DNA of 64,000 nucleotides from Sphyrna mokarran (Eukaryota). Position 1 is the stretch's first letter, and every line of letters starts with the position of its first letter. Location of the stretch: positions 106,888,001 to 106,952,000 of the forward strand of contig JAGIQG010000001.1 of assembly GCA_024679065.1 (NCBI GenBank), read 5' to 3'. Of the stretch, positions 1 through 64,000 are shown piece by piece. A model generated the notes under the pieces. It did no database searches, had not been told where the DNA came from, and was given only the letters and a program-made list of their open reading frames with translations. A program made the position numbers and the translations under genes.

Positions 1-605
1 CAAAGGGAATAAATATAACCAGGTGTACAGTTAGTGCACACAAATATAAAGTAATAAAAAAGTTAATGGAATGGCCTTTATTTCAAAGGTATTGAAGTAC
101 AAAGTGAATAAGCCACGCCTTAGTTGCATGGAAAGAGATCAAACGAAGTACAGTAATCATTACTGGGCACAGGCTTCAGGAAATACATATTAGCCTTGAA
201 GGTGATACTACACAGATTTATCAGGATGAATCTTGCGATTAAAGATTTAAATTTTGAAAGCAGATTATATACACCTGATTTGTGTCTCTATATTAAAAAG
301 ATAAAAATTAAATGATTCAAAGGATAGATATAAACTATTTCTTCTAATGAGGGAATCCAGAACAAGTAGGCACAATTTTAAAATTTAATGAGGCCATTTT
401 TCAAAGAAAGGCCAGTGGAAAATTAGAAGTCATTTACAAAAGGCTGCTGGGTCAACTGAAACGTTGAAGTCTTAGATTTAATGGTCTTTGTTAGAATAGG
501 ATATGATGGAAACAAGAAGAAAATTGAATGAGTGTCCAGACTGGTCATGATTGAATTGAAAGGTGGAACAGACTTGATGGGCTGAATAGCCTTCTCCTGG
601 CCTCT
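1..605 (+). mobile_element. Degenerate CR1/HER1-type LINE 3' fragment
   Basis: Translates to KKVNGMAFISKVLKYK (CR1 ORF2 C-terminal KANGMLAFI..GLEYK motif) and ends with the CR1 3' stem-loop region gacttgatgggctgaatagccttctcctg. Confidence 0.7.
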
Positions 606-2094
606 TCTTCCTCCTAGTCAAGTTTACTAAGCGGCTTGTTTCAATAACTTGAACTTTACAGTAAGGTGACAACACCACTTCTAATTGGGAAAAATCCAAT
701 CATCCAAGTATAAAATTATATATGCAGCAACTATACAACTTTGAACAAGTTGAGATGAAAACAATCACAAAAGACTCTTAAGCAATCTGTATATTATGTT
801 GCAACAGATTGCAATGAACATGCAGCCACTGGCAGAAGCAACTTTATTTGTACAGGTACTGGCAAAAGTGTCTCGAGTAAAGAAGTGCCCTTCAGATTTT
901 GCCAAAACAAAGAACTACTAAGGACATTTATTGATAAATGCAGATTGATAGTATAATAACAGATTCATGAAGTTAGACAGGTCTGCCGCATAGCTTTCAT
1001 AGTTCACATGCCTCGACCTCCAGCATGGCAATGAAGTGCGCTTTGAATCTTAGCTAAAGGGCTAAAGTGACAATACTAAAGACACTGGTTAGTGTGGAAT
1101 TGAAATGGAATGCAGGAATGAAAAAGCTGTGTAAAATCAATGCTTGTAATTCTTAACCATTTAATGGTCTGAATGCATCAAACATAAAAGCTCTCTTTTG
1201 GCACAAAAGCCTGACTTCAGCTGAATTCTCTTAACTTGAGGTTTCCATTTATTTATTACAATATTTAAATCTTTTTAATGTTAAAAAGATTGTATTAAAC
1301 TGAACATAATGCCCTTGAGTTCTGCTCATACATCATCCTCCAGATCAAAATTAGCAAGAAAATCAAAAAGCACAACAGTGGCCCAAGGCAGCTTTACTTT
1401 GTCTTGGAAACATTTTGTTCAGATCAACACAATGATTCTATAAATAGAGGCTGGTCTTTCCAGAAGGAAGCGCAGGGGAAGAAAAACCGGTAACGCAAAT
1501 CCCAGTCCAGGTTTAGAGTTCAGCCCTAAAATCTCTAGAGTTGGATACTTCACACAGCAAAAATATCACGACATGTCCACCCTGCAACTGCAGTTCATGG
1601 CATTTGGCACCGCGTAACTGCAGCGAGTGAAGCCATGTACACTGGCGCAAGTTGCCAGCTGGGGTTCCGGAAACAAATCTTTCATGCCACTAACCACTTG
1701 CGCAACACACCCTACCCTCCCCTTCATTTACAAAACAAATGTATTTAACAAAATACGACTCCTCTTTTTCAGCCTTCCTCTGAAGTCAAGGCTGCTAGTG
1801 TTATACTAAGCTCAACCGGTGCTTTGAAGACTGATGGCCTTGTAAAGATGGGCACAAGTTCTACTCCTATTAGGCTAAACATAGAATTCCCAATTGAAGC
1901 CTCCACCAAATTTGTAGCCATTCTGGCAGACTCCTTTCAGACTTATGGCTGGAGACCACCATAATGACGTGAAATTTTCCAAACCTTCCGTGATTTGTAA
2001 ATCAAAAATGGTTTTCACTTATTGTGCTTCAAAGTTCGCTCGGTGGCTACCGGCTGCTTCCTCTCCAGGCAACAGTCTGTGATTGAGCCAGACC

Positions 2095-2815
2095 ATTTGC
2101 AACCTTATGTCACATCAGACCCCAAGATGAACTTCTGACTTAATTTCCACACCATCAGTAAGATTGCCTGGTTTCCATCTTTATAACTTCACGCAACTTT
2201 ATTCTTGCCTCAGCTCATCTGCTGCTGAAACCCTCATTCATGTCTTTGTTACATCTAGACTTGACTGTTCTAATGTCCTCCTGGCTGGTTTCCTACATTC
2301 TACCCTCTGTAACCTTGGGGTCATCCATTGTCCATGTGTCTTAACTCACAACAAGTCCCATTTTCCTATCGCTCCTATACTTGCTGACCTACATTGGTTC
2401 CTGGTTAAAAACCAGGATTGATTTTAAAATTCTCATACATGTTTTTAAATTCCTCTGTGGCTACAATCCTCCCTATCTCTGCAATCACCTCCAGCCCCAC
2501 TACCCTCTGAGAAATGTGCACAGCTTTAATTCTGGGATCTTGAGTATCCCTAATTTTAAATGCTTCACCATTGAAGGCCTTGCCTTTTGCTGTCTAAGCC
2601 TAAAGGTCTGGAATTCCCTCCCTATACCTCTTTTCCTCTCTACCTCGATTTCTTCCTATAAGCCACTCCTTTAAGCCAACCTCTTCTTTCAGTTCTTGGT
2701 CATTTGACTTAATATCACCTAAATGGTTCAGGGTCATATTTACTCCTGTGAGGCACCTAGGGATGTTTTATTACATTTAAGGCACTATATAAAAATATTA
2801 AAGTTGTTGTTGTTT
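2095..2815 (+). mobile_element. L2-clade LINE 3' fragment
   Basis: ORFs 2164-2421 and 2381-2674 give AETLIHVFVTSRLDCSNVLLAG, LADLHW, RIDFKIL, PPYL and KVWNSLP, typical L2 ORF2 C-terminus. Ends in ggcactatataaa...gttgttgttg tail. Confidence 0.85.
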
Positions 2816-3957
2816 TAAAGTAGGAACATTTTAAGTTTAATTTAGTGGAGTAATCTGTAGGAATTTTGGAGCATTGCAGTTGTCATCATGGTGAGGTGAA
2901 GAAGGAAGTCTTTATTTTTTTGACTTCCTCCTTCCGAGTTCACTGCTTGTGATAATGGCAAAAGTGCCCCTGCTTCAACTCAAGCTTGGTGAATGGAGAT
3001 GGATACGTTCCATTGAATACAAAGAGATTAAATTGGGTTATGGCACAATTTTGCAAACTATTATTTTTGCATTTTATGACTTCACTTGAATGCAATGACT
3101 GGGCTCTCCATCTTTATATCATTCCGTGCCATACAAAACTCCAGAAGTGGGTTTGGGATGGAAATGAGGATAAAAATAACTTTTTCCTCAAGCTTCTATT
3201 AATATTATCCCAAAACAGCCTTTATATGGGTGTTCTTCTGAATGGCATTAGTGGACATGCTCGCTAATTTTCTGTCTTTTGTTCAGTAAAAGATGACTCT
3301 ACTGAACGCTGAATGTTTCAAAGGAAGTAACAAGGAGGAAATCCAAATCCATCTGACTCTGTTTGCACTAACTCAGAGACAGAAGACTATTACAATTAAA
3401 CGACAACATAAGAAACTACAACCACAATTTAACAAAACATATAAAAATCCATTATAATAGATATCAGAAATCTTTGGTAAAAGTTCTATTATTTACCCAA
3501 CATATGATTTCAGAAGGAAAATGGGTGCATCTCTAAACAAAATTAATAAAAATTAAACATGGATCCATTACCTGTGACATTTATATTTTTATACATATTA
3601 TCATAGAAAAAGTGACAATTTCCCTCATATTTATTTTAATTAACTAACATGATAAAAATTGGAATTGGATTCTATATTTCAGATTTTTTTAAAGCAGTTA
3701 TTTAAGGTCCATAGCACATTTAATCTCTTTTAAACTTGCATTCTGTAATAGGATGCTGCATTTTCAATCAATTACCATTACTTTCTGATCTCTGTGCACC
3801 AGTCGTGTTTCTAAGAACTATATGTCTTAGGAGAATCTAAGTATACAATAGAGACAAATAAATAGAAGGATATACATCATCAAACTTATAGATAGCTTCT
3901 TTCAGCTAAAGCGAGTTTACTTATTATTTTGTACCAACACACAATCTTTGCTTTTAC

Positions 3958-4081
3958 CTGTTTTTAGTCTAAAACTCTTCCCTGACATGCTGTTCTCCTC
4001 CGACGTGGATCAGAAGCACTGAAAACTGAACTGGGAAAGAGAGTTGTGAGCTCAGCCTTGCCCTTGTCTGGGCATGCGTCC
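3958..4081 (-). other. Candidate spliced exon containing a start codon (MSGKSFRLKT...)
   Basis: Acceptor ctttgcgtcctgtttgttttgacAG, donor CAG|gtaaaa. ATG at 3988 has A at -3 and an in-frame upstream TGA. Non-repetitive context. Product not recognised. Confidence 0.35.
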
Positions 4082-4926
4082 CTGTCAAAACAAACAGGAC
4101 GCAAAGATTTGCAGAGCAGCAGCATTCCACAGCATTGTTAAGGTTGAATATATTAGAAACAGAAAATTGCAAGAGAAAAAGATTCAAGTTCAAAGGTCAG
4201 GTATCGAAGTGCATTGTTGAACTGCCATTGTTTGACAAGCAGCAACTGGTCAAATAGAAAGCTGTGATTATGCATTCAGTGAGCAAAGAAATTAAGCAAA
4301 ATGATTACACCACAGAAAGCAAAGCCAGGGCTCTGACACTCCCTCACTATGTAAAATGAGACACACTTTCAACAGAATTGATAATAAAAGAGCAATCTGA
4401 TGGAAACTATATGACACAAAGGCTTGGGAGCGCCAGTGTATAGATAATATTGTATAGTACAGACATGCACACATTCCCTCCAAACCCCTCCCCCACCTAC
4501 TTCACAGACAGGCTATAGTGGCCTCTGCTCCGTGATGGTGGAGAGATCAATAAGAATCTCCTGTTGGCTGCTTTCATACAGCTCAGAATGGATAACTAGA
4601 GACCGTTCTCGCTTTCGAGCTCTTTAACTAATGATTCGCAGAACCTTCTCCAGTCACATGTCTCTGCCTCCATCTCTTGCCAACTCTCTACTCTGGATTA
4701 CTGTTGGTTCCCTAATCCCTCTTCTCTGTCATTGGAGGCTGATCTCTGAATCATTCCACACCTGTCTTCCAGTATTTCTTCAATATGCATTTCAATGTGC
4801 TAATACTTTTCACTCTTCAAATGCATTCTGGAAACCTAACCCAACGTAAATTCCTTCATTTCCCACTTGGTGTCCATTTCTCTCAAAGACATAGCTTGAT
4901 CTGAAGATCAGACTATAAACTGATAT

Positions 4927-5224
4927 CATAGAATTCTACAGAGCAGAAGGAGGCCATTCTGCCGATTGAGTTTGTACTGACCACATTCCCACCCAGGCTC
5001 TACCCCCATAATCCCATGCATTTATTCTAAATAGGCAAATTAGTGTGGCCAATCCACCTAACCCATATGTCTTTAGAATGTGGGAGGAAATCAGAGCACC
5101 CAGAGGAAACCCATGCAGACAAGGGAAGAATGTGCAAATTTCACACAGACAGCAACTCAAGCTGGAAATTGAACCCGGATCCCTGGCAGCGAGGCAGCAA
5201 TGCTAACAACTGTGCAGCTGTGCA
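4927..5224 (-). mobile_element. HE1-like V-SINE with CR1-derived tail
   Basis: tRNA-like head (gttagcattgctgcctc...gggttcaattt), V-domain (ggtttcctctgggtgctctgatttcctcccaca), tail gaatggcctccttctgc...ttctatga. Confidence 0.85.
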
Positions 5225-6614
5225 ATCCCAATACTATTTGCTGGATTTATCCTAAAGTTGATCGCAAGGGCAAAAGAGGAACAATTTCTAAACAATCTCT
5301 TCTGAAGATGAAGGCAATTGTTTTATAACTTTGAACTTACTTTGTTAAACGCTGAATTATTAATTATCTATTTAATTCTTGTTACATTGGTCTAAGTGCC
5401 TAAACAAGGCATTCAAACTACTTGAAAATGACAGGATTTTGCAGCAACATGAATGGGAAAATTACACCTTAGTAAAGTTTCAAACATTCAGCTGGTCAAA
5501 CATTTATGGGAACATCAAAGTGTGCAGTGAAAAAACAGAAAATTACATTAAAGTCACATCCTTGCTTATTGTAAATGCCTCCAAAATTGATACTTGAGTG
5601 TTAAGGAACTTTTCACCAAAATGCTCAAAGGGCTGAATAATTAGTAGCAGAGCATCACTGCAGGAACCAATGATTAGTTTTTCACAGTGCACCTATTTTT
5701 AGTACAAGTTTACTTATTGTTTTAATCCTCAAGGAACCAATCACTTAAGGTAGTAATATTTCAAATAACTTCCATCAATGTTGAGGAATGTAGGTGACGA
5801 TAAATCTGCTCCCTAAAAACACCCACCTATGGAAATCTATTTGAATGCAAGTTATCAATCACAGGACTTGTGTATGTGGGGAGATGAATATTTGTTCAAT
5901 TCTCAGCACTAACACCTTGTACTGAAACAGTGTCAGAATCAAGAACGCTTGCTGCAGGCACGCAAAACCATTTGGATCTGGAGGGCCGGATACACAGTTG
6001 TAGATAATCCAGTGAGTGGACTCCATATAATTGCACAATAATACGAGTTGTCCCCAGACCCCCAAACAAAATGCAAGAGTCCTGTGCCCACTAAAAGCAA
6101 GACAATAATGATGACAACAGCAATTTGCATTTAATTGGTGAAAATTGTCCCAAGGCACTTCGCAAGAGGTGTAGAGAAAATTAATGAAAAGCCAAAAAGC
6201 AGCAAAGAAGGATCAATCCTTGGTTAAAAGGTTGTATTTGAAGAATGAGAGTGGGGAGGTTTTCAGGAGATGCTTCCAGTTCATTCAAATGTGAATAAAC
6301 GACCGCATTTCATCCGCCTCAAGAGTATGCTAACGTAGGAGTCTAACCAGAATATATTAATGGGCTTACATCTGCCAGCATTTCATGTTAACTTTCTGCT
6401 CTATTCGCAATTAGAATCAAAAATGTAAACTTAACAAGCTGTAATTACAATCCCTGTCAGTAGGATGCAATGCAATATTAAAAACTGATTTTATGCACCA
6501 TTTCAAAGAATACATCCTATATGTTTTGTTTGCAAAACAAATATTGAAGAAGCAGTTATTTTGATGTAGTTTTAATCTGTTTTTCATGAAACATCTTCAG
6601 TGCCATCAAAGCAA

Positions 6615-6735
6615 GATACTGTAAATGCTGCAAATTGGAAATAAAAATAGAAAATGCTGGAAAAACTGAAGAAGTCATGTGTTAACTCAGTTTCTCTCTA
6701 GACAAAGTTCATCCAGCAATTTTCTGTTTTTATAT
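6615..6735. mobile_element. Degenerate fold-back PLE-derived element (family B)
   Basis: aaaaatagaaaatgctgg...ccagcaattttctgttttt inverted arms, same motifs as 31291-31438, 52565-52720 and 62090-62402. Confidence 0.55.
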
Positions 6736-6798
6736 CCTTAATGTTATTCAGTTTTTGTGTTGCATTCTCCTGAAAGATGACACTTCCTTAAATAAATT

Positions 6799-7112
6799 CC
6801 ATAGAATTCCAACAGTACAGATGGAGGTTGTTTGGCCCATTGAGCCTACATCGACAACAATCCCACCCTATCCCCGTAACCTCACATATTTTCTTTGCTA
6901 ATCCCCCTGAAACTAGAGTCAATCTATCATGGCCAATTCACCTAATCTGCACATTGTTGAATTGTGGGAGGAAACTGGAGCATCCAGAGGGAATCCATGC
7001 AGGCACGGAAAAACTGTGCAAATTCCATACAGACAGTGACCCAAGCTGAGAATCGAAATCGGGTCCTTGGTGCTGTGAGGCAGCAGTGCTAACTACTTTG
7101 CCACATAGCATC
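6799..7112 (-). mobile_element. HE1-like V-SINE with CR1-derived tail
   Basis: Same head, V-domain and tail as 4927-5224. Confidence 0.85.
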
Positions 7113-7244
7113 CAATAGGATCGATTGATTGAAAGAACAGCTTCATTAAACAGAATGATTAGTTTGTTCCAATTAATTGTTATCTCTTCTTGACTTTTCA
7201 TAGCAGAGACCCTGCTCTTTTTGTTCTGTGAAAAATCACACTGT

Positions 7245-7532
7245 TTTATTTTATTTATTAGCATCACAAGTAGGCTTATATTACAATGGAGTTACTATGA
7301 AAATCCCTGAGCTGCCACACTCCAGCACTCAGGTACACTGAGGGAGAATTTAGCATGGTCAATTCACCTAACCACCATGTCTTTCAAACTGTGGGAGGAA
7401 ACTGAAGCATCCAGAGGAAACCCAAGCAGATGGGGGAAATGTACAGACTCCACACTGACAATGTCTAAGGTGGGAATCAAACCTGAGACTCTGGTGCTGT
7501 GAGGCAGTACAGCTAACCAATGCGCCACCATA
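7245..7532 (-). mobile_element. V-SINE with HE1-like head and alternative (non-CR1) tail
   Basis: Head and core as HE1-like copies, but 3' end reads ggattttcatagtaactccattg...aagcctacttgtgatgctaataaataaa. Confidence 0.8.
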
Positions 7533-9334
7533 CAACGGCACTGAACAATAAATGCTCACTTATTTTTAAACAGCATTTATTCATTCATAACCCAAGTCCA
7601 ATAGGAAGGAATGTATGACTATCAGAAAAAGATAAATGGAAGTATTGGACAGCACAAACATTTGAACATAATAATGTTGTATTGTACGGCCAGTTTGAGC
7701 ACGTTGATAACAAGATTGAGAAGAACAACCTCTCTCACTGTGCAGAGCAAAATGGTTAACAGTAGCACAGAAAGCAAAAGTGGTATTTTTATTTATTTTA
7801 GGACTTGTAAAGTGATACATATTGCGCAGGAATATTGCAAGATCAAAGATAGGACCATAAAATTATCCAGGATGTTATTTTGTAACAAACAGTTTTCTCG
7901 AATGATAAGAAACTGTATACAATCTGTGAGGGAACGGACTTAAGCAGATTTTCTCTTTCCTTGTACGTGCCACGTTCAGGCATTTTATGATGGTAGCAAG
8001 TTCATAGGGTCAGTTGTCAGGATAAATTTTGTTTCCATATAGCAAGCAACCATGGATCAAATTCAATTTTAGTGTTGATATGGTGTTACTATTACCATTG
8101 CTTTTACTTAATGGTATTCTGAAGAGATAGTTTAGTGACCTGGAAGTTGCGGTGTAATGATGGTGAAAATGTTAATGTTCGTCATCATTAGTAAAACTGA
8201 CAGAACCTTCCAGAGTCTGCAAACACAGAGAATAACTTGGAAAGTCAGACATTGCTGAGAAGCAATGATTCACCATTGCTGAGTCACCACCAGAATGCAA
8301 TCAATGGAATTGGTGAGAACTTGCTCTTGTAGACTATTAGTCTTGCTATAGAAAACTTTGACAAACTTGCACTTTGTTGGAAGAGGCGTAACTGGGTTTT
8401 TAAATGCTAAAATGTCTTTATAATTACTCATGAACAGCCTCGCTGGCTGCAAGAGGCTTATTTTATACTTGAGGAATGTCAAATTTCTCCATTCAATTAA
8501 AAATAATGGGATTTAGTGCTTTTAACTGCCTGGTTTCTGGTCTGTGAGAATTCTTCCCTGTGATTGGCTGCTTGCTAATACCCCTATGGACAGGTGGCTG
8601 GAACGTACCAACTTTAAACCGATGCCAGGAAAAGGGAAAATAACAGCAGTGACCACTGGATTTTTGTGGACAGCTCTCTTCAAAGTCTGCAGCCAGTGCT
8701 GTTGCTTCGCCAGTCACTATAAAATCCAGGCCAATATTTAATCCATATTCAGAGATTATTGCAGTGCTGAGCAGCTATTTCTCAAGGTAAATTCAAGAGA
8801 TACAACAGAATGTGTTGAGATATATTCTTTATTCTCAGAATCTTAGTATTATATAGAGATGGAAATGAGTGTGTTCACTCAGTTGATGACAATCATGGGA
8901 AAGAGTTTCCAAACTCCTATTACCACCTTTCTTGAGGTGTTCAGGCCAGTTAGAAACTGCAGGCTCCAAGGGCCCCCACTGGGCACTTATACTGCATTAC
9001 TGTCGAAAATGTTTACATAGAAATAAGTTAACAAATGAACTCACACAAGTCATGAACTTGGCAGCATTCAGTGGTTTGGTTCTCTATAATCCATCCCCCA
9101 ATCTGTTTATTTTATCTGCATTTATTGAAGAACTTTGTGGTTATAAAATGAAATGACTTTGGTTCAAAGTAATGAGTTGCTTTGGATCAAACAAGTGTCG
9201 AGAAAGAAATCAGGGGAATCCCAAATAGGGTTAAGTGTCTGTAAAACAGCACTCATTTCATTCGACATCAAAAGGCTTGAGAAGTTCGAACTTCATCCAA
9301 GAGTGGATAATTTGGCTTGGTGTTCTAGTGGAAT

Positions 9335-9660
9335 ATCGAGAAAGTGCTACATTGTGGGAGCTGCCACTTTTCCCTTGAGACAGTAAACCGAAGTCTCACT
9401 GGCTGGTTCACGTGTATACTAAAGATCCTGTTGCAGTTTTCGTGGAATAAGAATCATTTGTGCTGACTTTCTAGTCAGTGTTCCTGCCTCAATCAACAGT
9501 ATCAAAAAAAAACTAAATTAACTACTTATCTATCTTGTGATTGGTTTGGCGTTCTTGATGCAGAATAGGCTGCTACATTTGCCAACGGTCACTTTGTGTG
9601 AGTTATAATTTATTGAAGTGTTTGGAGATATTAACATGTTAAATGCAAAATATTTATTTT
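9335..9660 (+). mobile_element. Old DeuSINE (SacSINE1-like)
   Basis: Deu-domain-like tgagacagtaaaccgaag...aaagatcctgttgcag...cctcaatcaaca...ggctgctacattt, followed by an L2-like tail. Confidence 0.55.
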
Positions 9661-10159
9661 CATTGTTGTCCCATATTAAAAACTGAGTAGAATGATTGAA
9701 ACAGAGGAATAGGGTAAAAGTTCAAGGCAAATGCTGACATGCTGGGAAAATGAAGGCATCGGTTTCAGGACAAGAGTACGAGGAGGAAATTATGGAGATG
9801 CTGACAGCAAAAGCAATATGAGGGAGAAGAATGCTATAGTGCTTAGGTGAGTTAGAAGTGGAAAATGTCAGCACTATGAGAAAGGAAGTAGGGTTTATTG
9901 GGAACACAAGGAGAGGCTGGTGTTCTAGGAGGTGATTGTGAACTGCATTATAACTGTGAGACTCTCACAGCACAATATTCAAAACAGGAATATATCCAAC
10001 AGCGGGAACAACCTCCCAAATATATATTGTTCATAAAAAGCAGGACAAATCTAACTCAGTCAAATAACACCCCATTAGCCATGAAGTGATGGAAGGAGGT
10101 TTATCAAGTTGTACCTACTCACTAATAATCTATTTATTAATACTCAATTTATGTTCTGC

Positions 10160-10275
10160 CAGGACCTCTTAGCTATAGACTTCACTGCAGCCTTGGTCAA
10201 AGCATGGACACAGGAGTGGAATTCCAGAGGCGAAGCGAGAGTGACTGGTCTTGACATCAAGTGACAAATTGGTCA
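10160..10275 (+). mobile_element. CR1-group LINE RT fragment
   Basis: TAALVKAWTQEWNSRGEARVTGLDIK, resembling the RT segment preceding LDIKAAFD. Confidence 0.55.
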
Positions 10276-11871
10276 GCTTGATTGGCACCTAACCACTGGC
10301 TTATTAACATATTTTTCCATTTCTTTCTTCCTTATGTATATATCTGCATTTCCCATAAACTCTCTCCCATTCTCCTCTTCATGTTTTTGGGTGAAGTTAC
10401 TCCTATTAGATTTATCAGTGACGATCTTGGATATTGAATCCTTGCTTTAAGTCGCCCCACTTAACCTTGTTTAAGGCTATTTATTCTTTAGGATTTGTTT
10501 TTCCAATTTGCATCACCATTTCCTTTCTCACATTGTTTGTATGTATCATTGGCATCTAACTGTGTACTGTCATCCACACAGTAATGGAATAATGCTGTCA
10601 GAAGCATTGCCTGTAACTACAGCAGTTGGCCTGGAAGATTCCCAGATTAGCCTGGCTGTCACCTACTCATTGGCTTGATAAGCACGTCACTCCAAATGGC
10701 AAAAAGTACTGCCGATTTTCTGCTTCTTCATCAAGGTAAGAAACTGGGAACAGATTCATTGGGAATCAGGAAAGAAGCTCACTGTGGAACCTAACTCCAG
10801 TTCATACATTAATTGATATGAAAAAAATCTGATTCACTTAATATTGTTTTGCTTAAAGTTGGGTTTTTAAAGAAAGCAACTTAGATGTTAAGTGAGAAAT
10901 TATTGTATTTATAGATCCTGGTTCTGATCTTCCCTGCAAATGGAAGCATCTTCTTCATATCTAACCTATTAAACCCTTCTATAAGTTCAAAGTCTCTCAC
11001 TCCTCAGCATGTTCAGTCTTTCCTGATGAGTATACGTCTGGATCCTGGCATTTTAATGAATCTATTTTGTACCATCGTCAGTGTTGGCCAACTGGTAGTG
11101 GAATTGCTACTGCTGTGCAAGTCTGCTGCTTTAGGAAGTGGTGGGACTAACATTCCCCCCCAGGCCAGTATAAAAGCAGCTTTATTTTAACATCGTCACA
11201 ACAGCACCATGTAACTTGACTTTAAGTTGACCAAAAGCCAATCGTTTTTATTGAACATCATGTAACAAAAATGCAAATGGTTTAAAGGCTGCTCAAAAAG
11301 CTTTTGTGCTGCAGAATACACATTGCAGCTTTTCAACCTTTAAACCCTGATTCATGTTGTGTATACACAGCAATCCTATGGAGGTCGCATTCCACGCACA
11401 GAGCATTCACTCCCTCCAGGAAAATAACAGGAGATTCACATCAGGTGTTTGTATATCCGTGTAACCTGACCCTCCTGTTTCTCAGGTCAGTGCGTGCATA
11501 ATCACAGTAACTAACCTCCAATGGTTCACATGCAAATATTTACTTGGTATCACTTGTAAACATAAAACAAACATAAATTGGTAGCCACAGTGGAAATTGG
11601 CTTTTGTGAAGAGCAGAGTGGCACACTGAATTAGCACACTGCCCTTCACCTCTGGCACTGACGCTTGATCTGAATCCAGCACTGATGGATGGGATGATAC
11701 CGGACTAGCCGCAAGCTTTGCCATACAAGTTACTCAAGAGTTTTTCAAATCTGTCTGTAGTGGGTTAAAGGGCTAACTAAATTGGTCCCACTGAAACATT
11801 TACTTGCAACAAGTTTGGGGGAAATCTTCCTCAGGTTGCCAGAAGGATGGCATTATTCAAATACGTGAATG

Positions 11872-12156
11872 AAGCAGCGGCACAGTGGTTAGCACTGCTG
11901 CCTCACAGCGTTAGGGACCCGGGTTCTATTCTGGCCTCAGGTGTCTGTGTCTGCATGGGTTTCCTCCGGATGCTCCAGTTTCCTCCCATAGTCCAAAGAT
12001 GTATGAGTTTGGTTGATTGGCCATGCTGAATTGCCTCCAGGGGGATTAGCAAGATAAATATGGGGGGTTACGGGGACAGATCCTGGGTGGGATTGTCTTT
12101 GATGAAGACCTGATGGACCAAATAGCTTCCTTTTGCACTGTTGGGAATCTATGAAT
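11872..12156 (+). mobile_element. HE1-like V-SINE with CR1-derived tail
   Basis: ggcacagtggttagcactgctgcctcacagcgttagggacccgggttctattc (A/B boxes), V-domain and CR1-like tail. Confidence 0.9.
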
Positions 12157-12744
12157 TATATAAGCTTGCCCACTGCCCTAGCCATTATCTATCTCTTAAG
12201 TTTTAAATTTACTTGCAGGTCAAAAAATTCTCCAACCTCCGAGGGAAGGCCCTGACCTGGGAGTGACCCAGAGGACCCTAACATGTGAACCCAGATATCA
12301 GTACATTGTAACCGCGACCCCAAAGATGTCATTGACTTACTGGCCCCTGACCCATCCATGCTGGAGTGTGATCTGGACATCTCTGATCTCCAAAGCTAAT
12401 CCATAGCCTAACAGTGATCCAGAACGACCAACCACGCAGACACATCTACTGATGCAGGAAACACAAGCAGGGAAATTAATCCTCCATCCGCGTATCGACC
12501 AGAACGAAGAACCTCACTGGACATATCTGTACCCTTAATGCTGCAAATTACTCTCCCTGCCTCCCAGGCCCAAAAACAAGCAGGAAATGTGGAAACATGC
12601 AGGCCTGCAGGTGAGAGTGAAACAACGTGGTCCCCCCTCCTCAGCTTACTCCTTGTAAATGTCTAATCTCTGGAAAACAAGCTAGACGATCTTAAAGCCA
12701 GACTCACTTTCCAAAGAGAACAGAGGGACTGCTGTGTGCTCTGT

Positions 12745-12845
12745 GGCTTGTGGGTTACTATCAAATAAACTGGTTGGACTTTAACCTGGTGTTGTGAGAC
12801 TTCTTACTGTGTTTACCCCAGTCAATGCCAGCATCTCCATATCAC
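12745..12845 (+). mobile_element. PLE (family A) 3'-terminal fragment inserted in Rex1 APE domain
   Basis: aaataaactggttggactttaacctggtgttgtgagacttctt...gcatctccatatca, flanked by 9-bp direct repeat gtgctctgt (12736-12744, 12846-12854). Confidence 0.85.
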
Positions 12846-13644
12846 GTGCTCTGTTTAACAGAGATGTAGCTTCCTCCTGCTTCACCAGACTGTGCCATAC
12901 AACTAGAGAGTTTTTCAATCCATCAAATTGACTGTATAGCAGCCTCAGGCAAGACTGGGGGAGTTGGAGTCTGCCTTCTAGTCAACACCTTGTGGTCTCT
13001 AGACATAGCTACACCGGTGAGTTTCTGTTCCCCCAGATCCAGAATACATGATGCTAAAATACCGCCCCCTACTATCTTTCATTGGAGCAGTTTATATCCC
13101 ACCCTATGTGGACATGAAGACTGCATTGGACAAAATATATACACCACCATGAATAGCATGAGACCAAACATCCTGAGGCCTTTCTCATCGTGGCTGGGGA
13201 CTTCAATCAGGTGAAGCTCAAGCATTTTATCAAGTTATCACCAAGGTATCTCCTGTCCCACCAGAGGCCCAAACACCCTAGACCACTGCTTCACAAATAT
13301 CAAACATGCCTATCGCTCTATCACCCACCCAAGGATGTGCTCCTGCTTCCCGCTTATAAGTAAAAACCAAAATGAGAGAATCCGTCAAAGAAAGTCGTGC
13401 ATTGTTGGTTTGAGGAATTGGGATGATCTTTTACGGGACTGCTTAGAGTCAGGAGACTGGTCAGTGTTTCAAAACTCTGCAGCCTGAACGAGTACACTTC
13501 TACAGTAACTGACGTCATTAGTAAGTGTGTAGAAGACAGTGCCAAAGAAGCAAATCCGTGTGTTTACCAACTGGAAACCATAGAAGAACATAGATATCCA
13601 CTACTTGCTGAAATCCAGGTCTGAGGCAGTCAAGAAAGTGAGGT

Positions 13645-13710
13645 GTGAGGTGTTGTGAGAATTCTCACTGTGCTTACCCCAGTCCAACGTCGGCATCTCC
13701 CTGTCATGGC
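13645..13710 (+). mobile_element. PLE (family A) 3' tip inserted in Rex1
   Basis: ggtgttgtgagaattctcactgtgcttaccccagtccaacgtcggcatctccctgtcatg matches the family A terminus. Confidence 0.75.
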
Positions 13711-15658
13711 TATATAAGAAAGCCAGATATGATCTACGGAGATCCACCAAAGATACCAAAGGACAGTACCGGACTAAGTTAGAATGCCAGGCTAGTCAGA
13801 GAGACTCCCGACTATGGCAAGGTCTGCAAGCCATAACAGACTACAAGGCAGGTAAAAACACTGGCTCCAATGCACCCCTCCCCAGTGAGCTCAAAGCATT
13901 CTACGCCCGTTTTCAGCAAGAGGTCAGTGAGAGCACGCCCTTTGTCCTGGAAGCCTCTGATGAAGCTGTCACCATTGCTGATGTCAGAACAGCCTTCTCA
14001 AAAGTCAGCTACTGAAAGCGACTGGCCCAGTAGAGTTCCCGGATGAGCACTCAGGCCTTGTGCGGACCAGTTGGCAGTGGTATTTGCAGATATCTTTAAC
14101 CTCTCTTTACGTGAATCTGAGGTCCTGACAACCATTATTTCTGTACCAAAGAAAGGCCAGGCAGTATGCCTTAATGGCTATTGTCCGGTGGCTCTGACGT
14201 CCATCATTATGAAGTGCTTTGAAAGCTTAGCCATGGTACAGATCAATTCCTGCCTGCCAGACTGCCTGGATCCACTAGAGTATGCATGCCACTGTAACAG
14301 CTTCACAACAGACGCTATCTCCCTGGCCCTGCACTCAACCTTGGAATACATTGATAACAAGGACACCTACGTCAGACTCCTATTCACAGATTACAGCTCA
14401 GCCTTTAACACCATTATTCCTACAACACTCATCTCCAAACTTCATGGCCTGGGGCTTGGCTCGTCCGTCCACGACTGGATCCTAAACTCCCTAACTCACA
14501 GACCAATCAGTAAGGATAGGCAACAACATCTTCTTCACAATCATCCTCAATACCAATGCTCTGCAAGACTGTGTTCTCAGCCCTTCACCATATCCCTTAT
14601 ACACCTATGACTGTGTGGCCAAATTCCCCTTCAACTCAATTTTCAAGTTTCCTGATGACACCACCGTCATGGGCCAGATCTCATTTAATGACAAGACACA
14701 GTACAGGAAAACGAAACAGAATCTGGTGAACTGGTGCAACAACGATAATCTCTCCTTCAATGTCAACAAAATGAAGGAGATGGTCATCGACTTCAGGAAG
14801 CGAAGTGAAAGGCATACATCTGCCTATATCAATGGGGACAAAGAAGAAATGATTGAGAGCTTCAGGTTTTTAGGTGTCCAGATCAGCAGCAGTACGTTCT
14901 GGTCCCTCCATGTGGATGCTATAGTTAAGAAAGCCTAGCAACACCTCTTTCTCAGGAGACTAAGGAAATTTGGCATGTCCGCTTCAACTTCCACCAACTT
15001 TTACAGATGCACAAGGAAAGCATTATTTCTGGTTGTATCACAGTTTGGTATGGCTCCCGCTCAGCCCAAGACTGCAAGAAACTACAAAGGGTCATGAATG
15101 AAGCCCAGTCCATCATTCAAACCAGCCTCCTGCCCATTGACACTGTCTACCTTTCCAGCTACCTCAGAAAAGCAGCCAGCATAATTAAGGACTCCAGGCA
15201 CCCCAGACATTCTTCCTTCTACCTTCTTCCATGGAGAAAAAGATACAAAAGTCTGAGTATGCACACCAACCAACTAAAGAACAGCTTCTTCCCTGCTGCC
15301 ATCAGACTTTTGAGTAGGCTTAACTTGCATTAAGTTAATCTTTCTCTATACTCTAGCTATGGCTGTTCTTCTGCACTCCTTTCCGTCCCTATGTACGGTA
15401 TACTTTATCTGTATGGTGCACAAGAAACAACACTTTTCATTGTATATCAATCCAAGTGATAATAATAAATCAAAATAACAGCACAATAAAATGATTATTT
15501 GCTTTTTAAAATCTCATTGCTGGTTTGTGGGACATTTCATGTGCAGACTGCTCACTACTATTAACTACCTTATATCGTCAATATTTCAAAAGCTGTGGAG
15601 GGTTTTGGGGCATTGGGGCTGTGAAAGGCCTCATGTAAATGGGAATGGGCTCCCTTTC

Positions 15659-15755
15659 CTAGAATGTCTACAGTACAAAAAGAGGCCATTCGCTCCATCA
15701 AGTCTGCACCGACCACAATCTCACTTAAGGCCTATTCCCATAACCCTACATATCT
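15659..15755 (-). mobile_element. HE1-like SINE 3' fragment
   Basis: tagaatgtctacagtacaaaaagaggccattcg...gtctgcaccgaccacaatc. Confidence 0.7.
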
Positions 15756-17394
15756 GCCTGTGCAAAGGCTAAAATAATCTGAGGAATTGAGGGATGATTT
15801 ACCAATTAAATATAAAGCAACCAAAATAAAAACCTATGCAGCTTTCAAATGCCCAATTTTAAAAGAATTCCTGGAGGATAGGTATCTGATTATTTCTTAA
15901 CCTGCCTTCTAGTGACATGGCCATGGCATGAGAATTGTTTCAAACATAATGGGGAAAATACATTTCAATCAATTTGCTGAAATGAAGGACAATACTAATA
16001 AATATAATGTTACACTGCACTATCATGTTCCCTCCTCTACCTGCATCTGACTTTGGCTCTTTAAGGAATGAAGCAAACCAGCCTAGATATAACAAAAGGC
16101 AAGGAAAAAATTGTAAAGCATAGATGAAAAGCTGCCCTTCTACAAGAGCCAATTCTGTTAGGGCAGCCATCAACATCCAGATCAACTCCTAACAAATCAG
16201 TTACAAGTGCCTCAATAGAGCCTGACAGGCAAAGCAGGGACATAGTGTGCTGTGGGCAAACTGATCTTGGAAAAGATCTTGACACATTAATCACTACCCT
16301 GTCCAACAAATGCTGAAAGAGAATTCAAAACACGCACATTAACCCTTAAGATGAGGAAGAAGCTAAAACTCCATGAAGCCATCGTGCTAAACAGTCCATC
16401 AGAGCATTAATGATCAACATAAAATAACTCTCAATATAGCTAGTTCTGAGAGCATGGTCCAAACTGCTTTAGTTACATGTCACACAAGGCAAACTTTAAA
16501 ATAATACAATCCTCAGACAATACTATCCATTTTGTGTGGGAAAGTACAAGAAGTTCAATAGGTTACACAAAATCACAAAAATAAAAACTCTGAGTACATT
16601 CTCAATCCTTGATCTCCAGCCCACAGTGCCTTGTCGTACATCAGATGTGAACGAGCCATCTCACACTGATTGGCAAAAAATTTGGTAAATTCACTGTGTC
16701 TGCTGTAATATCAAAGCAAAACCCTGCACAATAACAATATGGAATACTGCTGTCATCTCAACTGTTGTTTATGTTACTTTAATTCACATGGGAAGGAGAC
16801 GACAAATTCACTTGTTGTGATGGAGTTTTCATTACTCTGTGCTATAATCAAGCGGGGAAAGGTTGTGGCCAGTATCCACAGATTGAAGCGGTTCCACTTC
16901 TTCACAAATCTCTGCCACCCAATCACCTTTGCTGTAACATAGCTCCACAATCATTGTCAGCTCCCAGTATGTCCTTTGCTCCGTGTATCAAGTGGTCAAA
17001 ATAAAAATCACAGGTACCAGAGTTTTTGATTGAACTACTGATGCAAACAGAAGTTTCCAAAAGAAGTATTTCATTATTGATTTATTTGATAGTATTACCA
17101 ACAAAATGAAGCAATAGCTAAAGGTGCAAACCATTCAACCTTCACAACAAAGTTATAACAAAACAAAAGGAAGATTTAACTACCACAAACCGCCACGTTC
17201 GTTGTTCGTGGAAACAGCAGCAGGGCTGTACAGTGCCGTAATTCAATCTTACAATTCAGGTGACATCGTGAACCTCTGAGACTAAATACTCCCTTTATAG
17301 AAACAAATGGAAACTGAAGCATCAACATGTTTCCAAAACAACTGCATTTAAACCATACCTACTTTGTGTGCACCCAGTAAAATACTGGATACAA

Positions 17395-17730
17395 CATCCC
17401 AGAGTCAATTCCTGATCTGCGATGAGTTAGCTGATCTTAGCTGATCTGAGTGGTTGAAGCAAAGTTGCAATTGGCCTCAACATTACTCAACCTGGGTAAG
17501 GAAAATCCTCTAGGATTCCTGCCCTTTGTATAGGAAGCCATTTTGGAAACTGGCTGTGTACAAACAATTGCGTAGAATTTGCCTGTGATAGCTGTGCAGG
17601 TCAAGTAAAAATCTGACAGTGTCAAGGTTCACATGGATGAGGTAGAAGACAGCATTTGGAATCTACATTCCACCATGAAACAAGATAAGAGGGAATGAAT
17701 GGAATAGGGACAGCCAGCACCTCTCTTCTG
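17395..17730 (+). mobile_element. LF-SINE-like ancient SINE
   Basis: gagttagctgatcttagc...caattggcctca...ggaaaatc resembles the LF-SINE consensus (recalled, not searched). Confidence 0.55.
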
Positions 17731-18658
17731 AACAATTTTGCAGAAGCTGATGCAAGGTGAAGAAAGCTTGACTATTCTCTCTCATCGCTGACATCTATTG
17801 TGGAAGCAAAGAACATGGGTACCCAATATTTCCAGGAATGGGTGAGGGATGCAGGGAGAGGGTGAAAGAGAGATGAGGGACTGAATATGCTGGGCACTGC
17901 AAGTTGCTGCCAAACTTACCAACGGGATGTCATTCTTTTGGGTCTGTTTTTCACCCGGCAGTTGACCAAATTGACAGACTGTCTGGCAACTGGGAGGACA
18001 TTAGCAGGGTCCCTTGTGGATGGCTCTCTACAACAGTTCTTTGGGGTAGTTGGGGTTCGGCACTACAGCCTGCAAGGATGGCAGAGGATTAATATTGATG
18101 ATGTCCAAAACTATGGCCAGCACATCTGTTTCTGGTGTATTTCAGGACCTCATTACGCTTTCTCCTGGGTATCAAAAAGGATTTTTGAGCCACCGCTCCT
18201 CTGTATTTTAACGTGAAACTGGCCAACTACAAGTCAGCATTAGCTAATAACCTGTAAACTTGAATACTTTTAGGTATTTTGTCGAATTTATATTAAAACG
18301 TAAGAAGGGATTTGGCATTGGTAATATAACCTGAAGTTGGAGTTTTATTTAACTGCTTCTTTAAAAAAACCAGCAGCAGTAAAAAATAAAGTAACATTAA
18401 GATAGTTGCGTGTTGCAACTATAATTCCAGAAATGTAGCTGGACTCTCAATTCCATACAACTCAAACCAGATTATTTTGAAAGGACACAGTAGGCTATTG
18501 GTGATGACTGGAGTAGCTAGGTGAGGATAGGATTAATAAAGTGGACGACGTGAAGGGACATTATAACATATTCTAACTGAATGCCAAGTGTTCCTAGATC
18601 TATGTTTAAACCACAGAACCACGAGAATCACCCAATCTACAGCTATGTCATCTACACC

Positions 18659-18816
18659 AAAGATGTGCGTGTTAGGTTGATTGGCCGTGTTAAAGCGTCC
18701 CTTATTATTGGGGAATTATCAAGGTAAATGCGTGAGGTTACAGGGATAGGGCCGTGGTGGAATTATTGTTGGTGCAAGTTCGATGGGCCTCTTTCTGCAC
18801 TGTAGGGATTCTATGA
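18659..18816 (+). mobile_element. HE1-like SINE 3' half
   Basis: ccaaagatgtgcgtgttaggttgattggcc...ttctgcactgtagggattctatga. Confidence 0.8.
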
Positions 18817-20849
18817 AAATCAGTGAAGATAACAAGGCCAGTAAGAAGTACATTTCGACCACATATTCTTGTTTCATTGTGAATATGTAACATGTTTGGA
18901 GTGCGAGACAGCTTGCTTGATAACAGCCAGGTGAAACTGCCCAGCCCTGCTTTAGAAATAGATCCTTAACCTGAGCAAGGAGGAAAAACCGTGAATACAT
19001 TTTAAGGGAATTCAAGAGTAAGTTGGTGTTAGGGTTTTTTCTGAACATCATAAGTTCATCAGCGAGAAAAACTGATGCTTCAAACCTTTGACTGTTATTT
19101 GGAATCAGGACGGGGGCTGATATGAACGGTGAAAAGAAGTGTCAGATACGGGAGAGACTGAGTGAGAGCTGGGTCAGAGAAGTGGGACTGGACCAGTAAA
19201 CAAACTCAGAAAGTGACTCCACAGCAGCAAAGCCCAGCAGAGGCAAAGGGAGACTCCAGCTCCTTAAGACTTTGCGATGCTTTACACATGTCTAATAGCA
19301 TCCAAAAATAGTCTGATAATATTTACTCTCCCAATATTCTGTCCAATTCAAAATCATTCACAACAGTTTTAAATTAAGTCCTTCTCAGAACCAACATATT
19401 AAAACCCATTGATATTTTAACACAGGCAAAGGTTTTACTAATTTGCATATCCCTGAAATTCAAACTCTTAAATGAGCTCCGCGAGTCTTCATTTACTTTG
19501 TACTATTTCACACAGCAGCTTTGGGAATGAAACTTTTTCAGTCACTTGTCAGAAACAAGCTAAAGCACATGCATATCCAAACCTTTCATGTGCCTACATG
19601 ATAGACTGGCATAACTAGCATGAAAGACGCTATTTAAAAACACATATAAATATACATTGCATAAGATGATTAATAAGTTGTCATTTTCTAAACTTACCTT
19701 TCTATTACAAATAGGTGAACAGATTTTATACCTCAGGCTAGGCCATAATATTAAAAAACATGCAGTCCAGATGCGTGTTCAACAGATTAAGGTATAGCTT
19801 TACAAGAACTTCAACTTCTGAGTCCATCTGAGTGACAGGAGCAACCCTGCTGGTGGGTATCTCAAAGAATATCTCCCACAATCGATCACTTCAATCTTCA
19901 AGTTAAGAAGGCAGCACTAAGGCAGACATGTCTCATTCCAAGATCCTTTTGGGGTGGGGGGGGTGCGAGGAGAAGAAAACTGTAAGATTTACCTGTGAAA
20001 ACTGCAAAGGGGTAAAAAACAACCTCAGAATTAAAATGAACAGCTTCGGAGAATGTTCGACCTGCAACATGAGACTTCCCTTTAGCCAACTGACTAAACT
20101 GCTCCCTCCTCCTGCATCAGGTAATCATAAAGCCAAACGTATCTGATTGGCTGTCAATTCCCTGGGCGATATTTGCATTACAATTAACTTCAAGCTCTCT
20201 GAAGCTTGAAAAACACATTCAAGTATCCAGCAGTGAGGGACTGTATTCCTGCACTAAAGCACCATGGATACTCTGTTTACTTAATGACTTTATCTACCAA
20301 AATGCTTCTTGAAGTCCATTAGGGCTCGTTAGATTTTAAGGGCTGCAGTGAAGATGCTTATCGGACAAATGCTGACAAAGTTAATAATCTCACATACGCC
20401 AAAGGATAAAGACAATTAGACTGATTTTTGTCAGCCCTACTCATGAAAACTTGATGGAATGCAGAGGCATTTAGTTCCTGAATAACACTGAACTCAGAGT
20501 TCCTTTATGGTGTTGGTGGTGTTAGCAGCATGAACAGGGAGCAGCAGTGTAATTTTAATGCAAATCTATGATCAGGGATCTTTGCCACTGGCTCTCTCAA
20601 ATAGCATCAGGTGCAATTCAAGGAAAACTACCCTCAATAAGTACCAGGGATTACTAAAAATTACAATACATAATTCAGCTCTCCTATAGCCTATTTTACC
20701 ACTCAATTATATGTCTGCTCTGAACTTTAAATTCATTGACCTGCCTTGGTTCCGTTACATTTAATGCTGAACGAGGCACTATTTACTTTAGTCATGAAAT
20801 TTTCAAATGACCCAAGGCTCTAAGCATTTAGGGCACAGGTTCCAGACCT

Positions 20850-21418
20850 ACAGTTAAAAAAGCCCACCATTACCTCCACTTTCTCAGGAGGCTAAGGAAA
20901 TTTGGCATGTCCATTATGATTCTCACTGATTTTTGTAGGTGAACCATAGAAAGCATTCTTTCCAGATGTATCATAGATTAGTATAGCTCCTGCTTTGATC
21001 AAGACCACAAAAAACTAAAAAGGGTTGTGAATGGAGCCCAGTCACGCAAACCAGCCTCTCATCTCTTGATTCTGTTAACACTTCCTGCTGCCTTGGAAAA
21101 ACAGCCACCATAATTAAGCACCCCAGACATACTCCCTTCCATCTTCTCCCATTGAGAAAAAGATACAAAAATCTGAGGACATGTTCCAACCAACTCAAAA
21201 CAGCTTCTTTCCTAATGACCTCAGACTTTTGAATGGTTCTCCCAATACTAAGTTACTCTTTCTCCTCACCCCATCGGTAACTGTAACACTACTTTTGCAC
21301 TCTAATCTTTCCTTCTCTTCTATGTCATCTATGTACAGTATGCTTTGTCTGTTTAGCATGCAAGAAACAATACTTTTCACTATATACCAAAACTATGACA
21401 ATAATAAATCAAATTAAA
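20850..21418 (+). mobile_element. Rex1/Babar LINE 3' fragment
   Basis: ttctcaggaggctaaggaaatttggcatgtcc..., colinear with 14930-15475, same 3' terminus. Confidence 0.85.
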
Positions 21419-22030
21419 TTTCCATTATCCTTTGTGAGAAGAAGTGCTTCCTGATGTCACCTCCGAACAGATTGACTCAAATTTGAAGTGCTGCTTTGAA
21501 ACAAGCCACTGGTAGGTGCACAAGAGCTGTTTGAGCTGCTCCCCTCTGAATTTCTCCCTCTTCCTGTGGGGAGATATTTGAAATCTGAACATCTCTTCTG
21601 ACAATAAATGTAAGATTGGGAACTTACTGCATTGACAATCATGGAATGCACTACTGATCTTTCAAACGGATCATACCACCATTTTCCCCCTGCACTTCCC
21701 CAGCTGGTGAGGTCAGGGATGAAAATCTACTGATATAAGGAGAGACATGAAGTATTGAGGCTATCTCTAATGGAGCAGTAAAGAACAACAGGAGGTTTAA
21801 GAAATGTTCTAAAAATTAATCAGTGCTGAGATTTCAAGCTGGGATAGGCGAGCAAAGAAATTCAATTTCATCTAGTTACGGAATCAATCACAGTTGCTCG
21901 TTAATTCAAAAATTATTACTAAAAGAATGAGGAGAGCTGTGTGGAGGAAGTTCTTTAAACATAGAGAATGACATGTTGAAAAGTGTTAATCCATGGGAAG
22001 TAACTGAGGCTGAGGAGAAGGGAAAAAAAG

Positions 22031-22158
22031 GGGCAAATTTTACTGGTTGGCCCAGCGCAGGAATTGGAGCTAGTCAGGGGCGCACAATAGAAATGTCCAT
22101 TGACATTGGGTGGGATTTTCTGGTTTTGGGGTGAACGAGGCCAGCAAATCTCACCCAA
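22031..22158. mobile_element. Small MITE-like element with GGGC-starting inverted ends
   Basis: gggcaaattttactgg ... ccagcaaatctcaccc imperfect terminal inverted repeats. PIF/Harbinger affiliation is an inference. Confidence 0.45.
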
Positions 22159-22411
22159 AACATTTGTATCGTTGTAGCATGGATAGAAAGCAATACAGTG
22201 GGTCAGCTTTGGATTACTCCAGCAAAGATATGAAGAACTAAGTGGCATTTTTTTATGTTGTAAGCTTTCACTGCTCATCTTGCGATATGGATGCCCAAGT
22301 CGGGAGAGCCTTTCACAGTTGTCTCAGTGGCATTCTTCGTGAATCAGCTATTCAATGAGTTTTGTTGTTGCCTGACCACAGAGCACATTATATAAATGCC
22401 TACTGCTGCTA

Positions 22412-23665
22412 TCAAAGAACAAAGAAAATGACAGCACAGGAACAGGACATTTAGGCCTCCAAATCTGCACCAACCATGCTGCCCAACTGAACTAAAACCC
22501 TCTACCCTTCGAGGGACTACATCCCTCTATTCCCATCCTATTCATGTATTTGTCAAGATGCCCCTTAAAATTCACTACTGAATCTGCTTCCACTACCTCC
22601 CCTGATAATGAGTTCCAGGCAACCACCACCCTTTGTGTAAAGTATCTGCCTTGTACATCTCCTTTAAACCTTGGCACTTGCATCTTAAATCTGTGCCCCC
22701 TAGTAATTGATTCTGCCACCCGGGGAAAAATGCTTCTGACTATTCACTCTATCCATGCCTCTCATAATCTTGTAGTCTTCTATCAGGTCGCCCCTCAACA
22801 TCTGTGTTTCAGTGAGAACAAACCAAGTTTTTCTAACCTCTCCTCATAGCTAATGCCCTCCACACTAGGCGACATCCTAGTAAATATTTTCTGTACCCTC
22901 TCCAAAGCCTCCACATCCTTCTGGTAGCGTGGCCACCAGAAGTGAATATTATATTCCAAGTGTGGCTAACTAAGGTTCTATAAAGCTGTAACATGACTTG
23001 CCGATTTTTAAACTCAATGCCCTGAACTATGAAGGCAAGCATGCCGGATACCTTCTTGAGTGCCTTTACCTGTACACTGAGATCCCTTTGTCTAACAATG
23101 CTCTTAAGGGTTCTGCCCTTTACTGTATATTTCCAATCTGGATTAGACCTTACAAAATGCATTACCTCACATTTATCCAGATTAAACTCCATCTGCCACC
23201 TCTCTGCCCAAGTCTCCGACTGATTTATATCCTGCTGTATCCTCTTATGGTCCTCATCATATCTGCAAATCCACTAACCTTTGTGCCATCCGCAAACTTA
23301 CTAATCAAACCAGTTACATTTTCCTCCAAATGATTTATATATATTACAAAGAGCAAAGGTCCCAGCACTGACCCCTGAAGAATGCCACTTGTCACAGTCC
23401 TCCATTCAGAAACACACCCTTCCACTGCTAACCTCAGTCTTCTTTGACTTAGCCAGTTTTGTGTCAACCTTTCCAGCTCACGTCTGATTCCACGCAACTT
23501 CATCTTCTGCACCAGTCTGCCATGTCAAAAGCCATGTAGACAACATCTACTGCCCTACTCTCATCAATCATCTTTGTCACTTCCTCGAAAAACTCGGTCA
23601 AGTTCGTGAGACATGACCTCCCCTTCACAATACGATGTTGCCTCTCACTAATAAGTCCACTTGTT
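22412..23665 (-). mobile_element. CR1/HER1 LINE 3' portion (RT, decayed)
   Basis: GRSCLTNLTEFFEEVT, VTSGILQGSVLGPLLFVIYIN, KFADGTK, MEFNLDKCEVMHF, FTQRVVVAWNSL. (TTCTTTG)-type tail at 22412. Confidence 0.92.
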
Positions 23666-23710
23666 TCCAATATCAAATTTTCTTCCCGAAGTTCAGGAAG
23701 AGGAGCTATG

Positions 23711-24053
23711 TCATAGAAAAATATCACAGAAATCCTACAGTACAGAAAAAGGCCACTGAGCCCATTGAGACTGCACCGACCACAATCCACCCAAGTCCTA
23801 CCCCCTACATCCATCAACTAATCCCTCTAACCTGCGCATCTCAGGACACTAAGGGGCAATATTAGCATGGTCAATCAACCTAACCTGCACATGTTTGGAC
23901 TGTGGGAGGAAACCGGAGTACCTGGAGGAAACACTCATAGATATGAGGAGAATGTGCAAACTCCATACAGACAGTGACCCAAGCCAGGAATTGAATCCAG
24001 GTCCCTGGAGTTGTGAAGTAGCAATGCTAATCACTGTGCTATTGTGCCGCCCC
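23711..24053 (-). mobile_element. HE1-like V-SINE, full length
   Basis: 5' ggggcggcacaatagcacagtgattagc, V-domain, CR1-like tail. Confidence 0.9.
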
Positions 24054-24143
24054 TGTTTTTGCTTCCTTTTCAGCTACAAAGCCTTGAGGCCAGTCACAGT
24101 TTACCCACAATTTTCAAATTCTCTCTGGCCAGGAGATGTACCA

Positions 24144-25397
24144 CAACATTAGGTTAAAGTCCAACAGGTTTATTTGGTAGTAAATACCACTAGCATTTGG
24201 AACGCTGTTCCTTCTTCAAGTGAGCGGAGAGTCCTGATCACAAACAGGGCATAAAAAGGCACACACAGTTTACAGAATACTGATTAGAATGCGAGTCTTC
24301 GCAGCTAACCTGCTATTCAAGTCTTAAAGGTGCAGACAACGTGAGTGGAGATGGCATTATGCATAGTTTAAAGAGATGCGTATTGTCTCCAGACAGGACA
24401 GTAAGTGAGATGTTGCAATTTCAGGCAAGTCATGGGGGGTTACTGATAGTGTGACATGAACCCAAGATCCAGGTTGAGGCCGTCCTCATGTGTGCGGAAC
24501 TTAGCTATCAGTTTCTGCTCAGTGACTCTGTGCTGTCATATGTCATGAAGGCCACCTTTGAGAATATCTACCCAATGATCAGAATGCCGCTGAAGTGTTT
24601 GCCAACAGGAAGGGAACAGTCTTGCCTGGTGATTGTTGAACATCTGCATAGTACATTAGGGGGGGATCATACAGACGGTACGACAGCAGATGAATGAACA
24701 CTGCTCAACAATCACCAGGCAAGATTGTTCTCTTCCTGTTGGCGAACACTTCAGTGGTCACGGCATTTGGCCTCTGATCTTCAGGTAAAATTCTCCAAAG
24801 TGGCCTTCATGACATATGACAGCACAGAGTCGCTGAGTAGAAACTGATAGCCAGGTTCCGCACACGTGAGCATGGCCTTAACCTGGATCTTGGATTCATG
24901 TCACACTATCAGTAACCCCCATGACTTGCCTGAAATTGCAACATCTCACTTACTGTCCTGTCTGGAGACAATACATATCTCTTTAATCTATGCTCAATGC
25001 TATCTGCACTCACATTGTCTGCACCTTTAAGACTTGAATAGTAGATTAGCTGTAAAGACTCATATTCTAATCAATATTCTGTAAACTGTGTGTGCCTTTA
25101 CGTGCCTTGTTTGTGATCAGAACTCTCCATTCACCTGAAGAAAGAACAGCGTTCCAAATGCTAGTTGTGTTTACTACCAAATAAACCTGTTGTACTTTAA
25201 CCTAATGTCAATCTCCTGGCCAGAGAAGATTTGAAAATTGTGAGTAAACTGTGACTGGCATCAAGGCCTTGTTGCTGAAAAGGGAGCAAAAACAGGGGCG
25301 GCCCGATAGCACAGTGGTTAAACCTGTGGACTTTAACCTGGTGTTGTGAGACTTCTTATTGTGTTCATCCCAGTTCAACGCCAGCATCTCCACGTCA
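24144..25397. mobile_element. Palindromic Penelope-like element (GIY-YIG C-terminus + 3' UTR, inverted-duplicated)
   Basis: Plus arm decodes YI(G)..QTVRQQMNEHCSTITRQDCSLPVGEHFSGH...KLIARFRTREHGLNLDLGFMSHYQ*, a PLE GIY-YIG endonuclease. The minus arm is its reverse complement. Imperfect 14-bp TSD caggagatgtacca/caggaaatgtgcca. Confidence 0.9.
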
Positions 25398-25499
25398 CAG
25401 GAAATGTGCCAGAGGACTGAAGATAGCTCATTGCGCCATTATTCAAGAAGGGAAATGGAGAAAAACAAGGTAATTGTACGTCAGCAAGTCGAACACCTG

Positions 25500-25930
25500 C
25501 GGTGGGGAAATTATTGGGAAAAAATTCTGAGGGACAGAATTAATCTCCACTTGGAGAGGTTAAGGGTTAATTGAGGATAGTTAGCATGGCTTTGTCAGGG
25601 GGTGATATGAATAGAGGGTTAATAACCATGAGGTACAGATTAAGGTAAGGGGCAAGAGATTTAGAAGGGGTTTGAGGAAAAGCTATTGTACTCAGAAGGT
25701 GGTGGGAATCTGAACTCACTGCCTAAAAGAACGGTATAGTTTGATGGCTCAATGGTACATTTCGTGACCCTCATAACATTTAAGCGGCATTTAGATGAAC
25801 ACATGAAATGCTATACATACAAAGCTATGGACCAAGTACTGGAAAGTGGGATTAGAATAAATAGGTGTTTAATGGCCAGCGCAGGCACAATAGGCCAAAG
25901 AGCCTCTTTCTGTGCTGTAAAACTCTGTAA
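25500..25930 (+). mobile_element. CR1 LINE fragment with internal deletion
   Basis: GKLLGKILRDRINLHLE then QHGFVRG-like sequence joined directly to 3' end motifs (cagaaggtggtgggaatctg..., ggccaaagagcctctttctgtgctgta). Confidence 0.7.
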
Positions 25931-26786
25931 AGTAGCACAGAGCAGTGATTTAAAGTAGAACTTTAGGGAAGCTCAATCCCATTGCATACGATGCATCTAC
26001 CAATGGAGACATCAAGACATGGCCATTTTGAAAAAGCTTTCCTGTGCAAAAAATATGAAAGCAGCTGAATGACAGGAAACAGAGAAGAGTGACGAATGGT
26101 CTGTTTTTTGGACTGAAGGATGGTATACAATGGGGTTTCCCCAGGATTCAGTGCTCTCCTTGATATATATTAACAACCCAGACTTGGGGTATATAGCACA
26201 ATTTCAAAATCTGCAGATGACATAAAAATTGGAAGTATGATGAAGTGTGAGGAGGAAATTGATAGATCACAACAGGATTTGGATAGGTAGGTGGAATAGC
26301 CAGACATGTAGCAAATAAAATTTAATGCAGAGAAATGTGAAGTGATACATTTTGGGGGAGGAATGAGGAAACACAGTGTAATATCAAGGGTTCAATTCTC
26401 AAGTGAGTGCAGGAAAAGATAGAGATCTTGGGGTATATGTATTCAAATTGTTGAAGGTAGATAAAAGGTTAATAAGGCACACAGGATCTTGGGCTTTATG
26501 AATAGAGGCAAAGAGTACAAAACAAGAACATGATGAACCTATAAAACAATGGTTCAGTTTCCACTGCAGTAATATAACAAATTCTGACTACCACACTTTA
26601 GAATTGATGTGAAGACTTTAGAGTGGATGCTGAAAAGATTTACAAAAATTGTTCCAAGGATGAGGGACTTCATTAATGTGAACAAACTAGAGAAACAGGA
26701 CTATTCTTTCAGAGAAACGGTCAAGAGGAGGTTTAACAGAGGCATTCAAATCATGAGCAGTGATTTCTGCTGGCAGAAGGATTGAA

Positions 26787-27381
26787 CAGAGTACGAAGTC
26801 TCACAACACCAGGTTAAAGTCCAACAGGTTTATTTGATAGCAAACGCCACTATCTTTTGGGGCTTTGCCCCTTCGTCAGGTGAGTGGGGAGTTCTGATCA
26901 CAAACAGGGCAGATAAAGGTCCACACTCAGCTTGCAAAATACTGATTAAAATGCGAGTCTTTACAGCTAATCAAGTCTTAAAGGTGCAGACAATGTGATT
27001 GGAGATAGCATTAAGCATAAGTTAAAGAGATGTGTATTGTCTCCAGACAGGACAGTAAGTGAGATGTTGCAAACCCAGGCAAGTCACGGGGGTACAAATA
27101 ATGTAACATGAGCCCAATATTCCGGGGTTGAGGCTGTCCTCACGTGTGCGGAACTTGGCTATCAGTCTCTGCTCAGCAACTCTGCGCTGTCCTATGTTGT
27201 GAAAGGCGCCTTGGAGAACGTTTATCCGAAGATCAGAGGCCAAATGCCTGTGACCACTGAAGTGTTTGCCAACAGGAAGAGGACAATCTTGCTACCAAGT
27301 AAACCTGTTAGACTTTAACCTAGTGTTGTGAGACTTCTTACGCGTTTACCCCAGTCCAACGCCGGCATCTCCACATCATGA
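26787..27381. mobile_element. PLE family A copy: inverted EN/3'UTR segment plus direct 3' tail
   Basis: Minus ORF 27022-27243 ASDLRINVLQG...QRRVAEQRLIAKFRTREDSLN (GIY-YIG C-terminus). Plus-strand tail 27292-27380. 13-bp TSD cagaaggattgaa (26774-26786, 27382-27394). Confidence 0.9.
26856..26890 (-). ncRNA. Minimal hammerhead ribozyme motif (mutated)
   Basis: cac-CTGACGA-A-GGGGC-aaa-GCCCC-AAAA-ga-TA-gtg. GAAA is changed to AAAA. Confidence 0.6.
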
Positions 27382-27438
27382 CAGAAGGATTGAAACCAGA
27401 GGACATTGTTTTAAGAAGGAACAACACGGGAAAACTTT

Positions 27439-27742
27439 TTTTAAAGTTTAAAGTTTATTTATTAATGTCACAAGTAGGCTTATGTCAACACTGCAATGAA
27501 GTTACTGTGAAAATCCCCTAGTTGCCATATTCCAATGCCTGTCAGGGTACATTGAGGGAGAATTTAGCATGGCCAATGCACCTAACCAGCACATCTTTGG
27601 ACTGTAGGAGCAAACCAGAGCACTTGGAAGAAACACACGCAGACATGGGAGAACACGCAAACTCCTCACAGACAGTCGCAAATCAAACCCATATCCCTGG
27701 AGCTGTGAGGCAACAGTGCTAGATATTCTGCTACCATGCTGC
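27439..27742 (-). mobile_element. V-SINE with alternative tail
   Basis: Tail ggattttcacagtaacttcattgcagtg...cctacttgtgacattaataaataaactttaaacttt. Confidence 0.85.
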
Positions 27743-30257
27743 AGCAAGTGGTTAGGATCAGGAATATACTATCTGAGAGTGTAGTGGAGGCAAATCAAAA
27801 TTTATCCTTTCTAATGTTGATGTGGAGGTGAAGTTTTATTATCTGGATTTGCCAGTGATGGTCAAGTTACTATTGACTGTGTTCTTGCAATCCAAAAGTT
27901 TCACAATTTTCAGAAATGCCTGAAGAGAAAAGAAAATGTGAAGGGATATAGGGGCAGGTAGATGAATAGGATTGGCTGATCTTTTGTAAGGATCAGCACA
28001 TACATAACGGGCTGAATGCCCTCCTTCTGTGGTGTAACCATTTTCTGATTTTATGAAAAGATCAATTTACTGCATTGCAAAGAGCAACTTTATTAATGCA
28101 AAACTTGTCACAATATTTAAAACGTCACCACATATAACAGAAAGTTGAGGGAAGACCAAGTCCAATCCAGAAAATAAGATGCACAGAACTTCTTTGATAC
28201 AGCAGAATTGAAGGGTCACCATCAGAAAAAATTGAGGAAGTCAATTGACAAAAACTGCAAAATAAAAACCTTAAAAATTCAGGTGACTGAAGAATCAATT
28301 TTGGGAATGTTTATTCATGACTTGCCAAAAGAGAATATTTCCTAACTTACACAGCTGCCTTGTAAGTTGACAGTTCAACTTCACGGCAATCTCTACTATG
28401 TTAATGAGTGACTATACGGTGAAAGGACTAAATAGAAGAGAAATGACATTCCATTCTAAAGGAACAATTGGCCATATAAAAGCAAAGCATGAATAGCTTT
28501 TTTATACAATGTACCTGTGGATTGGGCAGCTTAGTCTTTCCAGCTATTGTCACTTTTCTTTCCAAACCATTCTTTTATTTCTTTGCATTACCACTCTAAG
28601 TAGTATTTGATTTTACCCATAACAAATTATTTATGTACAAGTGTATCCAATGGAGTCGTGACATATTTTCCAATTACACTCCTTTCTTATGTTTTGGTTT
28701 CCATGTTTCCACGCATGATACACATGGCGGTGGCACATTCAGAACTCGGGCAAGTTAACAGAGTTACTAAACTTAAAATATTTTTTGAGAACTATTGCTC
28801 AATAACTTTGGCACATTCCTTTAAAACTACACAGAACACGCAAAGCTCAAGTGTTTACAATCTTACAAATGGTATATAAAGTCATAATTGGGAATTGGAC
28901 TCTCAATCATGCACTGAATGCTTCATAAATATTCCTTTCAGTTACACCCAGTATTCTCTGCTTTTGATGCCTAGATAGGAATTTCCAAAATATTCAGTGA
29001 AGCACTTTTGAAGCAACTGGCAAAAGCGTGGTAAGAAACTGTCCAAATATGTTCTTCATTTCTTGAGAACTTATATTCCTCACACCATCATTGCACGGAA
29101 AGTTATGAGTCAAGTCAGAAGTCCACATCTGACTTCACAGGCTATTCCAGGACTGCATAATAAAACGCAGTTTCGCCAAAGCTACTCGCATGCTAAAACT
29201 ATTTCTTTTTCAAAACATGCATTTCTGGAGGGCAGCTAGGTCACACACCTCATGTCATGTTAATGCCGCTGTCCAGCATAATAACGGACAACTGGATTCA
29301 ACTCATCCAACTTTCTTTTTGTGATATTACCAATGCAGAATGTCTGAGACTGGAGAATGGAAAGAATGGAGAGGGAAAATCAATGCAGCCATTGACTTCT
29401 GTGCAGCAACAGTAGTGTGCGACCTCAATAAAGATCTTTTATTCATTTTAGTTATTCAGCTCACAAAGAATCCTAAAAGACCACCAATCTCATAAATGCG
29501 GTTTGCCTGCAACTTATACGAATAAAATTTATAAAAGAAATGTGAAAAATACTGAATTTTTAAAATGTTTTGAAATTCTGAGCTACTTTTGCTCATTGCC
29601 TTTCACAATCACAGGCAGAAAGACAAACCTCAGATTTACACTAGGCTTGAGGAAGAGTGTTACAGCCCACGGCTGAACTCATGCAGATTTGTACCTGGAT
29701 GAACCTGCCACGTCAGAAGGCATGTGTACAACGTATAGAAACTACATTTTATGCTTTCATATTATCATATTAATACAAATCTGCAATAACCATGTGCGTA
29801 ATACTGAAGTTCTCTCAGTACAAGTATCGTGGTCATTTTGTGCAGTCATGACATTCTATATCTGTTGTTTTCTCATTATGTCTTTGTATTAAGCATACAC
29901 TTTTTTTTTGTCCTAGTGTGTAAAGATTGCTCAGACCTATTGCCCTAATCTGTATAAATGATTGAGACAATGGAGACATTTCCTGGGTCCAGAATTGCCA
30001 TGAGGAGATCTCAGTTTGAGATCTTCCCCAACCCTGCTAGCAATGTTGAAGCTTATGCCCAGAAACTGGATTACCACAGAAGTGACTAAATTTTAATAAT
30101 TAAATGCTTAAAGCTGCTGTTTCTAGGAGTGTTGAATTCTCCCATTCCACATTAGATTTGGGGATGGGGGGGGTCTAACTGCAGCGATTAAAGGGAGAGG
30201 GGGATTGATGCTGTCGAGGATGGATGGATAAATGGAGAGGGAATCTATGCTCTAAAG

Positions 30258-30300
30258 GGAGAGAATGTGAGAGAGAGAGAGAGGAAGAGTGTGTGTGTGT
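30258..30300. repeat. (GA)n/(GT)n microsatellite
   Basis: gagagagagagagaggaagagtgtgtgtgtgt. Confidence 0.8.
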
Positions 30301-31209
30301 CAACCTAAATATTTAGTGGTCGGAGGGGAGGATGCTCCTTCATGATCAAGGGTTGGGTATTCTCCTTGTCTGCAAAGGGTTGTGATGTCTCTAGATGGGA
30401 GGGGGGAATCTGTCACTTTACTTTGAGATCTATTTAAAACGCTCTGTGGAGACAGTCTCGCTGGCACTGAGACTCCGCACAACCAGAATGCAAGAAACGC
30501 CCTCCTGGTTTTTTATTGACAAAGCTGTCAGAAGATCTGGAGTAAAAACCTACTGTGTTTCTGGGGTGAACACACTGGTTTTCAGTCAGAACCAACACCT
30601 TGCCATTTTTCGGAAAATTCTGCCCAATATTGCAAGATCTAGCTTGGAGGATTGAGAACCTTGTGCAATGAGTAAAAGGTATTGCAATTAATTACTGATC
30701 AAATGATTATAAATTAAATGGAGTAAAGGATGATTGTCATTTTCTTTATGGAGTTGACAAATAAATACATTTTTTTAAACAGAGAAGTGAAAACATGTTT
30801 GTTTCTCTCCTGCAAGCTGATTCTGTTTTCAAAGACTGTGCTCCTGTGTTTTCTTCCTCTTCCTTATTTACATGCTTGCCATCAGTGCTACAATCACCAG
30901 ATTTCCATGTATCTGTGTACATGACTGCCACGCCTCTCTCGCATTCTGCAGAGAACACTCTTTTCTTGTTACATCCCTGGCAGCCATGTTGTCATTCACC
31001 TATTCCTACTCACCCTATCTGAAAGGTTTCTCTGCTTTTATACAAGTCTTTGCTCGCCCATCTCAAGTGCAGAATCCATTTATCAGTATTTTTTCTATTT
31101 TTCTGTAAAGGAGTTTTTATTTGTTGCCATGCTTAATCATCAACACCCAATCTGGGAAGTGTTTTGAAATAACAAAGAAAAATATGAGGAAGGTATCAGA
31201 ATGCCCTTT

Positions 31210-31626
31210 TCATAGAATCCTCACAATCAGAAGGAGATCATTTGGCCCACTGAGTCTGCACTTACTATTATCCAGGCTTATCCCATAACCAAACGGAAAA
31301 TGCTGGAAAATCTCAGCAGGTTTGACAGTATCTGTGAAGACAGAATAGAGCCAACATTTCAAGTCTGGATATTTTGCTGAGATTTTGCAGCATTTTCTGT
31401 TTTTGTTTCAGGTTATAGCGCCCGCAGCATTTCGCTTGTATCCCATAACCCCCACTACACTAAGGGGCAATTTCGCACGACCAATCCACCTAACCCACAC
31501 AACTTTGGAGTGTGGGAGGAAACTCCATACAGTCACCCAACGCTGGAATTGAACCTGACTCCCTGGCAATGCTAACCATTGTGCCCTGGTGCTGTGAGGC
31601 AGCAATGCTAACCATTGTGCCACCAT
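31210..31626 (-). mobile_element. HE1-like SINE interrupted by a PLE-derived element
   Basis: Tail at 31210-31290, body and head at 31439-31626. Confidence 0.8.
31291..31438. mobile_element. Fold-back PLE-derived element (family B)
   Basis: gaaaatgctggaaaatctcagca...tgctgagattttgcagcattttc inverted arms. 12-bp TSD tatcccataacc (31279-31290, 31439-31450). Confidence 0.8.
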
Positions 31627-31681
31627 ACTTCTAAAACAATGGTTTTTTTAAAAAAACAGTCCAACTCCATAAAAGCCTCTT

Positions 31682-31970
31682 TAAAAAGACTTGCATTTAT
31701 GTAGCACATTTTTCCACTATTTGATGTCTCAAAGCAATTTACAGCTAATGAAATACTTAATGAAGTACAGTCACTGTACTTTAACATAGGAAACACAGCA
31801 GCTAATTTGCACTCATCGGACTCCCAAAACAACGATGTGGTGATGACCAAATAATCTGTTTGCTGTGACGTTGACTGGAGGATAAATATTGGCAAAGATA
31901 TTGGAATAATCTCTCTGCTCAAAATAGTGCCGTGGGATCTTGAACATCCACTCAAGTATTTTACCCTGAA
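31682..31970 (-). mobile_element. DeuSINE (SacSINE1-like)
   Basis: Reverse strand: gatcccacggcactattttgagcagagag...gccaatatttatcctc...acagattatttggtcat...aaattagctgctgtgtttcct...ataaatgcaagtcttt. Confidence 0.75.
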
Positions 31971-31985
31971 AAGGCAAAGTATTAC

Positions 31986-32245
31986 ATGGTGGTACACTGA
32001 TTAGCATTACTCCCTTAGAGCAACAAGAATCTAAGTTTGAGTGCCTGTGTGGAGTCTGTACGTTTTCCCTGCCTGGGTTTCCTCCCATAATTCAAAAGAC
32101 GTGCTGGTTAGATGCACTGGCCATGCTAAGTTCTCCCTCACTGCATCCAAACAGGCATTGAGTGTGTTGACAAGGGAATTTTCACAGTACTTCATTGCAG
32201 TGCTAATGTAAGCCCATTTTGACACTAATAACTAAACTTTAAACT
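31986..32245 (+). mobile_element. V-SINE with alternative tail
   Basis: Head ggtggtacactgattagcattact, tail ggaattttcacagtacttcattgcagtgctaatgtaagcc...gacactaataactaaactttaaac. Confidence 0.8.
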
Positions 32246-33399
32246 TAGTATCTGAAAAATTTGAACTGGGTAAGCAAGTGATATTTTTCACTACCAAGAT
32301 GCTGCTGTCAGTCCTAAAGATATTCTGCCTGCCACACAATTGAGCATCATCATTTTGATACCAATATAATGCCAGTTACATATAGGCCATATATTCCATT
32401 ATTGCCTGATTGAATCAAAAAGCATGTTCCTTAGGTTGTTCATAGGGGGCAGATAGACCACACTCAACCAGCCTGTGCTTGTAAAACTCAAAACAAAACA
32501 TCTACTATTAGATGTGATTCCACTACTGTGCAGCACTTGCTGAGCAATCCTGAGCATACCAACAGCTACAATAACATCCAATTTAAGATCATATATCTAG
32601 CTCATAGTGTGGTTGACTTACACTTGCTGGAAACAACATATATTCATGTGCAGGCATCCATTCTTTGCAACAAAAGGAAGATGTCCAAACATTGCATCTT
32701 CTTAAATTACCCTAGAATTTCTCATACAGATATAGTCTAATATATTATCAATAGCAGTGCAGTTTGGGAATAAAGGCTGGTTTGCAGGTCTATGATGGGA
32801 AAGTCATGGATGTTAAGATTCAGAATCATGAGATATTTCTACAATCTCCCAACATACAAATCAGACCTCATAAAGTCACACTGAATTGCTAGTACATAAA
32901 CAGTTAATCTGATCTTCTTGCTCTATACCTGTGTTTGAATTGTACACAAGCCTTCCCTCGCAAATGGCCACATGCTCTTCCACACTCTTCTCTCCATATC
33001 CCTCTATTCCTTTTTCTTTCAGGTGTGCATTCTGTCTCGTTACATGTATCACTGAGACCTGCTCTAACCGCTGCACATAGCAATTGATTGCACATGCATA
33101 ATGCACAGGATTATAACACATTCTCTCCTGGCTGCTCAAAGAACAACATAGTGATTTGCTTCATTCCATTTGGAAATAAATTTAAATAGGAAGAATCTTA
33201 GATGTAGGAGGATAACCACAATTTTGATCTGAAGTCAAATTCAGATTCCTAATTTGGGCATAGAGCAAAATCAGAACGCTAAATCCACAACCATCGATGT
33301 GAAGTTTTCTCCCTTTGCAGTGTGTGACTTGAATAGTCAAACTCTGTTCTCAAAAGGGAATTACGGGAATCGAATGGTGTAACTAAGGCAGAGTTTGTA

Positions 33400-33830
33400 A
33401 CCATCTTCAGACAGAGCCAGAAGCAACTGGTGAGGACAGAAAAAGAACCTCCTATGGAGCTGCCTAACAGGTTCACCTTTTTTGATAGCAGTGTGCAAAT
33501 AAAGAAAGACACAGTGGACATAGGTGATTCTTAGACACACAAGGGCAAATGGTTACCCATGGAGAAAACAGTACAGGTAGGAAGAGCATGGTGATTGTGA
33601 GGATTTTATAGTCTTACTGGGTGAGAGCGAAGTTAGATGACTTCTTCTGCAGACGTGACCCAGAGTCCTAAACAGAATGTTGCCTCCCAGGTGCCTTGAA
33701 GCCAATACAAAAAGATATTGAAATGAGACAATGAGCAGCTTGACATCATGCTTATTGTGGGAATCAATGACATAATCAAGAGGAGCTTTGAGGTTCTACA
33801 AAAGGATATCTGATCTAAAATGGGGCTCAT
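33400..33830 (+). mobile_element. CR1 ORF1 (SGNH esterase-like) remnant
   Basis: Broken frames give ELPNRFTFFD, DFIV, FCRRDPES, CCLPGA, IVGINDI and FEVLQKD, in the order of CR1 ORF1 esterase motifs (GDSIV, CLPGA, VGTND). Confidence 0.7.
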
Positions 33831-36344
33831 CTGCTCCAAAACTCTTATCAACATCTCACAACTGAGCAAGCATGATTGAAGTTCTAATGACATGTGCACC
33901 AACAGCACAAGTTTGCTTCGTCACAATAGCACTAACAGGAAAAAAAGTGTTTTCAATTTATGTATTTTTCCTGATTAACATTATAATTTTATATATATTA
34001 GTTTCTGTTCATGGCACTGTCTTGACCTGACAGACGTCACTCTGGTACAGCAATGAATGGCATGTGGTATCTTCAGCCAATTTTTATTCCCATCAAAAAT
34101 ATTGCCAAGCTTCCAAATTCTGCAACAATGCCCCCCGCTGTTTTGCAACTTCAAAAAAATATTTGATGGTTTGTTTGCTCTGAGCATTTTTGTCATCAAC
34201 CGTTCTGGGAAAATTCATGCACAATCAACATAAATGCTTGAAATTTCCACCGGCCAGCCAGCCACACCCTGTGAAACCAAACACTACAGAGATGAAAATG
34301 AGATTTCATGGCATCTAAACAAGATGGATAATTTCTGTGCAGACATGGAAAGCAAAAGATGACTGGCATAGCAATCTGCCTCTGCACCTTAAAGCAGAAC
34401 TACAAAGGGTGGGTGAGGCAGTTACAGAGTTACTGCTTATAACTGCCTCGACTCTTACAGTGGTAGTGAAAGAGCGACAGTATCATCCAATCCTGGTGTA
34501 ATTTAAACCACATGCACTTCATTTCAAGGCATATATACAACACCACCTTGCATTTATATAGCACCTTTAACACAAATAAGCATTCCAAGATGCTTTACCG
34601 AAAATGTAGGCAGACATAAACGCTTCACAGAAGTGTTAGGAGAGATTCTGTTTTATTTATCTTGTCCAAAATTATCTTATGTTCACATAAGTGTGGGTGA
34701 AGAGATATATTTTGTGAAAGTTTCTAAATGGAGGAAGGGAGGATGAGAGGAAAAGGAGTTTGGGTAAGGAGATCCAAAAAGTAGCATTTAAGATTGTTCA
34801 ACAATTATGAGCCAATGAAGTGTTTAATACATTTGTCACTGGACAGCCACATGCGGCTATTTGGGAATCCAGAAATGATTAACTTCAAGTAAATAAAAAA
34901 TGAATAATAGTTATTGTCATTGGGGATGTGATCTCAGTACACATTCACATAGTGCGTGCGAGCAAACATTAACGCTTTCTGTGTGTTTATTGCTAAAATG
35001 GGAAGAATAAATGCAGAGTTTGCAAGTGTCTTTTGATCATTGAAATTGCTTTATTTCCTTAGTTACTGAAATGATGGTAGTTGTTTGTTAAGTACGTATA
35101 CAAGTGAAGCAAATGTATCCATACTGTTTGAGTGCATGACAAGTGCAGACAACTAAATTTAGTACATTTAGCTAAAACACAGCCAAACCTGTGGTTCTTA
35201 CCGAACAATGTACATTGAAGACTCAGTATGTGGCTTGCTGGACATTTCAGCAAGTTATTGTACAGGAAGGACAAGTCTGGCTAAGTGTCAAACAAAACTA
35301 AAACTAGTGAATGTAATATTGGCCATGCAACTTGTAAGATTCCTGTGTGCTGAGTTCACATTTGAATTATTTGCAGTTTACAGGGTCAGGAGAAGAAACA
35401 CATAAACTACTCAGTATCCTATACTGGAGATGGAGTAGTGCAGAGTTATTTCTGGCTTATTGACTTTTCAGTAAAACTAAGAAAAAAATTCAAATCAAGA
35501 AGGCCACATAATAGCCAGTACAAAAAAAGTACAAAAAAAGTACAAAAAGTCACGTCGGCACAATATAGTTGCAAGTTCCAATTGTCTTTCTTTGATCATG
35601 TCAGAGTTCCCTACGCTTACTAATATGGTCAGAATGAAAATACGTCATTCCACAGCACAGACATCCCTTACACTGATGAGGACAAAAAGGCAATGAAAAG
35701 AAAACTCAGTCAGAACACTATAGACTGATGAGAAAGATGGAGATTGACATCAGCATTGTAACCGTCAACTGTCCCATTTTGAGACAAGTAAACAACAAAG
35801 CTGTGTTCTCAGTAATACTCATTTTATTGTTTTTACATTCAGATTATGCCAAGATGAGACCAACAATCACTTTAAGTATTATTGCAATTATTAGGCACTG
35901 CTGGCTTTCTCTTTCTATTGTGCTGCATTCAGCTGTTAAGTTAATATTCTTGAATTACAGATGTACCTATCTGGTGCCCTTTGTCTAAAAATTCTTCTGC
36001 CACACATTTGGAACTGGGGCAAAATGTTTCCCTTCAAAACAACTATCAATATTTTAAATCATCTTCACAGCACTGAAATTTTCAAAGTCTTCACCAACAT
36101 TAACAATAAAAAAATCCAAACTAGATTTACTCTAATTAATTCTACCTGGTTCCAAATATATTAATGCCCCTTCGTACTACTGAGTTTTGATAGCTATATT
36201 CAAGTCTTTGCTGTAGTGTAAATAAATAACTTGATGCTTCACAGACTCTCTTTGAACAATGGTTTGACTCTAGCCATGAATGTTGGTGGATGATGAAACT
36301 CAAAAGCTCACCCTGGCAGCTTTTGCCATTGGATCATTTTAATC

Positions 36345-36510
36345 TGGGTTAAAATCCTGGAACTCTTTTCCTAACAGCACCATGGATGTACCTACACCAG
36401 ATATGCTGCAGTGGTTGAAGGCAGTGGCAGCTCACTACCACCTTCTCAAGGATGGGAAATAAATACTGGTCTAGCCAGCACATCACATGCCATGAAAGAA
36501 TAAATTTTTA
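36345..36510 (+). mobile_element. CR1-group LINE 3' end
   Basis: KSWNS motif, then caccttctcaaggatgggaaataaatactggtctagccagc...ccatgaaagaataaa. Confidence 0.6.
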
Positions 36511-37507
36511 TTAAAGAACATATCAACTGAACACATCTTAACTCATTGCCATTCACATAACCGAGCTGCAACCAGAAAGAAATTCCAAGTGTTTCAATAT
36601 GTAATCAATTTTCTGACCTTACCACCCACTTAACAAGTGGACACTCTTAATGTGACCAAGTACAAAGCCTACTATTAATACAAAATTATTTGAAATCATT
36701 TGCTGTAATATTTACAATGATATGAGTGTTTCTGGAATGTTTGCAGAGCTTGGAAAGTAATGTTTAGCAGGATCAGACTTAAGCAATAGATGAACTATTA
36801 ACACGTTATCTAACTAAGGCACAAATTCAATTTATTAAATGAAAATACAATGACTAGCGCTAGCACCTGTAAAACTGTGCAGTATAAAACTCTTAATGCA
36901 CCTCAGGCTATAGAAAGGACTATTTTAGCTCTTAAAAAAGGAACTGCCAGTTATATGTAAAAGGTATTTCAAGCATAATCTAATTCAAAAATATGGATTT
37001 CCTTTTAATATCAGAATATCAAAATATATGCGCAATATAATTAAATGCCACGGAAACTATACCTTGGGTTGACATTCAACACCAACATGACATACCCAAG
37101 ACATTTGAAAAAAATAAAACTACAAATATATTCTATATATTCTTAACCAGGGGCCCACGTCTTGCAGATCAAGAGACAGTACAACAATTCAAATCACTGT
37201 GCAACGACAGTTGTGAAAATAATCTTTATCTTTGTTCATATAAAGTTAGAAAGACGATTACATTCATGTCCTATAAAAATTCCAAAAAGTTGAGAAAATG
37301 GCATAAAGGTCAAATGTTAAAGTTATAAATAACTTAGAGATCCAACATTACATCAGTTACCTTAACCTCTGACTTATGTCATTACAATACATGGTCATGT
37401 TTACAATCCTCTGGTTAATAGTTCACAGCTTTACACCCCAAATGTAGTCACAGTAAGTGCATTTCATGTATTTTAAGTAGGTTAGTATCTGCCAAGCAAA
37501 AAAAAAA

Positions 37508-38152
37508 TTGTTAACCTTCATTACTTCTGGACACTTTGGACTAAGTACTTGGAATCTTTTCCTGTGGTATTATCTCAGAGCTGTAATCTGAAAAACACCG
37601 AGAGTAAAATCAAGGGGAAATCCTGAAATATCTGTGGATATGTAAGGGAATGTTTGCATTCTTGAAAAGATAAAATAGACCAGTCATCCAAGATATCCCC
37701 ATGAGTGGCCAAGAAATGCAGCGTCAATCAAGCCAGGTTCAAGAATGACCCAGGTTTCACCCAAACTAATACTACAACAAAAGAGCGAACATCAAAAAGA
37801 ACCTCACTCACGCACCCAATGGCAAAGATAGACCATTAAACAGCAGACAGATCAAATACTTCTTCCTGTCAATCAAGGGATTAACTGAACATTTTCAGGA
37901 ATGTAATTAAGTACAAGCTTGGATTCCTAACCAATTCGACATTTTAATTTTAGTAAGGCTAATGAAGCTCAAAGATCACTGATCACAACCACCTGAAAGA
38001 ACTAAGCCAAAACAAAGAGTGGCTGCATTCTTCTGGCATTTTCACAAAATACATACACATGCAAGCACACAGATTATGTTCCTGGGGTAATATCACAGGA
38101 AAAGATTCCAAATATTTGGTCAGAAGTGTCCAGAAGTAATGAATGTTAACAA
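37508..38152. repeat. 83-bp inverted repeat pair around ~480 bp of spacer
   Basis: 37508-37590 equals the reverse complement of 38070-38152, ungapped, about 14 mismatches by hand alignment. Confidence 0.85.
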
Positions 38153-38487
38153 CTTCCTGCAATGCAAAAAACCTAACATTTTTAAGATTTATACTGTTGT
38201 ATAACACAGATGTTCAGTAGGATGATGCAAAATGGCAAAAGATCTGTTCCTGCTGCCTACAATCAACAGTCTCTTCAACCCAAATCATTTCCTGATTTAT
38301 TCCTCTTTTACTCTTGTGATCTTGCTGGTACCCTGGAATATGGGTTTGGCCTTTCACCAGGTACAGCATAAAACGAAAGGACAAAACACAATTGACGGAA
38401 CTCCTCAACAACCAGATTCAACCTCTTTTATTTCTCCACTCCCTAAAGTTCCACTGGTAGCAGTCACTGAAGAATCATGATTCATTT

Positions 38488-38620
38488 GCATCCAGCTACA
38501 GAGGACACCATTCTGTCTACACACAGCTAGAGAGGACACCATTCTGTCTGCACCCAGCCAAAGAGGATATTGTTTTATTTGCACCCAGCTACAGAAGACA
38601 CCATTCTGTCTGCACCCAGC
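38488..38620. repeat. 31-bp minisatellite, ~4.3 units
   Basis: Unit gcacccagctacagaggacaccattctgtct at 38488, 38519, 38550, 38581 and partial at 38612. Confidence 0.9.
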
Positions 38621-38804
38621 ATCCCTGAACACACAATTCCAGTAGGGGTCTCTGCAAAGCCAGCTGAAGCAGGAATCATGTTAATTTTCTGCTCTGGCCA
38701 TTGTAATGCCGCACTCCGTCCTGATGTGTAACAACTCATTCAAACCAGGAATCAAACCCACTCTGATTTCTCTCAGCCATCACAGTCAGGATCTAATAGT
38801 TTAT

Positions 38805-38918
38805 CTCAGTAAGAATTTAGCAACACCAATTTATAATCCAACCGATTTATTTGATAGTAAAAACGCGAGCTTTCGACTCCTGTGTCTTCCTCAGGCAAAT
38901 GCAGTGTTCATATCATGA
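38805..38918 (-). mobile_element. 114-bp PLE-derived insertion (family C)
   Basis: Reverse strand tcaaataaatcggttggattataaattggtgttgct is homologous to the family A tail. Perfect 12-bp TSD ctaatagtttat (38793-38804, 38919-38930). Confidence 0.8.
38864..38897 (-). ncRNA. Minimal hammerhead ribozyme motif, intact core
   Basis: tgc-CTGAGGA-A-GAC-acagga-GTC-GAAA-gc-TC-gcg: stem I tgc/gcg, stem II GAC/GTC, palindromic AGCT at stem III. Confidence 0.7.
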
Positions 38919-39199
38919 CTAATAGTTTATGACAGAGCTTTTGCTGCGCTGCCCACTCGTGTGAACAAAATCTGAAAACACATCTCCACGGAGAAACTTA
39001 TTGCATGCCGCAAAAACTATAAATTTGCTTTTTTTATATTCAAAGATTTTTTTTGCCTTGGTAATTCCATCCGCTTTTCCACTTCTTCTGACATGGACTT
39101 GATGGGACAATAGGCCTCCTTCTGTGCCATATTGATGCTATGACTCTTTTCTCTATCACCATCAAGTCCTTCTTACAGTGACAAAAATGCAGGTCCCTT

Positions 39200-39416
39200 T
39201 AATTACTCCATTCTTAAAGTTAAAAGCCATTGCTTAGAGTGGACCAGGTAGATCTAAGTCCATTCCTTCCTTGTTCTACAAACCAAATTCAAAATCCAAT
39301 TGAATCCAATTTGTGGTCCCTACAAGAGAGACACAAGATCAAGCAGACAAATGAGGCTTTGAGGCATCCTGAGCTTGATCTGATGTTTGATCTTAGCCAA
39401 CAGTCCAAGAAGCGAT
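39200..39416 (-). mobile_element. U2 snRNA-headed interspersed repeat, copy A
   Basis: Starts atcgcttcttggactgttggctaagatcaa (27/30 to vertebrate U2 nt 1-30). The non-U2 body is colinear with 47220-47425. Confidence 0.75.
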
Positions 39417-40689
39417 CATTCACTCTCCTCAGCCAAATAAGTATAGAGTAAATCGGGTTTTGCTTCAGAGAGAATTGGGAGCAATTGATGCTGATTAAAA
39501 CTTATAGTTAAGTTGTGCCTTGCTAATGGTAATTGTATCCAGGAAAATAAGTAGAAGAATTCTCAAAGGACTGCAAGTTTCAACCTGACATGGTGAAGAG
39601 AAGTGAGCCTCTACTGAAGATCGTGGCCTGATTGTGGGATTGCTTTTGTAATGCTATACATTTGCCAAAAGCAGGGCACACAGTGTTTCACACATAAGAC
39701 ACATTCCACTTGAGTTAGTTGATAAATCTGAAATTACTTTTTCTGAAATTTGATATATTGGTTGCCTGTTAATTAATGTTAGATCCATGTTGATTTTAAT
39801 TTCTTTGTTACAGTAGAAGTCTTAAAAGATGGAATCTTACCTTTCAATTCTGTCAGTTGCTGAGAAACTGATCTTTTTAAAAAAATTATCTGCCTCCAAG
39901 AAGATTGTATTTTGATGGTGCTATATTGCTTTCCATCTGCATAATCATTCCAATGGTCCCGCCTCCCGATGGAAAGCATGGAAAAATGCTGAAATCCCAG
40001 CAAATGACAACAATGATGATGTAGCTGCAGCATAGGATGCAAAAGCTTTAAAAGATTTCTATTTATATTTGAAGTGTTGTTAACTACTAAAGGGGGACTT
40101 CTTTCACTTGCTTCTATGGTTAGTCCTGTCCTGTAAATTCTCATGCATGAGAGTTAATCCTCAGGCTGAAAATGGTTTTCTTTTTCATCAATTTCAGATC
40201 ATATTACCTTTGATACTAGAGGCCAAAAAGGGGAATAAAAGCAATAAAATAGGTATATAGTTGGAACGCACACAGGAACTAAATGAGTCAACACAGTATT
40301 ATAATACCTTTGCAACAATTAGGTTCAAGGGTGAGTCCTACCCAGACATGAAGATCTGAGCATGTCCAACATAATTAATGGTCATAAGTAAAGCACATCC
40401 TACAGCCTCTGTTCTGCCTCACAGCAAAATATGGTTTTAAATCTTGTTAATTCATTGAAGTCACTAGGATAGAAAATACAACCCAAAGGAAGTTACACTG
40501 GTATGTTAGGGATTATACTTTCTACAATGAGTCGGCATTCTTCTGTACGGTTTAATGGGATGAGATATCGCTAAAGCTCATTCAGTCTGACCTCAAATGC
40601 ATGAAGCTTTGGGTGCCTACTACAAATCTAAAGGAAGGGTAAATACATCCCATTTCAAAACAATTCTTTGATCACACAACTCAATGTAA

Positions 40690-40716
40690 ACACACACACA
40701 CGCACACGCACACACA
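40690..40716. repeat. (CA)n microsatellite
   Basis: cacacacacacgcacacgcacacaca. Confidence 0.8.
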
Positions 40717-40719
40717 TTT

Positions 40720-40878
40720 GTGGAATTGTAAATTGAGTTTGTGCCTTTATATGCCCTGTTTGTGATCAAAACTCCCACCCACCTGATGAAGGAACAGCCA
40801 GTTCCAAAAGCCAGTGGCGCTTGCTACAAATAAACCTGTTGGTCTTTAACCTGGTATTGTGAGACTTTCTTACTGCAC
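40720..40878 (+). mobile_element. PLE family A 3' fragment with mutated hammerhead
   Basis: gccctgtttgtgatca...cac-CTGATGA-A-GGAAC-agcca-GTTCC-AAAA-gc-CA-gtg...aaataaacctgttggtctttaacctgg. Confidence 0.85.
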
Positions 40879-41724
40879 TAAAGGCTGCTGTGCCTTCCAG
40901 CTTTTTAATGAAATAATTGAGTTTACTCAAGGAATGGTCAATAGCTTTCACTAATTCTATGAAGTCAAAGATTTGATGAACTGAAAGAAAAATGCTTCAC
41001 AAGTCTAATTGCCCAGCAATACCTTAAAATGACCAAATTAAATAAATTCAGAGAAAAATGGGAGCTTATAACCTGCAACCCTTGATCAATCACTGATCTC
41101 CAAAACATAAATTATTGCCAAAAATATACTTTATTTTAAACAATTCAGAAATTTTTGTGTCCATTCACAATTCAGTGCATTTTGATTGCAACCGCCAGAT
41201 GGATTTGTGATGAAGCACTTCCATTTGATGTGAATGATTGCTGGGTCAATACTAACAGACAGGTTTGCAAGCATCTCTCACAGAAACCGTCCAGTAAAAC
41301 ATTCTGATAATACTATTAGACTATGATTATGTCAACCTAATAATCCTACTTAGTCATGAGAATAGCACAAAGACTCTTCTCCCCCACCGTGCCCCCACTA
41401 AGATTATTGTTGCAAAAGTTTTCTTTAAAACCTTTCCACTGTAGAAATATTTTGCAGAATTTTTACCTATTTGCAGTCTTAGGAGTTTTTTTGAAATATA
41501 TCCACTTAGACATTGCCAGTGACATTCAATCCGACGTCAGTCACTGGCAGTGATTTTAATGCTATCTTTGATGTGTAATAATCTTCCCAGCCTCGGGCAG
41601 TATTTCTGTATCAAAGTTAAATCGCCAGACTACTTATTGTGTGTACGGAAGCAGGGGGTCTTCCAGATTGTCTTGCAAATTCTAGCATAGTTTATATATT
41701 TCCCCATCAATTTTTCTTTCCCAT

Positions 41725-42045
41725 CTCCTGGGCTTATTGCTTCCTGCTGGGGTCTACTTCCATAGGTTCCAGGAACCTTCCGAGTAGTGAAAGACAGTGA
41801 GTTTGACTGCTGTGCCATCACAGCGGGGTCCAATCCTGATCTCTTCTAACATTCTCACACATGGACTCTGGTAGAGGGTATTATTCAGCAATGGGAAGTC
41901 TTTAGCTGATTTTGTTCCTATCTATCAGCTTGCAATGCTGTCGTTATCTTGTCTCTAATGCTATCCTAATTGTTCCTTTAATCCAACACAGACAAGGTAG
42001 CGATCCTGGGATCTTCCTGACTGGAACAACTCAGTAGCAACTTGG
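41725..42045 (-). mobile_element. LF-SINE-like ancient SINE
   Basis: Reverse strand cccaggatcg...tctgtgttgga...aaaatcagctaa...caggattggac...ctgtgatg...tggaagtagaccccagcagga. Confidence 0.5.
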
Positions 42046-42227
42046 ACAATATGACTTCTAGTCAGTCCACCACAGGTACTGTTATCTGGAGGATAGATGT
42101 TTGGAATGTGGCACATGAGCAATCAGAATTCTAAACATTTCCCTATATCAAAAATAAGTTAAATTGGGATTTATTATCTGGGAATTGATTGGTTCATAAT
42201 AAACATAACAGTATGAAATGGTCCAAC

Positions 42228-42375
42228 AATGTGTGGCCATGATAAATTGTCAGGAGATTAGCAAGGTAAATAAGGGGGTTTTGAGAATAGGTCCTGGATG
42301 GGATTGTGGCCAGAGTTGACTAAATGGGCTGAATGGCCTCCTTCTGCACTGTAGGGATTGTATAATTCTATTCTA
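42228..42375 (+). mobile_element. HE1-like SINE 3' half
   Basis: ggattagcaaggtaaa...gggctgaatggcctccttctgcactgtagggatt. Confidence 0.75.
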
Positions 42376-42454
42376 TCCAAATAAATAGAGAGTTGAATGG
42401 GAGTGAAAGGCACAGCCCAACAGTGTTGTCAGCACCAGTAATACGTTCATTAAC

Positions 42455-43425
42455 AGAACATAGAACATTACAGCGCAGAACAGGCCCTTCGGCCTTCGAT
42501 GTTGCGCCGACCAATTATGAAAAAAGCAATGACCCTCCAAACTAAACCATTCCCTTCTCTTCCATAAACTTATCAACTAACCTCTTAAACGCCACCAAAC
42601 TTGGCGCATCTACAACTGCCGCAGGCAGGGCATTCCACTCCCTAACCACCCTCTGGGTAAAGAACCTACCTCTGATATCCGTCCTATAACTATCACCCCT
42701 TAATTTAAAGCTGTGTCCCCTCGTGCTAGCTTTCTCCATCCTAGGAAAAAGGCTATCACTGTCCACCCTATCTAAACCTCTAATCATCTTATATGTTTCA
42801 ATAAGGTCTCCTCTTAGCCGCCTTCTTTCTAACGAAAACAACCTCAAATCCCTCAGCCTCTCTTCATAAGACCTGCCCTCCATACCAGGCAACATCCTGG
42901 TAAACCTCCTCTGTACCCTCTCCAATGCCTCCACATCTTTCTTATAATGCGGGGACCAGAACTGCACACAATACTCCAAGTGTGGCCACACTAGAGTTTT
43001 GTACAGTTGCAACATGACGTTGCGGCTCCGAAATTCAATCCCCCTACCAATAAAAGCTAAGACTCCATATGCCTTCTTAACAACCTTATCGACTTGACTG
43101 CCTACTTTCAGGGATCTATGCACATATACACCAAGATCCTCTGTTCATCAACACTATTAAGAGTCCTACCATTAGCCCTATACTCTACACATTTGTTATT
43201 CCTGCCAAAGTGAATTACCTCACACTTTTCCACATTAAACTCCATTTGCCACCTCTCGGCCCAGCTCTGCAACTTGTCCAAGTCTCTCTGCAAACTATAA
43301 CACCCCTCTTCACTATCTACCACTCCACCGACTTTAGTGTCATCCGCAAATTTACTAATCCATCCTTCAATACCCTCATCCAGATCATTTATAAAAATTA
43401 CAAACAGCAGGGGCCCCAAAACAGA
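42455..43425 (-). mobile_element. Young 5'-truncated CR1/HER1 LINE
   Basis: GPLLFVIFINDLD...KFADDTK...FNVEKCEVIHFG (43108-43419), frameshifted into a stop-free 193-aa C-terminus (PHLEYCVQFWSP, LERRRLRGDLIE, FFTQRVVREWNALP). ttctatgttct tail. Confidence 0.95.
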
Positions 43426-43506
43426 CTCCTAATGGTGTCTACACCATTAATGGTGAGCAAAGCAGTAAAAACGATGCAGGATGTGTCCCTGGCTTAAAAC
43501 AACACA

Positions 43507-43541
43507 ATCCACCCCAATCCAACGCCGGCATCTTTACATCA
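43507..43541 (+). mobile_element. 35-bp PLE family A 3' tip
   Basis: accccaatccaacgccggcatctttacatca between perfect 13-bp direct repeats ttaaaacaacaca. Confidence 0.75.
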
Positions 43542-44054
43542 TTAAAACAACACATCCATTATGACATTCATAATCAATCTCCCATTCAGTGTCAACAAGT
43601 GAAAAAAGCAGCAGAGCTTAGCAGCATAGCCACATGATCTCAGCAGGCAAGGAGGCTTAGGGAAATAAACACAAGGTAAGAAAGAGTGAAGGAAGATGCT
43701 GCAGAATCCTTAAGTTTCATCCATGAGCAATGTCATAGGGGCACGGGTTGTTTCATTTTCACATCAGATACTTGTTCCAGTGGATTATCCATTGAGATGA
43801 CACCTTCCTAAACAATCACCAATGCTGCCCAATTTTACAGCTCACAATTGACAAATGTTTTTCTTTTAGCCAAACAGCAATGCTAATTGTGTTGTGAAAC
43901 ATTGTGCAAACAAAATGATTTAAATGTAAAACAACATTCGAATAATGTTTGGTATTTACAGAAGAGAGTTTTTGGACATGTTGGCTGGTAAAATTAAATC
44001 TATCCTTTATGTCTAATTCATGAAGCACAAAGCCCTACTGCTTTGCCTGACTAT

Positions 44055-44170
44055 AAGCTCCATTTGTGCACACACCTACAGAGCTCCATTTCCGCGTGCG
44101 TTCACAAAGCTTCGTTCTTGCGTGCGTGCACAAAGCTCTGTTCCTGCACACACGCAAATGCTCCATTCCT
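44055..44170. repeat. Degenerate ~25-bp tandem repeat, ~5 units
   Basis: Recurring aaagctcc(a/g)ttcctgc(a/g)(c/t)gc motif. Confidence 0.6.
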
Positions 44171-45277
44171 CAACTGCAAAATGTAGGCAACAGGTCGACA
44201 TTGAAGAGCCCAATGAAACAACTCTCTCTCTGATAGCATTAAAAAGTGAGGAATGCGGTTCACACCAGTGGAAGTTATACTACAGTCAACTCCAAAGCTA
44301 AGCAGTGAAATCATTTTCTTGTGATAGTCTCATGACACTTGTCTCAATTCACTTTGAGCCTTGTATATTAGAAGTCATTTAAACATTTTATGTTGATGCA
44401 AGGTCTCATATGTCACATTAATATCAAAGATGAAATTCGGCAAGTAGGGGAGAGAGGACAAGTAACAGGTAAAATATATATTTGTGGCTATCCCATCACC
44501 TTCTTGCTCACCTAGACTTGGTCCCCATAATGTGCTAGGTGAGTGAGTGCAAAAATTGGCAACATGCTTGCCACATTTAAATGGATAATTAAAGGGCAAT
44601 TAGGCTTGTTAACAAGCCTACTGATCTGAATTATGTGCTTCATTTGCCAAAACATGGGAGTCAGACAGGAGTGGGCGGACCTTTTTTTTTAGAGTCTTCA
44701 CAAGAAAAGGTGGAAAGTGAGGGAACCTCATTTAAGGGATGCCTCAGGGGCACCCCCACATCACCTCCCCCCTGCCCACCCATCAGCCCCCTGGTGAAAA
44801 TGACAAGCCTGAGGCATCTGCAGACGGAGGCTTGCACTGCAAGAGCAGCTCGTGGAGACTACTCTCACAGGCTGTGTGCTGTGTTCTCAGATGGCTTCTA
44901 GTCCTCACAAACCTTTGTTGCAATCCCCTTTGAGGCTTCCGCTTGAGCAGCACACTGACCCTCGAGGCCACCGGTGGGCCAACTGACTCTCCTTCCTCCT
45001 CGATCCACCTAACTGGGCAGCAAACCCAGAGACTGCCCACTAATTGGTCAACCTGGAAGGCGCATTGCTCTGACAGCCAGGTTACAGGCCCCATATCTGG
45101 TCACTGAAAATATTCGAGGGGGGATGGCTGGTATATGGCAGTGATTCGTAAGATATCAGGAAGCAAAGGGTTAAATTGTGAAGACACATTACACAAACTA
45201 CTTTAGATTTCTGTAAGTTTGGAAAGTTGGAGAAAGTGATTTTGATAGAGTAGATACAGGAAAATGACTTCCCTTGG

Positions 45278-45812
45278 AAGGGAAATTTGGCATGTCTGTT
45301 AGGACTGTCACCAATTTTTATAGTTGCCCCATGGAAAGCATCCTTTCTGGATGTATCACAGCTTGGTGCGGTTCCTGCTCTGAACAAGATCGCAAGAAAC
45401 TACAAAAGGTTGTGAATATATTTCAATCCATCACACAAACCAGTCTCCCATCCACTGACTCCATCTATGCTTCCCGCTGTCTCAGAAAAGCAGTCAGCCT
45501 AATCAAGAGCCCCATGCACTCCGGACATACTCTCTTCCACCTTCTTCCATTGGGAAAAAGATACAAACATCTGAGATCACGTGCTAACCAAGTCAAGAAC
45601 AGCTTCTTCACCACTGCCATCAGACTTTTGAAAAGGTCTATCTTATATTAGGCTGATATGTCTGCACGCTCTTTAATACAACATTCTGCTTTCCTTTCCT
45701 TCTCCCCTTTGTACTCTACGAATGGTATGTTTTGTTTGTACAGCACGCAAGAAACAATACTTTTCACTGTCTCACAATACATTTGACAATCATAGATCAA
45801 AACAAATCAAAA
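45278..45812 (+). mobile_element. Rex1/Babar LINE 3' fragment
   Basis: ORF 45274-45651 KFGMS...ESILSGCITAWCG...NSFFTTAIRLL. Same 3' UTR as 15475 and 21418. Confidence 0.9.
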
Positions 45813-46049
45813 GGGGGTATAATCTTAAAAATCTGTTCAGGATTGACCTCAGATAGTACCTCTTCAGACCAATGATAGCAGAAGTCTAGAACTTGCTTCC
45901 ACAAAACTGCGGATGCTGGATCAACTGACATTTTCAAGATTGAGATTCACAAATATTTCTTAGATAAAGGTATCAAAGAACATGGAGCAACAGCGAATAA
46001 ATGAAATGAAGGTACAAAGCAGTCCTGATCTAATGGAATGAAAAAAAAT

Positions 46050-46326
46050 TTGCATTCATGAGCCCAGGTGTCTGAAATGAAATACCTGTGAAATACAGTC
46101 ACTACAATGATGTTTGAAACAGGGGGCAGCAAACACTTTGTGCAGAGCAAGTTTTCAATACTTGTTACTGACCAGATAAATCTGTTTTGGTGATGTTGAT
46201 TAAGGGAAAAATATTGGCCTGGGCACTCAGGAAAAGTCCCTTGCTTTTCTTCAGAATAGTGCCATTGCATCTTTTGTGTTTATCTGAGAGGGGAGATGGG
46301 CTCTTGGTTCAACATCTCATCTGAAA
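46050..46326 (-). mobile_element. DeuSINE (SacSINE1-like) within CR1 3' debris
   Basis: Reverse strand ttcagatgagatgttgaacc...aaaagatgcaatggcactattctgaagaaaagcaaggg...ggccaatatttttccctta. Confidence 0.75.
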
Positions 46327-46437
46327 GAGAGAAGGATGGGACAGGCTTGAGGGATTGAATGGCCTATTTCTGTTTTCCTATTCCAATAAAAGATCACAAT
46401 ATTGATGGTTGTACAAAGCAATGCAATTCATATCTCT

Positions 46438-46672
46438 ATGGCTGTGCTAAGCGAGTGCAGGTTGGGGAGGGTACTGAGAAATCATCCAGGGTTCCCTTAT
46501 TCAAATACTATTTCGTTGAATAAAATGAAATGATGCTCACAAGAAGGCAATGACATTCCTGCCAACACTCCCTATTATGGTTCACAAACAGTGGACGTCA
46601 CAGCTGAGATACAGGGCAGCTATCATCAGCTAAGGGATGCAGGAAGAGTTGCACCTTCAGAGAAGAAAGGGA
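46438..46672 (+). mobile_element. LF-SINE-like ancient SINE
   Basis: aaatcatccagggttccc...cctgccaacactc...gcaccttcagagaagaaaggg. Confidence 0.5.
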
Positions 46673-47219
46673 CAAATTGGCTTTTTAACTTCATTTGAAA
46701 GGAAAGTCCTCCTGCTAAGATGTGATCATAGGTGCAATTGCTCATTTGAAAATAATCTTTTGTTTATTGAGCTGACATTGCATAAAGTGTCACATTGAGC
46801 ACAGTCCATATACAGTAGCAGCTCCTGTATTTAACTTTATCTACATCCTTAGGCAAGGCTATTTAAACAAGAGTTTCCTGCAAACAAATTGACAAGTTAA
46901 ACTTGCCAACTCAACTCCTAGTCAGTTCTGCAGTGTGCCTCTTGGAAATTTATAACCACAGCCATGTCAGAAACACAATGCTGGGCATCTGCAGCCAACA
47001 CATTGAGCAGAAGAATTTGCTGGTCATTTCGACTTTTTTTCTGACCAATTTCTTCCAAACGTAAACTGGCAGTAATGTATCATGTTTTCAATTTAGTTAA
47101 ACAGCCCACTGGAATAGCCCACTGGGCAATAATGTGCCTCATTACACAATTATGTGGTGATGATTTCAAGAAAATTACCCATTAAATATTCTTATCTGGT
47201 TTGTGGTTGGGAAGGAGTG

Positions 47220-47425
47220 CGGACTTTTGGCTAAATCAAGCATCAGGTCAAGCCAAGTGGGATGAAATGCCTTATCTGGTCAGCTTGGATCTTGTTTATC
47301 TCTCTCATGGGGACCATGAATTGGATTCAATTTGAATTTGGTTTTTGAAGCAAGCAAAGAATGGATTTGGGTTTGCTCGGTCCATTCTGAGCACTGGCTT
47401 TGTAACTTTAGGGATTGAGTGATTC
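47220..47425 (+). mobile_element. U2 snRNA-headed interspersed repeat, copy B
   Basis: cggacttttggctaa-atcaag (U2 nt 10-31) followed by a body colinear with the reverse complement of 39200-39386. Confidence 0.7.
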
Positions 47426-48499
47426 CTTTTTGTGAAAAGAATAGGTTGAGATTCAGCATTTCTGCTTCAAGGAGGAAGGATTTTTAAAAATTCACGCGAT
47501 GCAACTTGTACCAGTCTCTACAAGCCTATTATAGTACAGCACTGACAGAGCTGGAGTCAGGTGGGCATTGCCTTCTTGTCAGTGATTCATCTGTTAAATG
47601 AGGGAAGCAACAAAGAGAAAAAGGAAATATTGAAGTGAAGGATGCAAGGGAAAGCAAATCAACTTCTTTCTCAATTTTTCTGTTCAACACTTTCCCTTCA
47701 AACCATGCCAACTTAGTATCCTCCTGCTTGTTCCAAACTTTATCTTTACCAATGTATTTCAATTATAATACACACTTGGACTTTCATGAATGAAAAGTCA
47801 AATTTGCTGCGTCACCATATATAATCACATTTGGATAAATTTTCAAGGGAAAATGTGTATTACATTCAGAAAATTACAGAACCTCACATTTAACACTCCA
47901 CTCGCCCTCACACAATACGTTGGTGAAAAATCAGAAGCCTCTCATATTCTCCAATCATTTTTCTCTTACTCTTCATTCTGAGCTGCTCTCTCAGCAGGTG
48001 ATGCCTGCCACGCAAAGTATTTGCAGTCATGTTCAATTACAAAAGCAAAGAGATGATGGGAGTGAGATGTTGAATTAGGTCTGATGGAACATACAGTGCG
48101 AAACATTTCAGAATAATTTTCCAGTCTCGGTTAGCTTTATTTACATCTAACTTAGAGCTCTGAGAAAGCCACCCATTTTGGGCTTGCTTTTCCTCCACCA
48201 ATAATAATTTCAATGGTTTTGACAAGTTAAATCTGGGTCAACAGCAATGATCCACTTTGTTCAACTATTCTGACTTGATAACAAAGCTTGTCCGTCTTCA
48301 ATCAGTTAGGTCTTCTTATCCCAATCCTCATAGCAAACACATCACTCTCAAGAATCATACCTCCATATTTACTCCTGTGCTATACTCTCACTTCAATCCT
48401 ATTTTTCTTTTCTCCTTGTTGGACGTTTTTTGCATTCATTCTATCACACAGCCTTCCAACTATTATCCAATGCCTTCACATCAATACATTGTGAATGTT

Positions 48500-49680
48500 A
48501 AGAAAGCTGTCACCATGAAATTTCTGGCCTAACCCATGATTAGCCTTATGGCTGTCGGTCTGAGCTCTCCACGGGATATTTTGTTGCCTGTATTATGTAC
48601 TTTGGAATTCTACTTTTAACACCTTTAAATTATCCGTCATTATCTTGGCCATCTCTTCAGCCTTTAATACAACATGCCATCACGTACCTTTAAACAAATT
48701 ACCATCATATAGCCTCCAACTAAAAGGTACGAGATGATTGATATTTGGTTACGTCTCAAACTGTTTAACCTATGCTGGATTTAATGATTTTTCTCATTGA
48801 CTCAAAAGTACCCCATCATTTAGTGATGCCTCTCCACTGTTCACTCTGCACATCAACGACCTCCCTCCACTCATCAATCAATCCCATGTATTATTTTGCA
48901 AATGATTTATTGTGACATTCCCCAATATCCATCACAGAAGACAGTATATTTACAATGACAGTATATGAATCTTCATATCTTGAGCTCCTTCATTCCTTTA
49001 ACAGGACAAATTAAACATGAATTTGTCTAATTTTTCAAATATCTACCACCTTAATTTATTTTGAATGTGTGCTGGACTCTATTCTCTCTCTTCCTTCATC
49101 ATCTGGTACTCTTAACTTTACCAGCTCCCCTGGCATCAATACTACTTTCCATCCCTATGCAAAATTATTTCAGAGTTGCACAATTTCCATTCTTTTGCCA
49201 CCTGCACCCTAAATCCCTCGAACCTCTTGGCAATATAATCGTAAACATGCTAATGCTTGAACATTTCTTTTATTTCTGGACATTGCAAGCTGTCTAGCTT
49301 ATACTCCTGAACAGGGTACAAGACAAAGCTGCTCTTCCAAATGGCAAACACATCTCACTCTAGCCTCTAATCAATCTCTCTTACACTATCCTTTTCTGAA
49401 GTTGGATGAATTGGTCCTTCTAAGTTCCAAATCTGCCACCTCCTTAATAAGGCATTTCCTCAGAGCTGTTGTTATTTCTGTGCAAACTGGGTTTCCACAG
49501 CAGCCCTGGTGAAAGTACAGCAGCAAAGCTGAAGCCACATAGAAAATTCCTGGCCCAATATTCATCATGCAATCTGATAACCTAAACTTATTTCTTCCTT
49601 GAAATGCTTGACCCCTTAACTCTTTTCTTCTCCCACAATGTTCAGACTTTTAAAATCCAGTTTGGTAACTCATAATAATT
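48500..49680 (+). mobile_element. Highly decayed non-LTR RT remnant
   Basis: PLFTLHINDLP..FAND and LLNRVQDKA fragments. Clade uncertain. Confidence 0.4.
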
Positions 49681-49877
49681 ACCTTTTGATTTAACTTGCT
49701 TTCAATGCTGTTCAGTTCTCAGTGATGTCTTCAGGGGGCCTTGGTGTTCTTCTTAATTTTTCAATAGTCATTAAACAAAAAAAACCCTATTCAATAAGTG
49801 AAGCCTTAGAGAGCACATTGTACAAGCTGTCAGCACAAATTTCTTGAATCCAAAGATGTTTTCACCCCTTCACCATT

Positions 49878-50026
49878 CATCTGCTAAATTGCCCTCAGTG
49901 TCAGGAGAGACAAGGGGGAGTAAACGCATGGGATTATGAGGATAGGGCCTGGATAGAATTGTGGTCGGTGCAGACTCGATGGCTTGAATGGCCTCCTTCT
50001 GCCTGTAGGACTTTATGATTCTATGA
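49878..50026 (+). mobile_element. HE1-like SINE 3' half
   Basis: gctaaattgccctcagtgtc...ggtgcagactcgatgg...gaatggcctccttctg...ttctatga. Confidence 0.8.
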
Positions 50027-50904
50027 CCTCCATGTCAGATGGAAGCCAAACTCTAGTATCGAGTTGAAAACAAAAGGACTACAATATCTTACTTTCAGAA
50101 ACGACTGTCAAAATAATAAGCCTGCTGGTCGATAGATTTGGAATCAGGGGCCAGCTCAGGTACCAATAAATCACATATCTATCACTTGAATTTGGATTAG
50201 AATTTAATTCCACTGGCACTCCACTTAGTTCATTGAGCAATATAGTGGCGATAGAGCTTTAGTGACTTTCTGACTGGCTGTCCGCAATCCCAGCTCCAAC
50301 ACTGCCTAATGCAAGGGTGCCTGTTTGAGTCAGTCACCTGGCTATGCTGGGACTTTTGCCCAATGTGTTCTTATAAGAACTTAAAAGAAAACCTTGCCAA
50401 TTGAGCATTGTTTAGCATTTAATAAAATCCGAAACCTTTAGTATTAGCAGCTGAACAGATTTTTTAAAAATTTACTTGAATATTTGGCTCTTCATTTGCC
50501 TCTATTTCTATTTTTGGAATAGTCTGGTATCACTCTGATTTGTGGGATAGTGCCACCGATATGTCCTTGCAGGATCTCACCATTCCATGCAAATATTCTG
50601 TCCCAGGGATTTCATAGTTAGGCAGACCTTGTAGCATTTGATCTGTGCACTTCGTTCAACTAGAATTTCAACCCAACCTCGCATTACAATTGATTATGAC
50701 TAACTGGGACAAAAGAGATATTGATTAGCGAAGATTGATCACACACTGGAAAATGCCACAGAGTTTATAGCTTGGAATTAACCTTTGCATAGCTCAAGTG
50801 CAGCCAGTAACCCTAGTGTTTTACCACGCATATTGGATTTCACTCATTCACACAATCACTGTCTATCAGAAATCATCCATAAAAACATTAAAGGGGAGAG
50901 AACA

Positions 50905-51146
50905 AGGATTTGCACATTCGACCTGTCTATGTGGGTTTTCTCTGAATGCTCCAGGTTCCTCCCACAGTCCAAAGATGAATAGGTTAGGTTGATGCTAATG
51001 CGAAGACCATGCTAAATTGCTCCTTAGTGTTAAGGGACCAGTGAGGTAAATACATAGGGTTGTGTGGATAGGGCCTGGGTGGGACTGTTGTTGAGGTAGG
51101 TTTAAATGGGCTGAATGACCTCTTTCTGCACTGTAGGGAATCTATA
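50905..51146 (+). mobile_element. HE1-like SINE lacking head
   Basis: tttgcacattc...cctcccacagtccaaagatg...gggctgaatgacctctttctgcactgtaggga. Confidence 0.8.
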
Positions 51147-52564
51147 TTCAGTGCAGATCACTGCCATTTAAATCTGATTACAAATACTGCAGAAAGTTAT
51201 CTTGAGAGAAACAATGTCCATCTGGTATTTAACCATGAAATCTAAGGTGAAATGTACAAAGGTCTACTCATGACACCGTAACCAGGCAGTCAGCATGACA
51301 AAGCTTAACTGACTTACTTATCTGATTGGCTAGTTTTTAAGTATTTAAATATTCGGTCAGTTTCAGGATCAATGTCAGCAGACTTTGCACACTCTACCTA
51401 GGTAAGACAGCATGAACAATTGATTCCGTGGCAACCACACACAATCATTTCAATTAATAAAACAGCACATTTTAAGGAGACAGGTTGAATCAAAATTTTA
51501 AATCAATTTAATAAAACATAAACGTATTTGAGAAAGCCTCTGTCACATCATCTACCTGTCTGTAGAAATAACACATAAGTACCTGCAAGCTTTTGAAACA
51601 TGTGGTTATCTTCAAAGTGGGTTAGATGATTCAGATTAGTGAGCATGCATAACTGCAGCCAGAGGAATGATACTAGATACCAGGTCCAAAACCTGTCTTT
51701 TGTTCATGTTTGTAGCTTTGAGGCCACTTAATCTTGTACGAGCAAACATGTTATGCCAATGTACTTCTTCAATGGTTAAATATTAGTTTTAATTTTTAAA
51801 AACCAGCTTACCCACTCAGACGGCCTTTTAAACGTTGGGCAATCTTTTCAAGCCTTCCTTAATCCACTTGTTAATTTACATTTGTAACAGAAGCATTCCA
51901 CTGTTCAACATGGCTCTCTCCCTCTCACGGCCAAACAACTCCTCCACTAACTAATCACAAGTCCATCCTGCTCCAGACAGGAATGTGCCACATTGTAAAA
52001 GGGAGGTGAAGTCTAAAAATGAACTCTGCCAAGTGCTGTTAAAAAAAACAAAGACGCCCACTGATTTTAATCCTATAGAAATCAACAGGAGATGTTAGCC
52101 TCAGCAGCTGTTAAGTACAGGATTGCCTGAAGATGGGGAGTAATTAAATAATTCCTCACCATCTCACCCCTTCCATTTCTAATCATTGTCTGGATAACCC
52201 ACTGTGGCACTCAGGGCTTTCTAGAAATGAAGTTTTGGAGGTAGCGTTATGGGCAGCTCAAGTTGAAAACTGACTTGAAAGGATACTGGTGAGATCAAGC
52301 GTGCACCAAGATCGTCGTTTGGGGATGAAATTCATCTCGTATTTTGGACGTTTCAAAATTACTTCCAGAAAAATATAATATTTATTGATTTAATACAATG
52401 TTGACAAACACAATTAGAACATTTATATAACACCTTTTCACACACCTCCTGGAAATGTTTCAAAGTGCTTCACGTACAATTAATTACTTTAAAACCCAAA
52501 TGATTGTTGTGTTAAAAACCCAGTAACCACTGTACACAGCAAAGGATTACTTACTGATAAATGA

Positions 52565-52720
52565 AATAAAAACAATAAATACTGGAAATACTCAACTGTT
52601 CTGATGAAAGATCATTAACCTAATAACTCTATCACTCTGCCCACAGATGCTACTTGACCCTGCTGAGTATTTTTAAGATTTTCTGTTTCTATTTTAGATT
52701 TTTCTATTCTATTTCTGCAG
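52565..52720. mobile_element. Fold-back PLE-derived element (family B) with partial hammerhead
   Basis: actggaaatactca...gttCTGATGAaagatc...cacagatgct...tgctgagtattt. Confidence 0.6.
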
Positions 52721-53229
52721 TATCTTTCTGAGGGAAGGATTAATCTGGTTTTGATTTTATCAGTTGTGTGCACAGTGTGAAGCAGTTGTGAAGGTTAAAA
52801 TGAATTAAATAGCCTTTTTATATTTTTTAATAATACAAGTAAAGCCAAAATCAAAATCCAGACTAACCTTTTTGAAAATACCCAAATTCTATTATATTTT
52901 CCTCAATCTCTCTGCTGATCAAAGTTCTTCAAATTATATTAACAAGCAGTACAGATTACGAAGACCTCAGGCTTGATTTCAGTTCTGTCCAGTTTGCTGA
53001 CCAAAACTGTGGAGTGTCACAAGCACCACTGTATTGGCCTTTATTGTATCTTGCAAAGATGGACTATCACCCAGTAGATTAGCGAATGAACAGTTTACTA
53101 AATTAAGTAACTATGTGCAAAAAGTGATATAAAGGCTACAGTACTCCACAACTCCAGGCTCCTAACTGGCAATGAAAACCAATGCTCAGCTCCAGGTTTT
53201 GCATATTCTGGTCTGACTGGCTGAGTGGG

Positions 53230-55010
53230 TCACATGGCCCTCTGAGAATTGACCCTTAAAAGGCCACACTACCACCTCACTCCACTTTGAATTCCTGATT
53301 AACACTTTTCAATAACAACTGAACAATTTGCAATATTATACTACAAATTTATCTCAAACATAGTCCCTTATAAGATAAGTCAGTCCAGTGACTTCCTGAT
53401 CCTTTGGGAGCACTATAATTCACTAGCAGTTGCTCTGGATATTGAGGTAACTTCAGTTTGAACCTCAATGGATGGATTCTCAACTTGCAAAGGTGCGTCA
53501 ATGCAGATAATTTCTCCAGTTTCCACTGGACTATTACTTGTTTCTTCCTTGGGGTGGCTCACTGCTGCAGTACTTTCATCCATATCACTGATAGGCATAC
53601 AAGGGACAGGCTGCCCCACTGGTTCAGTATGTGATTCTCTCCTCCTCAAATGGTCCAGGTGTTTCTTTACCCTTTTTCCTTGGACAGCTATTTCATATGA
53701 CACTGGACCTTTTCTGGACACAACTATTCCAGGGATCCAATTTGACCAGCACCATATTTCTTTACATAAACCAAGTTGTCTTCCTTAAATGCTCTCTCCA
53801 TTTTTATCAAGTGGTGATGCTTCTGTGTATTCTGTTTTGCTTCACTTTCCCTACCAAATTTGGAAAAATGAGATCCAAACTTGTCTTAATATGTCTGCCC
53901 ATTAGCACCTTGGCAGATGCAATACCTGTAGTGCTACAGGGTGCTGTTCTATAGATGATAAGGAAACGGGCCAGTTTGGTTTGTGGAGAGGCTGAAGAGT
54001 GATGACACGGTGGCTTTAAACGTTTGGTTGGCTCACTCAGCCAGTCCACTTGAAGCAGACTGATAGGGTGCAGTTCAAATATGTCGAATGCCATTGGTTC
54101 TGATGAAACATTGTAACTTTTCGCGAGTGAAAGTGGTCCCATTATTGGATACTAGCACTTTGGGCAATCAGTGGGCGGCAAATGTCTGTTGCAATTTCTT
54201 GACTGTTGCTGATGAGGTCATGGGCTTCATTATGTATATGTCCAACTACTTGGAGTGTGCATCTATTACAAACAAGAAGGTGGTCCCCATGAATAGGTCC
54301 ACAAAATCAATGTTAGCTGCGCTGATGGTTGACCTGGCCACTCCAAAAGTTGTATTACTGGTGCAGATGGCAATTTTTGCTGCATTTCACATTGTTTTTC
54401 CAGATTCTTAATGTTGACATCTATCCCAGATCACCATGCATAAGCATGGTCATCATTCCAGGACAGGGACAATGTAATTCCTGTAACATTAACTTTCTAG
54501 TGGGAGTAGGAATGACCACTCTTGCTTACCATAATAATATTCCATCCTCACAACTGAACTTGTCTTTTCTTAGCTGTAAGGGCCTTAATTGCTCAGACCT
54601 ATTATCATAATGCCAGCTGTGGAGGACTATATGCTATACCCGAGATAATGTGCAGTCTTTCTGAATCCAAAACATGACCAGTCATGCTGACATGGACAAC
54701 ATATCAAGAAAGATTAAAGGAAGAACAATGTGCTGTGGTGCTAGCAGAGGTGATATGCTTTCGGGTAGGGGAAAGCAGCTTAATTCATCTGTGTTTGAAA
54801 GGTGTGTGCCAGCCAATGTTGAAAAATATTCATAGATTCTAGCCATCGAGACTAGCATTGGACCCTCACGCAAGCTTTGGGAGGAATGACTTTATCCTCC
54901 TGAAATAGATCTAATGGAGCTTGTGGTCAGTAACTCCTGTGAAATGCTGCCCATAAATGTATTGATGGAACTTCTTCACTCCAAAGATATCAGCTTTTTC
55001 AATTTGAGGG
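53230..55010 (-). mobile_element. Decayed Ty3/Gypsy LTR retrotransposon (RNase H, integrase)
   Basis: YPQIEK..IFGVKKFHQYIYGQHF..TDHK (RNase H), LARFLIIYRTAPCSTTG..AKVLMGR (integrase), GPVSYEI...KKHLDHLRRR (integrase C-terminus), in RH-INT order. Confidence 0.85.
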
Positions 55011-56461
55011 TAATCAGAGCACTGGAAGGAAATCCATACAGACACAGAGACAAAGTGTAAGCCCTCCTGCTGAAAAATGGGTGAGAGGACCTCACTCAGC
55101 ACAGCTCAGTTTCATTTTAATCAACATCTGGGGCCATATACACTGTTGACTGCTTAAATCAGGAGCTTTTGCTGTTCAATAAAACTGGAAATGTATTACT
55201 TTGTAGATTAAAAGACCAGTTAACAAGGAGGTGCTGAAAAGATAAGAATAGCCCATGGATTGACTTCCAATGTGCTTTATTGCTGTTAGTTAACAGTAAC
55301 AATTATGTGCCAGTTCTGTTTGGCTGGTGACAGAATGGGTTTGTAACAAAAAGAATCCTAAAAAAAATCAGCCTGAGAGTGAACATTCTTTAGAATAAAC
55401 ACACCCGCAGTCACACCGTATGTAGGAGAATATTCAGCAAAACATCTGTTGACCATCTAAGTATATTGAGATCCAAGAGAGCCGTTATCAGTTTGCCACT
55501 GTACAGGACTCAAACACAATGCTTAATCTGCAAAACGTAAATGTTACATAGAAAACTATATCACATCATCAGTCATGATTTTTACTGTTGTGGAACTGAT
55601 TGCTTTGTTGATGTTTGGAGGTTGAATTCTGCTGAGGAGGTTTTTGCCTGCTGTAACCTAGGCAGAAGATCCAGAGAAGCAATATAAATATTGTTTATGT
55701 CACATCTTCGATTATTTCCATAGAACTGCACCAAAGTTACAGCGGACAATTAGGAAAAAGCCCCAGGGAAATTCAACCTCTTGAATTGTTGTTACACCCT
55801 TTCATAAACATTATTGGCACTTGGTAAGAAGTTTACCTCATCTTGCAGGATATGGTTTGGTGCACACACACTATGTAATATGAGAATGAAGCCAGTAAAT
55901 AACTGCGAATTTGTTACAGAAGTATAACACAGCTGAAGGATTCTGGTGCCCTGATAAACCACAGGAACAGTTCATGTGCAGAGCCCCGAGACTGTCACAC
56001 AACTACTTATTGTTCAAATACCAGTCAATCTTCTGTGGAATGGGAGTGGAGGAGTCAAACTCAAGTTAGTTCAGGTGAAGTAACATTCAATGCCAAAAAT
56101 AACTGAGCCAAGGTGCGTGGGCGTCAGTCTTCACTGTAAAGTCATAGATTATGTCCTTATTGCTGTATTTCCATTTTAAATTCCTATGTCACCTGCCTCT
56201 TTCAACAAGCTTTTGATCAGTTGTTCAAAAACCTTCTGATGTGATTTAGTACCAGACATTATTTGATAACACACCTGTGAAGCATCTTTTACTATGCTAA
56301 AGGCACTATGTAGAAGCAAATTGTTACTTATAATTGAAATTCGCTGTCCAAAAATGTTATGCAGTTCTGACAACTTTCCTATCAGCAATGGCACTGCAGC
56401 ACCTCCACTGAGACGAGCGTGACATTGCAGCACCATTAAGATTACACAGGTATGAGAACAT

Positions 56462-56618
56462 GGAGGGGGATTTTCTGGCCTCTCTGTGGCATGTTTCTCA
56501 TGGTGGGAGGCAGTGCACTGTTCACCGGCCGCATGTTGTCAGACAACCCACTGCGGGGGTGCAGCGTCAGCAGGATTTGAAGATCCCACCAGTGTGAACA
56601 GCAGAAAATTCTGGCCCA
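56462..56618. mobile_element. Palindromic MITE-like element
   Basis: gggggattttctg ... cagaaaattctggccc ends, with internal ggtggga/tcccacc and gttcac/gtgaac inverted pairs. Confidence 0.6.
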
Positions 56619-59600
56619 TGGCAATTTGGAATGAAAAATTGATCACAGGAAGTGTGTGTAGGTAGGTTAGGTGGAATGATGTTCACAAGTTAATGACTCA
56701 TTCTGAAATTAAATTACATTTTCCTGCTTGAGGGTCCATGGCTACTGCTATAAGTTTGATTGACATTGCACACCAGGCTTGGAAATTGACAAATATCTCT
56801 TTTCCTGGATTGTTGTTACAACAATGGACACACATTGTTGCAAAATCATTTGTAAAACTAAAAGTATTTTACTGAAGTATAGATACTCATTAACCTGTGC
56901 ATATTGCAAAAAAATATATTCTGGTGCAATGTTGTGCAGTAACCTAGCTGGAGTAAATAATAAAGGCTGATTTCTGCATAGCAGAATGGGCATCTACTTC
57001 GACTCAATTGCATTATTGAACATACACTTCCTGTCAAAGAACAAAGTGTATAAAATTCCCTGTACACCTAAGTATGTAATTTGATAGAGCAAACAAAGTA
57101 GATTTAATCAAACGTAGAGAAGATTCAATCTGTTATGTTCTGATGTCAGGTAACAATATGTAATACAGAAAATTGGAATGCTAATAATTCTTTGGTTTTG
57201 TTTATTGGGCTGAGTTGATTTGATCATAATTTATTATTCAGAACAAAACCTGATTGAATTTACCACAGTTTTTTAACCTAAGTCAGAGCACTGTTCTGGA
57301 TTTAGTATTTCATACTATATACAGTATTATACCATAGATCATTACAAAATATAAAATAAGCATTAGTTCAATTAACTTGACAGCAGGCTGAGTTGGTCAT
57401 TTCTGAATGAACATGATTTTTTCTATGACAAAATTATACATCTTTATCTACAAGAAATACAAAACATTGGAAGTACTTGAAAAAAATTAACTGCTTAGTA
57501 GGAATCGTAGGTTTATACCTCACAGAAAGAGACCCTTCCGACCATTGTGTCTGCATCAACAACAACTTATATTTATTTTGCACCTTCAACATAATGAAAT
57601 GTTCCAAGATGCTGCAACAGTTCTTCAAAAGAGCTATCCATTTAGCCTTACTCCCTTGCTCTTTGCAGGGGCTCTCATTCAAAGGCTATCTGTATCTGAT
57701 CGAGTGAGTGACATTGGGGAGAAGCTGGAGTACAGGAAGCCACATCCCTGCCCTTGTTTTCAACACCACATCACGCCCCCCAACTCCGGCTTGTGCCCTA
57801 CCTACCTGACTCCAGAGGATCCATCACCAATCCTACAGGTAGACCCCAGTGTAATGTCAAGAATGGGCAACACTCCCAGTGCCCCAAATGGTACTGCAGA
57901 ACTGCCAGCCTCGAATTGGCCAGCAGTTCTCGGGCAAGATTTCCATCTTACTGGGCCTTAATTCAGTACAAGGCTCAGGGTTGTCCAAGTAAATGCCTAA
58001 TTACCTTGGAACTGTCTTAGACTTTCTATGGAAAGATGACGTAGTTCTCCAACCAGTGAGCAGGACCCATGTCGCTGGCGGTAAATCCCACCCAAGGAAG
58101 GAGAAAATGAATCAACAAAAGGCACAGGAGAAAAGATGGAACAGAGTCTATTTCCAGGATGCTGGATTCTCTTGCTGTCACAACCACGGGATGTCGAATC
58201 CCTGTACCAGCTGTAGTTGTTCATGGAGGCTGGCATCTTTCTTTTGATTGTGCTTGACGTGGAAAGTGCCCTATATAATCAATTGCTTATCTCTAATGGA
58301 GAAAGTTGCCTATGGTCCTTTGTGGACTTGAGTTAATGACCCACCCTGACCTACTGTGGAATTTGCATCATTATTATGCAATCTGCATTGTGTAACCTCC
58401 AGCAGCTATACCTTTTCAAAGCCCGTACGGCTGAGAATAATAGGTTTTCAGATAAAACTGCAAATTGTAATGCAACTTTCGGGGATATTTGAAAACTTAG
58501 GCTCAGTACTCATATGAAGCTCTTCATCTGCACTGTGGAAAAACAAGGTATTTTATGTTGATCAGCACAATGTTTCAGTAACTGTGTACATCTGCTGATA
58601 GGGTTTTTTAAAAATTCATTTTCTTCCCTTTTTCAGGCTCCCTCATTCCGTACGTTAATCCCCAGACCAAAAGGTGCAGCAGACAATTTGTTCCCATTGC
58701 TGACCTGGGAAGGTTTACTTGCCTGTTTTCTTTTCCATTGCTCCTGGTTTGGAAAATGCTTGGCTCTGTTCCTCATCGTCTGGACGATGTGACAGCCAGG
58801 ATTGCACACACGCCACACGGTGGAAATGCAAGCTTCTTACTGCTCTGCGGTCTATCACATACTGTGCATGATCCAACTACAATTACCAAAGCTGGCCTGC
58901 TGCAGTGGTCATATTAGATGGCCAGCTCGATGAAAGCCGCCAGAAAGTTCGACATTTCATCTCCCAGGAAACAACAAAACCCTCCAAGAATGAAAGAGTG
59001 CAAGCAAAGTCAGTGCAGGGTGAGCCAGAGAGCAATGCCATCCTCCATACACAAAGTCTCTCGTGTCACAAAAAGCAGGCCAAGATTGGGCTGACTGCTG
59101 AGGGTAGCAGAATGGGAAAGAGCAGGAGACAAAGCTCAGCTCTATTTATTTGTTGGATTTAACACTTTTTTTTTTTAGGAACTTCACAATGTATACAAAA
59201 TTGCCAAATGCTCAAGCATTTATAGGCACCTAAAATAAATTCTGCTCTTGTACAAAGAAGAACATTGAAATCTTCATCTGCCACAACACTGCACATTGAA
59301 GAAGCCATCCTGTAAATATTTTAAAATAAGAATGTTTATTCACTTTATATGAAATATCATGGCATAGCAACTGTTCGGAAAAGGATAGTAGGATTTCTTT
59401 TGATTAAAGCCCAACAACTAACCTGGCAAAATGCCTCAGTTCATGAAACATTTTCACCCAGCATGATATTCTAATCCTATAAATTTGTTCCGGCAGCAGC
59501 CTGGTAGTGAATATGCCAGGCAAATCCGTTTTAGGAATTATTTACATTTTGTTGAGGTGTCTGGAAAACATGGTGACTGAAAGAAAAGGAGTGTGCCCCT

Positions 59601-60384
59601 CATCTATAATTAATGGAACTAATTGCAAATAAGGGTGGCACTCAAAATTAATCTTGTGCATGTTGTAAGTGCACCTACCTACCATTGTTGAGTTGTCTAC
59701 TTCACAACTATGCAAAGCTAATTGTACGGCCTCAATATTGTATAAATCCTTTCATAATGGGCAGGAGAATGCTAAACTGCTGAAGTGCACAATGCATCTC
59801 CATCCTGCCATGTATATGTCATGGTTTAGAGACATAACACTTCATTAACATGCATCTGCCAGGCACCCACGATACAATTGGAAGGCTGATTTGAATTGAA
59901 AACTTGTCAGTGAGACATTCAAGGGCTCTGAAACGTGATATTAAAAGGGAGATGGAGTTACTGGTTCAAGAAGATAATGTCTTTTAAGACCTCCTTATAG
60001 GTCAGAAAGAACTGTAGTAGCTCAATAGTAGCCACAAGAAAACCTTTCACATCCCTCTGCCAATGGTGGCTTCTCATGTCCCCTCTGTGAGCAACAACTC
60101 TCCCTGGTCCAGCCCCAAATTCTGCCTCTGTCCCAAATATCCAGAAAGGTTCCTGACTACTATGGCTTCCCAGCAGATGGCCAGGTTGTCTTCATCAACT
60201 GCCTTGCAGCAAATGGTCCTGCTGAATTGTTCCTGTGCTGCTGGGCCTTTCCCCCCGTGCTCTTCCCATCTTTCTGCAGCAGGCCCTTATCTACACTATG
60301 GTTTTACTACCAAGGGAATTTCATAATCTTCTAAGCATGATCTTCTAAGTTTTAAGTTTTACTGCCTGTACACGGTAAACATTT

Positions 60385-60870
60385 AGTATTCATTGTTCAG
60401 AGAAGGTTCAGTAGATTGATTCCACAGAAATGGAGTTTGTCTTCTGAAGAGAGATTGAGCAATTTAGGTCTATACTTTCTGGAGGTTAGAGGAATGAAGG
60501 GAGATCTAATTGAGGTATATAAGATGATAAAGGGGATTGATGGGGTAGACATAGAGAGGATATTTCCTCTTGTGGAGCAATCTAGAATGAGAGATCATAG
60601 TTTTAAGACAAAGTATAGTTGATTAAAACAAAGATGAGAAGAAATTATTTCTTTCAAAGGGTCGTGAATCACTACTCTAGAGCACGTTGAATGCCAGGAC
60701 ATTAAGTACGTTTGAGGAGGAGATGGATTTTTAATTAATAATGGCTTGAAGGGTTATAAAAACAGGCAGGAGAGTGGAGTTGAGGCTGTGACGAGATCAG
60801 CCATGATTGTATTGAATGGCAGAGCAGGTCACAGAATACCTACTCCTGCTCCTGGTTCTTATGTTCTTAG
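60385..60870 (+). mobile_element. CR1 LINE 3' fragment
   Basis: EERLSNLGLYFLEVRGMKGDLIEVYKMIKG. Ends cctactcctgctcctggttcttatgttctt. Confidence 0.85.
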
Positions 60871-62089
60871 TTTTTCCTAAGTTCCAGAGAGAAGCTCTAG
60901 TCACACATATGAGTGGTCATGTGCAGAGCTCTCTTCTTGAGCAAACAATTTAAATAAACTATCCCAAGATTAGCTGATACATTTCCATAAAAAGGCTCCT
61001 AATTGCAGAATGATTATGAAACACATTCTGATTTCACTCCTGTTGACCAGAAGCATTCCAGTCAATATGAATGGATTCACATGAAAGCCACCAGTACAAA
61101 TGAACACTGCAGTCCTCAAACTGAAATTACTTTCAAAGGACTTGCTGTCAAAAAATCTCCAGCATTTTGTAACCATGTGATCTGTCAATTAACCACACAC
61201 ACAATTTGATTATAAAATTATGACAGGAAAAAGTTGGACTGCTTACCAATATCACCAAAAAGGTCAGTATGATAAGTCACTTTGCTTACCCTTTATTTCC
61301 TGATGGAAGAAATTTAACCACAAGTGCCAAAAGAAACACAAAAAGCAGCTCCCTGTACATTTCATGACAACATTGTTCCATTCTGCTCAGATTTTTAATA
61401 TGTAAACACCATAAACAAAGCAAAATACTTTTCATGTTGTAAAATTCTGTGGAACTAACAGCAGATGACAAGAATTATCCACTAGGAAAAAAATTATCAT
61501 TAGCCAACAACAGCTGATCTCAAGACTTGTACTGTGTTGTAAGCAAGATAAATCTTTCTGCACATTTTCTCAGTTCACATAAATGCTTTGAAATGAATGA
61601 AATATGAGGTCGATTAACAGACTCTTAACACAATGGAGAGAGATGGCATCTTAAAGGAACAGTGATACCAGGACTTTCTACCTTGCGTGTTAGATACTCC
61701 TAATTATAATCAGGGTTCAGTTGCAGTGGAATTGAATATAGATGGAGTTGTGCAGGGCTGGCGTATTGTGATATTGGTTATCTCTGTTTGAACAGTTTGA
61801 GGATGGACTGATTGTCACAAATATTTCCTTTCTACAGAGATTCTGTTGAATCTATCATTTTGCTCACCATTAAAAGTCACAACTAAAAAGATTTATGAAG
61901 ATATGTAGACCAATTCGAACTAACAATTCTGAGTCACTTCTTGCAGCATATCCAATCCCTAGCCTGCTCTTGTAGGCATGCTGTTGAAATATCAAGATCC
62001 AACAAATAGTGATGAGGTAAATCATAACCTGATCTACCAACTGTAACTTGTTTTGCTTTCACACAATGCTGACCCTTGTTCTGTTATTA

Positions 62090-62402
62090 ACACTTTCTGT
62101 TCCCTTGCCTTTTTCCCATCATTAGTACCTATTTTAGTCTTTAACACTTCTATTAACATTCCCTTTGTCTTGAATTCATGACATTTTTCTCAATTTCACC
62201 TCACCTCCCACCTATCCCTGATCTTTTCTCCTCTGCCTTCTCCGCAGTATCCCATATCTGCCCCTCTTTCGTTCTGAAGAAATCATACGGAATCAAAACA
62301 TTAACTCTATTTTTCTCTTCATAGATGCTGCCAGACTTTTGCTGAGTCTTTTCAGCAAATTTTTATTTCAGATTTCCAGCATCTACAGTTTTTTGCTTTT
62401 AC
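62090..62402 (+). mobile_element. PLE family B 3' UTR with decayed hammerhead
   Basis: Pyrimidine-rich UTR, then gtt-CTGAAGA...AAAA-ca-TT-aac, catagatgctgccagac...atttcagatttccagcatct. Confidence 0.65.
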
Positions 62403-62692
62403 AGAACGAACCCATTTGGCCCATTGTGCTGGTGCCAGCTTTTTGAAAGAGATTTCTATTTAATCCCATTCCCCACTTTCTCCCAAAAGCAGTTCCTCTC
62501 TGTTCAAATGCAATTGAATCTTTCACCACCTTTCAGGTAGCACATTCCTTTCAAGCATTTCCTTATCTTGGAACGTTATGTGAATCCTAACTTATTGGAG
62601 CTACTGAATAATTTGTTTTATTGGGGCCCTTCTTTGGAGCTATGAAATTGTTCATTTCATGTCAATAGCTTTCTTGCACACATGGTGTAGGC

Positions 62693-63140
62693 AACAAAGA
62701 ACAAAGAAAATTACAGCACAGGAACAGGCTCTTTGGTCCTCCAAGCCTGCACCAACCATGTTATCTGACTTAACTAAAACCCCCTACACTTCCAGTGACC
62801 ATATCCCTCTATTCCCATGTCATTCATGTACCTATCAAGATGCCCTTTAAAAGGCATTACCGTATCTGTTTCCACTATCTACCCTGGCATTGAATTCCAG
62901 ACATCCACAACTCTGTGTAAAAAGATCTGCCTTGTACATCTATTTTAAAACTTGCCCGTTGCACCTTAAACCTATTTCTTTCTTCTTTCCTCCCCCCCAC
63001 CCCACCCTCCCGCCACCCTCACTGTAATTGACTCTTCCACCCTAGGAAAAGCTTCTGACTATTCACTCTGTCCATGTCTCTCATAATTTTGTAGACCTCT
63101 ATCAGTTCTCCCCTCAATCTCTGTCGCTCCAGTGAAAACA
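62693..63140 (-). mobile_element. CR1/HER1 LINE 3' fragment
   Basis: Colinear with 22412-22820, same tail caaagaacaaagaaaattacagcacaggaacagg. Confidence 0.88.
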
Positions 63141-63310
63141 AGGCTAAAACAAAATCTAAGCTTTGTCCAAAACCAATGCTACTGCTAAATGAAGAGAAAA
63201 AGGTTCATAAATCAAGGGTGTTCAAACAGCACTGCCTATTTCCTAGTGACAAAGAACAGAATAGATATGTATTTACATCTACTTACTTGAATAAGTAATA
63301 CAAATCCAAC

Positions 63311-63512
63311 CATGATGTGGAAATGCCGGCATTGGACTTGGGTGGGCACAGAGAGAAGTCTCACAACATCAGGTTAAAGTCCAACAGGTTTATTTGGAAT
63401 CACAAGCTTTCGGACTGCTGCTCCTTCACCACCTGATAAAGGAGCAGCGCTCTGAAAGCTCGTGATTCCAAATAAACCTGTTGGATTTTAACCTTGTTTT
63501 GTGAGACTTCTT
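63311..63512. mobile_element. ~200-bp fold-back PLE family A element
   Basis: Arms 63354-63428 and about 63437-63511 are reverse complements. Plus hammerhead motif cac-CTGATAA-A-GGAGC-agc-GCTCT-GAAA-gc-TC-gtg. 3' tip catgatgtggaaatgccggc on the left end. Confidence 0.9.
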
Positions 63513-64000
63513 ATCAAGTACAACTAAACTGATCGAAGTTTGGCAAGGTACATCATATTCATTTCTAATGGTCAGCTTCAATTGCAATTGGAAATGTATC
63601 AATTTAAGGAATTTACATTGATATATTAGTAATTAAAAAATAAAGAAGTACTCAATGGGCCAAAGGAAAATTCACTTTCTATTGACAACCCATTGGCTTT
63701 GTTATATTTTGCTTGAAGAACATCTTACCTGGGATTTTTCATTCCTGTTTATGATGAGTGGATGTGGCGGTGGGAATAGAAAATATCGTGAAAGTGAGTG
63801 CAGGATTGAATAGGGAAAGGGTCATGCCCAGGACTGCCTCTTGGCACTGCCCCCAGAACTACTCTGTGGCACTGTCTCAGCAGTGTTGGGGAGGGGGGGG
63901 GGAACAGTGTCAGTGAACCCTTTTGTGCTGAAGTGGTCATTAAAAATGGCAGCCCAATCCTCAAATGTCTAAGTTGCTGGCGGTGCAGGCAAATTAGAGG

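Follow-up and report, generated by a model that had tools for sequence, protein, structure and literature searches.

A Penelope-like insertion in the genome of Sphyrna mokarran holds, inside its own target-site duplication (TSD), an inverted copy of 110 nt of the host DNA that borders it on the left. It lies in a window of 64,000 nucleotides (the whole stretch of DNA analysed, in which all positions below are counted), made of repeat-rich animal DNA of ~40% G+C with LINE fragments, SINEs and several Penelope-like ends. The locus is a real, old and single rearrangement of a known insertion type, and the flank copy is its only unusual feature; the inverted, one-tailed shape is the one already published for Penelope insertions. 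We think it probable that a DNA template switch, acting after the insertion, used the left arm and its junction as template for the right arm and ran on into the flank for another 110 nt. The odds attached to this and to the rival explanations are matters of judgement and were not computed.

Layout and identity of the insertion

Two stretches of the locus (24028-24647 and 24686-25320) align as reverse complements, as the earlier note had claimed, in ungapped blocks of 91-92%, and this pairing is far above chance (blastn E reported as 0.0 across 1319 columns). The insertion target is a decayed LINE ORF2-like stretch, which we take to be LINE/CR1. Its left part (24054-24129, + strand) is followed by the left TSD copy of 14 bp (24130-24143, +), and the right TSD copy (25398-25411, +) is identical to it at 12 of 14 positions. 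The translation enters the left TSD copy and resumes in the right flank, so that the two flanks read as consecutive parts of one ORF2-like stretch (..SLWPGDVP on the left, GNVPED*R*LIAPLFKKG on the right). Because this reading frame continues across both flanks and is split by the insertion, it places the insertion at 24144-25397 independently, and the bounds first proposed from the TSD stand. On the far left lies a SINE of the tRNA-head type that is frequent in the window (23721-24053, - strand; located by blastn to other window copies and by alignment with six), with its 5' end at ~24053; its first ~25 nt are the part copied into the right arm.

Inside the TSD, the left arm (24144-24647, -) is a 5'-truncated Penelope-like 3' end that comprises the putative GIY-YIG C-terminus, the 3' UTR and a decayed hammerhead-like motif, without a tail. 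It stops ~15 nt before the usual tail-less end of the element, taken as 25362-25365 from loose contig ends. A 38-nt spacer (24648-24685, +), which by tblastn is sense element from the YIG..QTLRQRMNEH region, continues directly into the right arm (24686-25208, +), a sense element 3' end that has its decay in common with the left arm. The decayed hammerhead-like motif of the right arm (25132-25166, +) has its mirror copy at 24188-24222 (-), and the core is altered in both. The right arm is followed by the inverted copy of 24028-24137 (25211-25320, -, with 10 differences in 110) and by a tail piece of 77 nt (25321-25397, +), in which ~27 nt of the element end are repeated ahead of the tail. The TSD at 24130-24143 also resembles the usual tail-less end region, and the early stop of the left arm looks as though annealing to the target had replaced its last ~15 nt.

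A peptide of the neighbouring copy has one protein match among three candidates, a shark protein (P0002) at 76% identity, and four stretches of the arms agree with P0002 at 67-94%. P0002 itself matches Pfam GIY-YIG with an E-value of 0.017, which falls short of the curated threshold, and none of the three window peptides matched directly in the Pfam search. The copy is 5'-truncated and holds no reverse transcriptase sequence; the inverted arrangement with a 30-40-nt tail at one end is present, as is the target-site duplication (12/14), and a degenerate hammerhead-like motif occurs in both arms and in three other copies. Rfam gave no hammerhead match up to E 1, the hammerhead region has no significant fold, and the sole Rfam match was a sub-threshold miRNA that is explained by the hairpin. 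Exact-motif scans for further copies found none in metagenome contigs and none in viral contigs, and the scan of genome contigs returned a single match of 20 nt to the element end motif (L001 2001-2020, in a Bacteroidota MAG), which probably reflects chance or contamination.

The captured flank copy

The right arm departs from the element at 25208, copies 110 bp of the left flank and re-enters the element at 25321 through a 2-nt overlap, with 6 nt net missing at the copied left junction. This course out of the tail and back into it was described in the earlier note and is confirmed by alignment, the repeated element end measuring ~27 nt. The captured piece takes in 8 bases of the 14-bp TSD, ~76 nt from the LINE flank and ~25 nt of the SINE 5' end, and because it joins TSD bases to the end of the left arm, its template was the finished left junction. 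It also preserves SINE letters that have been lost from the left flank, such as the G at 25317 that most window copies carry. The suggested microhomology switch finds its 2-nt match at the return junction, but a match of that length is easily given by chance.

The 110-bp segment is foreign to the Penelope family, as had been supposed. Contigs from four sequencing runs (4 of the 23 listed) were aligned to 24630-25600, and depth over 25257-25289 was 17, 0, 5.4 and 2.7 in the four runs against ~10^5-10^6 on either side of the captured piece (for run X1, 682,510 at 25191-25223 and 5,084,555 at 25323-25355), which led us to reject the segment as a regular family part. All 15 joints listed (there are 345 others) omit the captured piece, jumping 135-142 nt across it, and family ends cluster at 25362-25365 and 25397. 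Transduction of the flank by the element, which the earlier note had envisaged, finds no support: at these depths the captured piece reaches at most single copy and no second location was found, although contigs drop rare variants, so that one or two extra copies are possible.

The same contigs separate family variants from local ones. An 8-bp segment that had been read as an insertion of this locus is absent from the copy at 26787 and common to both arms, but it is not private: it belongs to a major family form, since in 4/4 runs 98-100% of the depth has C at 25042 and 69-77% has G at 25045. The altered hammerhead core reported for both arms holds up, its T at 25159 being rare in the family (A in 98-99%). 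One X1 contig is identical to 25345-25546 (0 differences), and one X6 contig (25371-25547, 12 differences and 5 gaps) may represent the orthologous right junction, reaching 27 nt into the tail where 31 are needed. A contig of run X23 (depth 154) joins 25347 to 25217, that is, an element end to a LINE position 1 base from the left junction; its joint letters differ from those of the left junction, and it is possibly an independent insertion at a preferred LINE site or an amplified composite. No orthologous contig spanning the locus, and no pre-capture allele, was seen in the contigs of the four runs.

Arm divergence and the origin of the copy

The arms diverged by ~9% after copying. Substitutions fall on 46/500 aligned element positions and 10/110 flank positions, are mostly transitions, are accompanied by indels and are spread uniformly over six segments that include the flank (chi-square p = 0.55); 27 changes are private to the right arm, 17 to the left arm and 2 are unpolarised. 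The left arm also lacks 11, 6 and 6 nt, all at most 80 nt from the turn, and each of these three deletions is flanked by 1-3 nt of direct microhomology. At the turn, P0002 residues 224-257 match 24660-24761 on the + strand (82%, tblastn), running from the spacer into the right arm, and the left-arm match to P0002 begins only at residue 239. A single intra-strand fold-back from the left arm predicts an antisense spacer, whereas 24648-24685 is sense; with the spacer oriented as the right arm, such a fold-back cannot yield the whole structure. From the earlier proposal of fold-back synthesis with a template switch we retain a DNA template switch over the left junction, and give up the single fold-back and the element as the likely copier.

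Both arms share changes that the family majority lacks, one of them absent from the tail piece of the insertion too. AA at 25204-5 is present in both arms but in none of nine other window element ends (two have one A), and the tail piece of the same insertion carries the family GG instead. The variant table, of sites where many family contigs depart from the right arm (40 of its 95 rows listed, 35 of them in the arm), adds, among the 35 listed arm sites, 22 that are private to the right arm, 11 that are common to both arms and 2 others. The 11 common non-majority letters range from 24702 to 25159: at three sites (24911, 24935 and 25159) the family letter reaches at least 86% in 4/4 runs, two letters (24815 and 24942) occur in the 26787 copy too, and another six, several of them in CpG positions, are moderately frequent in the family. 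Parallel mutation would be expected to produce ~0.6-1.5 common hits. Seven common coding changes were examined (six defined by the family table, the seventh by P0002 together with the 26787 copy), and with one stop, five missense and one silent change they look, in sequence, like decay.

This common decay suggests that copying took place some time after insertion. If the common changes arose at the locus itself, copying came well after insertion; if they came from a decayed source copy, it was possibly made at integration. Such a source could supply the common letters, as a subfamily below ~1% of family depth is invisible here, and the even divergence of the arms is just as compatible with copying at integration. 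With 2/14 differences the TSD clock carries no information, and the tail clock favours a later event only by ~2:1. We did not rely on the CpG concordance between the arms (7 same-direction vs 1 opposite, p = 0.035), because four of the seven sites are defined by the 26787 copy alone; the idea that the tail piece begins at the presumed hammerhead cut site was also dropped.

Under the later template switch that we prefer, an endonuclease-bearing Penelope-like element would first have entered the old LINE, leaving the 14-bp TSD, two inverted arms and a tail on the right; this architecture is observed and its mechanism is taken from the literature. The inserted copy would then have decayed in place until a growing strand, made in host replication or in repair, changed template to the left arm, was extended in reverse along that arm, across the sealed left junction and over 110 nt of flank, and then rejoined the original tail piece via the 2-nt match, the ~9% divergence between the arms accruing afterwards. 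The copying is read from the alignment; its timing and enzyme we infer, host replication or repair being a more likely copier than the element. The ancestor may have been a palindrome of two long arms, the right of which was then overwritten (type 3-2-1-4 of the four-point model), or an insertion with a long left and a short right arm, as at 26787 (type 3-1-2-4, with the spacer inverted), and the copied tract could measure anywhere from ~140 to 630 nt. Switches of either type are on record (Loytynoja and Goldman, 2017; PMC5453318). Two further points count against this later switch: all three junctions sit where integration leaves free ends, and the events described in PMC5453318 are short, making a tract of 140-630 nt an extrapolation.

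An origin during integration we hold to be unlikely overall. Both target strands would have primed reverse transcription, and a free end would have folded back, been extended through the new left junction into the flank and then been joined to the tail cDNA; the long arm would stem from a decayed source transcript mobilised in trans and the tail piece from another RNA or from the pLTR. The Penelope protein does cut and extend both strands and is predicted to act as a dimer (PMC11167929), L1 foldback copies of upstream flank (52-220 bp) occur in ~0.3% of cases (PMC10191854), and templated flank DNA is described at three L1 insertions (PMC11702581). At the locus, breakpoints fall at the turn and where the tail piece begins, the three microhomology-flanked deletions beside the turn suggest error-prone restart synthesis, and the left TSD resembles the usual element start region (57/5000 random window 14-mers score as well). 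The price of this explanation is a dead template with a stop codon and a broken hammerhead core, and a second template or two adjacent errors to account for AA vs GG; moreover, no listed long arm piece is closer than ~89%, in a list biased to long, divergent contigs. The general form of the idea, that a folded-back end is at times extended across the new junction as part of Penelope integration itself, parking host DNA inside the TSD, we regard as doubtful. Were it true, it would provide a first step of host-DNA capture, as in the Pen1_Av spacers: the parked DNA would sit upstream of the tail, where reverse transcription starts, and later transcripts would carry the flank.

Two further explanations have much lower standing. 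A sense transcript reading out of the left arm would look exactly like the right arm plus the capture, and such a transcript, with 110 nt of flank as a 3' transduction, might have been reverse-transcribed into the AT-rich pLTR of the same insertion; AT-rich DNA within its own pLTR is a substrate of the endonuclease (PMC11167929), and the order of body, host spacer and pLTR-tail recalls Pen1_Av (PMC3846280). This RNA-mediated re-insertion is nevertheless highly improbable in our judgement, for the left arm has no tail region, where reverse transcription begins, return to this one locus is improbable when family targets are so numerous, and A-to-G is not clearly in excess in the right arm (4/27 private changes). 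An assembly or library artefact in the form of a fold-back chimera is scarcely credible. It would account for the lack of bridging at 25208/25211, 25320/25321 and the centre (none of the 32 pieces listed, with 184,191 others) and for the X1 depth of 17 at 25257-25289, roughly a single copy against the two expected from the flank plus its inverted copy; a chimera would, however, be near-identical to its own template, whereas these arms differ at 46/500 and 10/110 sites, mostly by transitions and with indels, and the capture keeps SINE letters missing from the left flank.

Known systems and other copies in the window

Penelope insertions already described in print take the form of 5'-truncated copies, inverted, with a tail on one side (Arkhipova et al., 2013, PMC3846280; Craig et al., 2021, PMC8557442), and in vitro the Penelope protein primes on either strand, at two start sites between which the tail lies (PMC11167929). 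The insertion resembles these inverted Penelope-like insertions in its 5'-truncated inverted arms, one-sided short tail and TSD, and probably in its hammerhead-like motif and putative C-terminal GIY-YIG remnant. Unlike the insertions that these papers describe, it holds its own left junction and flank, inverted, in one arm, and its arms have locus-level decay in common. Searches of the literature, made in listings and the opening lines of abstracts and covering few subscription papers, returned no Penelope copy that holds its own inverted flank; a term search of 10.64898/2026.07.22.740005 gave one match, in its reference list. L1 foldback inversion (Nam et al., 2023; PMC10191854) also places inverted upstream flank inside the insertion, and its range of 52-220 bp includes 110 bp; here, unlike there, the copy runs through the left end of the element, its source is 1.07 kb away and it was probably made after integration. 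With four-point template switches (PMC5453318) the locus shares a reverse-complement middle fragment that is taken from nearby and makes or extends an inverted repeat and, with type 3-1-2-4, an inverted spacer, but at 140-630 nt its tract exceeds those of the short events studied there. Pen1_Av (PMC3846280) has the element body, host DNA and terminal pLTR in the same order; its spacers measure 0.9-1.5 kb and lie in direct-orientation, mostly intact copies, whereas here 110 bp from a local source lie in a dead copy.

The locus is a dead fossil with no function indicated. If transcribed, the arms are predicted to form the long hairpin that the earlier note expected (-1011 kcal/mol in a computed RNA fold), as would be expected of any such repeat. 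How inverted Penelope ends are built and how host DNA is captured are still described as open questions (PMC8557442; PMC11167929), and a flank copy inside the TSD is a footprint for which genomes can be searched. Recurrence in young copies would make it a component of integration and a path to transduction; restriction to old copies with common decay would let it gauge how the many Penelope palindromes of shark-like genomes seed later rearrangements. A single old locus decides neither reading.

The window holds other copies of the same kind. A second inverted insertion of the same family, in plain version, lies at 26771-27394 (element 26787-27378), with a left arm of ~500 nt, a right arm of ~90 nt with the tail and a 16-bp TSD matching at 15/16. 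Decayed LINE ORF2-like reading frames, presumably LINE, lie at 14047-15333, 22833-23273 and 42542-43497. Further short element ends occur at 12755-12845 (with a 9-10-bp TSD), 13649-13708, 38821-38915, 40727-40875 and 43511-43542. A short, near-symmetric inverted insertion of a related subfamily (63311-63514) has its tail on the left and turns at the hammerhead-like motif with a few unpaired sense bases.

Follow-up and report, generated by a model that had tools for sequence, protein, structure and literature searches.

The 64-kb stretch of shark DNA analysed here (the window) carries two copies, A and B, of an element of about 215 nt. The parts of both copies, with nucleotides (nt) numbered as in U2 snRNA, are as follows:

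39200-39416, minus: copy A, whole element, starting at U2 nt 1 and ending at about the U2 end
39387-39416, minus: copy A head, matching U2 nt 1-30 (stem I) at 27/30 positions
39334-39386, minus: copy A segment of 53 nt in place of U2 nt 31-66, a hairpin not alignable to U2 nt 31-66
39373-39386 and 39331-39344: closure of the copy A hairpin, a 14-nt inverted repeat
39316-39332, minus: copy A equivalent of U2 stem IIb, 6/6 pairs (sequence match alone weak, 84/1000 shuffles)
39277-39312, minus: copy A A+T-rich linker and altered Sm-site region, with a 13-bp hairpin that is not in U2
39236-39266, minus: copy A equivalent of U2 stem III, 10/12 pairs (z 3.7, 5/1000 shuffles)
39200-39235, minus: copy A 3' terminal ~36 nt, a degenerate U2 stem IV without the loop motif, or a CR1-type tail
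47220-47425, plus: copy B, whole element, 5'-truncated, starting at U2 nt 10
47220-47239, plus: copy B head, matching U2 nt 10-30 but for the loss of one base
47240-47296, plus: copy B replaced segment, a hairpin
47298-47388, plus: copy B stem IIb, Sm region and stem III of U2, 5/6 and 12/12 pairs
47389-47425, plus: copy B 3' terminal ~37 nt, like U2 stem IV and also like the SINE/CR1 tails of the window

The linker and Sm region of copy A includes a 6-nt extra stretch that is specific to this copy. None of the 63 stop-to-stop frames of at least 90 aa in the window overlaps copy A or copy B, and no endonuclease or reverse transcriptase coding sequence is present inside the element.

A young, 5'-truncated CR1 LINE with an open C-terminal frame of 200 aa lies between the two copies (42460-43430, minus). 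The closest matches of its ORF (42545-43144) are at 87-98%, one at 74% bears a bacterial label, its animal relatives are found in Leucoraja (59-62%), Mobula (59-61%), Chiloscyllium (60%) and Callorhinchus (59%), and farther ones in turtles (52-55%) and birds (about 46-57%). By themselves these relatives point to a host among the cartilaginous fishes, without singling out sharks. At 12870-15478 there is a LINE from another clade, broken but still matching reverse transcriptase, with further 3' fragments at 20848-21419 and 45281-45807. A repeat family in inverted arrangement with 80-90% identity, putatively Penelope-like, occurs at 24133-25398, 26783-27380, 40726-40875, 63310-63514 and 12755-12845. 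Frames at 53413-54610 resemble, by eye, a broken LTR-retrotransposon integrase region (the one frame scanned had no Pfam match), and a near-perfect inverted repeat at 31300-31393, with a weak mir-216 score (30.7 bits, below the gathering score of 53.5), is probably a palindrome or a transposon relic. Within 2 kb of copy A there are a 74-nt inverted duplication (37505-37578 and 38082-38155, 86%) and a short tandem duplication (38478-38620, 88%). Pfam assigned 4 of 16 window ORFs to reverse transcriptase and the other 12 to no family, and a crude splice-site scan for a host gene gave 19 candidate frames, none convincing by eye.

Match to U2 and the replaced segment

The U2 references come from a head-motif scan of GTDB, which gave 41 loci (42 matches, 29 distinct) of eukaryote DNA in MAG contigs; these eukaryote loci inside bacterial representative genomes represent assembly contamination, and some of them stand in tandem arrays or adjoin 5S rRNA (L017, L020, L024). 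The U2 gathering score of Rfam was reached by 19 of the 20 loci scanned, and 15 full-length, non-redundant references, none of them from an elasmobranch, were picked by eye, L007 and L021 coming from outside these 20. Segment tests were made with L002, L033 and L030, whose 3' half is vertebrate-type, judging by vertebrate U2. Two full-length U2-like genes from two assemblies (L029 71-260, minus, and L034 231-420, plus; Rfam 149-151 bits) have the same altered branch-point stretch, unlike the canonical one of most other U2 loci, and are possibly a variant U2 of a eukaryote; heads related to them, followed by non-U2 sequence, are found in L003 and at L034 681-799. Other U2 heads end at about nt 33, 37 and 49 (L013, L023 and L008) and then pass into non-U2 sequence, the L023 break being near the Keno/Utopia site. 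By eye, none of the 29 distinct head matches from GTDB continues into the body of the element.

The original prediction had the element start exactly at U2 nt 1 and leave U2 just before the branch-point recognition sequence, and both points hold. The head of copy A (39416-39387, minus) is identical at 27/30 positions to nt 1-30 of three U2 genes, a match that 0/400 shuffles equalled, so that the element, like the SINEUs, has a 5' region from U1/U2 snRNA; the exit is at nt 30, ahead of the recognition hexamer at nt 33-38. A recurrence of the same head and body in a second copy had also been claimed, which is correct for the shared structure but not for the whole head, since copy B is without U2 nt 1-9 and, in what is left of its head, lacks one base more. 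Both copies have a substitution at nt 13 that breaks one stem I pair.

By contrast, the body of about 190 bp that was thought to be foreign to U2 is largely derived from it. Some 100 nt of it correspond to U2, collinearly and where they would be expected, and the stretch from stem IIb through the Sm region to stem III (U2 nt 67-145) aligns in both copies (z 4.8 for copy A and 8.0 for copy B, 0/1000 shuffles each, with a transition-aware score). Fitted end to end, U2 nt 67-188 has 55-64% identity and ends at 39200-39201 and 47424-47425, a fit equalled by 1, 3 and 3 of 400 shuffles for copy A and by 0, 1 and 7 of 400 for copy B, and the homology between the copies stops at the same place as the U2 end. 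U2 came first by E-value among 4227 Rfam families in 3/3 scans of copy B (E 1.7, 0.42 and 0.59; 14.9 bits), through a match at 47298-47429 that lies wholly behind the head and covers the Sm region and stems III-IV; the RF00004 scores obtained (21.2 bits, and 14.9 for copy B) are below the gathering score of 46. Copy B was also the best match in the window to a profile built from the three vertebrate-type U2 genes after removal of nt 1-32 (E 0.012; next 3.3) and to a head-less profile of all 15 genes (E 0.015); a profile of the 12 non-vertebrate U2 genes matched neither copy. Other Rfam families over copies A and B were at chance level, and single U2 segments under flat scoring were mostly not significant.

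Copy A is a weaker witness to this origin than copy B. Its body alone found no U2 in Rfam at E<=10 and none with the head-less profiles at E<=5, and matches that at most 5/500 shuffles equalled were obtained with 4/15 U2 references for copy A and with 9/15 for copy B. As the two copies are plainly homologous, the U2 origin carries over to copy A. The anatomy of a U2 head on a foreign body is therefore wrong, because most of the body is U2, and what stands of the proposed U2-headed SINE is a U2-derived short retroposon, which is the best reading of the element; it is probably a SINE, family size being what would set a SINE apart from a pair of pseudogenes.

In both copies U2 nt 31-66, with the branch-point recognition sequence and stem IIa, are replaced by a hairpin of 53-56 nt. 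The vertebrate-type genes agree with one another at 36/36 positions of this stretch and two other references at 35/36, and it was not detected inside the replaced segment (301/1000 and 65/1000 shuffles as good); the recognition hexamer and stem IIa are absent from 2/2 copies and present in 3/3 references. The replaced segment of copy A contains an 8-nt direct copy of U2 nt 24-31 (36/2000 shuffles) and 9 nt that are reverse-complementary to U2 nt 23-31 (4/2000 shuffles), and in copy B the signal of a head duplication is at chance level. An extra divergence of the replaced segment (33/53) was rejected as an alignment artefact, the difference consisting of indels instead.

By the definitions of the Sm site and of the loop IV motif that were used, copy B has no Sm word and copy A has one, within its own extra stretch; at the position homologous to the Sm site of U2 the sequence departs from the canonical word, and neither copy has the loop IV motif. 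A 13-pair stem that is absent from U2 covers the Sm-site equivalent in both copies, which is no independent test because this stem was chosen from the same two sequences.

Common source of the two copies and how it may have spread

The second copy, expected about 8 kb away on the opposite strand, was recovered by BLAST (39201-39406 against 47424-47221, 75.5% counting gaps, E 7e-31). When aligned more carefully, the copies have 161/197 identical columns (82%), with 28 transitions, 8 transversions and 9 indels (K2P 0.22), and these differences look neutral. Other repeat pairs in the window have a median of 72% (24 BLAST pairs of at least 150 nt), as against 75.5% for this pair, and the element is an old repeat, in the range of these pairs. 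The copies have a common source and the same anatomy, and derived changes are common to both (the nt 13 substitution, the same replaced segment and the same loop IV loss); copy B is 5'-truncated, and the flanks are unrelated in 6/6 shuffle tests at 100, 300 and 1000 nt (p 0.26-0.98). A segmental duplication including the flanks was rejected, the flanks being unrelated.

The dispersed family announced by the original prediction is not established by the window, in whose 64 kb there are two copies but nothing below E 0.66 that would be a third (best other match E 0.66, reversed-window control 1.9), further searches for a third copy giving chance-level matches only. In a genome assumed to be of 3-5 Gb, the probability of a second random copy within 64 kb is 0.013-0.021 at 1,000 copies and 0.12-0.19 at 10,000, so that this is either a large family or a locally clustered pair.

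Poly(A) is absent from copy A and copy B, as are terminal inverted repeats, and target-site duplications are lacking at copy A and limited to unconvincing 6-mers at copy B. As the insertions bear none of these marks in convincing form, we infer retroposition rather than read it directly from them; a loss of poly(A) is possible, the copies being old. The two flanks have no insertion target in common, to be set beside the SINEU preference for Mariner-N4_AMi.

The last ~40 nt of the element are either U2 stem IV or a CR1-like tail. Against U2 stem IV, 79 and 75 of 1000 shuffles are as good with the transition-aware score; against nine SINE/CR1 tails of the window, the corresponding figures are 166 (A) and 17 (B) of 1000, and 80 (A) and 0 (B) of 1000 with a flat score. 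The tail resemblance was first spotted by eye and then tested, and 63/2976 window tiles, true tails included, match a CR1 tail as well as the end of copy B does. A profile of the SINE/CR1 tail, which has 19 window matches at E<0.01, matches neither copy. These tails belong to an old and abundant SINE-like family with a common CR1-type tail (4923-5223, 6787-7140, 7250-7533, 11875-12164, 23710-24047, 42234-42376, 49882-50027, 50908-51161 and others), probably HE1-like (a SINE listed in a table of PMC3747384). A decayed CR1/SINE tail fragment (39096-39148, plus; E 2e-4) lies about 50 nt past the 3' end of copy A, in the opposite orientation.

The upstream DNA of the copies has no similarity to that of three non-elasmobranch U2 genes, and no upstream element is common to copies A and B. 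A 3'-box-like word is present in copy B and in 190/2132 random tiles, and the 3'-box pattern used also fails to match the three reference U2 genes. Internal T runs in the element would argue against transcription by pol III. Stems IIb and III have 3/36 broken cells, versus 4.3 expected from the neutral decay of a paired ancestor; because breakage is so near the neutral expectation, the copies look dead and their source looks structured.

The reading that we prefer, with a probability of about 0.58, is that one U2 derivative, full-length but remodelled and dead for splicing, gave rise to both copies by retroposition long ago, and that they have been decaying neutrally since. The source RNA would have kept the 5' stem and the 3' half of U2, with the branch-point sequence and stem IIa swapped for a hairpin and with neither a canonical Sm site nor the protein-binding motif of loop IV left; such a molecule was presumably unable to act in splicing. 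The start of copy A at nt 1 and its end at the U2 3' end suggest a master gene that has its snRNA promoter upstream. The source may have been transcribed from such a promoter at U2 nt 1, ending near the U2 3' end, and a LINE may then have reverse-transcribed the RNA and inserted the product. A weak lead to a CR1-type partner comes from the 3' end, together with the missing poly(A) and target duplications, and a Tx1-type partner, as for SINEU, is conceivable. Since the head is near-identical to U2, the rest is far diverged and nt 24-31 recur behind the head, an older derivative may have acquired a fresh U2 piece at its 5' end, as reported for SINEU-1/-2 (PMC4494074), a suggestion that comes from copy A.

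The strongest competitor, which we nevertheless regard as unlikely, is that a divergent paralogue of U2 has a function of its own, as a structured, non-spliceosomal RNA kept by selection for some cellular task, and left the copies as processed pseudogenes, retroposition being a by-product. Stems IIb and III are still paired although the identity of the 3' part to vertebrate-type U2 is only 55-64%, both partners are changed relative to the L002 U2 in two stem III pairs of copy B and in one stem IIb pair of copy A, and copy A begins exactly at U2 nt 1, all of which would fit such an RNA. The two-sided changes may, however, simply be the elasmobranch state of U2, given that the three vertebrate-type references already differ by 15-26% from each other in nt 67-145; the folding of the whole element is unremarkable (z -1.06 and -0.96), and a second copy in 64 kb would be likely only with thousands of copies, more than a by-product usually reaches.

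A worse fit is an old local inverted duplication that left paralogous small-RNA genes or their relics, with decayed flanks and no dispersed family, which would account for there being two copies only, 8 kb apart. A more sensitive score does find a faint flank similarity, borderline in the 3' flanks (70 nt, equalled by 90 and 112 of 3000 random tiles), because of which the 3' boundary could lie further out, and not significant in the 5' flanks (239-324 of 3000 tiles). Neutral flanks duplicated together with the element should nonetheless reach about 82%, which they do not, and the missing nt 1-9 and stem I deletion of copy B, with no common upstream element, also speak against this account, which we hold to be rather improbable. 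Very improbable is a body unrelated to its U2 head, or else an origin as a non-autonomous Keno/Utopia derivative, for which the unalignable 53-56 nt segment, the weak match of the copy A body to U2 on its own and the tail-like end of copy B can be cited, against the ordered U2 match of the body and a tail resemblance that was noticed by eye, fails in copy A and is equalled elsewhere in the window.

Beyond the retroposed U2 derivative that we prefer, a bolder and doubtful extension may be sketched, in which elasmobranchs would have a second, independent family of U2-derived retroposons with many thousands of copies. Its source would be a still-expressed, constrained, non-spliceosomal U2 paralogue, with the branch-point arm replaced by a hairpin that could pair back onto its own nt 23-31, the Sm site buried in a new stem and the 3' end drifted toward a CR1 tail. 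If true, U2 would have evolved into a SINE in parallel in crocodilians and in cartilaginous fish, and the snRNA-promoter master gene that the SINEU work could not find would be exposed.

Comparison with known systems

Keno and Utopia, from which the original prediction had, as one of two possibilities, derived the element, are like it in their association with U2 and unlike it in being protein-coding and in their nt 38/39 target, neither of which is present here. According to PMC4640811, they insert between U2 nt 38 and 39, U2 resumes at nt 39 and the 5' junctions vary, the last point being in favour of a derivative. In the element U2 stops at nt 30, is not detectably resumed at nt 39 and is recognisable again only from about nt 67, after a gap of 53-56 nt, and such an origin is unsupported because the U2 break does not coincide with the target site.

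U2 snRNA itself (Rfam RF00004) and its pseudogenes share with the element the 5' end, stem I, stems IIb and III and the overall extent; unlike U2, the element lacks the branch-point hexamer, stem IIa, the loop IV motif and a canonical Sm site. Pseudogenes of the simple kind either are truncated at the 3' end or keep the U2 sequence unmodified (PMC4494074), and they do not show one and the same remodelling in two copies as A and B do. The monomeric Alu elements FAM and FLAM offer another parallel, being derived from a host structural RNA whose functional centre was removed and which spreads as a retroposon (PMC4494074), but they come from 7SL, have an internal pol III promoter and poly(A), and are driven by L1.

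Among the SINEs of cartilaginous fish, HE1 (with its partner HER1), SacSINE1 and the CmiSINEs have the host lineage and possibly the kind of 3' tail in common with the element, and differ from it by their heads, all tRNA-derived in the accessible portions of PMC3747384 and PMC5499810. The text available of the latter has 0 occurrences of snRNA or SINEU and, as far as their accessible portions go, PMC3747384, PMC5499810, PMC5381603, PMC5786205 and PMC4758252 present only tRNA-headed SINEs for cartilaginous fish, or SINEU as crocodilian. No title or abstract opening in the literature covered, to which subscription papers and Repbase Reports largely do not belong, reports a U2-derived SINE in sharks or rays, and snRNA-derived SINEs are described only from crocodilians in the accessible parts of this literature (PMC4494074 and others).

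SINEU-1 and SINEU-2 resemble the element in a possible 5' re-addition or partial duplication (U2 nt 24-31 recurring behind the copy A head), and differ in that they contain pieces of U1 or have a 3' half that is not from an snRNA, whereas copies A and B gave no match to U1. The transcription mode of SINEU was left open by PMC4494074. The closest counterpart is SINEU-3, which consists of 32 nt plus 83 nt of U2 with a deletion of ~50 nt, a non-U2 end of ~40 nt and poly(A), and which has about 1,600 copies, found in crocodilians only, with a 90% preference for Mariner-N4_AMi (PMC4494074). Compared by description rather than by sequence, both are monomeric U2 derivatives with a 5' piece of ~30 nt, a lost branch-point region, a middle piece of ~80 nt, an end of ~40 nt of unclear origin and internal T runs. 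SINEU-3 has a plain deletion of ~50 nt where 36 nt are replaced here by a hairpin of 53-56 nt, and it has poly(A) and a common target, whereas the element has neither and its host is a cartilaginous fish. Because it has no poly(A), the element is not classed as a member of SINEU; it is built like SINEU-3 but is probably independent of it, and a separate U2 derivative in cartilaginous fish would suggest that the route from U2 to a retroposon, through loss of the branch-point arm, is a repeatable one.
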